DNA of 64,000 nt, from positions 692,203 through 756,202 of the forward strand of contig RHPI01000260.1 of NCBI GenBank assembly GCA_009103225.1, in the 5' to 3' direction. This stretch comes from Chlorokybus atmophyticus. Lineage: Eukaryota; Plantae; Mesostigma and Chlorokybus algae. A program made the position numbers and the translations under genes. Position 1 is the first letter of the stretch; the number at the start of each line of letters is the position of its first letter. The notes below the pieces were generated by a model. That model saw only the letters and a program-made list of their open reading frames with translations. It ran no database searches and had not been told where the DNA came from. Shown here in pieces: positions 1-64,000 of the stretch.

Positions 1-124
1 AGTAGCTTCCTATGCGTAATAGCTGAAGGTTGTTGTACATATTCGTTCACCTTTGATGCTTTATTGCTCCATGACATGTTGGCTCTCTTGCTGCAAGTTT
101 CCTCATAATGTTCTTGTCCTCTAG

Positions 125-1545
125 GCGGTTAAGATTCTAAACTACATCAAGATGTTTGGCAAGCCTATACGTGTAAACAAGGTGCGTGGTAGGAAAGCTG
201 TTGGGCAACTGGGCATGATCTTGACATCCCTTTGTTGACATGTGTATCATGTACAGGCGTCACAAGACAGGAAGCAACTTGATGTTGGTGCCAACCTGTT
301 TATCGGCAACCTCGATCCGGTAAGCGCTGGCTGCCTGAGGGCTGTAGTCAGCGAAAGCCTTTTCGTAATGATAACATCCTGATGTAATGCAGGAAGTGGA
401 CGAGAAGCTGCTGTATGACACGTTCAGTGCGTTTGGCGTGATAGTACAAACACCCAAGGTGAGTGCAGTTTCCAGCCTGCATACGAGGGTTGCACATGGG
501 AAATTGTTTACACTTGGCCCTGTGTAGATCATGAGGGACCCAGACACTGGTAACTCAAGGGGATTTGGTTTCATCAGTTACGATTCGTTTGAGGCTTCTG
601 ATGCAGCCATTGAGGTGAGACACTCTGCCAGGTTATGGTTGCTATTGCGCAGTTTGTGATGTGCTTTGCCTCCTCCAAAACTGCCTGTGCCTGTTCAGGC
701 TATGAACGGTCAATACTTGTGCAACCGTGCAATCACAGTCACATACGCCTACAAGAAGGACACCAAGGGTGAACGGCATGGCACACCAGCAGGTGTGTTG
801 GGATCAGCGACAGGCATTGTGTGGTGGCTCTCCCTGCTACTATGTGTCGTGCTGTTTTGTTTGCCATGGCACTCACACTTGTCATTACTGGGCTCAGAGC
901 GGCTGCTCGCGGCTAACAACCCTGCAGCAAGGAGTCGTCCGCACACGATGTTTGCATCAGCACCCCCAGACGCCAGCATGGCGGCTGCGCCTGCCCCTGT
1001 TCCGACTTATACAGCGCCGCACATGATGCCTCAAGGCATGCCTCCACCACCAAGTAAGTGGCACATCTGCGGGTGTGCGTTGGTTCATTGGTGGCTAGTT
1101 AAATGGACCAGCATCATACCATTGCATTGCACTTTTGTCTGGGAATGTGGCCAATGAAGGGATTATGATGCATACAGTGTGCATGCCAGTCACACAATTG
1201 TGTTGTTTGCTTCTGCCTCCAGTGATGCAGCACCATCCGGGTATGCCGCCACCGTACGCGCCTTACCAGTATGCTCCACCGCCAATGGGCATGCCGCCGC
1301 CCCCGCCGCAGCCATACCAGTATCAGCAACAGGGCATGCCGCCCCCCTTCCGGCCTCCGCCCGGCATGCCTCCACCGCCGCCGCCCCAGCAGCAACCGTT
1401 CAGGCCGCCATCAACCCCGCCCCCGCCTCCACCAGCACAAAACCAGCAGCCTCCTGGCATGCCACCCCCGCCACCCCCGCCAAGCTCAGCAGGTTTCCGA
1501 CCACCGCCGCCAGGCATGCCTCCCCCGCCGCCACCCCCTGCATAG
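125..1545 (+). CDS. SF3B4: Splicing factor 3B subunit 4 (SAP49), 5' part outside the window; exons ~125-181, 257-319, 393-458, 528-614, 699-792, 898-1053, 1223-1545
   Basis: Spliced translation gives [55 protein letters not shown]...[56 protein letters not shown], i.e. the two RRMs of SF3B4, followed by a Pro-rich tail ending at TAG 1545. All introns are GT-AG and phase-consistent. Confidence 0.95.
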
Positions 1546-3094
1546 AGTGTCCACACTATCAGCCGAGTGGAGTCGAGTTGCAACGATTGTGTCTCACAGC
1601 TGAGGGTACCAGTGTGGCGTTGTATTGCATAGGGTGTCAATTGTAGTCTGCATAGATGTACGTGGCACATGAGCTTGTCAATCCCCTGCTGACTAACGGC
1701 ATGACTTTGGGCCAACCCCAGCCTGCCCGTGTTACAAGTCACACTGAGCCACATCTCTGCTGTCAGCTGCTCAGCAGATGGACAGCTCAGTAAAGCAGAT
1801 GCGTTGAGCAGGCCACGCTCTCAGACATTAGCGCTGTAATTCAACTTGAGTGACACTGTTAGGGACACCATGAATCTCAGCGCTAGTAACACTCACAATG
1901 CTAAGTGCGGATCATACCATGGACGACAACGGTCGTCACACAAAAACATTGGCCCCAACATGCACAAGTCGCGTACAGCCTGACATGCCTAGCCTCCACT
2001 ACCACAACACACCAACCCCACCACCCAACCCCACCAGCTACACCTAACCGTCAGCAGCGACACTGCACAATGCAGTGCTGCCGGGCGCACCCCTCTCTGC
2101 CATGTCTGTGGCAGAGAGAGGCGGGGCAAAGGGGCCCTGCCACATCAGCAGCGGCAAGGGTTGCAGTGCAGGCGACCGAGACCGAAGAGAAGGAGGAGGA
2201 AAGGGAGACGGAGGAGGGAGAGAGAAAGGAGGGGGAGGGAGGGAGAGAGGGAGAGAGAGAGGGGAAGGAGGGACGGAGGGAGAGGGAGGGGGAGGGGACA
2301 CATGGGCATGCTGCATGCTGCGTTGAGACTGCTGCACCGCTACAGCCAGTGACGACCGTTGTTGACGCTGCTCTCGTGTCGTGTTGTACAGGTAACTATG
2401 GAGTGCATTGGTTGCATGGCATGCATGACTGACGGGGTGGTAGCGGTAGTGGTGATAGGTGTAGAGATAGGATAGTGTGACAGGTGATAAAGTAGCCCGG
2501 TGGTGTCCTATTGACTGAGTGATGTTGTGTGCTATGCGTGTGTTGTGCATGTGGTGCATGTCGTGCATGTTGTGTGCGTGTGTGTGGGCATGCGTTGCAC
2601 GCAGTCAATCCCCTCCCGGTTCTTTTGTACAACTGCAACGTACGACAGCTCCTTGCAGACATGAACATGCACACTGTTCTCTCCCCAGGAAAAATGTATT
2701 GATAAGCTGTCTGTGGCGTGTATGTGGTAGACGGGAGTGTAACCTCTGTTGCCAAGAGGAAAGACATTTGTATGGATATAACATGGCTTTTACTTTCAGA
2801 AACCTATCTGCAACAAACGCGCAGTCCTGTCTTAGAGCCGTACATACTCGGCGTAAGTGGTAGTTCTTACTACATTACAGTGGGATGTGGTGCGCAGCAT
2901 CTATGCTGCAACAGGAAACTTGGTCAATGGCATTGCTAATCCCGTCCTTTTTTCTTCTGCCTCTTGTCCCTGCACAACATGCAACCAATTGATGCGCATG
3001 AGCTGCTTCTGCCTTGCACGCTTCACGTATGTGTGCTGGTGGACAGTTGTGACATCCAAGGCAACTGTACAGGATGCTGACGACAGCGTAAGGC

Positions 3095-5669
3095 TCACCT
3101 GACTTTGACATTAACCATGCCATTGTGCTTCAGCACCCTCAGGCATTCCCTCTCATACACCCAATTGTGCCTGTTGTCGAATTTGTTGGTCGTCTTCGAC
3201 CTGTGTGTCTTCTTGTAGTAGTGATCCGCAGATTCGGAGAACCCGTATATGTCCACCGACCCGCACAAGTGCACTAATTTTGCAGCAGAAGAGCATCAGC
3301 ACACGCTGCGCGACTGTGTTGTGTACGACTTCATGCAGAGTGTGTCATGTCACCTGCAAGTGCAACGCCCATAAAGCCCGCGCTGAGTTTGCGCTCCCCG
3401 CCGTTGGGCTCTTTGCTGAGACCCATCTTACTGCTGCCTCGTCGCCCCAACACGCGTCGGAAGTAACCAAACTCATAGTCCAGGAAGAGATTCGACAACT
3501 CCAACGCACGCCTGCACAAGCAGGAGTCAGTGGGTTTGTGCAGCTAGCAGCACAACCAGAAAGTACGAGGCATGCGCATGCTTACTTGCACATGCCGCGC
3601 CTGGGCAGCGTGTAGTGCACAAGTATTTCCTTCTTGCCCTGCCTGAACCCGCAGTATTCTATGTTCTGCACCCTCAGTGTGGTCTTGGAACCCACAGCCT
3701 TTGCATGCTCCCCACCTAACACGCCACACGTCAGTCACCACGACAGATACCCCCATATCACACCATCACCACTCCTCAACATGCACAGGATCCACCTGCA
3801 GGCGCATCATTGAAGCGTATGACAGCTGTGTGCGCGTCAATCTCCTTCCCGTACTGCCGCACTTTCATCTCCCCGCCGCTACCCACCACTGCGCATGTGG
3901 ACCAGTCCGCTAGGTACGGGAGGTCCAACTCGGGGCGGCGCCTGGCACCCTCCAGGACATACCTGTGCATTGGGCGTTGTATTGGTTGAGTGTTGCATGA
4001 AGCTGAGCTGGAGAGAGCTGGATTTGTGCTACAAAGCGTGTGTTCAATTGCTCATACCGTTTGCCAGGGCGATTGTTGCGTGAAGGGAAGCTGTCGATTG
4101 GCCGTATGCACCACTTTTCAGCACCCTTCTTGCGGTGTGTCGCGGGATCATATTCGCAACCCTCTTGACTGCAATGGCATGGCATTCTCGTGAGGACTAG
4201 TGGCGAGTTGACTGTATTGTTCGCAAGATTCGAGTTACTCTGGCCATACCTGTATGCAGTAAGCCCGGGGAGGATTGGGCAGGCGCATTTGCCATTGACA
4301 CATAGACGGCCGGGAATGCACTCATCCCGAATCCTGTTGGGAGATCATGTGCTCTAAGCAAGTTGAAGCCACATGTTGTTGCATGTTCCCTGGATGGATG
4401 CGCGCGCTCGTAGGCATGCGCATAGAGCCATGCAAGCACCTCCATGAATCACTTGCACACTCCCAGTGGCAATGTGCAAGCAGCAAGATGCACATACTAC
4501 TCACTTGCACTTGCCGCCGTCTGCAGTAAGCGACGAATTGCGTGCCAAAAGTGCAGCGAGCCTCTTTGATATAGGCGGTGGAGCTGGCACTCAATAGCAA
4601 TCAGAGACAGCTGTTGAGAGCTTCTTGGCGCTGCATAGCTGATCTAGACATTTCATACACGTACCAGGTGGGGGTGAGGCAGGGCTGAGGTGGATGTCGA
4701 GCAGGATATCGCTTGACGTGGTAGTGACGTTGGGGGGCTTCTCAAAGAAATCCGCATCGTCAGTGGTCATCTGGTCGATAGCGGACAAGAATGTGAACTC
4801 ATTGGAGTACAGATCAGAAGTGATCGCCATGGAGCTGTCCTCATCATCCATGTCCTCCTCCTCAACCTCCTCCTCGTCTTCACCGTCATCATCACCATCC
4901 TCAATATCTTCAGCACTGTTTTCTTCTGAGGCACCGGCAAATGCCTCATCAGTGGTGTTGAACACGCTACTCCAGACATTAGGTGCCTCTTCAGGCGAGT
5001 GGTTATCGGCCGAGTCGTCGCCCATTTGCATGATGAAGTCTGTGAGTTTTGACTCGGACTCCTCTCCATCGGCCTCCGCCTGCGCCTCGTCCTCGACGGA
5101 GGTGACATTGAATGCTAATGCACCATCTGGACCTGAGCCGGCCAGCACTGCGTCATATTCGGCGTCTAACCTGGCTTCAAATGCCTTGTCCTCGGCGGAC
5201 TCCTCTTCTTCATCCTCGCTGAAACCCAACTCCTGCACAGGTGACTGGGTCTTAAGCAGGTGTATATGCACGCAAGCACAGTATGCACGCTGCAAAGTAA
5301 ACTGGTGTCATGCAAGTTTTTAGCTGTACGCTAATCAGCGAGGCACAGTCACAAGCATACACAACGCCCGAGCTGCTACTGCTTACTAGTAGCCGCGTGA
5401 GTAACGACAACATCAACGTGAACGTGCTTGAAGCAGCACAGAGGTTATTGCAACCATGCGACCATGATTGATCTTGGAGGCTGTACTGTGTGTGTATGTA
5501 TGCGCACGTGCATGTATGTGTGAGTGCGCGTGTGTGAAAAATGTTGCCTGTACGACACGCGCACACTCACTTGGAGTATTCTTCTGCTGCTCAGCGCCTC
5601 AACCCTAGCGACAGCCAGCAGCAGCAGCAGGCAGAGTGCAACCACCTTCCTCTTCCTCCTTTCCACCAT
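3095..5669 (-). CDS. Glycosyltransferase family 29 (sialyltransferase-like) type II membrane protein with a long acidic stem; multi-exon, middle exons only partly resolved
   Basis: N-terminal signal anchor ([21 protein letters not shown]). Sialylmotif [33 protein letters not shown]...VGSKTTLRV (~3660-3880), motif [13 protein letters not shown], then VDIYGF..HYY and H-x-W-x-x-E (VS-like); stop TGA at 3095-3097. D/E-rich exon ~4665-5234. Confidence 0.8.
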
Positions 5670-7453
5670 TGTGTGTAGGATAACCGGTTACCCTCTTGCA
5701 GTTGACCAATCCACTTACCAAGTCACTTGAGCTCACAGCTTGCAGCTCAATTCAGCACAATCACACGACAGATCAGACCACACCAGGCCAGCAGGCCAGT
5801 GCAAAGCCGGATCAAGTCAGGCCAAAGAGACTTGACACACTGTCAGGATACCAGCCTCCGGGCCTTGAGCGAGGTATAAAGTCAGGCCATGAACGTGGCT
5901 TGAAGCCTGATCGTGCGAGCAGCCCTGCACCACCACACAAGGCCAGGCCGGACAAGACCAGGCCACGCCAGACCAGGCCAGGCGGGAGCGCGAGGGCCAA
6001 AGCAGAGGCAACCGAATTTCTGTGTGTTTCCGTGCAGTTGAGAACGGCGGCTACTGCATGCGGTTAGCCGGCCGTAGTAAAGCGGTAACCGCGGTCCACT
6101 TTAAAGCCGGGGTGTGGCCTCATGTTTTGCAGATCTGATTAAGGGAGGCTCACAACTCGTGTCCCACACGTAAATGACTTCATACAGTTGGCACCTGTGC
6201 ACCTGGTATGTCGTCAGTAGGCTCTGCACTATCGAATAGATGTATTCTGTATGTAACGCATGTCAATAAAGGTATTTATGCTAACATGATGATGAGATTG
6301 GATTATGCATGGGATACAGATCGTAACATGTCATGCACAAACATACGTGCACATGTCATGTTGCATAGCACAGCACACATGAGTATCAAACGTCAGTTTA
6401 TAGACATACAAGGTTACAAATGTGGGGCAAAAATGAAGGTTGGGGCTTAAACAACCGCGAGATAAAAAGTTAGATCATGATATGCAAGTTACATCCCAAT
6501 TTTGAAACCACTACCATGCTTATTTTGCGCTGAATGAAGTTGTGCGGCAGCGCTGCCCCACAAGTTTTTCTCCCTAATGTCCTTTTTACAGAATTGACAA
6601 GAAATATGCAAGCTGCAGGGACTTTTTTGCTTGTAGCTTATTTGCCAGTTGGTTTTTTTATGTAGCAATACTTACACTTGCTTGTCATTGTTATAGTAGC
6701 GCGTTTTGCAATGGTTATTGAACACGCAATGTAGCAAAGAGGCATACAATGAAAGAGTTGATCTTATATACAAATTGCCTAATATGATGCATATATCAAT
6801 GTCTTGATATAAGCAATGTGTGGCTTCATGCGATATTGTGATATACCTTTTTTGTTGCTAGTCATACATGTTCAGATGCATTCTTGATATCACTGCATCT
6901 AAGCGTGCTTGCGTAAGTACCGCAATCTATCCATGCCAGGTGTAAGCACCTGGTTGTTCCCAGCATTTTGCATAATCAAATAAGCTCTCAACTTGAGTCA
7001 CATCTTGTAATGTAGGTATACATAAGTATTTCATCGCAAAGTAATCGTTAACAACGCAATTGATGCGTTTGAATCACAGTTAATGGTGAGGTAATCAAGG
7101 TAGATCAGCAGCACATCTGGCTTTCATTATGCCATGAAACGTTCGTGGCATGCAACCAAGCCCGAAAGACCGAAAATCATGCAGAAGTCGCTGACTCGTG
7201 TGCGCTGGCTGGTCACGTGAGCCATCACTGCCGTCTGTCCGCAGCAACCGTCCGATGCGCACTTAGTATCGCGCCTTGCAGGCCGGCGGTGCTGACTATG
7301 TGCCTTCCAAGACGCCACGTCGTCGTTACTGCTCAATGGACCCCAAGCCATTATCCAACCTCTATACGGGATCTCAAGAACTTTTCGCCGTAGCGGAGTA
7401 CCGCGGAAGAAAGTCCCGCAAACTTTATGCGGCATTGTGGCTGGGGCTTGAAT

Positions 7454-7461
7454 TAGGGTTT
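7454..7461 (-). promoter_or_regulatory. Telo-box (AAACCCTA on the minus strand) about 40 bp upstream of the HCF244 start
   Basis: TAGGGTTT at 7454-7461, an exact match to the plant telo-box; an 8-mer alone is weak evidence. Confidence 0.3.
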
Positions 7462-7498
7462 GTTGTTGCTGCATTGTGCAGGCGGCCACGTGGCAGCA

Positions 7499-10312
7499 AT
7501 GGCGGCGGCGACAATGCAGGCGTTGGGGGCGAGGTCCGTCGCGACGCCGTCGTCGAGTACCTCAACGTCGCCGACGCCCCTCATCAGGCAGGCAGCGAAG
7601 GCCGGCGGCAGAGTGCATGCCTTCGCCGCTCCTGCTCCTGGGCTGCGTGGGAGCCTGGCTGGCGCAAGAGTGGCGCAGAAGAACGGCGCAGTATCTGCGG
7701 CGGCCGCCCCGCAGTCTTCTCGCCGTGTTACCACGTCTGCCGCCGTCCTGGATGCCGCCGCCATCCCCACGTCCGGCACTCCTGTTCGCAACACCAGCAT
7801 CCTGGTGATCGGCGCCACCGGCACGCTTGGCAGACAGGTCAGCATGCATACACACAGGTGTGTCAACCACATTGTTGCCTCAAGTACAATGCAGCTCGTT
7901 CTGAGCACAATGCAGCCTGCACTGAGCACAATGCAGCTTACACAAAGCAAGCTGCATTGTGCTCAAAGTGCAACAGGCATTCGCTTTGAACGTGTATCAG
8001 AAATGGGGCGACACCATGTTGTAAACTCCACCGCAAGTGACCCATCGAGCGCCTAGCACTCATGTCACGCCAAGCATTGGGTGCGCTTGGATCACACTTC
8101 GCAATGTGCAGCTACTGCTGTCATGAATGCGCGTGTTGAAAGACATTGCACCACCGTTACACAGTGCGCATGGACGGTGGTTGTTTTTGTCAATGACCAG
8201 GCAGTGGTGGCATACTGTCTATTGCAAGGCATTGTCTGGTCTGTCAAATCTTTGATCAGGTTGCAATGGGACATGCCAACATATTGCCATTGCTGATTTT
8301 GCTTTTGCGGCCATTATCAGGTTGTGCGCCGTGCACTCGATGAGGGTTATGATGTGCGCTGTCTTGTACGTCCCCGTCAGAACCCTGCAGACTTCCTGAG
8401 AGACTGGGGTGCAACCACTGTACAGGTGCGAGTGCGGTACATTGCCTGCATGCATGCGGCAGCTCAATGTGCACCCTGTCACACGCCAACCTGTTGCCCG
8501 TCGATGATAACCTCTGCTCTGGTTGCCTACTTTTGTGTGCATGTGCACATGTGATTTAGCACATGCTGCACGGCACCCAATGTAGAGTTTGGGCGCAACA
8601 CCAGCGAGTAATGTATCGCAGCATCTATAAACATAAGCAGATTAGGTGGCAATCAAGCATGGCAGCAGTATTTAATTGCTCATGTGCTCACTCAGGGAGA
8701 CTTGCTGAAGCCCGAGTCATTGCCAGCCGCGTTGGTGGGTATCCACACCATCATTGATTGTGCCACTGGCCGACCAGAGGAGCCTATTGCCAAGGTAAGG
8801 GCACAAATCAATGCAGGGCATGCACCAGTGAATTGAAGTGGCTGCCTTGTGTTGCAAGTAACATTGTCATTGCACTGATAGTGTTGTGAGCAAGTGTAAT
8901 GCTGTGTTTGGTGTAGCATATTCATGGCAGGTGGTGCAGAGAACTTCAGGTTCTGCTGGTGTTGTTGCACGTGCACTGCATGAGCTTGGCTTGCATGGCA
9001 GGTTGACTGGGATGGCAAGGTTGCTCTGATCCAGACTGCCAAGGCCATGGGCATTCAGAGATATATCTTCTTCTCCATCTTCGGTTGCGAAAGGCATCCG
9101 GAAGTGCCACTGATGGAGATCAAGCATTGCACAGAACAGTTCCTGGAGTCGTCAGGGCTGAATTACACAGTCTTCCGGCTATGTGGTTTTATGCAGGTAT
9201 GGTGTAGCACAAGAGTTGTGCGATGCCATCAGTATATGAGCTGCAAGTGTGGTCAGTGTCACATTGTCCATATACGCACAAGACTCCATGCTGTGGGGTG
9301 ACTACATGTAACCCCCTGTTGTCGTATCACTAGGCCTTGATCAGTCAGTATGCCGTTCCTATTCTGGAGGACAAGACTGTCTGGGGCACAGATGCGCAGA
9401 CTCGCATTGCCTACACTGATGCACAGGTAAGGCCGGCCTAAAGGTTTTGTTGCACAGCTGCTAGCAGATCCTTAACCACGTTGCCTGTCTAGGACGTTGC
9501 AAGATGGACGTTGGCTGCTTTGCGAACACCATCCGCCGAGCGAGCCACCATGACACTTGCAGGTCCACGAGCGTGGACTACTCAAGAGGTGTGTGGTCAT
9601 GGCAAAATCTGTTGAGTTGAGCCACTGCATGTTGTGTGCGCCCAGCTGCCTGCATAGGGAGTTTGCCCTGTTGATGGGTGTTGTTGGGTGAAGGGGCCCT
9701 TGCACAAATGCCACTCTGATGATGCAGGTGATTGCTTTGTGCGAAAGACTTGCTGGTGCTGATGCCAAGATTACAACAGTCCCTCTGGGCCTGTTGCGGG
9801 TAAGTGTCATAAAGTGTGGTGTTGACCCTGCACGAGAACACTGCGGCATTTGCACTGGACTCTGATACATTTGCAAGTCGGCATTTTGCCGGAGCTGAGC
9901 CAAGTCCACTCCACCATTGCCTGCTGCACATTTAAAGCTGGGCGCTTGCCTTACACTGGATCATGCAGGCTACACGCACGGCGGCGAAGTGGTTCAAGTG
10001 GACTTCTGATGTTGCTGACAGGCTGGCATTCTCTGAGGTAAGTTGCATGCTCTGTCAACAGTTGCGGGGCAGGTCGAATCAACTACACAGCCATGTTACC
10101 TAGTCATTTGCCAAAGGGGTTTTCGTTCACTGCAGGTGCTGACTGGCAATGAAGTTTTTGCTGTGCCAATGGACCAGACATACACGCAGCTGGGGTTGAA
10201 TGCTGCAGATACGACGACGCTGGAGGCTTACCTGCAAGAGTATTACTCACGCATCCTCAAAAGGCTCAAGGAGGTCAAGGGTTCAAGCAGACAAGGTGAC
10301 ATATACTTCTAG
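7499..10312 (+). CDS. HCF244: HCF244/Ycf39 (NmrA-like atypical SDR, photosystem II assembly factor) with chloroplast transit peptide; exons 7499-7837, 8321-8425, 8696-8794, 9002-9196, 9334-9426, 9493-9588, 9728-9799, 9969-10037, 10136-10312
   Basis: Ala/Ser-rich N-terminus, then [102 protein letters not shown] and C-terminal [20 protein letters not shown]. Nine phase-consistent exons. Confidence 0.95.
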
Positions 10313-10916
10313 CTTTGGCTGTAATTCATACAGCCAGTTTTGTTAGTTCAAGTGTCTTCGACCGTGTATTGATATCTTATATAGTCGCAGCACACATAAA
10401 TCTCTTTGGTGTTACACCTTACGCTGCAATTTTTGAACTTCTGGTTTCGTGTCTGAATCACCACGCAGCCAACTGTAACCAGCTTTGCAAGTGACGTATT
10501 TTCACCACCATAGCTACACTAGCTGCAACTCAAACACTGCAATGCGACTATTGATGGAGTTCTGCTGTGTGGGGTGGCGGAGATTGTCATGGTTTGCTTG
10601 CTATCTTGCTATCTTCAAGAATCGCATGTGTCACTCCGAGATGATGTCATGTAGCTTGCACATGGCTAAGTTGTGCGCAGGTACGTGCATGCATGCACGC
10701 ATGGCTGGGGCGTGGTGAAAAAAGTGCTGCATCTTTTCCGTGTGCCAAGCATTTGGAGCGCTGAGCAAAAGATTGCTGGGTACATGGAGAATTCTCTACT
10801 TGTCATTAAGCACAGACGTACAGTGGGCACCAGTCATGACCATGGCTGTCTAAGCGCACACATAACAGCAATAACGTCCTGCACAGAGCCACGCACACTA
10901 GCACGCTAGCACGCAA

Positions 10917-12100
10917 CTACCCGCGCTCCGCAGCGCCTGCGAGCACCGCATCCTCCTCTGCCGTCGGGGGCACCGTCCGTAGTGGCGCCCATCCCGGCAC
11001 GGCCGCCACAGCCGCTGCACCCCGCTCGAGCAGCGCCAACGCCTGCGCCCGCTGCAGGGCGCAGGCCACCCTCTGACGATACATGGCGACGAACCCCCCC
11101 AGACGGCCGAGGGCTAGGCCACGCGTGTAGACTGCCTGCCGGGCGCACTTCGCGAGCAGCGCGTTGAACGCCCCGCCCAAGGTCCCCTGCGTCTCCGCCG
11201 CCAGCGGTATAAACTCGTCCGTGGGCGGGTGGTCGGCGTACTTGCGCCGCTTCGCCTGCTCCGCCTCCTTCGCCGCCCCTCCCGGTCGCTGGCCCGGTGC
11301 GGTGACGGTCACGTCCAACAACCAACGTCGGTCGCGCCCCGGCTCGGAGGCGACCAAATCAATGCGACGGCCGTGAGTCTCGCCGGGTCGTATGGGCATG
11401 AACCCGGTCTGCTCCCTACTCACGACGTACCCAGCGTCACGCAGGATCACGTACACTTCGTCGCGCAACGCGTCATGCGTTGCCGTTCGCCCTCTCCCCA
11501 CCGGGCATCGGAGGAGGTGGGTCCCCTCCGTCGTCAGCGTGACGCCACACAAACAGCGCTCGACGGCCGCCAGAATGGGATGCGGCAGCCCCAAACGTAT
11601 GCGCAAGGCCGTCCTAAAAACGTCCGCCGACAGTTGAAGCGCCGGAAAAAGCGGCATGGTTGTGAGCCACGCCCCCGCGCCCACTCCGGACGCCGACAGT
11701 CGGCGCGCCGTATCGTCGGTGGTAGCACCGTCCTCGAACACCGCCAGGACGCGGGCGTCAACCTTCGTCGACAGGGACTCTTGCAGCTTCGTCGACACCG
11801 TGCGCGCCATCGACGGGAGTAGGGGGCGCGCCTCCGGTGGCAACCAGCCACAGGCCGACTTCAAGTCCTGTCGAAACGGCAGTTCCCCATCGTCGACACC
11901 GTCGACGGCCGCCAGAAAAACGGCGTCCGCCGGCACCGTAAACCGTCGGCGCAGTAGTGCCGCGACGGACGCCCAACCACCCAAAAACGCGGCCGGCGCG
12001 TGCAGCGCAGTGCTGCGCAAACCCACGCCGCCCGCCGACACCGGCAGGGCCGCTTGCGCCGTCGTGCGCGTCTGGCGCGCCTCCGATCCCGGCCACCGAA
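10917..12100 (-). mobile_element. 5'-truncated non-LTR retrotransposon with CCHC finger and restriction-like endonuclease (CRE/R2-type architecture); RT core missing
   Basis: GC-rich intronless ORF: post-RT QAALPVSAGGVGLRS, SASGVGAGAWL, FRTALRIRLGL, CLCG...HLLRC, RTATHDALRD, PD-(D/E)xK-like RIDL...LLDVTV...EQAKRRKY, PLAAETQGTLG. GC content drops sharply at both ends. Confidence 0.85.
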
Positions 12101-12910
12101 TTACTACTGATGCAAGCATCAAGCATCGACAACTTGTGCATTGACGTTTTATACCTATAATGCTTCTGATGTATATAGGATTTCCATTAGTTCTCATGCA
12201 CAACATGCAATGAAAGCACACGGCCACAAGCAAGTGCAAGCTCAAGCACGCAAAGGCAGCAGACCTAAGGGCAGGCAAAGTATTCAGGCTGGGGCAACCT
12301 AACACTATGTGCTGTAGCTAAGTGCATGTGCATGAAGCAGATGAGGCGGGTGCAGGCAGTGTAGCAGGCAAGTAGCGGTAGCAACCTCCATATATTTAAA
12401 GCAATAGATGCAAATAAAGAAATTGCGCGCGCACACACCCTGGCATCACACAATTTGGGGGATAGTTATACCTATAATGACTATTTGATGGGAATTTATT
12501 CGATTCAATGGCAACACAATGCTGAACAAGTGCGCCACACTTTGTTGGACGTGGCGGTTCTTTTGGCATGAAGGCCGCGCAGCTGATGCACGCTACCCAC
12601 GCACTTGCACTTGCAATGACATCGAGTAATATGGTTTGGCCCCCGTGGGCTAGAGGTGGTGGTGTGTGAAGAAAGTGTCGTGCTGTGGGTGTTTATTTTG
12701 TTTGTGCGCTTTGCATAGGATGTTGCATTATGAATTCATATTCCCCATGATAGCGCTCACTTGAGAGGTTGTCGTTCGTGTTCGTATTTTTGGAGTTGGT
12801 TGCGCTTAATGATCGCTATGGCTTCAACACTGGGACCTTGTGCACTTGCCTAATAATACACACATATATATTTATTTATATGGATATATATATATATTTA
12901 TTTATTTATA

Positions 12911-15900
12911 TATTTATGTATGTATGCATTTGTTGGGCAAGCATAATCACAATAAATCAATAATAAAAAGCAGGGGGCGCAGATCAGCCACCGTTTTTTG
13001 CTGGCTAAAACTGTTTGAACTATGCAGATCACACGAACACGCATTATAATATTGGCGCCAGCAGGACTGGCACAGGAAGCGAGCGGGTAGTTAAACTCAT
13101 TGAGAAAACAACATAGTAACATAATTGTGTTGAATGAACTTCATACATATGGAGACAAAAGGCAGTTTAAGGTTTGATCTAAAAAACACAGATGCATATG
13201 ATAACGTGGGAAACATTGTGTGAAAATGTAAACTCGAATAGTGGTATCCACGACACATTGTCAGAATGTAATATTGCCGCTTTCCACTCTAATTTGCCGC
13301 CCCGCATGTTTTCTCTTGAAATTATACTATACACAGCTTTAAACAATTCATGCTGTATAAATAATTGTTGATCCACTTAATGCATGTAAAGTTTCATAGT
13401 ATCATGCATAAGGTATGCAAGTCATTGTATGCAATTCCGTATTACATTGCATGACTGATGAAATATAAGTATGCCATTTGACCTGCAGTAGCGCAAAATT
13501 ATAAGCTACGATCTTGATTTGAATGAAATATTGCTTATGCATAGTGTCATATTATTGGCCTGGTAATACCATGTAGTACCATGATGGTATGCCGCACGCA
13601 TTGATATCACGAGGATATGTTACACAGCACACGTGTACTTGCAACGTAAGTGATAGCATACATGCAGTAATACAATTGTGAATTAGAGGTGCTCGCAAAG
13701 CAAGTAGACATTGCACAACACAGTCAAGCATTATTGCTTACAATATATTATGTGTTGCCATCTTACATTATGTTTGTTATAGAATTGTGCATTGCTTATT
13801 ACATAGCAAGCTGCACTCTTCTCATTAGAACCTCCGCATGCACTGTGCAAACTTCAGCGAAACAGCTCTCAGAGCCCGAGTGCAGTCCGTGCGTGGGACA
13901 CTTTATGTGTCTGCTTTGTTTTGTGCTTGCGACACGTGATGTGCCAGGTGGCATGGTCTAAGGGCCTATCTACGCAACGACCTGCGGGTGTAGGCAGCCC
14001 CGAACCCAAAGGCGACCGCCACGTCATAAAGTGCTGGCTACGGCACCGACGGCCCGTTTGCATTAACCAGGATCATCGATGCCCGCACGCGACGTCGCGC
14101 GCGATTACAGTGCGCAACCTTCTTCCTGGCATTTGTTCCACCCGCCCTGCAAACTCTCGCAGGCAATCGCAGCGCGCGTCACCGCCCAGACCAATCCCAA
14201 CCAAGCGCCTTGACCGCACACATCTAACCGAGCCCCGCCAAGAGCCTTTTCCCGCCCCCGCGCATTCAATTTGAGCTAGATTTACGTTAGTCGATTGCAG
14301 AGAGATAGGCTCAATACTAACGTTCTGAGATGGTAGGAGGGTGAGCACGCCACTAGTCTCTGGCGCTAAGAGTCGTGAGCTAACGTTCTCTGCTGCGCAT
14401 GTCTGCAGCGCCGCCTGCGCTGGTGTCATCGTTGCTGTTGGCGGCGGCGACGGCGGCGGTGGTGTTCTTGGCGTAGGTTGAAGATGTACGCAGCATGGGT
14501 TGGGTAGTTGCAGGCCTATTATGGTTTGCTACGCGAAATTGAGCAAACACGCCGGGGTCTAGATGGCATTATAAGGGCAGGGTGCCAGCAAGCGTGGAGC
14601 CGGGCTGCACCGTCGGCCTGGCCTGGCTTGGCCTGAGGGATTTTGTCGGGGCCTGGTGGTCGGGATGCCGTAGTCATGAGCAAGCAGCAGGCGCCCGCGC
14701 ACGATGCAAACCTAATCACCCCCGTCAAGCTGCGCCCTGCCGAACATGGAGACCAACAAGATCATTTCTTGGTGAGTTGAGCTCATCCTTCCTGAGCTGT
14801 TTCGTGTTTAAAGGACCCCAATCTCACACACTCTTCATCTTGTCTCGGTAGCTGTGTCAATGTGTTAGAGCCTACTGGTTCGACTTCTTGCAACTGGAAG
14901 CCACTTGGCCTTACACATGCAAGAAGCAACGGGAGTTGCTTGATGCTTACAGCAATGCATGCTCGTACTGGTGCTGGACATGCCGATCGTTCTGTTGATA
15001 CTCCCTTTCAGCAGTAGTGTTAGCAGCTGTGTTATCGTAGTTGTTACTGCTCTGCTGACCTGGAGCACAGNTATTTATGTATGTATGCATTTGTTGGGCA
15101 AGCATAATCACAATAAATCAATAATAAAAAGCAGGGGGCGCAGATCAGCCACCGTTTTTTGCTGGCTAAAACTGTTTGAACTATGCAGATCACACGAACA
15201 CGCATTATAATATTGGCGCCAGCAGGACTGGCACAGGAAGCGAGCGGGTAGTTAAACTCATTGAGAAAACAACATAGTAACATAATTGTGTTGAATGAAC
15301 TTCATACATATGGAGACAAAAGGCAGTTTAAGGTTTGATCTAAAAAACACAGATGCATATGATAACGTGGGAAACATTGTGTGAAAATGTAAACTCGAAT
15401 AGTGGTATCCACGACACATTGTCAGAATGTAATATTGCCGCTTTCCACTCTAATTTGCCGCCCCGCATGTTTTCTCTTGAAATTATACTATACACAGCTT
15501 TAAACAATTCATGCTGTATAAATAATTGTTGATCCACTTAATGCATGTAAAGTTTCATAGTATCATGCATAAGGTATGCAAGTCATTGTATGCAATTCCG
15601 TATTACATTGCATGACTGATGAAATATAAGTATGCCATTTGACCTGCAGTAGCGCAAAATTATAAGCTACGATCTTGATTTGAATGAAATATTGCTTATG
15701 CATAGTGTCATATTATTGGCCTGGTAATACCATGTAGTACCATGATGGTATGCCGCACGCATTGATATCACGAGGATATGTTACACAGCACACGTGTACT
15801 TGCAACGTAAGTGATAGCATACATGCAGTAATACAATTGTGAATTAGAGGTGCTCGCAAAGCAAGTAGACATTGCACAACACAGTCAAGCATTATTGCTT

Positions 15901-17231
15901 ACAATATATTATGTGTTGCCATCTTACATTATGTTTGTTATAGAATTGTGCATTGCTTATTACATAGCAAGCTGCACTCTTCTCATTAGAACCTCCGCAT
16001 GCACTGTGCAAACTTCAGCGAAACAGCTCTCAGAGCCCGAGTGCAGTCCGTGCGTGGGACACTTTATGTGTCTGCTTTGTTTTGTGCTTGCGACACGTGA
16101 TGTGCCAGGTGGCATGGTCTAAGGGCCTATCTACGCAACGACCTGCGGGTGTAGGCAGCCCCGAACCCAAAGGCGACCGCCACGTCATAAAGTGCTGGCT
16201 ACGGCACCGACGGCCCGTTTGCATTAACCAGGATCATCGATGCCCGCACGCGACGTCGCGCGCGATTACAGTGCGCAACCTTCTTCCTGGCATTTGTTCC
16301 ACCCGCCCTGCAAACTCTCGCAGGCAATCGCAGCGCGCGTCACCGCCCAGACCAATCCCAACCAAGCGCCTTGACCGCACACATCTAACCGAGCCCCGCC
16401 AAGAGCCTTTTCCCGCCCCCGCGCATTCAATTTGAGCTAGATTTACGTTAGTCGATTGCAGAGAGATAGGCTCAATACTAACGTTCTGAGATGGTAGGAG
16501 GGTGAGCACGCCACTAGTCTCTGGCGCTAAGAGTCGTGAGCTAACGTTCTCTGCTGCGCATGTCTGCAGCGCCGCCTGCGCTGGTGTCATCGTTGCTGTT
16601 GGCGGCGGCGACGGCGGCGGTGGTGTTCTTGGCGTAGGTTGAAGATGTACGCAGCATGGGTTGGGTAGTTGCAGGCCTATTATGGTTTGCTACGCGAAAT
16701 TGAGCAAACACGCCGGGGTCTAGATGGCATTATAAGGGCAGGGTGCCAGCAAGCGTGGAGCCGGGCTGCACCGTCGGCCTGGCCTGGCTTGGCCTGAGGG
16801 ATTTTGTCGGGGCCTGGTGGTCGGGATGCCGTAGTCATGAGCAAGCAGCAGGCGCCCGCGCACGATGCAAACCTAATCACCCCCGTCAAGCTGCGCCCTG
16901 CCGAACATGGAGACCAACAAGATCATTTCTTGGTGAGTTGAGCTCATCCTTCCTGAGCTGTTTCGTGTTTAAAGGACCCCAATCTCACACACTCTTCATC
17001 TTGTCTCGGTAGCTGTGTCAATGTGTTAGAGCCTACTGGTTCGACTTCTTGCAACTGGAAGCCACTTGGCCTTACACATGCAAGAAGCAACGGGAGTTGC
17101 TTGATGCTTACAGCAATGCATGCTCGTACTGGTGCTGGACATGCCGATCGTTCTGTTGATACTCCCTTTCAGCAGTAGTGTTAGCAGCTGTGTTATCGTA
17201 GTTGTTACTGCTCTGCTGACCTGGAGCACAG
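12911..17231. repeat. Apparently identical 2,160-bp direct tandem duplication (12911-15070 and 15072-17231) separated by a single N
   Basis: All ORFs recur at an offset of 2161 with identical translations, and the junction is exactly the N at 15071. Confidence 0.95.
16409..16416 (+). promoter_or_regulatory. Possible E2F site upstream of the TCX/LIN54-like gene (duplicate copy at 14248-14255)
   Basis: TTTCCCGC matches the E2F consensus TTTSSCGS and lies in a GC-rich promoter-like stretch; single short motif. Confidence 0.25.
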
Positions 17232-18764
17232 GCTGCAGTACACAGCTGTGCTTATGCCCTTGTCCTGTAAGCCAGCTGTTATATGGCTACCAAGCCGATC
17301 CATCAGCCACTGGCACACTTTTAAGCACAGCTGCATTGCTGCCTATTAAGTTGTTTGGCTGTAAACATAGCTTGCGAGAGTTCTGTATTGCTACTGAGTG
17401 AGATTTCTTGGCAGTCCCCCTTTTCGCAGTACTGCAACTTCTCCTTATCACCCATCAAAGCCAGCAAGACGCTGCATGTACAGACTTACAACGACCTCAA
17501 TCCCAAGTACACTCCACCAGCACCCATGTTCGTGTCTCCAGAACCAGTCAAGCGGTATGTATAATCGCTACAGATGTGTCACATGTTTAGCCCAATATCC
17601 TGTGCGATGGTGCGTAGCATGTTGTCACTGGGTTGCAGTATGGCAATTGGACGTGTTACGAAGTGGCGTACACGCAATTGTTGGGGCAAAATTGTACCAC
17701 ATCCAGTGTGCTGTTGCTGAGTGTATGTGTGTGTTGCTTCAGTGACAAAATTCACCACCATCGCTTGGTGTCCAAGAAGCTTGCGCTTGGGGATGACAAA
17801 GATGCAAAAGGCAAAACTGTAGCCGAATGCAGCCTCACAAACTGCCCAGCAAACCACAATACGGCATCTTCCTCCAACCAAAGCTTAATGGCGACACCCG
17901 CAACGGGTGTTGCTCAGAAGTCGGCAGCGGAATCTTGTGGCAAGGCAGCCGTGCACTCTGCCGGTTTGCCGCCAAAGCCTACTCCCAAACGAGGCCAGGG
18001 AGGTGTCCGCAAGCCTGATGCCGGTGTTTCAACCAGTAGTGCAGCAGGAGACAAGGATGACAACGCAAAGCCCTCGCAGGACTTTGAAGTTACACCAGCC
18101 AACCAGCCTGCCAGCAATGTCAGTACCCTTAAGTAAAAGGCTTATGCATGGGTAGCAGCACTGACTCAGTCTGCAACCCTACCTGCACTGGTCCAACATC
18201 CAGCACAATAATGATGCCGCATGCTGTTACCAAACAAGCGAATGCAGGCGACCAAGGAAAGCCCCTGCACTCGTGACAAGCGGCGAAGGCTTGTCTTCAG
18301 TCCGTCAGGGCAGGACGGGGTTGAAGACGTGCTTTCTCCAACAGCCTCAGGATCACAAGGACGCACGCGTATGCTGCGCTTTGAGGTCCGTGCGATACTC
18401 CTGCTATAACACAGAATGTCAGCACACTTATCTGGCCGGATGTCTCAGGTCCGCGGCCCAGCTGCCCCAACAAGCGCAGAGAAGAAGGTGTCACCAGAAA
18501 GCCTCCAACATACTTTGCAAGTCTTTAACGGAGGTGCTCAATCCAGTGCACAACATGTTCCGGCCAAAGTTGCACAGAACGGGCCTGCGATCACTACACC
18601 TTCTGCAACGCCGAACATCAGCAGTGTTCCGCCTTCCATGAAGATTACCACTCCATCTATGGAGCACGAGTACCGGCGTTGCTCGCTGTTGTCAACACTC
18701 ACTTCTTCAGGTAGCTTAACACAACTTGCACAATGTCATCCATTTTGCGTGTTTATGTATACAC

Positions 18765-18846
<82 letters not shown>

Positions 18847-20553
18847 GTATATACATGGTATAACATGAGCCTGGAGAAACTTATGTCATCAGCTGCCGTG
18901 TAGCAGATGGTGAGAGACCAAGCACCAGTGGACGTCCAGCTGCGCCTGTTGTCTTGGGCGTGCGCTCTTCACCAAGGAGGCTGTCAGCTAACGCGCAGCT
19001 CAAAGATGTGCCTTGCGCTGCTGCCAAGCTGCAACAACCCCAGGACTTTACATTTGATGTGCCGCAACCTGCGCAGTTGAAGGTAAAAACTTCCTGACAT
19101 ACAAATGCCATTGCACAGGCACTCTTACTGTGCTCTCTTGTATGCTTAGTGTCCCCTCCTTCACTGCTTCGATATGCACGGCAGGTGCATGATGGAGAAG
19201 GAGCTTCCAAGATAGGCCTTCAGACATTTGGTGTTGAGAGACAGCTGTCCACTGGATCAGCCCGCAAGTCGAGCAACTCAAAGTACAAAATGCCTTCGCA
19301 GGTGTGTGGTGCTGGTACATGCTGGTTCACTCAATGTGGCTTGCGTATTTCAGAAGATCAAGTGGAGGTCGAAGAAAAGATGGAGGCTGCCGTTCATGCA
19401 ATTGCAAACGCTCCAAGTGCTTAAAGCTGTACTGCGAATGCTTTGCAGCTGGTGTGTACTGTGAAGCATGTGCCTGTGAGGATTGCTTCAACACCAGAGA
19501 CCATGAAGATGAAGTCCAACAAGCACGCGCACACGTGCTTGCGCGTGACCCATTTGCGTTTGCGGCCAGGGTTGGTCGTGATATAGAGCAGCAGTCTCCA
19601 CAGGTAAGCAACATGGCACCCATAATCTTCAGCACAACAAGCCCAATCTGCTGCTATTGTCTTCCCAGAGTACTTGTTTCCCACATCTGCGCTGCACAAC
19701 ATGCAGGATGCGCAACAGAAGGCCCAAACCCCCTTGACAGCGCATGCCGGGAAGAAGTACTGCTCGTGCAAAAGGTCTCAATGCAGGAAGAAGTATTGTA
19801 TCTGTTTTGAGGTATGTATGCCAGCCAGTGCTATTGTTGTCGTTGCTATTGTCTGCTATGCTGCTAAGCTACCGAGATGCACTGACAGGCTGGAGTGCAA
19901 TGCACTGATGCTTGCAAGTGCGAGGGCTGCGCCAATCGGGATTGTGGTGACTGTGCAACAACAGGTACATGTCGAGGCAGTAGAGGTGGTTACCATGTGC
20001 ATGCCGGTGCGAGGGCTATGTTGACTGCTGTTCTGAGCCCGCTTAACACAAGTCGTTGATACTCGCAGAGCGCATTGCAACACCCAAGTCCAAGAAAAAG
20101 GGGCTTCCAACTGCGACGTCAATCAGCATGCCATCACCAGGCACCCCTGCGTTCAGGTGCTTGTTGATCACCAGCACATGGTTGGTGAGCCACATCCTGG
20201 TGGTTGCACATCGACTATTGATGTGGAATATTCCTTTTATGACCAGTCATGTTCCCTGTCCCGTCAATGTGGTGTCAAGTGCCTAATTGTGTATGAGCAG
20301 CGTGCCAACGGGACGTACACGGATTAGTCAGCACAATCCGCAGCGCCCCAGCGCAATCACCACAGGCATAGCAGTGCCCAACAGCAATGCTGCACCGGAT
20401 ACACCTGGCAAGAACTTGGATGAGCTGCTGGCATGGGCAAATTCAGCAACATTCAGTGTACCCTGCTTCTCACCACTCAAAGGCGAAACCGTCTCCCTGC
20501 AGTCTCCTTGTAAATTGGAACGCATGTGGAACGATGCGGTCGGTTCTCCTTAG
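17116..20553 (+). CDS. Tesmin/TSO1-like CXC-domain protein (LIN54/TCX family, DREAM complex); start uncertain (alternative ATG at 16907)
   Basis: N-terminal QSPFSQYCNFSLSPIK...MFVSP resembles the plant TSO1/TCX SP..Y...LSPIK motif. CXC1 CNCKRSKCLKLYCECFAAGVYCEACACEDCFN (~19385-19495), linker ARDPFAF, CXC2 CSCKRSQCRKKYCICFE|AGVQCTDACKCEGCAN split by an intron. Confidence 0.85.
18765..18853. repeat. Compound (TA)n/(TG)n microsatellite in a TCX intron
   Basis: Run of TA repeats interrupted by about 11 TG repeats; a similar TA/TTTA-rich run lies at ~12862-12921. Confidence 0.9.
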
Positions 20554-21771
20554 CTCACTGTATATGTAGACCATTTATTGCCCGGTGGCCATGGCCCGAC
20601 AGCAACTGTGGCTATGTGCGTATGCCGCCGCACACTGTATGATTAAGCTAGGGTGATTTGTGTTAGTGAATGCAGAGTAGAAGGCCAGTAACAGCGCAGC
20701 AACTCGTGCTGGAAACTGCTAGTGTAGTTCATGTGGCATGTAAGGTCCTTGTGGAACACCTGCTTTATTGTGGTAATTGTTGTTTGGTTGAAGTGAGTTG
20801 TTTAAAGAAAATGCTTAATGCTTGTTTTGGTATATATTGACCGACCAAACCAACTTGTCGCGATTATGAAAGGGATTCGTGTTGGGCCAACCTGCACTTT
20901 GTACACAACACTGCACACGCTTGATTATTCAGTAAACATGGACCATTTCTTATTGGTAGTTAGCCCCTGATATGTTTGCATCTTACAGCTTTCCGTAAGA
21001 CTCATTCCAAGCAATCAAGAGCAGCAGCTGTAAGGGTAGCGTGTGATACACAGGGAGGGAGAGCATAACATGGGCAAGCCAAAGGGGTATGTGAGTACTG
21101 GTATTCACACACAAGTATGTCCGCAAACAGCACAAGCAATATGACAGGAGGTGCCACCTGGGGGAGGTGACAGCCCGAATGGGGCAGCGTTGTTGTGCGA
21201 TTGAGGCAGAAGGCAGCATATAGACTTTACAAACTACCACTGTTGAGCCGTCCGTGGAGTGGCCCAAACACTACTAATAGGTGTGGTGACAGTGCAGTAA
21301 AAGAAGCAGCTGTTGGTAGACCAGATGTACATTGGTTGGTCATGTTGGTATGATAGAATGCAGAAATCGCATAGCAGTGTAGGCACTAATTAGAAAACAC
21401 CCGCCCTCCACGATGCAATGGCCTTGACTGTCCAACTGATCTTAGCGTGATTGCTGCCTTCTGCCCCACACCCCCAACCCCGCTCTAACACCTGGGCACC
21501 TCTTGCTTTTGTACTACTTGCTTGTGTGGTTGGTACTGATAATAGAGGTTGTACATGTGTTCTTGGTTAGCCTATGGTTTACCCTGCTATTGTTTGTCTA
21601 CTGATCAGGTATGCTTATGCAAATCATAGAAATCCAGCAGCAACCAACGTACGCACACCTGCACCATCAGGCAATTATGCACACCACATTATGCCCACCT
21701 CTCGAAGCAGCAGCTGTGAAGGTATACCGTCGAATCAGCTTTGCATGCATGTGTAACTTCCAATCCATAGC

Positions 21772-24005
21772 CTATCCAGTGGCGTAAGTGCTGTATGAGC
21801 CATAACCGGGCTGATACTGCGTTTGCTGTGGATTGCCATAACCCTGTTGCTGCGACTGCATTCCCATTTGTGGCTGGCCGTAATAGTTGGTTGGTGCTGG
21901 TGCAGCAGCCGTTGCCGCATTGGCGTTGAGCATGAATGCCTGTTTCACAAACTCCATGTCACACACTTCAGATGAAATGGCCCCAGCAAGAACAAATCGT
22001 ACCTGCACCAAAGCTTGTGCTGCCTGCACTTGTGCTGAGGTGCCAGTGATCTCAACAACAGACTCTGAAATCCCATCAGCAGATTCATAGGCTGTCACCT
22101 GCAAACCACACGCGCATGCAGTCAGCCTCACTCCAATATCATGTGCAAAGATCCAATGAGTTGTGTTTGCAATTAATCAGCCGCAAACTCTGCAGGAAGC
22201 AAACTTCACAAATGCACCTGTGCTCCACTGATTTGGCGTATCTGATTAATACTGGAGCTGTTGGCACCCACCACCGCAGCTAGGTATGGCGCAGGAACTC
22301 TCATCTGCAGCGTGCTTGTGGCTACAACAGGCGCAGGAGCTTGTACACTCTGCAACAAGCGACACGTGTTCTATACATTGACTGAAGCCACCAACCCCAC
22401 GCAACACTCCAGTGTAAACAACCGGCAGAGTTGCAAAACGCACTAGTTCTTCTTACACCGACGCGACCGTGCAAACACGCTATGCTGAGCCCAAAGTCTC
22501 ACTTGGACTCACTCACTTGGAACTGAGAAAACTTGCTACTTGGAGGGGCGTATGAAGGCTGCTGCGCAGGCATATATGCAGCCTGCTGATAGCTGGCCGG
22601 CTGGTACCCCTGTGAATAACTGGGCCCAGGGCTTGCCGCATAACTGCTCCCATAAGAGGGCTGCAACTTCTGCACGCAACGCATTATTGAAAAGCTGCCC
22701 AGGCATGCCACCTGACCAGCGCATTACCACTACTACTTACGGCAGCCTCATACAGCGGAAGCACACTGCGATCAACAAGAAACTTGCGCACTTGTGCAGA
22801 AACTGCCTTGACGGCGGCCTGCAGACAGGGAAGGACATGGGTAATACTGATATGCTGCACGCATCACGCTTTGAGTAAGCGGCTTCGCACTACCTGCAGC
22901 TGCACAGGGTTGCCGTGCATCTCTAGCACCCTGTCGTCTGCAACTGCACCTCGCGGGTTCTCTTGCTCTGTCAAAACTCGCATTGTCACACCCGTCTCCT
23001 CCTGGATGGCCTTCACCGTCGCACCGCCCTTGCCTATCAAACTGCCTGCCTACAGAGGTCATCATTAACACAAGTAACCTGCAATGCTAACCTAAGACCC
23101 AGTGCATGAGTGACAGCTGTCAGCTCACTTGCGACGTAGGTACAAGCATGCGAGTCGTCAGTTTTGAATCTGGTGCTGTGTTTTCGTCCATTGTTTGTCC
23201 ATCTAAAACGCATTGATGTGCACGAAGCAGCGCTTGCTGAGCAGGCGCCAAGTCTACGCTTGCGTCATCCCTACCAGATACCAGAACCTGCATAATCATC
23301 CATGTCAACACTCCAGCACAGATCAAGCAGTGCTGCAACTGCCAGCATCATGCAAAACTAGCGCCTTACTTGCTTCATGTGCATGAACGCCACACGCACT
23401 CACTTACCACACGCTCTGGGTCATCAATGGAGACTGGATCAAGAATCTTCACCCTCGCCCCAGTATCTGAGCATATCGCCTTAATGTTGGTTCCTCCCTT
23501 TCCAATTATGGCACCCACTCGCTTTGTTGAAATCAGAAGTCTGTACACGTTCTCGCCTACATACTAACCACATGCATGCCATGCGTCAATCAACAACTTC
23601 TCATCTTCTCATCTTGCAACATGAACAGCTGTCTGTTGTAATACCGTTCCATTGAAACTTCCTTGTACAAAACACAGCTGCATTGTGCATGCGAACGACT
23701 ATCCGCACTACGCATTGCAAAGTCCTCAAGATTCTCGAGTCAAGAGCCTCAATCTCAGAGTACTTGCTAGATTAATATATGCATACACGAGCGCCTCATC
23801 ATCATCAAAAACCAGTATGGCAGCAACACAAACGCCGAGTCTGTGTGCCAGTCACCTGACTGGACTCGTCCGACCGGCGCTTGCCAGCCATATCCTGGCT
23901 ATAGTCGTCGCGAGGATCATCATGCTCTGCTCCTCCTATATTGTGGTCATCGTCATGATGCTGGCCATCATCCTCCCGATGCTCGTCACCATCATACGAA
24001 GCCAT
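21772..24005 (-). CDS. Three-KH-domain RNA-binding protein, FLK/PEPPER-like
   Basis: KH1 YRLLISTKRVGAIIGKGGTNIKAI, KH2 AGSLIGKGGATVKAIQEETG, the FLK/PEP-type segment QVRKFLVDRSVLPL, KH3 MRVPAPYLAAVVGANSSSINQIRQISGAQ...VVEITGTSAQVQAAQALVQ, and a Q/Y/G-rich tail. Confidence 0.85.
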
Positions 24006-24248
24006 GGGCACGCCTACCGCCGCCGCCGCCCGCCAGCTGGTCCACGTCAGCAACAACTGCCCCAGCTCTAATTGAGGTACCAGTCGTATTCGGAGCACGA
24101 TGCCTCAAGTTCGCTGAGACACGTAACATGAAGCCAATTGATTCGGAACACGATGACAAGCGTAATGAAGAGGTAAACAAGCACGTAGGAGCCGTTGGAT
24201 GAAGGGCTTCTGCATATAGCCGCCGTTTCAGCCGTCGGATGCGCTGTC

Positions 24249-24256
24249 TAGGGTTT
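24249..24256 (-). promoter_or_regulatory. Telo-box in the 388-bp divergent promoter between the FLK-like gene and RPS3
   Basis: TAGGGTTT about 140 bp upstream of the RPS3 ATG; telo-boxes are established elements of plant ribosomal-protein promoters. Confidence 0.5.
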
Positions 24257-24393
24257 CGGCCGCCCGCTGGGAGGGTCCTTTTCGTGCTTGCGGCTGCCGG
24301 CGTCGACGCCGCCAACGCCGCCGACGCCGTCGCCTCTGAGGCAGACGTGCCGTGAGACAAGGGGCCGGGGTCCGTCTGTGAGCGGCCGTCAAC

Positions 24394-26184
<1,791 letters not shown>

Positions 26185-26962
26185 ATGTCATTGTAAAGTT
26201 TGTTTCTGGTACTGGCTGGCTGGCAACACGCTATGTATGGGATATTCTGGTCCACATTTCACACTGGCTGGGATGTATCGCTCATGTTCTCAGCCACAGT
26301 CAGGATGTGCTGAGGATGTTTCGACTCAGTTATGACCAGCTGCTTATCTGCTTGCCAAGCATTGCCGGACATCACCATTCTGCATGACGCCAGGCATGCG
26401 CATTCGCTTTCACATCATTGCCGTTGGAAGTGATATGTTGTGGTCGTTGCCTTTCAACTTCGAAAGCAAGCTGGCTCTTCGCATATATACAAAGTGTGTT
26501 GGTTCACGTGTTCCTCACTGGATTGTTAGAAAATCCATCACTGATCAAAATTGGCATACTCAGCCGCATTGCAGGACAGTAGATTGATGCGCAATACCAG
26601 AGTTGGATTTGACAAGGGGCTTTTGCAAGCATCTGCAAAGCCTACCACACAAACATGTGTGACATTAGGGCAGCCAATGCTCACTACCGCAACTGGCATT
26701 ACCAACAGTCACGTTTGTCGTGCATGCCACATTCCCTCAGCATACTTTACATCCAGGTACATCCAGGTCTATTAATTGCTTCCAAAACATTCACAGTCAC
26801 TTGCTATTCACTTGCAGTGTGTAGGTAAGGAGCCTTGAGTAAGCGGCCATCACAGCGTGTTGTAACTAGTAGTAGTAGCGTGCCCTATCATAGACATTTG
26901 CAGTCTGTTCGTGATAGATGGGCCAGTATTAACAGTATCTACACAACCATAGACCAACAGCA

Positions 26963-29161
26963 TTACTCTTTTGGCGCACTGTGAGCAGCTTGCCCACTAT
27001 GGCGCGCAGCTGACGACTGTGCTGTTATAAGCGCCAACACTTCTTCATACTGTGCGGTATCTGCAAAAGCCAAATGTGTGTTGCACAACAAACGAATACA
27101 TGCCAAAGGCGCCATGCAACTATGGCCCAAACACAACGTACCAAGCGGGTCCGTGTGTGTCAATGCTGCCTCCACGCGCTTGGGATTGCGCAACTCTTCC
27201 GCCTTGTACTTGGCCTTGCACTGCCGCCGAGTCCTCCCAGGCAGCATTCTCTGGATGAGGGTGAAGTCCGTCCCAAAATGTGTCATTGCCTGCCATGTGC
27301 TCAGCATTGGCACTCGCACACACGTGCTCTTGCTGTAATAAGCATTACGTGTGCAGTGTCATGCCCGCATCTGTATAATATTGCACCTGGTAGAAAATCT
27401 CAGTATCTTCAGCACTCCATCTCTCTGGAATAGTACGATTTGAGTAGGTTGCGCTGTTGAGAAGGGGCGCTCCCTCCTCAACACGCTGCCACATGTGCAA
27501 TTGGTGTTAGCTCACATGCATAGCTGCAAAGACTTGCAACAGCTGTCACACATGCAAGGGCTATGTGTGCAGCAAGCAGCCAGTACCCGGAACGCCCCAT
27601 GTACTGGCGCATTCTCCGCACCAGCTGTCATCAACAAGGAGGCCTCATTGACGACAATGCGCCCGTCAATAATCTGCACCTGAGGTGCCCTGTGTATACG
27701 AGAATCAATGTTATTGCTAATTCCCACACGCACATCAGCATAATTGACACAACTGGCTACCAAATCGTACTGTACGCTGGTTGTTGGTGGTGGCGGTGCA
27801 GGAGTCCTTGCAGCTGGCGCAGTGTCTTTGTCTTCTCGAGGCTTCTTAGGGTCCTTCTTCGCAAGCTATGGAAGATGATGTTACACTATAGCATTGATTA
27901 CAACTACCAGAACTGCGCTTCGCCAAATGCATAACTATGCATTCAGTTTAATTGATGACTACCATCAAGCTTTATCAGCTGTTCATTCGACGGGCACTGA
28001 GTCAAGCCCCTTACCTCTCTGTCCAGAGCAGCAGATTTCCGGATAATCTGCCGGAGCGTCATAGTTGCAAGATTTTGCGCAGAAGCTTGATCCTGGGCGT
28101 TGGTTTCCTGCTGCTCACCGCGCCGCCGCACCACACTGCGCCGGATGATACGCGTGTGCTTTGGCGGCGGCTGCTGCTGCTGCTGCTGCTCCTCCCCCCT
28201 AGCTGCCTTACTCGTGCTCGGCCTTTCATCCGCTTCCACAGCCTGAGAGCAGCGCATACAAATGCATCCAGTTGGCGTATGCACTCGGTGTCGTTATTGG
28301 ACAATATTGATTCGCACGCAATGCAACTTGCCTCACCTGGCTGATGTTTGCGGTTGCCTGCGAGGCCAGGCCAGCCTCTGCTGTTGATGCCGGTGGTACA
28401 GCAGTAGTGGATGCACCAGCTTGATGAACTTGTCTCCTGGGCTGAACTGCAGCTTGCTGTCGGCTGATGGTGCTTGCTTCAGCTCTGTGAGGCGCTACGG
28501 CAGGCTCTGCAGTGATACTGGAGGGAGTAGCAGCTGGCTCATGCGATAATGATACCAATGGCGGCTCCACAGCAGCAGGGGTCGAAGTAGGAGTTGGTGT
28601 TGGAGTTTCATTGGCAGGGACGGATGGGCGTGACCTTGCTGCTCCCCCTCTTGGCGGAACCCTCGGTCTGAAGGCTGGTGCTCTTGCCGGAGCTGAATGC
28701 AATGAACAAAACGCACACAACTTCACTGATTGCTACAACAAGAAGCTTCACACAGAGCTTAAACTGTTAACTCTGACTGTAGCACACGCGAAGGAAGTTG
28801 TGATGTGTCTCAGCTATGCACAGCGCCACGTTCAGTGTGTAAACTTCACCGCAATGACTGCTAGTCGGCAGCATTGCATGTCAAGGGACAAACAAGCACA
28901 GATGAATAAATCTTATAAATGAATGCGTTACTTGTGATGTGTCTCAGCTATGCACAGCGCCACGTTCAGTGTGTAAACTTCACCGCAATGACTGCTAGTC
29001 GACAGCATTGCATGTCAAGGGTCAAACAAGCACAGATGAAAGAGTTATATGAATGAATGCGTTACATGGGTGCTCAAGCGCCAACACCAACGCAATGCAC
29101 GCTGCCTTACCTTACCTGGCTTGTCAGCGGCAGCGTCCAGATGCTCCAGAGAAGACAGCAT
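26963..29161 (-). CDS. BDP1: TFIIIB subunit B'' (Bdp1) homolog
   Basis: APQVQIIDGRIVVNEASL linker, LLNSATYSNR, and the SANT-like domain WSAEDTEIFYQAMTHFGTDFTLIQRMLPGRTRRQCKAKYKAEELRNPKRVEAAL; N-terminal FRPRVPPR motif. Confidence 0.9.
28798..29065. repeat. 134-bp two-copy tandem duplication in BDP1 intron 1
   Basis: TTGTGATGTGTCTCAGCTATGCACAGCGCC...GAATGCGTTAC at 28798-28931 and 28932-29065 with a few substitutions, so a real, slightly aged duplication. Confidence 0.9.
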
Positions 29162-29280
29162 GTTGGCGGCGGCGTGTCAGCCTCACGTAGCGTTGAAGAC
29201 CACTCCGTCGGCAGCGACGACGACAGCGACAACAATACCACTACACTGCAAGCAAGCCAGGAGCATGCGCATCGCCGAAG

Positions 29281-29288
29281 AAACCCTA
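29281..29288 (+). promoter_or_regulatory. Telo-box in the ~230-bp divergent promoter between BDP1 and VPS52
   Basis: Exact AAACCCTA midway between the two ATGs (29161 and 29394). Confidence 0.45.
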
Positions 29289-29393
29289 AAAGTGCATTCA
29301 AAAGTGTTTGTTACAGCACTGCCACGTGGCGGTTGCCCCGTGGGGCGGCGGCGGGAAGAGGACGAGGAGCAGCAGGAAGGGTAGGACGGTAAG

Positions 29394-32300
29394 ATGGGGG
29401 TCAATACGATAGAGACGGGGGTGGTGTCAGGCGGTTCCGCTCCCCCTTCTGTCGGGAGCCCTGCGGCTGGCGGCCTGAGCAAGGAGGAGCAGGGCGCCAA
29501 GGTGGATGGTGCCGTGGAGGAGCTTGCGCCAAAAGACCTGGTGGCGGCGGTGTTGGCGGAGCTCTTTGGAGACGATGGAGAGGTAGCCAATCTGTACATT
29601 CTGACTCACAAGCTTCTCTCGTCAACATCGCGTGCGGAGTATTTTGTTCGTTGCTTGTCCACCACCATGCTGCGTGCCCAACTGTCTACTATCGCAAGCC
29701 CTAAGCCAGCATTACAATGCCATGGCATGTAGCAGTCAGACACTGTATCAATGAATTGATGAACGAGTGACTTCAAAGGCAACGTTTTGGCTTCAAGACG
29801 CCTCACATATACTAGAGACCTTTTGCTCACGCACGTTGCGGGCTGTTTTACTGCCGCACTGCACTTAAGACCTGTTCAGCAGATGCACTTTACAAAAAGC
29901 AAGTCAAAACCTTACATTGCGCAGACCCATATTGCTGCGGAGCCAGTGCAGAGCATGCATGCACACGTTGTATTGTAAGGTGCTACCTGCTATGTCTGTT
30001 TCGTCAGGTGGTTTTCTTCCCATCAGTTATATATCATGCGTTCTCAGCCCACAACTTGTTTACTGCTCAAGAATCTCTCCAGGACTTTGCGGTTGCTTTA
30101 CGGATAGGAGTAATCAGTGGTGTTGCTTACATACAAGAACCTGGCAGATAATTCGCACAATGCCATTGATTTCGTCTACGTGTTGAGGGACGCTTTCTGT
30201 GACCCCGTTAAGAAGCATGCAGTCTAACAGTCATCTGCAGGACCTATCAGCTGCTCGAAGGGCGGAGGTGGGCGCACAGCTGGATGCCACTGGTGGGGAC
30301 CTCACACTTGGGGAGATCGATGCGCGAGGCAGGTTAGCGAGTGTCCATACCGCATGGCCTGCTTTGGTTTTATCCTACCCAGATCCTTACAAGAGAGTGT
30401 GTTCTTGTCCATGAAACTGGCAGGGATGATCTCTCGTTGGAGGGGCTGGGCAAGGAGATTGACGAGTACTCAACGCACGAGGTGCCTTTATCACGTGTGA
30501 ACAAATGAAACAGGTTCTTGTGCTAGAGCTGCCCGGTCTTTCATAGGCAGCGATTGACACTCGCTGGCATACAACAGATTGTGCGGGGCATCTTGCAAGG
30601 CGGAGCCGAGTTGAGGTCGTATGCAACAGATGTGGAGAACCGCCTGCGGCAGGTTGAGCTAGACTCTATCGAGGTACGAGTGGGATGTCGGGTGTTGGGT
30701 TGGTTTAATGGCAAGCTGTTTATTCTACTACATGGTTGAAACTGACACGATTGACCCCTACCCATCTATGTGTTCACCTGTGTTTCTGGCCTTGCAACCA
30801 ACCAGGATTACATGGCAGAGAGCGACAACCTGCTGGCACTCCATCAGCAAATACGCGATTGCGACCGCATCCTGGCTGCCATGGAGGCACTGCTTGGAGG
30901 CTTCCAGGTAGGCTTGACTCGCAGTTTAGCTCACACTACTACTCTTGCTTTGTATCAAGCAGTATGCAAGTTTATCAGTCTGTACGCAGGCAGATCTGGG
31001 CAACATTAGCTCCGAGATCAAACACCTCCAGGAGCAGTCGCTCAGCATGAGCATTAAGCTACGGAACAGAAAGGCACAGTCAATGCTGCCTTGTTGGTTA
31101 CCAAACTTGTAGGTGGTTGCTGGTACCAACAGAGAAATGATTTGGTTGCAGGCTGCCGCTCAGCAACTCGCAACCTTCGTAGGAGAGGTTGTCATTTCTC
31201 CCGAGTTGATTGAAAACATCATGGAGTCTCAGGTGGGAACAGCTCAGGTTGTTTCTGTGTTCATGATGGTTTTGCTGTCCAGCCCTCGTGATACATTGCA
31301 GCATGTGTGACAGGTTACAGAGGATTATCTGGAGTTCTTGGTGTCCCTGAACAAGAAGCTCGCTTTTGTCCGCGACTCACCCCTTGCAGCTCATTCGGCG
31401 GCCTTGAGGGATGTTGAAGGCGAGCTTGAGCGCCTGCGGGCCAAGGCTGTGGGCAAGGTGATTGTTGGTTGCTTATCCCTGTTGTAGGGCTTGGCGGTGG
31501 GCTTTATACGGTTGTGCTCCTGCTACTTGCCGGGTCGGGTCATCAGTGGAAGTTGAAACTGTGCTTGCAAGATTCCTTAGTTGGTACTTTGCGTCAACAA
31601 ACCTGTTTATCGCTCACCCCACAACTGCTTGCCATATGCGCAGGTGCGGGATTTCTTGATGCAGCGGTTCTATGCTCTCCGCAAGCCCAAGACCAATGTG
31701 CAGATCCTCCAGCAGAACGTCCTGCTCAAGTTTCGCTACTTTGCTCAGTTCCTCGCCAGCCATGGACAAGAGGTGATGGAATGCTGACTTGTTTGTCACA
31801 GTCATGTGTCCACGAAGGCATGTTTGTGTGTGCCGTGTTGTGGTGTTGCCAAAGTATGCATTTGTGTATCAGTATGCTTGCAGAGAGTGCTGCAGACAGA
31901 TAATCGGGCATCACACCAAGCCATGTGCGTCACAATCGACATACTGATTGCATGCAGGTTTATCCAGAAGTCCGCGGCGCCTATGTAGAGACCATGAGCA
32001 AGATCCTGTCTGCGCACTTCAGAACGTACATTGCAGCCTTGTCCAAACTGCAGGTACACTCGCTGTAAGCATAGCAGGAAGACAGAGCTCAGAGGAAATT
32101 TGATGCAGATGGACATTGCGAGCAAGAATGACCTAGTGGGCGTTGACGAGTCAAAGTCCGGAGGCGGTGTGTTTGGCGTCGGGCGTGGTGGCAAGGATGC
32201 ACTCAAGAATCGCACTACAGTGTTCTCCCTTGGTGAACGAGCTGCCATTCTCAAGGTTTGCATCCCTGTTTCTGTGGTTGAGCACACATGTGGTTGATAA

Positions 32301-34552
32301 CTGTTCTCATGCGTATGCATGCGGTTGAAAGCATGCATGTGTACTCATCTAGGCATTGGCCACATATGTATACAGGACATGGATGCAGCAGCTGTGGTGC
32401 CGCATATGGCTGAGGCTGCAGGTCAAAAGTTCCCTTACGAGGTAGGAGGAAGAGACGCAAGTCAGGATGTGAGAGGAAAAGTTGAGCGCTGACATGAAAC
32501 ATGTGTCCATTGTGTCCAGGTGTTGTTCCGGAGTGCCAACAAGCTGCTCATGGACACGGCCACATCAGAATACCTGTTCTGCTGCGACTTTTTTGGCCTT
32601 GAGCAAGGCGCTCTCGTCTTTCGCGAGCTCTTCTTTCAGGGACCTCTCGCTGTTGTGGAGGAGCATCTTGCTGCTGTCCTCCCACATTACCACGATGCCA
32701 TAGGACTCCTTCTGATCATCCGGATGACCCATCACAATCAGGTAAAAATTGTTTGTTTGAAGGGGAGACTCTGTGCCAGAAAAACCATCGTGTTGGCCAT
32801 GGCCAGGATGATGCACTGGTACTAATTTGATGTGGCATGAGATTGCTGGTGCTAGTTGTACCGTATCTGTTAACATTACCACCTGTCTACCAATATTGCC
32901 ATCTGCGTCTATTGCCAACAGCACTGCGTTCAGCTTTGTAGTCACATGGGCATACGTAACTGCTGTGAACTGCGTCTGTAGCACTAGTAGCAGTATTACG
33001 GAAGGTGATGTTATTATCGGTGCCTTGCCAGCAGCTGCAGCTGCAGTAATACTGTCGGTGTTTGTCGCTGACTGTAAACATCAATTTTTCTAGCGTTTTC
33101 ATCAGTATCAAGTATGTAAAGTGCACAATTGTCCTGCTAAGTTGGTGTTTGTTGTAGCCGCATGCTTGCATTGGTTGTACCAACTTGGCGCACTGCGTCT
33201 GGCAGCAACCCCCGCCGCAGTTGGGCTCAACAAGCAGTAGTGTCAAGCGTACACTGACAGATGGCAGTAAACGCCCTGAGTTATCCCATGGTATTGCAGG
33301 TGACAATGCAGAGGCGGAGGGTGCCCATTCTTGACCCTTACTTTGACAAGGTGAACATGCTCGTGTGGCCACGCTTCAAGGCGGTGTTCGACCTCCACCT
33401 GGCCTCCATACGGGATGCAAGCGCCAGGAGGCTGTTCAACGGAGACATTCACCCCCACTATGTCACTCGACGGTACGCGCTGCATGGTGTGTGGTTGATG
33501 TTGAGGCGCATGAACTCTTGTTGTGGGGATGTAAAGTGCCTCAGCAAGCATTACCACTACCTGTGTTGCTGCATGTTGCATGGTCAGGTTGCTGACACAA
33601 GCAAGCGCATGGTCCTTGGCTCCCAGGTACGCAGAGCTGACGGCATCACTGATCCAACTCAACATGGAGTATGGAGAGGCGCAGATGGACGCAAACCTGG
33701 ACCGGCTGCGCCTTGCCATGGATGATCTCCTCTTGAAGATGAGCCTCATTTTCCCAGTCCGCAAGAACCAGATTATTTTTCTCATCAACAATTATGACGT
33801 TATCCTCTCCGTCTTCAAGGCAAGTAGCCAATACTTGATTATAGTGCATTGAAAGCCTGTTAAATCAGATTTGTTTCAGCCTGTTAAATCAGATTTGTTT
33901 CTCACTTAAGACTGCTCCTGTTCAACAGGAGGCGGGTGATGCCGGTGGATTCGGTCCACACCAGCGGCACTTGGACGAGCTCGTGCGCTCATACACCAAC
34001 CTATTTGTTGAGGAGCAGCTTGGCGAGCTCTTTGGCCCCCTTGTGGCGTTTGTGAAGCGCGCTGAGGCTGAACTGCTCAACAGCAATATCGGTATGCAGG
34101 GCAGCCAGACAAATGGAGCGGCCGAAGGAAACACCACCAAAGATGCTCAGATACTCACCAGCGCAGGTGCGCGGCTGACTTTAACACCTTTTGCATTTGC
34201 AGGCTATGGCATGCCAGCGTGAGACCGTCTGAAATATGCGTCCTTCACATAACCCAGTCTGTTGTTGATGATCGCAGGGTTTGGATTGGACAAGGCAGAG
34301 CCGCTGTTGAAGGAGTTCGCACGCACATGGAAGGGTGCAATAGAGGGCATGCACCGCGACGTAATGACTTACTTCTCCAACTTCATCTGCGGCATGGAGA
34401 TTCTCAAGGCTACCCTCACACAGCTCCTGCTCTACTACACACGGCTTCTCCAGGTCGCTAAGCGCGCTGGCGGTGGTGCACCCCTCTCAAAGGATGTTGT
34501 CACTATCCCGTCCATTATGTATGAGATCAAGAAATACAGCAGGACTTTTTGA
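29394..34552 (+). CDS. VPS52: Vacuolar protein sorting 52 (GARP/EARP complex subunit), many exons
   Basis: VENRLRQVELDSIEDYMAESDNLLALHQQIRDCDRIL, ADLGNISSEIKHLQEQSLSMSIKLRNRK, RKPKTNVQILQQNVLLKF, DIASKNDLVGVDE, TVFSLGERAAIL, FPYEVLFRSANKLLMDTATSEYLF, HYVTRRYAELTASL, FLINNYDVIL, SIMYEIKKYSRTF-stop. Confidence 0.95.
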
Positions 34553-35447
34553 GGTTCAGTGTTGTAGCTTATGCAATGCTCATTGCGTCCAGTGTACTCT
34601 GCATGTGTGTGCCTCTGTCTGCGTTGTTTGTGACCTCACGGCAGTTCCTGACAGCATGAGCGATGGCTGTGTGCAAGTAAATTTCGGTGTTTTCTAAATA
34701 ACGCGGGCAAACACTATTAGTGATGCTTTGATGTGAGTCTTGGCCATATGGCCAAGCTAGTTGTCATGGCCAACAAGCCAGCACCTACAGTACTGTAAGT
34801 TTTCACCTTTCATTATCGCAGCATGCAAACCATAGGTGAGTGAAACATAGATGGCCATAGATGGCAGTTGAATCTGGCACATGACGAGCACATGTTGCAA
34901 ATTCTGGGGGGGGCAACCATTGGTTTCCACGCCCTAGGCCAAGCACTCCAACGTCCTGTCAACTGCGTCAACTGGCTGATGCCCGGCTTTCAACACCCCC
35001 ATGTATAATCTCATGAACAGAGCAACTTGCTGGTGCTGCAAGGTCTGAGCCGTGTGGTAGCCAGTGAGCTGAATCCGACAAGCTACGACTGGAAGCCCAA
35101 GATGTTGGTGGCCATTGCCATGCAGTGTGCAAACTGGATCCAGCATAGAGTGCATCCCCACAGCAAATGCTTGCCATGGCATGTCACTACATCAGCCGCG
35201 ACGTCATGTACACAAATCATGCAAGCAAACACGACACGTAGCATAATCACAACTAGTCTGTACAAGTGGAGATGAATCTTGCACGAAGTTGCTGCAGCTT
35301 TGCACCAACCTTCAGTACCACCCCTGCCATAGAACCTCTTATTTGTAAAGCAGCATGCCCGTACGCACGCTTGCAGTAGTTGCTGCCTGAACCTTACAAT
35401 ACAAAACACCAACACACGCCCCAGTACCCGCAAGCTGCTGGCTAACT

Positions 35448-37385
35448 TCAACTTTTAACCTTAAAGTAGACCACAAGAATAATAGCACCCAAAAGGGCGA
35501 GAATGATGCCAATCATAATCAATTTGTTCTGTACCATTCTGCGAGACATCCCTTGCAGAATCCTCCTGCTTGTTGTGATGTTGTCATCCGTCCCGTGCAA
35601 CTGCAGCCGAGCAATGCTGTGAGAACACTGAACATCTAACAACAGACACCAACCCCAGTCTATGCATACAACCCGCAAACTACACAATCATTCCGCTCAA
35701 CAGGCAGTGCTGTAACAACCAAGTGCAAGCCGCACTGACATTGCATAAGCTGTTACACGCGCAACAGCTCCACGATGACACTGCACTAGACCGTAAACCA
35801 TAGACCGAACCATAGCAATGCATGCGTGCAATACAGACAATGTGTTAAGGTTTGCCTGCAGACAGATATGACAACATGGTTTAACATAACATAATTGCCT
35901 GCTGGTCTGTTAAGTGCAACTGTGACCATCACATCTGCGTGAAGCTGCAATCATGGAGAAACGATAATGTAGCCTTACCGTGTCGCGAGAGTGTTCAATG
36001 ACTTGCCGCTGCCGGTGAAGGTCTTGCAGTATGCTGACACCGAGCTCCTCCGTCTCTAGCAGCGTGCGCTTGCTCTCTTTGATGCGCTCCCCCGACCGAC
36101 CAATTCTGTCTGTTGTGGTCAGCAGCTTGGCTCTTTGCTCAGAGGACACAGGCTGCACAGGAAGGACCAATTCAGTGCACGCTCATCTGCACGCGTGTCA
36201 TGTTGGCTGACACATGCGCATTCACCGTAACATCCTACCCAACTTGAACTACACCACTTCACCAACAAAACACAAGTCATAGACAAAGGTGCAAGGTGGC
36301 TTGAAGCCCACACAAGCCAACTTGAGGCTGTGCCGCAAAAGCATTGGTCAGCTTGCACGCTTACTGCATAGTCGCCATCGCCATGCCCAGACTCCATGAG
36401 CTCCGCCCTCGCGGCATCGTGGCTTGCAGCAGAAGATGCACCGCGTTTGGCAGCTTGCCGCAGCTTCTTCAGGTCATCATCGCACTCCTTGATTTTTGTC
36501 TGCAGCGGCGTACGCAAACTTGGACCCACGCTCCTCGCTTCCAACTCCATTTGCTTAATCTGTTGCCAACAAAACCAGCTGCTGACTACCAGTTGTTAAC
36601 TAGAAGTACACAACTATAACACAATGCATTTTTGCGACGTGTAAGCAACTGGACATCGTGCAGGATACATGCCATGCACACACAAGAGCAGTGCAAGCTG
36701 TACATGAATCACTGCAAGCTGCTGGAGGTTTGACAGCACAGACAAGTAGCACAATGAACATTGTTCAACTATCGCAAAGCGTGAATGCTGGAATCACTTC
36801 TGTTCACACGCTACAAAAGTTTTTTCACTGATAAATGTGTGTTGTTCCGCATGCAGCCTCTTTGCATCATGCTCGCACAAACTTGCTTACCAGATATTGA
36901 GCTTCATCCAAGTCAGACTGGATCTCCACCTGCTTCTGCTTCTTTTGCTCTGTGACACGCATGATGCATAGCTCAGCTAACCATCATCATTCCTCCATGA
37001 CGCCAACACTGATTGGCAATTGCGGCAGTCCAGAACAACCAAATGGACCGCTGAACCTACATAGTACCAACATGCTGGAATATACTATACGCATGTTGCG
37101 CGCAGCAACGTCACACAAATGCGCTTGTCGCGCGAATGCATTGCTTACACTAAACCACTGCGGAGTCAATGAGGAAAACAAAGTCAAGTGAACAAGAACC
37201 GTGCAATGCTAAACTAGAGGGCTAGCCAATGAGGGGCAACTAGGAACACTGACAGCTAACCCGGCCTCTCTCCCGCGCAGCGCACACGTACCGCCTTGCA
37301 GCGTCGGGAGGACGGCGATCTTCTTGTTGATGATGGCGGAGAGATCCCCGTACTCCCGCTCGTAGCCTCGAAATATGTCGCTCAT
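35448..37385 (-). CDS. VTI1: Qb-SNARE VTI1 (VTI11/13-like)
   Basis: MSDIFRGYEREY..., IKQMELEARS, ARAELM, QRAKLLTTTDRIGRSGERIKESKRTLLETEELGVSILQDLHRQRQVIEHSRDTLHGTDDNITTSRRILQGMSRR, then a C-terminal TM anchor LIMIGIILALLGAIILVVYF. Confidence 0.92.
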
Positions 37386-38424
37386 CTTCGCCCGCCTCCG
37401 CCTCCGCCTCCGCCTCCACCTGGGCGGTCACCAGGCCACAGGCAGGGCCGCAGGTACACAGGGCGCAGGCTTTGCGCTCACAACCCTATTTTCCAACTCC
37501 CGGAGTTAATAGTATGTGGAAAGCAATGCCGACCTCGGCCAGCACCTGTGTGACCTACGGCTTCACAACGACAACGACGTCGTCCCCGCCGCCACCGCCG
37601 CCGCGGACCGTAACGCCACGTGGCGTAGCACGAGCTAAGTTTGACTCCCCAGGCGCGGTCAATGCCTCGTGCACTGGCTGCGGTTGTTGTGCAAAACAGC
37701 GTTTCATACCACCACAGCGAAACTTGTAATTCATGGTTCCAACTTGGAGCTTCCAAAGGAGCCAATGGGGTGACTTCTTATTGGCTCCAAGGTTAGGAGT
37801 CCGGAAACCCCTAAAGAGCCTCACTTGACTAGTGCTTGCTGTCGACAAGCAACATAGTGATATTTATTAAGTTTGAATATATTGTATGTAAAGATCATGA
37901 CACAAGTTTATAGCTCCTGCATTCTCATATGCTATCAAATAATAATGTAAGATGGACGTAAGCATGTGTGATACTATTATTGTTGAAAAGGTCAACTTAT
38001 ACCGGGAGGGCGCACATTACAGCACACAATGCCCTAATCATTTGAACTCCGCTAATCAACAATGGGCTATATAGCTTTTCGTAACCCAAATTTAGATTGA
38101 AATCTTATAAACACAATCATAAGCAAGTGTTAATAACATTGTCCTTTTGCAAGCATGCTCAGCAAAACCCTCAAATTTAGTATACGATTGCTGGTATTTC
38201 TGCAATGCCATAACATCGCAATTGTCGTCAGAATATAGCTTATAATTACGCATCCCACTCGATTATACCTAATGTGAACAATCGCAAACATTACATTAGC
38301 TAGGCCACAATTTTGTTTTGTGGTTGCATGTGGCAAAATTCCCATCACGGCATCGCATCAGTGTTAGCTTGCATTTATACGTTATGGTTGTACATATGTG
38401 TAACGTAGATATATGGTTTCCTCC

Positions 38425-38631
38425 NNNNNNNNNNNNNNNNNNNNNNNNNNNNNNNNNNNNNNNNNNNNNNNNNNNNNNNNNNNNNNNNNNNNNNNNNNNN
38501 NNNNNNNNNNNNNNNNNNNNNNNNNNNNNNNNNNNNNNNNNNNNNNNNNNNNNNNNNNNNNNNNNNNNNNNNNNNNNNNNNNNNNNNNNNNNNNNNNNNN
38601 NNNNNNNNNNNNNNNNNNNNNNNNNNNNNNN
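38425..38631. other. Assembly gap (N run) inside an AT-rich intergenic island
   Basis: Run of N flanked by C-rich sequence. Confidence 0.99.
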
Positions 38632-39295
38632 CCCGCGCCCCCCTTTCCTTCGTAATCTCATAAACATGTACTTGAAACACGTTAGCTCCATATAAAACCA
38701 TCCTGTGTTTATATGGAGCTCGATTTGAGTCTCAATCCATTGAAAGCAATGAGTACTTTAGCAATTCAACATATCGGCGATGTCTCGTTATGTTAGTTTA
38801 ATTATATAAATATGTAGTATGCATATGTACATACACTACATATGCAATGCGGATTCTGTATGACTCATTATTTAAAACGGTTAATCATGTAATGTTGAAA
38901 ACAAATAGTACATAAACAAACTCTTCTTCACTTGAGTCGGGGTTGATTCTGCGTATGTTCAATACTGACATTTGCAGCAATATGAATTCATCTCAACCAC
39001 TTCAGTGTTTTGTATCTACATGTCTGAACATAGCTTAGACATCCTTAGTGTTGTAGATTTATCGGTAGGTCCATACATGTAGAGTCTATGGACGTATCTG
39101 CTTATGGAGTCTATAATATAGAGTCCATGTGCACCCACCGTGATCCTGCAAGTATCAAGAGCCGCTCAGCAGGGCTCGGAGGGGCGTAGCGCTGAGTCAG
39201 TGTTGTTCCGAGGTCGTTGTACAGGAGGCACAGGCAGCGGCGGCGGCGGCCGGGGGTTCCAGAGAGGGAGGCTAGGCTAGGCGGCATGCAATCCG

Positions 39296-40561
39296 ATGGC
39301 TGACCCCTTGACCTACCTTTGGCTGGCGCTGGTGGAAGCGGTGCTGCTGGTGCCGGCATCCCTGCTGCTGGACAAGGTGGAAGCTTGCCTCAGTTAGCAT
39401 AATTGCTTGTGTGCGCGCATGTACTTGTTGGTGGGACTTGTTGGTGTTTATCAGTCATGCTTGGTGTTCAGACTTTTGTGCCGGTTCGGGCAAACTTCGC
39501 TGCTTGCACAGTCTTACTTGACCGGTCAGCCTGGGTTTGCATGCGTAGATAAGAGACGTATTCAACAACCTTTGGTGACCTTGTTTAAAGCTATCGTCGC
39601 ATCGAGTCACATGCACTGTGACTGAGCTGTGCTTCAACCTGCTGAGTAAGCTCTGGCTGACTTGCAGCCGTCCAGCAAGCGACCGCTGTTTGTCCTGGCC
39701 TGCCTTACCTGGATTTTTGGGTTTTCTATTGTGGCCATCAACGTCTTCAGCCACGGACACCACGAAAGCCACCACAGCCACAAGGTGAGCATCAAATGCT
39801 GCGACTTCGTCCTGTGACAACCAACACTTTGCAGCAGTAGACTCTTGAAGAACTGGCTAGGGCTTACAATATGACAGCCTTTGTTCCGTGCATGCATAGG
39901 TTATGCCTCCAGCAGCAGGGAAGCACATGCACTCTTCCATCCATGCAAATAACAAACAGCAGATGGAAACAGGTTATATCGACACACTACCTCGCGCATA
40001 TCCTGTACATACGCATATGCCACATACAAAGGAGTGCGATTCTCACGGTCTTTATGATTAAAATTGCGATGCCATTTCTGCTTGCCTTGTGGTCACTTGA
40101 CTGGTGTATGAGAGGGTTCATACTTTGAGGCAGTGCGGGGTGTGCAAGAGACATGAGTTGTTGCAGTGCAATGTCTCATTGACTGTTGCACACATCAGGT
40201 TGAGGAAGGCGAAACCAAGTCAGACAAGGCTGCAGTGCAGCAAGCTGGTCCAGTGAGGATGGAGCAGCCATTCAAGGCCGCACAAGTGCAGGAAGCAGCG
40301 CACCAGTCTGCACTGGTGGAGAAGCTGGAGGATATGCCGCCGCCGGTGCTTGCGAAGGTGGAGGTTCATCCAATGGAGGAGAAGGTTGTTACAGCAACAG
40401 GAGAGGAGCGGCCCCGCACACCGCGCCAATCGGACCCGGAGGTCAACCTGCCGCCTATCAGCACTGAGCACATACGTGTGCGCACGCCGCTGCAGCCGGA
40501 TGTACTCGACCGTTATCAGCCGTTTGAGACGCAGAGTGCTCTTCCCAACGTTGCACTCTGA
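39296..40561 (+). CDS. Putative small membrane protein of unknown function (exon structure and start uncertain)
   Basis: Exon-like blocks with GT/AG borders: MADPLTYLWLALVEAVLLVPASLLLDK, RPLFVLACLTWIFGFSIVAINVFSHGHHESHHSHK, and a final charged exon VEEGETKSDK...ALPNVAL-stop (40199-40561). No family recognised. Confidence 0.4.
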
Positions 40562-42619
40562 ACGCTCACAGCCCTCCCCTCTCAGCAGCCTGCCTACTTC
40601 TAGGATTAGGATGTGTTGGTGATGGAGACTTGTGAAAATGTGTATAGCTCTGTACATATGTGGTCTGTGCAATGCACGCAAGGGCGTGCTGGTAGTGGGC
40701 ATCGTAAGCAGGAGCGTGTGTTGTTGCTGCAGCTGGTTGCAACTGTGACCTGTCATTCTCATCTTGCTGCCTTGTGCCTGAAGGTGCATCACTGGCACGG
40801 CTGAGGGGAAACATGGCAAGCTGAGTGTTTTGTTCTTAATCCGCACGCAAGACAATCTGTATACAGCTGCAGCACAGTACCAGCCTAGTACTGTTTCATA
40901 CCCATGTTCAGTATCAGTATACAATACTGGTTTTTATCCCCCCCTTTGGCCATGCCCATACCTACCTACTCGTAGCAACCCTCAAGCACTATCCGTGATT
41001 GGAAATTGCAACACAGTAGGTGATTAGTGTCGTACTTGGTGACTAGCAGTAGGTTAGCATGTAGCCCGGTGGTGTTGTATATGGGATTGTGGTGACAACG
41101 GTGTATAAAACAATGGCGAGGAATTCACTGCGTGCAACACACACCACACAGCCTGCACAACACAGCGCCGCCAGCAGCTGCATGCCACTCGCCAGCGCCA
41201 TATGCAACATGACACACATTGATGATGCAATACCAACGGGAGTGCAGCATGCTGTGCATGCAAATGTACGCTGCGCGCCGACTTCGAAATCCTAATCCTA
41301 ACAGCTGGTCCGGTGTTGCGGCACAGTTCGCGGCGCAGAGCGGTGGTGGTGGAGACGGCGAGGGTGGAGGGGAGGGAGGGGGAGTCCACATCCGCATGTT
41401 GCTGTGGTCGATGTTGCTGCAGTGAGGCCGCTAACCAAGACACATGCGCAGGTGATAAACATGACCGTAGCCATGCATGCATGCATGACTAACAGAGGGC
41501 AGTAGGAGTAGGGGTACGATAGCAGGCAGACTTAGCCCGGTGGTCGTATTCGCAGGTGCATGTGGTTGCCTATGTGATGTGTGAAAATGCATGTGTTCAA
41601 CATCCCTGTGCTTATCCTGTACACATACGCACCTTGAACACAACCACTGGGCTGAACTGTTCACCACCTCTTTCTACATCTACTCTACCACTACAGCTGT
41701 GATGATTGCATTTATGTCACAGATGCGCTGTGACTTGCATGCACGAGACCCGCCTTGCATCTTTTGTACACGTAGCAAGCAAAGCAGCTGCAGCCAAGCT
41801 ACGACATTGCGTTGTGGATTCATTGTACACAGCGGCTCCCAGCCTGGCACGCGATCCATCCCATGCTCCAGCACTCAAACCGCACGCTGCAAGTGCAAGC
41901 TACTTGCTATGCATTTATGAACTGACAATGCACAAGAAGCCTGACAACCTGCGCAGCCTCTCCAAACCCCGCGACTGCGCCACGTGGTGTACACAAGTTG
42001 TGACACTCTCTGCGTACACGTCGTAACGGCTGCTGAAAGGCGTTCGCTTGCTTATTAGAAGGCCTTTCGTACTTCTTCTTCTTTTTCTTCTTCTTCTTCT
42101 CCTACGACATCTATTATCATTGACATATAAGCGTCCAATGTCATTGCTGCCACCATACCTATCTGCTTTACAATACATATTCAACTTACAACAAAAGACG
42201 TACACTCTGTCATCCTAAGCAAGCGCAGTGTCTGCCTCAGTAGTCGGAGGGCCTTGCGGTACAGGACCCCATCCCAAAACTGCGGCCTCCGTCGCGGCTC
42301 CTCCCTCCAAGATCGCTATTGCCTGCGCCCACCGCAAGGCGCATGCCACACTTCGACGGCGGATGCGGATGAAGCTCTCCCGGCGCCGTGGCTCCGCCCC
42401 GCGCAATCTGGCGATATGACGCGCACACAAACAGCATATGCTGAAAGTCCTCTCCCTTTGTACTTTACTCTTGCACTGAGAGAGGCTTGGCGAAAGCGGC
42501 GGGGAAAGAAGCGGGTTGGCGGTGGAGCTTCAGGCGGCGTGGCGGTGTAGTTTAATGGCTGGGCGGTAAAGTGGCTATTAACACTAGCAATAACCTTGTG
42601 TCGCTCGCTAGCCACAATG

Positions 42620-43386
42620 GGCCGCCCACTGCAGCATCGCATATCGCTGACATAGAAGCAAACTTCACCCGGCTGAAATACCATGTGCTTGGTTGACCTT
42701 TTTGCGCAGCTGTGCGGCAAGATGTCCGAGCTGTAGATTATTGTTCAGGGCTATAGCAACAGATTGGCCGTAATTGACGCCCATTGACGAGCCAGTAAGC
42801 TAAGCTGGAGCGTCAAGATTGAGGGCTCAGCCGGCTGCTTGCGTTCCACAACCGTCATGCCATCTACGCTTTGCTGGATAGGTCCCGAGAGTAGCTATTT
42901 GGCGGCGACATCCCTGACGACTTGCGAGGTCCAAAATAGAACGTATACCTCTCGCAACTTGACGAGGCAGCATACGGCAAGCTTGGTGTGACGCTACGTG
43001 CGGCAATTGCCAGCAGGTATGGTCCGGGCATGGGACAGCCATTGCCTGCAGCAGCGGCATATGACTTTAACGTGGACTACATTGCTGCCGCCACTGAGGA
43101 TGCACCACGAAAGGAGCAAGAGAGTTACAAAATATTGTAACGCTTTATTGCCAGCCTGGAAGAAGAACTAGGGTTGGTGTTACGGTTGTAAACGTTAATG
43201 TGCAATATGTTTAAGTTTGTGCTATTAAAGTAGTGTAGTTTTCTAGCCAATACTTCGATGGCCAGTGCAAGCTGCAGAGCACAACGACGGTACACTCTCG
43301 TCTCCCCAACATCGTGGTGGTTGCGGACATTGTGGGGTTACGTTTGCAGGCGTTGGCGACATGCATATGCTATGGAAGAAAGCATG
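42620..43386 (+). pseudogene. Decayed intron-containing ORF of unknown identity, interrupted by the chromovirus (continues at 52591-52669)
   Basis: One frame runs ~42620-43172 with about 8 internal stops (...GLSRLLAFHNRHAIYALLDRSRE*LFGGDIPDDLRGPK*NVYLSQLDEAAYGKLGVTLRAAIASRYG...FIASLEEELG). A phase-consistent GT-AG intron (43173-43246) joins QYFDGQCKLQ..., and the frame stays open across the reconstructed empty GCATG site. Confidence 0.35.
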
Positions 43387-43913
43387 TGTAACAGCACCAC
43401 CGTCGCCGGTGATGCCCCTTCAATCCTCTACCCCAACACCCACACCGCCTATAACAAGCCTTTCAACGGCGTGGCCGCCACTGAGCAGAGAACTGAAAGT
43501 CCCCACATCAGATTGATGTGACCTTTTATATCAAGAGTATATCAACTATATACCTCTCGATAATTAACTCACAACTAGATATCGACCCTACAGATAGGGT
43601 AGTTAGAAAATCTAGCGTGAGCCAATCACAGCTCAGATAAGGTACATATCGATAAGGTACCTACCCAAAAGATACCTATCGTAAGGTACCTAACGAGATA
43701 GTGATCACATTATATCAAATGTGACACTAAATAGGCTTGAATAAGCGGTTCTACACCCATTGGGACTTATTTAACCTATGATAAAGCATTATAGCCTTTA
43801 ATAAGCGAGGAACCGTAGAAAAGAGGTATAAATAAGCATATTTAAATACTTATTCATACAAAATGTGTTATTTAGGTAGCAATAACACCCCTATTATTAT
43901 TGCTCCCGTTACA
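43387..43913 (-). repeat. LTR1 (3' LTR), 527 bp
   Basis: TGTAACA...GTTACA borders, adjoined on the minus strand by the PPT. Confidence 0.95.
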
Positions 43914-43927
43914 TTCCCCCCCACTTA
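43914..43927 (-). promoter_or_regulatory. Polypurine tract TAAGTGGGGGGGAA
   Basis: Directly precedes the 3' LTR on the minus strand. Confidence 0.9.
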
Positions 43928-44101
43928 GGTTTTTAACGTCCTCGTTGAACTCAAGTTGATCAGGCTTGATTACGAGTAATTCAATTACTCGAAATCAAGG
44001 CTGATCAACTTGACTTCAAGTTGTAACCAGTGAGATAGCAGGAAATGACAGGATGGTAATGAAACTGCACTGCCAGTCTGTCATAAAACCAAGCCCACAG
44101 T

Positions 44102-47100
44102 TTATGGGACAGGACATGAATCCCAATAAGCTCGAAGCAACTCGCGGCAGTGCGTAAGATGCCTGTCGGGCTCCCAACTATTATGTTCCGGGCCATACCC
44201 TTTCCATTTCACCAAATAGCGAGTTGCGCGTCCTCGACTATTTAGCTTATGGTTCAATATAGCTTCCACCTCGTATTCGAGCTCGCTGTCCACCTCAACT
44301 GGCGGTGGTGGAGGCTGTGTTCTACCGTCTGAGCGGTAAGGTTTCAACATGTTCACATGGAACACGTTGTGTATACGCACACTTGGGGACAATTGCAGTC
44401 GATAAGCGTGCGTACCAACTCTATCAGTGATAGAGAATGGACCTAACCATCGGGGCAGCAACTTGCGAGCACCCGTACCTTTGATGGTTATGTTCTTTGC
44501 GTTAAGCAAAACTTTATCGCCGACATTGAAAGTGGCCATTTTTCGATGTGTATCAGCATAAGCTTTTTGCCTGTCCTGTGCTTCTGACAGACACAGCTTG
44601 GCTTGAGCCAAATTTTCTTGCATATCAGTGGCAAATTCCTTTGCCGCTGGTACAGTCAGGGCATTGCGAGGCACACGCAATGACGCTGGTGTGTTTGGGC
44701 GAATCCCATAAATCAAGAAAAATGGGGTTTCCTTTACACTTTCCTGCCACGCGTTGTTCACAGCGAACTCTGCCATTGGCAAGTACCTGTCCCAATCAGT
44801 ATGATTAGGAGCCACATAATGGCGAAGCATTTCTTCCAGTATTTGATTTGCTCGCTCAGTTTGACCGTCCGTTTGCGGTGGAAAGCAGTCGACATGCTTT
44901 GTTTTACCCCCAACAATTCACAGACTTCTCGCCAAAACTTGGAGACAAACCGAGGATCACGATCTGTGACAAGTTCACGCGGTACACCGTGAACGCGAAA
45001 GACCGTGGACACAAATAAGTGTGCCAAGTCCCGTGCACTTACAGTTGTGCAACACGGGGCAAAGTGCACCATTTTAGTCAAACGGTCGACAAAAACCACA
45101 ATAGCAGTGTTTTTAGCTGCTGTTTCAGGTAGGTCAGTATACAAATCCATACTGACACTATCCCACCCTTGTCTTGGAATTGCCAATGGTTTAAGCAATC
45201 CCGCTTGTTTTTGTCGTAGTGGCTTATTACGTTGACACACGTCACATGTGCGAACATATTGATCCACGTCAGCTGACATTGACGGCCACCAGTATAACTG
45301 TTGCGCAGATTTGAGTGTTTTGTGTTTCCCCAAATGCCCAGCATACGGCGGGTCATGCACTGAATGTAAGCATTGCTTACGCAAGTCGCCCGAGTTGGGA
45401 ATTGCCATCTGCTCCCCTACATACCACAGATTGCTAACAGCAGTAAGCTGTTGCAAGTTGGTTTGACTGCTAAACCAATCATCTGAGTTATAACCTGCGG
45501 ACACTTTAAGAAAGGATCTTCAGGCTGTTGTACATTACGCGTACTTCAAGAGCGCGTAAGTGCCAAAAGAGCAGGGCTGCGACTTAATGGATCCGCCACA
45601 TTGGTGCGACCCGGACGGTATTGCCAAGTGAAAGTAAAACGAGAAATGAATTCATTCCACCTAGCTTGCCGCCTCGACAGATTTTGTTGCGTATGAAAGA
45701 ATGTGAGCGGGTTGTGATCAGTAATCACTGAAAACTCCACCCCTTCCAAGTAGCAACGCCATGTGCGCAGCGCGTGCACCACCCCGAGCAATTCCTGCTC
45801 AGTGGTTGTGTAATTACGTTCAGCAGGAATGAACTTTCTGCTTTTATATGCACATGGTCTGTTATCCTGTAGAAGGACTGCCCCACACCCAATGGTGGAA
45901 GCATCACTGATCACCACAAAAGGCTTGGTGTGGTCGGGGAAGGCTAACACAGGGGCTTGCGTTAATGCATCTTTAATGCGTGTAAAAGCAACCTCGTGTG
46001 CCTCCGTCCACACAAATTTAACATCTTTTCTTAGTAAAGATGTTAAAGGATTTGCCATGCCAGAATATGCTCGCATGAACTTGCGGAAATAATTGGCTAG
46101 CCCCAAGAAAGCACGTAACTGATGTCACATCCTTGAGTGGTGGCCAATCCTTTACCGCACACACCTTTTGAGGATCTGGTTTCAATCCTTCTTTACCAAT
46201 CACATGCCCTAAAAAGGGTAGTTCATCCTTTGCAAAGTTGCATTGGGACAGGTTGGCATAGAATTTGTGTTCGCGTAATTTAGATAGAACCATTTCCACA
46301 TGTTTGTGGTGGTCCTCCCGGGTTTTGCTGAACACAATAATGTCGTCTAGATATACCAGTACAAACTTGTACAATTGATCAAATACCGTGTTCATTGCTG
46401 TCTGAAATGTAGCCGGTGCATTTGTTAACCCAAATGGTAACACTTTATACTCAAAGTGTCCTAGTGGGGTGCGAAATGCAGTTTTTTGTACATCCGACGG
46501 GTGGATTTTGATTTGATGATAACCACTGGTCAAATCCAGCGTGCTGAACACTGTTGCACCTGACAGCTTATCAAACAAATCATCAATCCGAGGCAAAGGG
46601 TATCTGTTTTTCACAGTGACCTTGTTCAACGCACGGTAATCAATACACATGCGTAGCTTGCCATCCTTTTTGGGCACAAACAAAATTGGTGCACCAAAAG
46701 GAGATATGCTCTTTGTTATTAAACCTTTGTTCAATAACTCTTTGAGCTGTTTTTCCATGTCCGCGTGTTCTAAGGGACTTAGCCTGTATATAGGCCGCCA
46801 AGGTGGCTTTGCCCCATCCTCTAACGGAATGGTATGATGTATGTTTCGATCGGGAGGCAACTCTGGGAGTTCATCCTGAAATACATCTGCGTATTGTTCC
46901 GTAAGTGACTGCACCACAGGGTCACTGATAGCCTGTTCAGCAGGTGTTTCCACATGTCGTAAGTGCAGTAAGTATACTTCCTCACGTTTATGCATGCAAC
47001 GTTGTAATTGCATAGCAGAGAGGAGCGGAACATTATCGCGTGGTATACGTGCGAGTACAGATGCTATTAAAGTCATCCTACGTTTCCCTTTACGAAGGGT

Positions 47101-47823
47101 GCACGTATTGGCTCGAGAGTCTATTTGTAAACCTGCTTCAGTGTGCCATTGTTCCCCTAAAACAACATCCACCCCGGGGATACCAATATCCACCACGATG
47201 AAGGCTGGTCGGGTTATATGGCCATTAATAACAAAACGCCCTTTTACCTCTCCCATTGCATTGAGAGTGGAACCAGCAGCACGTACATATGACGTGACTG
47301 GTGTGAAAGGAATGTTATTACGTTTCACCCAAGCATGTTCAACAAAGTTATGGTTTGCACCAGTATCAATCAATGCTGTACATGGTGTACCCATAAGTTG
47401 ACTCTCAAATCTCCATTTGAGTGGCACTGAGTGACCATCAAATGTAGCTAATGTCGGAGTGCCGTAATTGGTAGCAGACTTGATAAAGATCACTTGCAAC
47501 GGTGAAGCTCCTGTATCTTTGCGTGAGAGTTGCATGATTACTTCCCCCCCTTTCAACAATCGCGACCACGGGCCATGATATTGAGGGATAACTACACATG
47601 CAGTGACAGCATGTTGTAAATGCAACTCGTGTAAGTGCTTAACAGCAGTTACTAATTCAGAGAATGGAACATTAAACATAACACAACCGTTTGCATTTCT
47701 CAACACAGGTGGTGTGCTCATATCAGTCCATACATCTGATACATCACAAAGAGAGGAAACTTTATCAAGAAGTACAGAGTTTTTAAAGTCGTTCTGCTCG
47801 ACTAAGCTACCAACCACGGACAA
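44102..47823 (-). pseudogene. pol: Chromovirus pol (PR-RT-RNase H-integrase-chromodomain), broken by three small indels
   Basis: Protease ALIDTGA; RT KKDGKLRMCIDYRALN, FSTLDLTSGYHQI, VYLDD; RNase H SDASTIGCGAVL, EQELLGVV, TDHNPL; integrase HDPPYAGH..C..C, SVSMD, GPF motif; group I chromodomain EYEVEAIL...YLVKWKGYGPEHNSWEP. Relative to the inverted copy there is a +1 (~46124), a -4 (~45505) and a -1 (~44875) indel. Confidence 0.93.
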
Positions 47824-47826
47824 TTC

Positions 47827-49000
47827 CTATTTCTTGTCTCTCTGCTGCTTAGCCTTCTGTGCATTCTGTTTTGCATGGCACTTAGCCTCCCCATGACCTG
47901 TCTTCTTGCAGAAACTGCAAGTGATGATGGATTTGGCCGCATTGTAGGGGCCAGCAGGATGAGATGGTTTCGCCTTTTTCACAAAAGGTTTGTTGCCAGT
48001 GGCCGGGCGCTTTGCAGCTGAAACCGGGGCTGCCTCTTTTGCCGTGGTTTGCATGTTGGCGTGAGAGCGCTTTACACTGTCCACAGCAGCAACCATCTGC
48101 ATCAGCATTGGTAAATCCGTCGAGGCCCACTCTTGCAAACGCGCGGTTGACGGCCACATGCTGCACGAGATCTGTGTCCAAGCCACGCCTGAACATACCC
48201 AGCTGATCAGCATCACTGATAGGTAGTTTGCCAGCATTGATCTTGCTGACAAACGACTGAAAATCCTGGGTATACTGCTGGACCGGACGCCCGTTTTGAC
48301 GCAGGTTGTGCAACTGGTTGCGAGCAACCTGGGCAGGATCTGCGCCACCATAGCGCTGCTCCATGAAAAAGCACAACTGATCTACTTCCCGCCCGAGGTT
48401 TGTATCCCGTTGCTTACGGCGGTACCACTCTGCCAAAGCATCGTTTGGGATCAGCACCTCAGCTACACGCAATTTCCCCTCCTCAGAAATGTGAAGGGAG
48501 TTGACATAGTGTCGCAACTTCACAAGCCAGTCGAAGATGGCCGCTTGCTTGTTGGGAACAAACTCGGCAGGACGAGCAAGTGCTTGAACAGGTGGACCAC
48601 CGTCAGCACGTTGAAGACGCTCGATCATATTCAGAACACGTTTGCCTTCACCCATCTGCCCCTCCCAATCTCGCCCCATAAAGGTGGTGAGCTTTGAAAC
48701 TTTTTCTGCCAAAAGGAAGAGAAAGTTCACGAATGAGACAATCGCCTCACGAGGGTCCTGATCATAAGTGCTAAGGAAATGCTCCATCAAGTCCTGCTGT
48801 GTCATGCGAATGGAAAACTCAGGGAATATAGAAGGTGATCTATCATCCATTGAAGCTTCCGCAGCTTTGGCAGCTTGAGACTCATCAGGTGCATCATCCG
48901 GATTCGGAATATCTTCCATGGATGGAAATTCCTCCTCACGGGAAGGTTGCTCTTTTTCCGAGCTCTCCTCTTTTGAGGTGGGCACCGAGTTTTCTTCCAT
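47827..49000 (-). pseudogene. gag: Chromovirus gag with one frameshift (~48150) and a C-terminal CCHC knuckle
   Basis: Retrotrans_gag-like segment ARNQLHNLRQNGRPVQQYTQDF...FRRGL; zinc knuckle CSFCKKTGHGEAKC in the second frame; ends at TAG 47827-47829. Confidence 0.85.
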
Positions 49001-49893
49001 TTGTTTGCAAAACAGGCAGAATGGGACGGTGAGAACCTCACCAATAGACCAGGTTCAACGAGAGGATCAAAATGACCCCAAGTTGTAAAAGTCCCAAACA
49101 AAGTCCAAACCAGTCCCAAAATAGGAAAGGTTGGATCTGAAGTGTCATTAAACAGAACAACTTTGAGTGGGACCAGAATGTCCTAACCCTGTGTTGTCCT
49201 CAACCAAGTCCCAATCTCCAGGCCGAAGCCAGAGGGGGAGGGTTTCAGGGTTTGGGAACAGATTGTCCTGGAACCTCCCCACAACTGTCCTAACCAAGTC
49301 CCGATCTCCAGGCCGAAGCCAGAGGGGGAGGGTTTGGGAACAGTTTGGTTTGGAACTTACGGATCCGGGTCAAACGACCCGCCAAGCCGCTGGCAGGTCA
49401 CAGGTACGTCACAGGCATGCAACAGGCAAGCCGTACGGTGACTAACTATGACATGCACAAGCAAGCACAATGACAAGCACTCACCGCATGCAATGACAGG
49501 CAATCACTGCAAGCAATGATAGTGCACTAAGTGTGACAAACAGTGCTGACACACTAGCAAGCCGCAAACACCGCATGCAATGACAGGCAATCACTGCAAG
49601 CAATGATAGTGCACTGGCATGCCACTGTGTGATGTGCTTGAAAGTACACACGTGCACCTGGCAAGCACCTGGCAAGCAGCTGATAAGCAGGCAAGCAGGC
49701 AAGTCACCGACGTGTGTGATGGTACCTCACACGTGGAGAGGCCGCCTCTTTGATAGGTGGCTTCAACGTGGAGGTAGCGCAGGGAAGCGAACTTGAAGCT
49801 TGGGCTGCGTGGACGAATAGGAGGCCGCCGCCGACGCCTTCTGATTGGCCGAAAGCAGGTCGCCGCCCCCTATAAGTACCCACGTCACCCCCC

Positions 49894-49909
49894 AGCTCCT
49901 GGATACCAA
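49894..49909 (-). promoter_or_regulatory. Primer-binding-site-like sequence TTGGTATCCAGGAGCT
   Basis: Immediately follows LTR2 on the minus strand; begins TGGTATC like the tRNA-iMet PBS (TGGTATCAGAGC) but is not an exact match. Confidence 0.7.
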
Positions 49910-50447
49910 TGTAACAGCACCACCATCGCCGGTGATGCCCCTTCAATCCTCTACCCCAACACCCACACCGCCTATGACAAGCCTTTCAACGGCGTGGCCG
50001 CCACTGAGCAGAGAACTGAAAGTCCCCACATCAGATTGATGTGACCTTTTATATCAAGAGTATATCAACTATATACCACTCGATAATTAACTCACAACTA
50101 GATATCGATTTCCTAACTACAGATAGGGTAGTTAGGAAATCTAGCGTGAGCCAATCACAGCTCAGATAAGGTACATATCGATAAGGTACCCATCCAAAAG
50201 ATACATATCGTAAGGTATCTAACGAGATAGTGATCACATTATATCAAATGTGACATTAAATAGGCTTGAATAAGCGGTTCTACACCCATTGGGACTTATT
50301 TAAGCTATGATAAAGCATCATAGCCTTCAATAAGCGAGGAACCGTAGAAAAGAGGTATAAATAAGCATATTTAAACTATATACTTATTCATACAAAATGT
50401 GTTATTTAGGTAGCAATAATACCCCTATCATTATTGCTCCCGTTACA
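49910..50447 (-). repeat. LTR2 (middle LTR), 538 bp
   Basis: Same sequence as LTR1 and LTR3 but with two private insertions (+6 and +5 bp). Confidence 0.95.
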
Positions 50448-50453
50448 TTCTCA

Positions 50454-52058
50454 GTACTGGTATATCTAGACGACATTATTGTGTTCAGCAAAACCCGGGA
50501 GGACCACCACAAACATGTGGAAATGGGTCTAGCTAAATTACGCGAATACAAATTCTATGCCAACCTGTCCAAATGCAACTTTGCAAAGGATGAACTACCC
50601 TTTTTAGGGCATGTGATTGGCAAAGAAGGATTGAAATCAGATCCTCAAAAAGTGTGTGCGGTAAAGGATTGGCCACCACCCAAGGATGTACATCAGTTAC
50701 GTGCTTTCTTGGGGCTAGCCAATTATTTCCGCAAGTTCATGCGAGCATATTCTGGCATGGCACATCCTTTAACATCTTTACTAAGAAAAGATGTTAAATT
50801 TGTGTGGACGGAGGCACACGAGGTTGCTTTTACACGCATTAAAGATGCATTAACGCAAGCCCCTGTGTTAGCCTTCCCCGACCACACCAAGCCTTTTGTG
50901 GTGATCAGTGATGCTTCCACCATTGGGTGTGGGGCAGTCCTTCTACATGATGACAGACCATGTGCATATAAAAGCAGAAAGTTCATTCCTGCTGAACGTA
51001 ATTACACAACCACTGAGCAGGAATTGCTCGAGGTGGTGCACGCGCTGCGCACATGGCGTTGCTACTTGGAAGGGGTGGAGTTTTCAGTGATTACTGATCA
51101 CAACCCGCTCACATTCTTTCATACGCAACAAAATCTGTCGAGGCGGCAAGCTAGGTGGAATGAATTCATTTCTCGTTTCACTTTCACTTGGCAATACCGT
51201 CCGGGTCGCACCAATGTGGTGGATCCACTAAGTCGCAGCCCTGCTCTTTTGACACTTACGCGCTCTCGAAGTACGCGTATTGTACAACAGCCTGAAGATC
51301 CTTTCTTAAAGGAAGTGTCCGCAGGTTATAACTCAGATGATTGGTTTAGCAGTCAAACCAACTTGCAACAGCTTACTGCTGTTAGCAATCTGTGGTATAA
51401 AGGGGAGCAGTTGGCAATTCCCAACTCGGGCGACTTGCGTAAGCAATGCTTACATTTAGTGCATGACCCGCCGTATGCTGGGCATTTGGGGAAACACAAA
51501 ACACTCAAATCTGCGCAAAAGTTATACTGGTGGCCGTCAATGTCAGCTGACGTGGATCAATATGTTCGCACATGTGACGTGTGTCAACGTAATAAGCCAC
51601 TACGAAAAAAACAAGCGGGATTGCTGAAACCATTGGCAATTCCAGAACAAAAGTGGGATAGTGTCAGTATGGATTTGATTACTGACCTACCTGAAACAGC
51701 AGCTAAAAACACTGCTATTGTGGTTTTTGTCGACCGTTTGACTAAAATGGTGCACTTTGCCCCGTGTTGCACAACTGTAAGTGCACCGGACTTGGCACAC
51801 TTATTTGTGTCCACGGTCTTTCGCGTTCACGGTGTACCGCGTGAACTTGTCACAGATCGTGATCCTCGGGTTGTCTCCAAGTTTTGGCGAAAAGTCTGTG
51901 AATTGTTGGGGGTAAAACAAAGCATGTCGACTGCTTTCCACCCGCAACCGGACGGTCAAATTGAGCGAGCAAATCAAATACTGGAAGAAATGCTTCGCCA
52001 TTATGTGGCTCCTAATCATGCTGATTGGGACAGGTCCTTGCCAATGGCAGAGTTCGCT
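50454..52058 (+). mobile_element. Inverted 1.6-kb pol fragment (RT from VLVYLDD through RNase H to the integrase core), uninterrupted reading frame
   Basis: Reverse complement of 44762-46362 with scattered substitutions; lies in the 598-aa ORF 50397-52193, whose ends are LTR-derived. Confidence 0.93.
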
Positions 52059-52063
52059 CCGAA

Positions 52064-52590
52064 TGTAACAGCACCACCGTCGCCGGTGATGCCCCTTCAA
52101 TCCTCTACCCCAACACCCACACCGCCTATGACAAGCCTTTCAACAACGTGGCCGCCACTGAGCAGAGAACTGAAAGTCCCCACATCAGATTGATGTGACC
52201 TTTTATATCAAGAGTATATCAACTATATACCTCTCGATAATCAACTCACAACTAGATATCGACCCTACAGATAGGGTAGTTAGGAAATCTAGCGTGAGCC
52301 AATCATAGCTCAGATAAGGTACATATCGATAAGGTACCTATCCAAAAGATACCTATCGTAAGGTACCAAGCGAGATAGTGATCACAATATATCAAATGTG
52401 ACACTAAATAGGCTTGAATAAGCGGTTCTACACCCATTGGGACTTATTTAAGCTATGATAAAGCATCATAGCCCTTAATAAGCGAGGAACCGTAGAAAAG
52501 AGGTATAAATAAGCATATTTAAATACTTATTCATGCAAAATGTGTTATTTAAGTAGCAATAATACCCCTATTATTATTGCTCCCGTTACA
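52064..52590 (-). repeat. LTR3 (outer 5' LTR), 527 bp
   Basis: Same length and indel state as LTR1; followed by TSD GCATG. Confidence 0.95.
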
Positions 52591-52946
52591 GCATGTGAAC
52601 TCCATGAGGCGTGTAGCAAGATCCGGGGGAACATTTTTTGCAAATGGCTTGGGCGCTTCAAAGTTATAAAAACGGGCCTAGGATAGGCTAAAAACAGCTG
52701 TTATTGCGATATGCACAAGACTTTATTTCGAATGCACATTAAACTCATTATAACTACTCAGCTAATTCCTACATGAAGACATGATGATAGTTACGATACT
52801 TGCAACTTTTTTAAGATACATGAAGCGACATCCACGGTAGCACATTAAACACGGAAAAATATGATTCAACATCCACTACAGAAACTTGCATTACCTAGTA
52901 AACAATCTACACTGCCAAACAAATGTACAACCCTAGCTAACTTACT

Positions 52947-55900
52947 TTACAACACCTCAAGGATGGCCTCATGCAGCTCCCGTATGCGAAACAACGACTC
53001 CCTTATACCTTTCCATGTCTTCAGCCTGGACTTACTGCGGGTAAGTCGTTCACTCTTGGACTCCCGCTCCAATGTGACCTTGGGTGCGCACCGTAGTAAG
53101 TAAGCTGGTACTCTTGCCTTTTTGTGGGGTTGAGGCGGTAGGAATTACAAAGACCGTTTTGGCAACTCTTAAACCGGGACATGTTGTTGTGTGAGTCGCC
53201 GAAAATATACTCCTGTAATGTAGAGGGTGTTCGGCAGCACCCTGTTGCCGTAGCTGTCCGCACGGGTTGTGGATTGACGATTTCTTTCTGCCTCCTTCAC
53301 ACTTTGAAGGATCCAATAAGGTGCATCTTTGTCGTGATCTTCAGCGCTCCTGTAAAAAGATACAACGAAGAGATCCCTCTTCTTCAAGGTTAATGCCAGC
53401 GTCTCTTAGTTTAGCATTAGCATCTAAAAGATAGCAAGCACTCAGATTACGAAAACTGCAGTACCCTGCTTGCATCGGCACACATTGCAAGATGCTGGAC
53501 GTCCATTAACTTGCAACAAGCAAAGCAGGATCCTGAACCTTCATTAACTTGCATGTTCAGCACTGGCTCACAAGACATTCAGCTGCATGTGCCAAATGTT
53601 CAGTTACTGCACTTTTAAATTTGAGAAATGCTTACCTCTTGCTCAGCCTCTTCCTCTTCATCTCCAGCCACGAGCACCTGCTGCTTCCACTTGCCCGCAT
53701 TCTCCTTGTTGACGCAGCTAGAATGCAGCTCCTCGACACATGGTGCACAGAAGCAAGAAAGCGCACGGGACATGAAGCGGTCCGCTTCACCCGTCGCTCG
53801 CACGGCCTGGAACTTCATAGTGCCTGGCACTGTCCCGTAATTGCTTCGTTCCGGTTTATGCACAACCTCGTCAATGTCCGAAAGGTGAAACAAGTGCTTC
53901 TGCACACACGCCTCGCCTTTTCGAGATTCATACGTGGATAAAGCTCCTCGGCCCAGGTGCTCATTGGCGTAACGTGCTGCGGACTCAACATTTACTATCT
54001 GTTCTCCCTGCAGCACTGCCCTGTCGAGAAGGTGCTTTGATGTTCCTCCCTAGCCGTCGTGTTCTCCTTTACCATGCTGAGGGCAAGGATAATGCCACTC
54101 TAGCTTTATATGACAATAAGTCGCAGGGTCGTCCTCGCATTCAACAGCCGATGCAGAGGTCGCAAGAACAGGCACTCCAAACTTTGCTATCTGTCCAAAT
54201 TGTTTGCGCACTTAAATTGTACGCTGCAGTTATCACTCCAACTGACGATTTTGTGTACAGCAATGTCCCTGCGCAGATACCCCCCCAGGAGTCCTCTGAT
54301 GTAATGATGCACCACTTAGCTGTCTTTGATGGTGTCATGCGTTATGAAGAAGTGCACCTGCGTAAAACACGGCTGAGTTAAACCTGGTCAGCAGGCAAGT
54401 CAGCTATGATAGGTGTATTAATGTAACACATGCTGCTTTACCTCTTTCATGCGCACAGGCTCCTCGTCTGTAGACTCGATGCCATCGACCTCAATTTGCG
54501 CATGACAATGCACTATCATGACATAGATCACTACAGGTGCAGATTGAAAGTGCTGCTGCATCAGCTCGTTCTTCGGTCGAATGGTATAGTTCTCCGCAAA
54601 ATCACTGATCATGACAATGGTGCCGCGATTGAACGTCTGTAAGCACTGTCGTTGCTGTAAAGCTTGCCACGAACCCAGAAACGCGTGCCAGCGAAAGTCC
54701 TCCAGCATAGGTCGGTATCGCACGCGGAATACCGAGTAAGTAAGCGTCTGCTTGGCAAAGTCCACGCGTTCGTACTCTGTGACGGAACCATTGCAGCGCG
54801 CCTTGTCTGCTTTTGCTTTTCATAAAGGGACGGACATAGCCGCGTAGTGACGTCTTGCATAATCTGTATGACAGTTTGAAAAGAGCTTGTCCCAACCACA
54901 ACGACTGCATTCTCCTTTCACACAGCGCTTTTTATGGTAACCTTCACCGGGTTCCTTTGGGCACATGATAGAGTTGACAGCGTCTGTTAAATGGCTAAAA
55001 AAACCTTTGCAAGCTAATTGTAACGGGAAGGTACATCAGATCACCACAAATCGACCGTAAAAGTATCAAGTCTTTTGTGGTCGAGTGGGCTCTGACATTG
55101 GTCATCGGAGCTTGAGACCCGAGTTCGATTCCTGCCTTGCACACGAATTGCGTGGTCGTTGTTTCTTGATCCAATAACATCATAAATGGTCAGTTTATAA
55201 TCATCGATGGGTCATCGATAGGTCGCGACTTGCCTAATGGCAATCGCGCCGAACTGACCAGTTCAATCGGCGCGGCAGGGCGCGACCATCCTATCGCGGC
55301 GACGCGACCTGTGGGGCCGGCAGCGGCTCGCTATGCGCGCGTTGACCGGTATGGCCTAAACTGGCCGGTCCTTGGGTGGTGGGGCCGGTGACGGACCCTA
55401 AGATGATTCCCCTGGGATGATTCCCCAGCTGATGCGAGCCAGCTGCCGGGGACGTCAGCGTTCTTAAGTGGGGGGGAATGTAACGGGAAGGTACATTAAA
55501 TCACCACAAATCGACCATAAAAGCACCAAGTCTTTTGTGGTCGAGTGGGTTGTGACACCAATAGACACCTGCTGTACATTGAATGATCACAAGGACTGCT
55601 GCAGGCGCAAGTCTTCTGAACCTGTTAAACAATATGTCAGCAGGCAACCGGCTTGTAAGATCTTGGAGGTCGAGTAACTGCTAGCTTGCTTACCTCACAG
55701 TAATTACAAGCACAATGACAACTATCAATATGCCGCAGGCGCAGAAAATTGGTAAGGGCGTCCCACATTTCCTTGTTTTCTGTGTGTGCTGAACAAACGC
55801 ATACATGCCGAACGTCTCGTGCTCCAATATAGTGGGGTTTCAGCTTTTTAATGACCGCTGCTGTACTTGAACTTCCGGGTGCTGCTCTTTGAACATCAAA

Positions 55901-56485
55901 AACAGCTCTGTGCGCGTGGTGCCTTCCGGATATTTTTTGGAGATTTTGATATTGCGCAGCCTCTTGTTAGTGACTTCATCTCGAGCGTGAACTTGATCGC
56001 GTTTGGATGCAGACTCTCTTGTGTTCTTATGCCAAAATTGTTGAATCAAATCGGCCACACGCAAGCTGTCTTTGCATTTGCCACGCTGCTTCAGGCTCCA
56101 GTCATTCCGAATGGATGTCAACTGTTAGGACCAGTGACGTTTGATTTTGAGAAGTGCAGCAACGTTCTGCGTGACACGTGCATCGTTCAAGACTTTCAGC
56201 AACACACTGCTACCGGTTTTAACGAGCACGGCTCGTGCATAACGATGAGCTTCTATTCTTGCTGGCTTGACTTCTTGATAAGCTTTGCTATTCATTTTTG
56301 CAACGGTGCGAAGGGCTGGGGCATCGGCAACAGCCTAAAGGTCTTCATCGTGTTGGATGGCAGCTTGCAGAAACGGTTGCTTAGTTAAAAGATCTTTAAA
56401 TACCAATGATAATGTCGCGGTTGAATTGCCACAGATTCTAACAATGTTCTGGGCTAAGCCGCTTGATATACGACCAACAGTCCAC
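52947..56485 (-). pseudogene. Intron-containing DDD-type DNA transposase pseudogene, tentatively Sola superfamily; 5' end unresolved
   Basis: ELFLMFKEQHPE..KLKP, Cys-rich CVCSAH and MCPK...HKKRCVKGECSRCG, FRWHAFLGSWQ, catalytic-like SDFAENY (54586-54603), WSDNCSVQFK (54208-54240), HGKGEHDG (54054-54076), then TVPGTMKF...LSCFCAPC...C and PYWILQ...DSYGN...YITGVYF. Several in-frame stops and frameshifts; GT-AG introns. Superfamily assignment is from motif memory only. Confidence 0.75.
55019..55557 (+). mobile_element. TRIM (miniature non-autonomous LTR retrotransposon), 539 bp, 79-bp LTRs
   Basis: TG...CA LTRs at 55019-55097 and 55479-55557, PBS-like TTGGTCATCGGAGCT, PPT TAAGTGGGGGGGAA, TSD CTAAT/CCAAT (one transition). 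Removing it plus one TSD restores the transposase frame (YSRCLL|ACKGFFSHLTDAVNSIMCPK). Confidence 0.9.
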
Positions 56486-56530
56486 CTGAAGGCAAGAGAC
56501 TGAAGTGAGTTCTCTTAGGGCTTACGATGG

Positions 56531-56922
56531 TGAGATTGTAGAGGTCTATTATAACACAACGATAAAGTTAGTAGACCTCTAAGGTCTCAGGCACCGAGGA
56601 ATGAGCGAAGTTGTCAACCTGAGATCTTGGAGGTCTAGTAACACACAACGAGTGAGGTGAATGGACCTCCAAGATCTCAGGCATCGAGGGATTGACGACC
56701 TGAGATCTTGAAGGTCTAGTAACACACAACGAGTGAGGTGAATGGACCTCCAAAATTTCAGGCATCAAGGGATTTACGACCTAAGATTTTGAAGGTCCAG
56801 TAACACACAACGAGTAAAGCTAATAGACCTTCAAGATTTTGGGCATCGAGGGATAGACGATCTGAAATCTTGAAGGTTCCGAAACGCACAACGACTGAAG
56901 TTAATAGACCTCCAAGATCTCA
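56531..56922. repeat. Array 1: five ~81-bp units, each containing an inverted pair of CCTGAGATCTTGGAGGTC / GACCTCCAAGATCTCAGG
   Basis: Unit starts at 56531, 56620, 56701, 56782, 56863; the spacers are themselves repeated. Confidence 0.9.
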
Positions 56923-57873
56923 TGTATGCTGCCTGACAAGCAATGGACCAAGAATGCTAGTAACACAGTCTTGCAGATTGGGAACTTTAACACCTCAGGC
57001 TGAAGGGCTTTGGGTGCGGTCGTGACAATACTATTTGAGTACAAAAGCAATTGCAAGAACTACACAGCAATGAGGTTGCAACATCTGTGTATATGTGTAC
57101 GTGTGTGCTCTTATATGCGGATGTTGCATGACTAATGATGGGTGTGTGCCAGTACATGCCAACTGCGTATTTACCAAGAGGCAGCTCCCCTGCTGCAGTA
57201 CTTCGTGCTTACCATGCAGGGAACAATCACATAAGCAACATGGGTGTGTGTGCAAATGTCTCTGCTTGCTGCAACTTGCTGTGTGCATGCAGCTCTATAT
57301 GTTGCGCTTTTTGGTTTTGCTGATTACCAGCACAGGATTTACTGCAGCAACTAGCATATGGTGTGCATTATAGTAATAGCAATCTTTAACTGTCAAACAG
57401 TGCATACAAGACTATAACGCACGAATATTGTACTTGCTAGGTGGCGCCATGTATGCTGCCGCTGATCAAACCCTCCTGCATGAGCGCTGGGACAGCGCAA
57501 CCCTTGTCGCAAATTTTCATATCCTCAGCGTTTTGCGCTAAAACTAGCTTACAGACGTCCTAACGGTCAAGTAGAGCAGCAAGCTTCAACTCACCTGGCT
57601 CGCGCTCGCCACCCCATATGGCCCCCACATCGCCTCCCATACCACCGCCCAAAGCCAGCACTCACTTACCAGCTACCGCACCAGGTCTTTCAACTTGCAA
57701 GTTACAACTTGCAAGCATTAGCTACACTCTACACAGTGGGATCTATTGAAACACACTAGCGCCCAGCTGAAAACAACACCGCCGCCGCCGCCAACAACTA
57801 CACGACCGCCGCCGACGACCAGCTGCACTGCGGCACTAGAGTGGAGCTCACCGAATTGGGGGGGGGGGGGGGG

Positions 57874-57921
57874 NNNNNNNNNNNNNNNNNNNNNNNNNNN
57901 NNNNNNNNNNNNNNNNNNNNN
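57874..57921. other. Assembly gap inside a poly-G tract
   Basis: N run flanked by G homopolymers on both sides. Confidence 0.99.
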
Positions 57922-58840
57922 GGGGGGGGGGGGGGGGGGGGGGGGGTAGGGTTCGACGCGCGATTAATGTCGCAACTAGGAAGCATAGTTTTCCATTGAT
58001 CTAAATTGTTATATCTATACGCGATCGTCGATATATCCAACGGACGACGACGTTTGTTTTTTGGATTGCTCGCTCTCGCCCCAGTGCTTGCGCTGCATAA
58101 GAGTATAACCGGTACAGATACTTATATGTGCGCTATTTAGAGTAGCATGTTGCGTGTTTTGGTTTTATAAAATCTACATTGATGGTAGGACGGTAATTAC
58201 ACCGCTCTTAGCGAAGTGGCTTCAATGAAGCCCAGCACACGCACCATGCTAGTTTTTTTTTTCACAAATAAGGAAGTGTTAATTTTCAATCCATGATTGT
58301 TGCGTGTGATTACTGCGTAGATGATGTTATAAGTCTGTCGTGTTATATCAAAATTGGATGAAGTGCATGCTGGTTGCAATGCGTAAGGTGTTACGTAATG
58401 CTTGGCATGTGTACTTGTAACATGCCGTGAGTGATGATCGATGCGTACAATTGATGATACGCGTGTTACGTAATGCTTCTATTGCAATACATAACAAGTT
58501 TTAATAATTACACATATCTACTGTAGAGTTTTATTAAGCAATAGTCTATAGCAGTCTATATTTCAGTGGAATTATATGGAGATAATAGTTGGTTGTAGTT
58601 AATTACAAATAACAATTCAACACCAAGAGTATGACAACAATTATTGTGGCATTAAATGAAGACATCGTTACCTTCAACATTATGATATGACCTTGCATAC
58701 TGTCTTCCGCAAAGGCTGGGTAAAGCGGAGGTTATCGCACCATCAGATAAGACCGAAAACCGACGGTTACCAACGCATCGGCAATCATGTATATAATAAT
58801 CAATTGACATTAGGTAATTCGTGTTTTTCAAGATATGATT

Positions 58841-58927
58841 CCTCTCATACCGCGAGAGCAACTCTGTCGCAGTAGCTCTCACGGTATGAGAGCTACTGCG
58901 ACAGAGTTGCTCTCGCGGTATGAGAGG
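58841..58927. repeat. Perfect 41-bp inverted repeat with a 5-nt loop
   Basis: CCTCTCATACCGCGAGAGCAACTCTGTCGCAGTAGCTCTCA-CGGTA-TGAGAGCTACTGCGACAGAGTTGCTCTCGCGGTATGAGAGG; arms checked base by base. Confidence 0.95.
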
Positions 58928-59357
58928 TGGCGCCCAGCCACTTAGGGTTTCTGGCCTCGGCAGGCATAGCCTCGGCAACCATAGCCAAAAATCCTAATGT
59001 TCAGGGGCGCTTTGGCGGGGGCGGCAGTGGCGTTGGTGGGGGTGTTGGCGGCGGTGGCAGGGGTGGAGGCGGTGTTGAGGCTTCGAGGGGTGTAGGAGTT
59101 TGAGAAGCGGCGCCTCCGTGTGTGAGGACAGGGTTGATTAGGGCGGCGTGGGCGTGGGCGGTAGGGGCCGGTGTAGGGCGTGGGCGTGCGTGCAGCAGCA
59201 TGGAGGGGTCAAAGCGCAAGTCGACCAGGTTTGTGTTGTGTTTTTTAGTAGTGTTTTTGATTGCAATGCTTGCTTGTGACTGCTGCTGCTGTCGCTGCTG
59301 CTGAATATTAATGCTATAGCACCAGCAGCAGCACCAGCAGCACTGTATTCCTTTGTG

Positions 59358-59640
59358 GTTGATTGCTGCGCACATCAACTTGTGTGTGCAGCAATCAACT
59401 GGTTGCTGAATTGTGTGTTGTGTCGCAGTCGCTGTTGTTACTAATTGTAATTGATTACTGCGCACAGCAACTTGTGTGCGCAGCAATCAATTGGTTGCTG
59501 AATTGCTGTGTGTTGTGTCCCAGTTGATATTGTTCGCAACTTAAGCAACTTAACACAGCAATCTAGTAACAGCGCAGCAACTTCAATTCAGCAACCAGTC
59601 GATTGCTGTGCACACAAGTTGCTGTTGTAGTTGATTGCTG
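59358..59640. repeat. Cluster of ~42-bp imperfect hairpin repeats (GTTGATTGCTGCGCACA..TGTGTGCAGCAATCAAC)
   Basis: Two direct copies (59358-59399, 59449-59492) and a partial inverted copy (~59585-59625). Confidence 0.8.
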
Positions 59641-59763
59641 GTACACTGGTACATTGCTAGTAGCTGTACCTTGCTGTTGGCACAGCTACCAGCAACACCT
59701 TGTCGTTAACTGCTATTGCCATTTTAGACAATGGAAAATCTAATTGTGTAAACTGCTATGCAG

Positions 59764-62700
59764 TGCAAATAAGGACACTCTAGAGGGGGAGAAAGCATAG
59801 GAGGACACTACTTCGCTCAGATCGAAGCGTTCACGTCTGCCCCCATCATTCCAGTACGCCTTCTGCTGCTCTTTGTCCTGCTGCTGAGATCTTGGAGTTT
59901 CAAGATCTTGTGGAACAACTGCCTAATCTTGGAGGTCCAAGATTTTGGACCTCTCTTAGCTGCGTGTTCTTAGAGATTAGAGATCTTGAACCCTTCCTTG
60001 ACTTACAGTTAGAGGAGGTTCAAAATCTTGGACCCCCCTTAGCTGCCGGCTCATGGAGGTTCAAGATCGTAAACCTCCCCTAGCTGCCTGTTCTTGGAGG
60101 TTTAAGATCTGAACCTCCCTTTACTCCAAGTTAAGAAAGGTTCAAGATCTTAGACCTTCTTTAGCTGCCTCGAGCTCTTGGAGGTTTACAATTTTAAACC
60201 TCCCTTAGCTTCCTGCTCTTAGAGTTCTTAAATAAAGTACAATTGCTTCGCACGTATGAACTTACTACATTGTGAACTGCAGACAACCCCTGGCAATTGT
60301 TAGCCCTGGTCGGGGACCGCAACAAAAGCTTGCAGGCACGCAACGGAAAAAAAGTGCCACAAAGAAGAAGCAAGACAAGACTCCTCCACAGAAGACACCT
60401 AAAAGTTCAAAAAAAGCTGAACAAGCCGGTTGAGATTTCTTCCAATAATGACAAGCAGGACAGGAAGCAAGTAGACACCAATGACGATCAGCCCAGGGAC
60501 AACAAAGCAAGACCAAGAAGATTCCAGCGTAGCAGTGATGCAGATGAACCCGTCATCTACTCATGTGAGTAACCAAGGGTGTGCAGCAGATGTCTCTTAT
60601 CTGCATTGTATGTGACGTTTACAAGTACGTGACAAGATTGTGTTGACAGATAGCGATTTGCAGTTGCTATGGGCTAAAAAGCAAAATTCAATTAAAGTCA
60701 TCCTCGTACCAAACGTTGCAGTTTTGAAATCAATAGGTGAAGCCGAGCGCCAACATGTTTGAAAGTTGCGGTACATGGGTCAGGGAAATTACCGTCTTAA
60801 TGTTAAACGTAACGTGAGTGTTTAAAAGCGTGGGTTACATGAGTTTCAAGATCCGGCTTAGCTTACCGTGCACAGGGCAACACATCTACATACGCCCTTC
60901 TTAGAGCGTGATGCTCAGATGGAAAGTCCATCTACTGTCTCGGGTTGCCCTACAGCAATATCAACGACGACAATGACGTCATTGTGCGAAAAGCCGAACT
61001 TCTAATCTTGTCCAAAGCAAAGGGTTTATTTCAAGTTAGAAGAAGCTGAGGCAGAGAACGAGCTTGATCTAATGGATCTTGCAGCAAGTGTCCACCGAAG
61101 GGTGCTGAAGCATCTTGTGGATTCAACAGACGACTTGAACGAAAAGTTCTTCGAATGGCTGCGAGGTAGCTTATGGCATACCACATCACTGCCAAGGGCT
61201 TGACAAATTCAATACTCTTGTTATGCTTTGCAGACCTGCCCGATAACAGCGTGTCACCCAGCAAGGGCAAGGCAACCAAGCCTTCCACGTCCACATCAGA
61301 AGATTCAGATAACTCTGATAGTGACAAACCTGCAGGCTACTCACCTGTCATTCAGACCAGTAACAAAAGTGAGCTATTGTATTCGGCTTTAGCCTGCTTG
61401 TTATTACTCTGTGTGCATATCTCAAGGCATTATCACTAAGTGCGTTGCCATAGGATATTCGATAGTCGCTTGCTTGTCTTATGTTTCAGGCCTGCTGGGT
61501 CGGTTGAAGCTGCCCCCTTTGGTTCAAACCTCTGGAGGAAACACCTTGTTCAATGTTCCCGTTGATCGGATGATGCTTGCTCGCCCGGGCCATTCCGTGA
61601 GAACGGTCACCGAGGCTAGGCTGAAGATTGTGGAGGGCGAGATCGACGCTGGCCTGCTTATTTACAATCGGTGGATTGGATTGGTGCTCGAAAAGACTGG
61701 ACCCACAGAATGGCGTCAAGTGCTAGCAGACGAGTTTCTGCATGATCCATCGAGCGCAAGATGGCAGTTCGAGATTTTGTGCGAGAATAACTTGCTTACA
61801 ATATATCAGCGCAAGCATCACAACCATCCAGATGATCCAAAATGGGCGTCTCAAAGGATCGAGGTAGGCTGCTTTATTGTTGTTAAGTTATGGTACCTTC
61901 AGTAACTGACCAACAACTTTATATGTGACAGGTCGTGACCAACATCGATAGACTTCAAATCCTCAACCTGAGTTGTCACTGTCTGCGACGACATGCGAAA
62001 AAGAGGCAGATTTTATGGGTTTATCGCTGCTAAGGCTTTGAATGAAGACTTTGGCAAGCCTGGGTACATCCAACCTAGCCTGCTTACAAAGTTCCAAGTT
62101 CTTAAACCTTTCTTAACACCCAGCTCTTGTAGGGTCAAGATCTTGAACCTCTCTTAGCTGCATGCCATTTGTCTGAACGCAATTGTTATGCTTGCAGCAA
62201 TCAGGATCGTCTTTGCTCAAAGTACCCTGAGCTTTTTGAAAAGCTCGATTTGCTCTTCTCCAGAGCTTAGACGCATGACATGTTCATGAGAGAGCTGATA
62301 GCAGCGAGACCCAAGGTACAGACGAAAGAGTCAGAAAAAGACGTTGAGAAAAAGCCAATAAAGGCGGGCAAGGTGAAAGGGAAAGGCCAGCCCACATATG
62401 TCAAACAACTTGAAGATTTGGAACTTCCCGTTGCCATCCGGAAGGATTTTCAAGAACTCACGGACTCCAAGCTGGTCTACAGCCGCCGAAATTAAAGGCG
62501 CTGTGGAATTTACGCAGCAAGCAATGTCAAAATTATTGTGGCTGGTCTATTGGCGGTGCATTTATGCCACTGTGCTGTGTTGCATGTAGACGCAAGATGT
62601 GGCATTGGAAGAGAAAGCGCCTGCCAGTGATCAGGCAACGTGTCATCCTTCGAATGGACACTGCTCAGCAGTTCCTGGAAGGTCGTTGTCCAAGTCGGAG

Positions 62701-64000
62701 GAACCCCTGCCATTATTCTACACTGTGTTCATGGATATTGAGTTTGTCACGCATCACAGCAGCGTTGAGGATTTTGGCATCACCAACGAGTGCTTTATAG
62801 ACTTATAGACTGAAGGATATCCTGGTCGGCCACAACAAGCCATTGCCTTTTTGGAATATGGTGGTCCTCGTGGACGACGACCATCTTAGCAGCGTGGTGC
62901 AGATACTCATACAGGATGCCTTTGCTGAGGAGACATCCGCTTACCACCACGCCAGCAGCAGTAAGTCGTTGTGTTCTAGGATATGCAAGGTCTAGTAACC
63001 TGATGTAGCAACTGAGGCTGCTGTGTTGTCTTCCGCAGAGCAATTGGCTTTCCCACGTACTTTGCATCTCGGGCAAGCAACAACCATGTGGTGGTTACCT
63101 TGCCGTTTCAAGGACAAAGACAATAATGTTGGGTTGCACCACGCAAACCTTGAGCGCTTTTATCAGAGCGTGTGGACCCGAATGGGCGGTGTCGGTAGCC
63201 GGCATATTTATGCTTTGCCACGCAAGTTGAGCCTTCCCAGCTATTACGACGATCAACCTACTATTCCGCAATTGAGAGAAAACCTGCCTCTCCTCCAGAT
63301 CTGAAGAGCAGGGTTGATGCCAGGATGGCGCTGATCAAGGTTGATGAGGGTCGAGATCTGCTAGAGATTCTGCTCGACGCCAGGGCAGTAGCTGACCGCA
63401 GAAATGCTTTGCTCACTAACGTAATGCGGAGTTGTTGGACCGCTCAAATGGCGAAGTTCCAAAGTAAGATGGTCAACCAAGCTCAGCGATTCTCTCGGAA
63501 GTTTGCTCTCGACTATTTGCCTTATCGCAAGGACACCAGTGAGATGTTCTTCTTGGACCTTGGTGTTGGTGCTGCGGGCTTTGCAACGTATGCCCTAAAG
63601 CAAGGGTACAGCGGATTTCTTGTAGACCCTGACCACCTGCATCCACGCTTTGAGTGTGTATTGCGGAAAGTTTAGCAAAGCCTACGAGGAGCTGGTAAGC
63701 AGAGTGTGCACTTTGAGTTAATGGACCTCTCATATTTCAGCTCTCTGGCTGACCACTTTGCTTGCGTAGGAGAAGCACAACTACGGACTGGATAGCGAGT
63801 ACAGGGCACTTACAGGAGAACCCGCAGTGACGCCTGTGCCGCTTCCACGAGTCAAGACGCATGCGGCCATTGCCAAGGACATTGTGCGTGAAATGTTCAC
63901 AGGGTTCAACCACAACTCCGCTCGGCACCTTGCGATGCTGGGTCAGTGGCTGACCAAGGACAATGCTGCGCAAGAAGCTGGGGGTGACGATAAGTTCAAG
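59764..64000 (+). pseudogene. Decayed multi-exon gene with ParB/Srx-like and beta-class amino-methyltransferase-like segments; runs off the window
   Basis: Phase-consistent exons (e.g. 61234-61368, 61490-61863, 61932-62063, 62198 onward). ParB-like FNVPVDRMMLARPGHSVRTVTEARLKIVEGEI...QFEILCENNLL; motif-IV-like FYTVFMDIEF (~62716-62745); motif-I-like FLDLGVGAAGFATYALKQGYSGFLVDPD (~63550-63633). Multiple TAG stops and frameshifts. Domain calls are remote pattern matches. Confidence 0.5.
59884..60225. repeat. Array 2: about eight ~41-bp units, each a 24-bp palindrome (consensus GGAGGTTCAAGATCTTGAACCTCC) plus linker CTTAGCTGCCTGTTCTT
   Basis: Palindromes at ~59894, 59931, 59972, 60014, 60055, 60096, 60136 and 60180. 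Confidence 0.9.

Follow-up and report, generated by a model that had tools for sequence, protein, structure and literature searches.

The window, i.e., the whole 64-kb stretch of Chlorokybus DNA that was analyzed, contains at its right-hand end a broken copy of a transposon that is truncated by the window end (64000). Two genes are arranged divergently in this copy, with a transposase gene on the minus strand and a second, large gene on the plus strand. Both are dead, as judged from stops and frameshifts, and short palindromes occur as arrays and as solo copies.

The two divergent genes

The transposase gene has the following features.

52950..56334, minus strand: Sola2-like transposase pseudogene in at least 10 open pieces
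54589..54603, minus strand: first catalytic motif DFAEN, found once in the six translated frames of the window
54208..54240, minus strand: second catalytic motif WSDN....FKC, in piece 54315-54190
54056..54076, minus strand: third catalytic motif HGKGEHD, unique within the window
55019..55557, no strand assigned: nested TRIM (small LTR element) interrupting the transposase gene, with 79-nt direct repeats that are 91% identical

There are at least six in-frame stops in the transposase gene, and a frameshift lies between the pieces 54315-54190 and 54211-54053. The three-aspartate (DDD) motifs are present, collinear and each unique in the window; the WSDN....FKC motif has one extra residue and was hence missed by a strict pattern. 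In published Sola2 proteins, the first motif is DFKEN at the matching place (Sola2_DFa-2 and Sola2_PPa-1), the second is WSDG...FKS or WCDN...FKS, and the third is HGKSDVD or HGKSECD (PMC3627910). The motif context of the Chlorokybus transposase therefore points to Sola2, whereas the Ectocarpus Sola1 transposase does not match. This comparison is at motif level and was made by eye, with no scored alignment, using reference proteins from Additional file 3.

The transposase pieces gave no Pfam match, which is expected as Pfam has no Sola profile (PMC5751038). A metagenome scan with a transposase piece was blank, and a word search gave 0 matches under length limits that leave out full-length kin. 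In the ESM Atlas, the piece retrieved only unnamed clusters of eukaryotic fragments, at 0.96, and the nearest named cluster, DUF7869 at 0.81, is a mere lead. The TRIM, whose flanks read as CTAAT and CCAAT, was taken in later by the copy.

The second ("cargo") gene comprises the following features.

59200..59228, plus strand: possible first exon (ATG), read from the sequence
60283..64000, plus strand: decayed second gene with at least 10 predicted exons (open segments with GT..AG borders), running off the window end
61490..61863, plus strand: longest intact exon, the part initially annotated as ParB-like, a resemblance at pattern level only
63550..63627, plus strand: SAM-binding motif I FLDLGVGAAG with FLVD 12 residues on (motif II-like), the one pattern match in six frames

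At least five stops and at least five frameshifts are found in this gene. The exon at 59200..59228 would be followed by a first intron of ~1 kb that holds one of the palindrome arrays (array 2), and the frame into the next exon is broken in this copy. The initial annotation had described a DDD transposase and a large plus-strand gene, divergent and similarly decayed, and this is borne out by the unique motifs, stops and frameshifts. It had also called the second gene ParB-like and amino-methyltransferase-like, but searches by profile, sequence and fold lend this no support, and what is left is motif I at 63550 and a loose pattern in 61490-61863.

All protein searches were run exon by exon or piece by piece on unjoined exons. 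The exon 61490-61863 had 0 phmmer matches among 1.84 billion proteins and retrieved nothing from the ESM Atlas. For the pieces 61489-61863 and 60616-61200, Pfam, NCBIfam and PDB were blank for any ParB/Srx profile or solved structure. The ParB-like character of this exon is a loose resemblance, and in the best pattern alignment, made by eye, the GERR arginine patch of ParB is not conserved, with CENN at that place. Over the wider set of exon and open-frame pieces, neither Pfam (29 pieces) nor NCBIfam (10 pieces) gave a relevant family, and phmmer searches of PDB with four pieces gave chance matches only. Rfam and tRNA scans found nothing.

In the methyltransferase-like part, motif I precedes an acidic residue that closes strand 2 (FLVD). 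Motif I and this acidic residue are common to all class I methyltransferases, and motif I is therefore by itself no pointer to a DNA enzyme. A (D/N/S)PP(Y/F/W) catalytic motif was not found in the second gene up to 64000. The alpha-class order, with motif I first, would put this motif beyond 64000, and the beta-class order, with motif IV before motif I, is unsupported within the window. Methyltransferase profile and structure matches were likewise absent from Pfam, NCBIfam and PDB. AlphaFold single-sequence models reached a pLDDT of 39.2 for exon 61490-61863 and 37.7 for the methyltransferase-like part, and they were set aside as fold-search queries, since models of such low confidence yield meaningless matches.

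Palindrome arrays and solo copies

Two arrays and two further palindromic features, none with an assigned strand, lie between the transposase gene and the main part of the second gene.

56528..56935: array 1, five hairpin units of 89, 81, 81, 81 and 76 bp (TRF and repeat search)
58841..58927: inverted repeat with perfect 41-bp arms around a loop of 5 nt (DNA fold -56.6 kcal/mol, z -18.5)
59353..59625: second palindrome family, ~40 bp, 3 copies, in the same predicted first intron as array 2 (DNA fold z -6.0)
59884..60222: array 2, eight ~41-bp units, each a 24-bp palindrome plus spacer (TRF, repeat search and nhmmer)

The short palindromic motif of the element has the core AGATCT with flanks GGAGGT/ACCTCC, and arrays 1 and 2 have the common core AGATCTTGGAGGTY. 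With up to two mismatches, AGATCTTGGAGGTY has 15 matches in the window, compared to 0.46 expected, and all but one (14/15) fall in 55658-60186. The 24-bp palindrome with up to three mismatches has 3 matches, with 0 expected. By TRF, the arrays span 56617-56922 (period 81 bp, 3.8 copies, 84% matches) and 60014-60218 (period 41 bp), ranges that the repeat search widens to ~56531-56927 and ~59887-60241. The motif cores of array 1 are spaced 42 or 39 bp apart and alternate in orientation, and the best unit of this array has a DNA fold of -23.6 kcal/mol (z -7.55).

Array 1 is upstream of the transposase gene and array 2 is within the predicted first intron of the second gene. The arrays are thus on the 5' side of each gene and central in the element, not terminal, and their sites are ~41 bp apart, i.e., ~four helical turns. 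Inverted-repeat tandem arrays adjoining the accessory gene are likewise described for the ParB-cargo Plavaka elements of Bostrychia. A metagenome scan for the 24-bp palindrome was blank. Transitions make up 34/49 and 27/49 of the differences between array units, an unremarkable spectrum that makes no case for methylation-driven decay.

Solo copies, again with no strand assigned, were located as follows.

53489..53551: solo motif copies in the last transposase intron (nhmmer E 0.026-0.7)
55655..55679: single arm of array 1 in a short interval separating open pieces of the transposase (exact 14-mer; nhmmer E 0.016)
60834..60853: half unit of array 2 in intron 60814-60875 (nhmmer)
62079..62159: two array-2 units in intron 62064-62197 (nhmmer E 1e-7)
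62963..63003: array-1 left arm in intron 62961-63038 (17/20 bases; weak nhmmer support)
63714..63741: array-1 right arm in intron 63695-63769 (20/24 bases; nhmmer E 0.11)

These copies lie almost only in predicted introns of the two genes. Profiles of both repeat units gave no nhmmer match with E <4.5 outside 53488-63741, and core and profile matches together are confined to 53.5-63.7 kb of the window. This agrees with the initial annotation, which saw no comparable arrays of the motif in the host-gene part. The arrays it placed at 56531-56922 and 59884-60225 were recovered by TRF and the repeat search, and the single or partial copies it listed at 55657-55671, ~60841-60853 and 62131-62152 are present.

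A probable single element and the proposed role of its palindromes

The introns of each gene contain both motif types, and these are found to the left and to the right of an assembly gap between the genes; we therefore assign the transposase and the second gene to one repeat family. The data support a single large element that unites a Sola-type transposase, another large gene and palindromes of its own. The element is probably ~12 kb in size. An element of more than 11 kb, as first proposed, fits the shared motif family, the Sola2 motifs and the 10-15 kb of published Sola2 cargo elements. The additional suggestion of possibly more than 21 kb is unneeded, as the chromovirus to the left is a separate insertion.

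43388-52591: chromovirus, a separate insertion with a perfect 5-bp duplication GCATG

A 21-kb element including this chromovirus was rejected, given that the chromovirus has a target duplication of its own. Its LTRs contain tandem arrays of a 15-bp near-palindrome at 43636, 50165 and 52313 (TRF). As for the ends of the transposon, neither a TIR nor a 4-bp duplication was found within the 64-kb window; the copy continues past 64000 on the right, and its left end could be either within 52592-52950 or left of 43383. The remaining 52 kb of the window hold no further copy of either gene. Collectively, the stretch from ~52.9 kb to the window end is probably a single dead copy of a Sola2-type cut-and-paste transposon of Chlorokybus, with a minus-strand transposase gene, a head-to-head plus-strand accessory gene and its own palindrome arrays, which in live copies would be bound or marked by a protein of the element.

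The assembly gap bears on whether the two genes belong together.

57858..57946, no strand assigned: poly-G run holding the assembly gap 57874-57921 (G16, N48, G25 on one strand), non-coding

The two genes might be unrelated neighbors, or pieces of two copies that were joined by scaffolding at this gap of estimated size, and blastn of the left against the right flank found no extended similarity or symmetry apart from the short motif. However, the G runs are on the same strand at both flanks, as for one long homopolymer, while the other gaps of the window have no flanking homopolymers. The gap thus reads as one unsized poly-G tract in non-coding spacer, and because it lies inside non-coding poly-G, no reading frame crosses it. 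Additionally, the motif family occurs in both genes and on both gap sides and nowhere else in the window, and the head-to-head layout is the published one (PMC12477816). We therefore regard a false join as highly improbable.

The palindromes can be read in two other ways. The arrays might be ordinary cis elements of the transposon, such as internal transposase-binding sites or enhancer-like repeats of a two-way promoter, unconnected with the accessory protein. Each array lies immediately upstream, or in the 5' leader, of one of these divergent genes, and the ~41-bp spacing of sites would fit any cooperative binder. The unrelated chromovirus LTRs in the window also hold near-palindrome arrays, and such arrays may thus be common in control regions of transposable elements in this genome. 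On the other hand, copies are also found in introns distant from either promoter, and published authors tie such arrays to a ParB-type gene (bioRxiv 10.1101/2025.02.11.637652); we consider the cis-element explanation possible, but less probable than the preferred reading. Less probable again, and in our view unlikely, is that the motif is a small hairpin repeat which colonized or generated introns, with arrays as tandem amplifications and no dedicated binder. In the second gene, 4/5 solo matches (nhmmer E <0.5) are intronic while introns make up ~21% of the stretch, and a further intronic arm at 62963-63003 rests mainly on a 17/20 base match. The transposase solo copies likewise lie between open pieces, and the arm ends resemble splice signals (GTAAGATC..., ...ATCTCAG). 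However, a densely coding element leaves introns as the sole refuge for non-coding sites, the introns are predicted, and the copy is too decayed for judging selection on the sites.

Under the preferred reading of a single Sola2-type element, live copies of the element would encode a DNA-binding protein that occupies their palindromic sites. The accessory protein is the most likely binder; its relatives from other algae have been described as fusions of a ParB-type DNA binder with a DNA methyltransferase. Once bound, it could let the element recognize and mark its own DNA. A bolder version, to which we give little credence, is that the element distributes its sites over the introns of its two genes, in addition to the arrays in the 5' leaders. 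An element-encoded ParB-type protein could then load over the full length of the transposon and leave the coding sequence undisturbed. Alternatively, the hairpin repeat might have given rise to the introns. Such an intron-wise arrangement is unmentioned in the published accounts of related cargo elements that we compared, and is possibly new.

If the published idea is right, the element carries a self-recognition module, i.e., a DNA binder and a DNA-modifying enzyme aimed at its own palindromes, and this would be a transposon's way of setting its own chromatin state. The GATC-centered palindrome is a simple, testable site. The present copy, being dead and truncated by the window, adds little beyond extending the published pattern.

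Comparison with known systems

The initial annotation knew of no description of this combination, which is incorrect (PMC12477816; bioRxiv 10.1101/2025.02.11.637652; PMC4738411). Such cargo elements and the self-marking idea were already published in 2025, and the Chlorokybus element is not novel in kind. Sola1-1_Ec32 of Ectocarpus is 21.5 kb long with 282-bp TIRs, and its accessory gene combines ParB-like binding with a DNA N4C/N6A methyltransferase and is proposed to bind and modify its own element (Dinatale et al., 2025, PMC12477816). Like Sola1-1_Ec32, the Chlorokybus element is a giant Sola-group DNA transposon whose large accessory gene runs opposite to the transposase. Unlike this Sola1 element, it is Sola2-like and probably ~12 kb, its transposase motifs differ, and the accessory domain calls were not reproduced on the Chlorokybus copy.

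In bacteria, ParB-parS and KorB-operator systems use short palindromic sites, often several, that are recognized by a ParB-family protein. The Chlorokybus element differs in being a eukaryotic transposon in which no partner ATPase was seen and in which the palindromes are putative binding sites. GATC is also the target of DpnM, and kinship with chlorophyte-type Dam would thus fit the GATC core of the palindrome. The "Chlorophyte-type Dam" of green algae has an N-terminal ParB-type HTH fused to an adenine methyltransferase; among its relatives in bacteria is DpnM, which serves as modification methyltransferase in DpnII-type systems (Iyer, Zhang and Aravind, 2016, PMC4738411). In comparison, the second gene here has no profile match and its catalytic half would lie beyond the window.

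Dictyostelid Sola2 elements with a second many-exon gene (DFa-1/2/3 and PPa-1/4/5) are 10-15 kb long and have TIRs of 12-22 bp with 4-bp duplications (Bao and Jurka, 2013, PMC3627910). For the Sola2 superfamily in general, TIRs of 12-26 bp and 4-bp target duplications that are mostly AT-rich would be expected. The Chlorokybus element shares with them the motif set DF.EN, W[SC]D[GN]..FK[SC] and HGK[SG]..D and a long spliced second gene. However, the dictyostelid cargo is Fanzor1 (TnpB-like) rather than ParB/methyltransferase-like, and palindrome arrays are not described for these elements (PMC3627910).

In the red alga Bostrychia, the ParB-type gene PAG3 of Plavaka lies beside inverted-repeat tandem arrays, and the authors explicitly propose that the protein binds and modifies its own transposon (Petroll et al., 2025, bioRxiv 10.1101/2025.02.11.637652). 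Plavaka belongs to another transposase superfamily; its ParB domain is joined to a 2OG oxygenase and its methylase is encoded separately by PAG2, while the accessory gene with adjoining inverted-repeat arrays is common to both elements. A Sola2 family with a GATC-centered site in a streptophyte alga would carry this pattern from brown and red algae into the green lineage.

Palindrome arrays and the distribution of their motif

Transposable elements are abundant in the last 11 kb of the window, where two tandem arrays lie between the pieces of a minus-strand transposase gene and a plus-strand gene, the second or accessory gene of the candidate element. Array 1 consists of an 81-bp unit in 3.8 copies (56617-56922, TRF), with a degenerate first unit starting at ~56528, and array 2 of a 41-bp unit (60014-60218 by TRF, back to 59887 by repeat search). 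Every 81-bp unit is a hairpin (best DNA fold -23.6 kcal/mol, z -7.6), and each 41-bp unit joins a 17-bp spacer to a 24-bp palindrome centred on AGATCT. Both arrays have the core AGATCTTGGAGGTY in common, spaced at 39-43 bp or about four helical turns. With at most two mismatches, the window has 15 copies of this core where 0.46 are expected; all but one of them (14/15) fall within 55658-60186.

Array 1 also reads as an open frame of 66 codons on the minus strand (56568-56768), its 81-bp unit being divisible by 3 and giving a repeat of 27 residues; the frame is probably a side effect of the repetition and no gene. A second, unrelated palindrome family of ~40 bp, with arms TTGATTGCTGCGCACA / TGTGCGCAGCAATCAA, shares the first intron with array 2 (three copies, 59353-59625).

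Profiles from both repeat units were run against the entire window with nhmmer. All matches with E < 4.5 lie inside 53488-63741, and the remaining 53 kb gave no match of either profile below this value. Copies outside the arrays include all three that the initial annotation had listed as single or partial copies. The enrichment of the motif is more than chance, and within the window it is confined to the element.

Copies of the motif outside both arrays
53489-53551: solo copy (nhmmer)
55655-55679: solo copy (nhmmer)
60834-60853: solo copy (nhmmer)
62079-62159: solo copy (nhmmer, E 1e-7)
62963-63003: solo copy, intronic arm (mainly a 17/20 base match)
63714-63741: solo copy (nhmmer)

In the second gene, four of the five solo matches with nhmmer E < 0.5 are intronic, while introns make up ~21% of the stretch (chance ~0.01). 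This near-restriction of solo copies to introns is a detail not seen in the papers compared here. A densely coding element may simply leave no room for such sites outside its introns; the sites could also be deliberately spread along it, or the introns could themselves derive from the hairpin repeat. By eye, and below any statistical threshold, short stretches resembling array units, such as CAGTAAC...ACAAC and CTTTAGCCTGCTTG, were also seen in the other second-gene introns, 60565-60649, 61166-61233, 61369-61489 and 61864-61931.

The transposase and the second gene

The transposase gene runs on the minus strand from ~56334 down to 52950 as a series of open pieces split by stops. Ten minus-strand pieces had no match in Pfam, which is expected because Sola catalytic domains are without a Pfam model (PMC5751038). 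We rely on a comparison by eye with the transposases that Bao and Jurka 2013 (PMC3627910) list in their Additional file 3, in which three motifs appear in the same order as in published Sola2. In all six frames of the window, the first and the third each occur only once.

Transposase motifs compared with published Sola2
54603-54589, minus strand: first motif, DFAEN here, DFKEN in published Sola2
54240-54208, minus strand: second motif, WSDN....FKC here, WSDG...FKS / WCDN...FKS in published Sola2
54076-54056, minus strand: third motif, HGKGEHD here, HGKSDVD / HGKSECD in published Sola2

With three collinear matches, the earlier label of a Sola-type transposase holds, and the protein is Sola2-like at motif level. 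The motifs of the Ectocarpus Sola1 transposase, in contrast, are quite unlike those of the Chlorokybus copy. The transposase gene of this copy is dead, broken by at least six in-frame stops and a frameshift, and a 539-bp TRIM, a small LTR element with 79-nt terminal repeats, lies inside it (55019-55557). A 24-bp stretch inside the TRIM (55465-55488) recurs exactly, in inverted orientation, in a neighbouring chromovirus (43904-43927), and may be a primer-binding or polypurine-type signal that the two share.

The second gene, on the plus strand from ~59200 to the window end, is a broken gene of many exons and was searched one exon at a time. Exon-wise, Pfam, NCBIfam, PDB sequences and the ESM Atlas gave no ParB or methyltransferase domain, and the longest intact exon (61489-61863) had no phmmer match among 1.84 billion proteins. 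Two AlphaFold single-sequence models of pieces of the gene were too poor for use (pLDDT 37.7 and 39.2). A clean SAM-binding motif I lies at 63550, the sole match to its pattern in the window, with an acidic residue at the usual distance after it, and exon 61490-61863 has a loose ParB-N-terminal pattern, with CENN where the arginine patch belongs. The initial annotation had called the gene ParB-like and methyltransferase-like, and had named a lack of profile similarity beforehand as one outcome that would tell against its proposal; for the Chlorokybus copy that is the outcome, by a weak test on a decayed gene in pieces.

A beta-class motif order is unsupported, because the gene has no catalytic (D/N/S)PP(Y/F/W) motif within the window. 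With motif I first, the catalytic motif would fall beyond 64000.

Unity and extent of the candidate element

Both motif types are present in the transposase gene and in the second gene, the rest of the window has no further copy of either gene, and the head-to-head arrangement agrees with that already published. These points favour the proposal of one element with both genes; its ends were not found in the window, and the right end lies outside it. What depends on the assembly gap at 57874-57921 is the neighbourhood of the two genes, which the gap separates, so that a join there between two copies of one repeat family is possible. The gap is bordered on either side by a run of G on one strand (G16 and G25), and the window's other two gaps have ordinary flanks. 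Since G runs on one strand are unlikely from two unrelated contig ends, one long poly-G tract at 57858-57946 is the simplest reading and speaks against such a join. The motif on both sides of the gap and in both genes argues for one repeat family, and as the gap is in non-coding spacer, no reading frame is at stake.

To the right of the gap, an AT-rich block ~270 bp upstream of the putative ATG of the second gene holds a 41-bp inverted repeat whose arms match perfectly across a 5-nt loop (58841-58927; DNA fold -56.6 kcal/mol, z -18.5). Such a perfect match suggests either that the repeat is of recent origin or that it is an artefact of the assembly.

The chromovirus, a three-LTR element at 43388-52591, is bounded by a perfect 5-bp duplication, GCATG, at 43383-43387 and 52592-52596. 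The DNA to its left and right was thus once continuous, and the chromovirus is a separate insertion, which places the left end of the candidate element either between 52592 and 52950 or to the left of 43383. The visible parts are consistent with a total of ~12 kb; the size of more than 21 kb once considered is unneeded. In each chromovirus LTR a 15-bp near-palindrome, GATAAGGTACCTATC, is repeated in tandem (43636-43696, 50165-50217 and 52313-52367), making this a second transposable element in the window with its own palindrome array.

Putative binding sites and published elements

The anatomy of the element is real, its parts and the distribution of its motif having been observed. The arrays occupy the 5' leader of a gene or its first intron, and the palindromic sites are putative binding sites for a protein encoded by the element. 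The accessory protein may be the binder, at less than even odds, and the transposase or promoter factors are only slightly less likely in that role.

DpnM methylates GATC. As this enzyme is among the bacterial members of the 'chlorophyte-type Dam' clade, in which a ParB-HTH fusion is also listed (Iyer, Zhang and Aravind 2016, PMC4738411), the emphasis of the initial annotation on GATC has a published footing. Its statement that no description of the combination was known is wrong, as the combination has been published (Dinatale et al. 2025, PMC12477816; Petroll et al., bioRxiv 10.1101/2025.02.11.637652). Sola1-1_Ec32 of Ectocarpus is 21.5 kb long and carries on the opposite strand a gene whose 1104-aa product combines a ParB-like domain with an N4C/N6A DNA methyltransferase domain, and such proteins are proposed to bind and modify their own transposon (PMC12477816). 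Large Sola2 elements (10-15 kb) whose second gene is long and spliced were already described in 2013 (PMC3627910). The element belongs to a kind already published; what is new, though from a poor copy, is a Sola2 member of that kind in a streptophyte alga.
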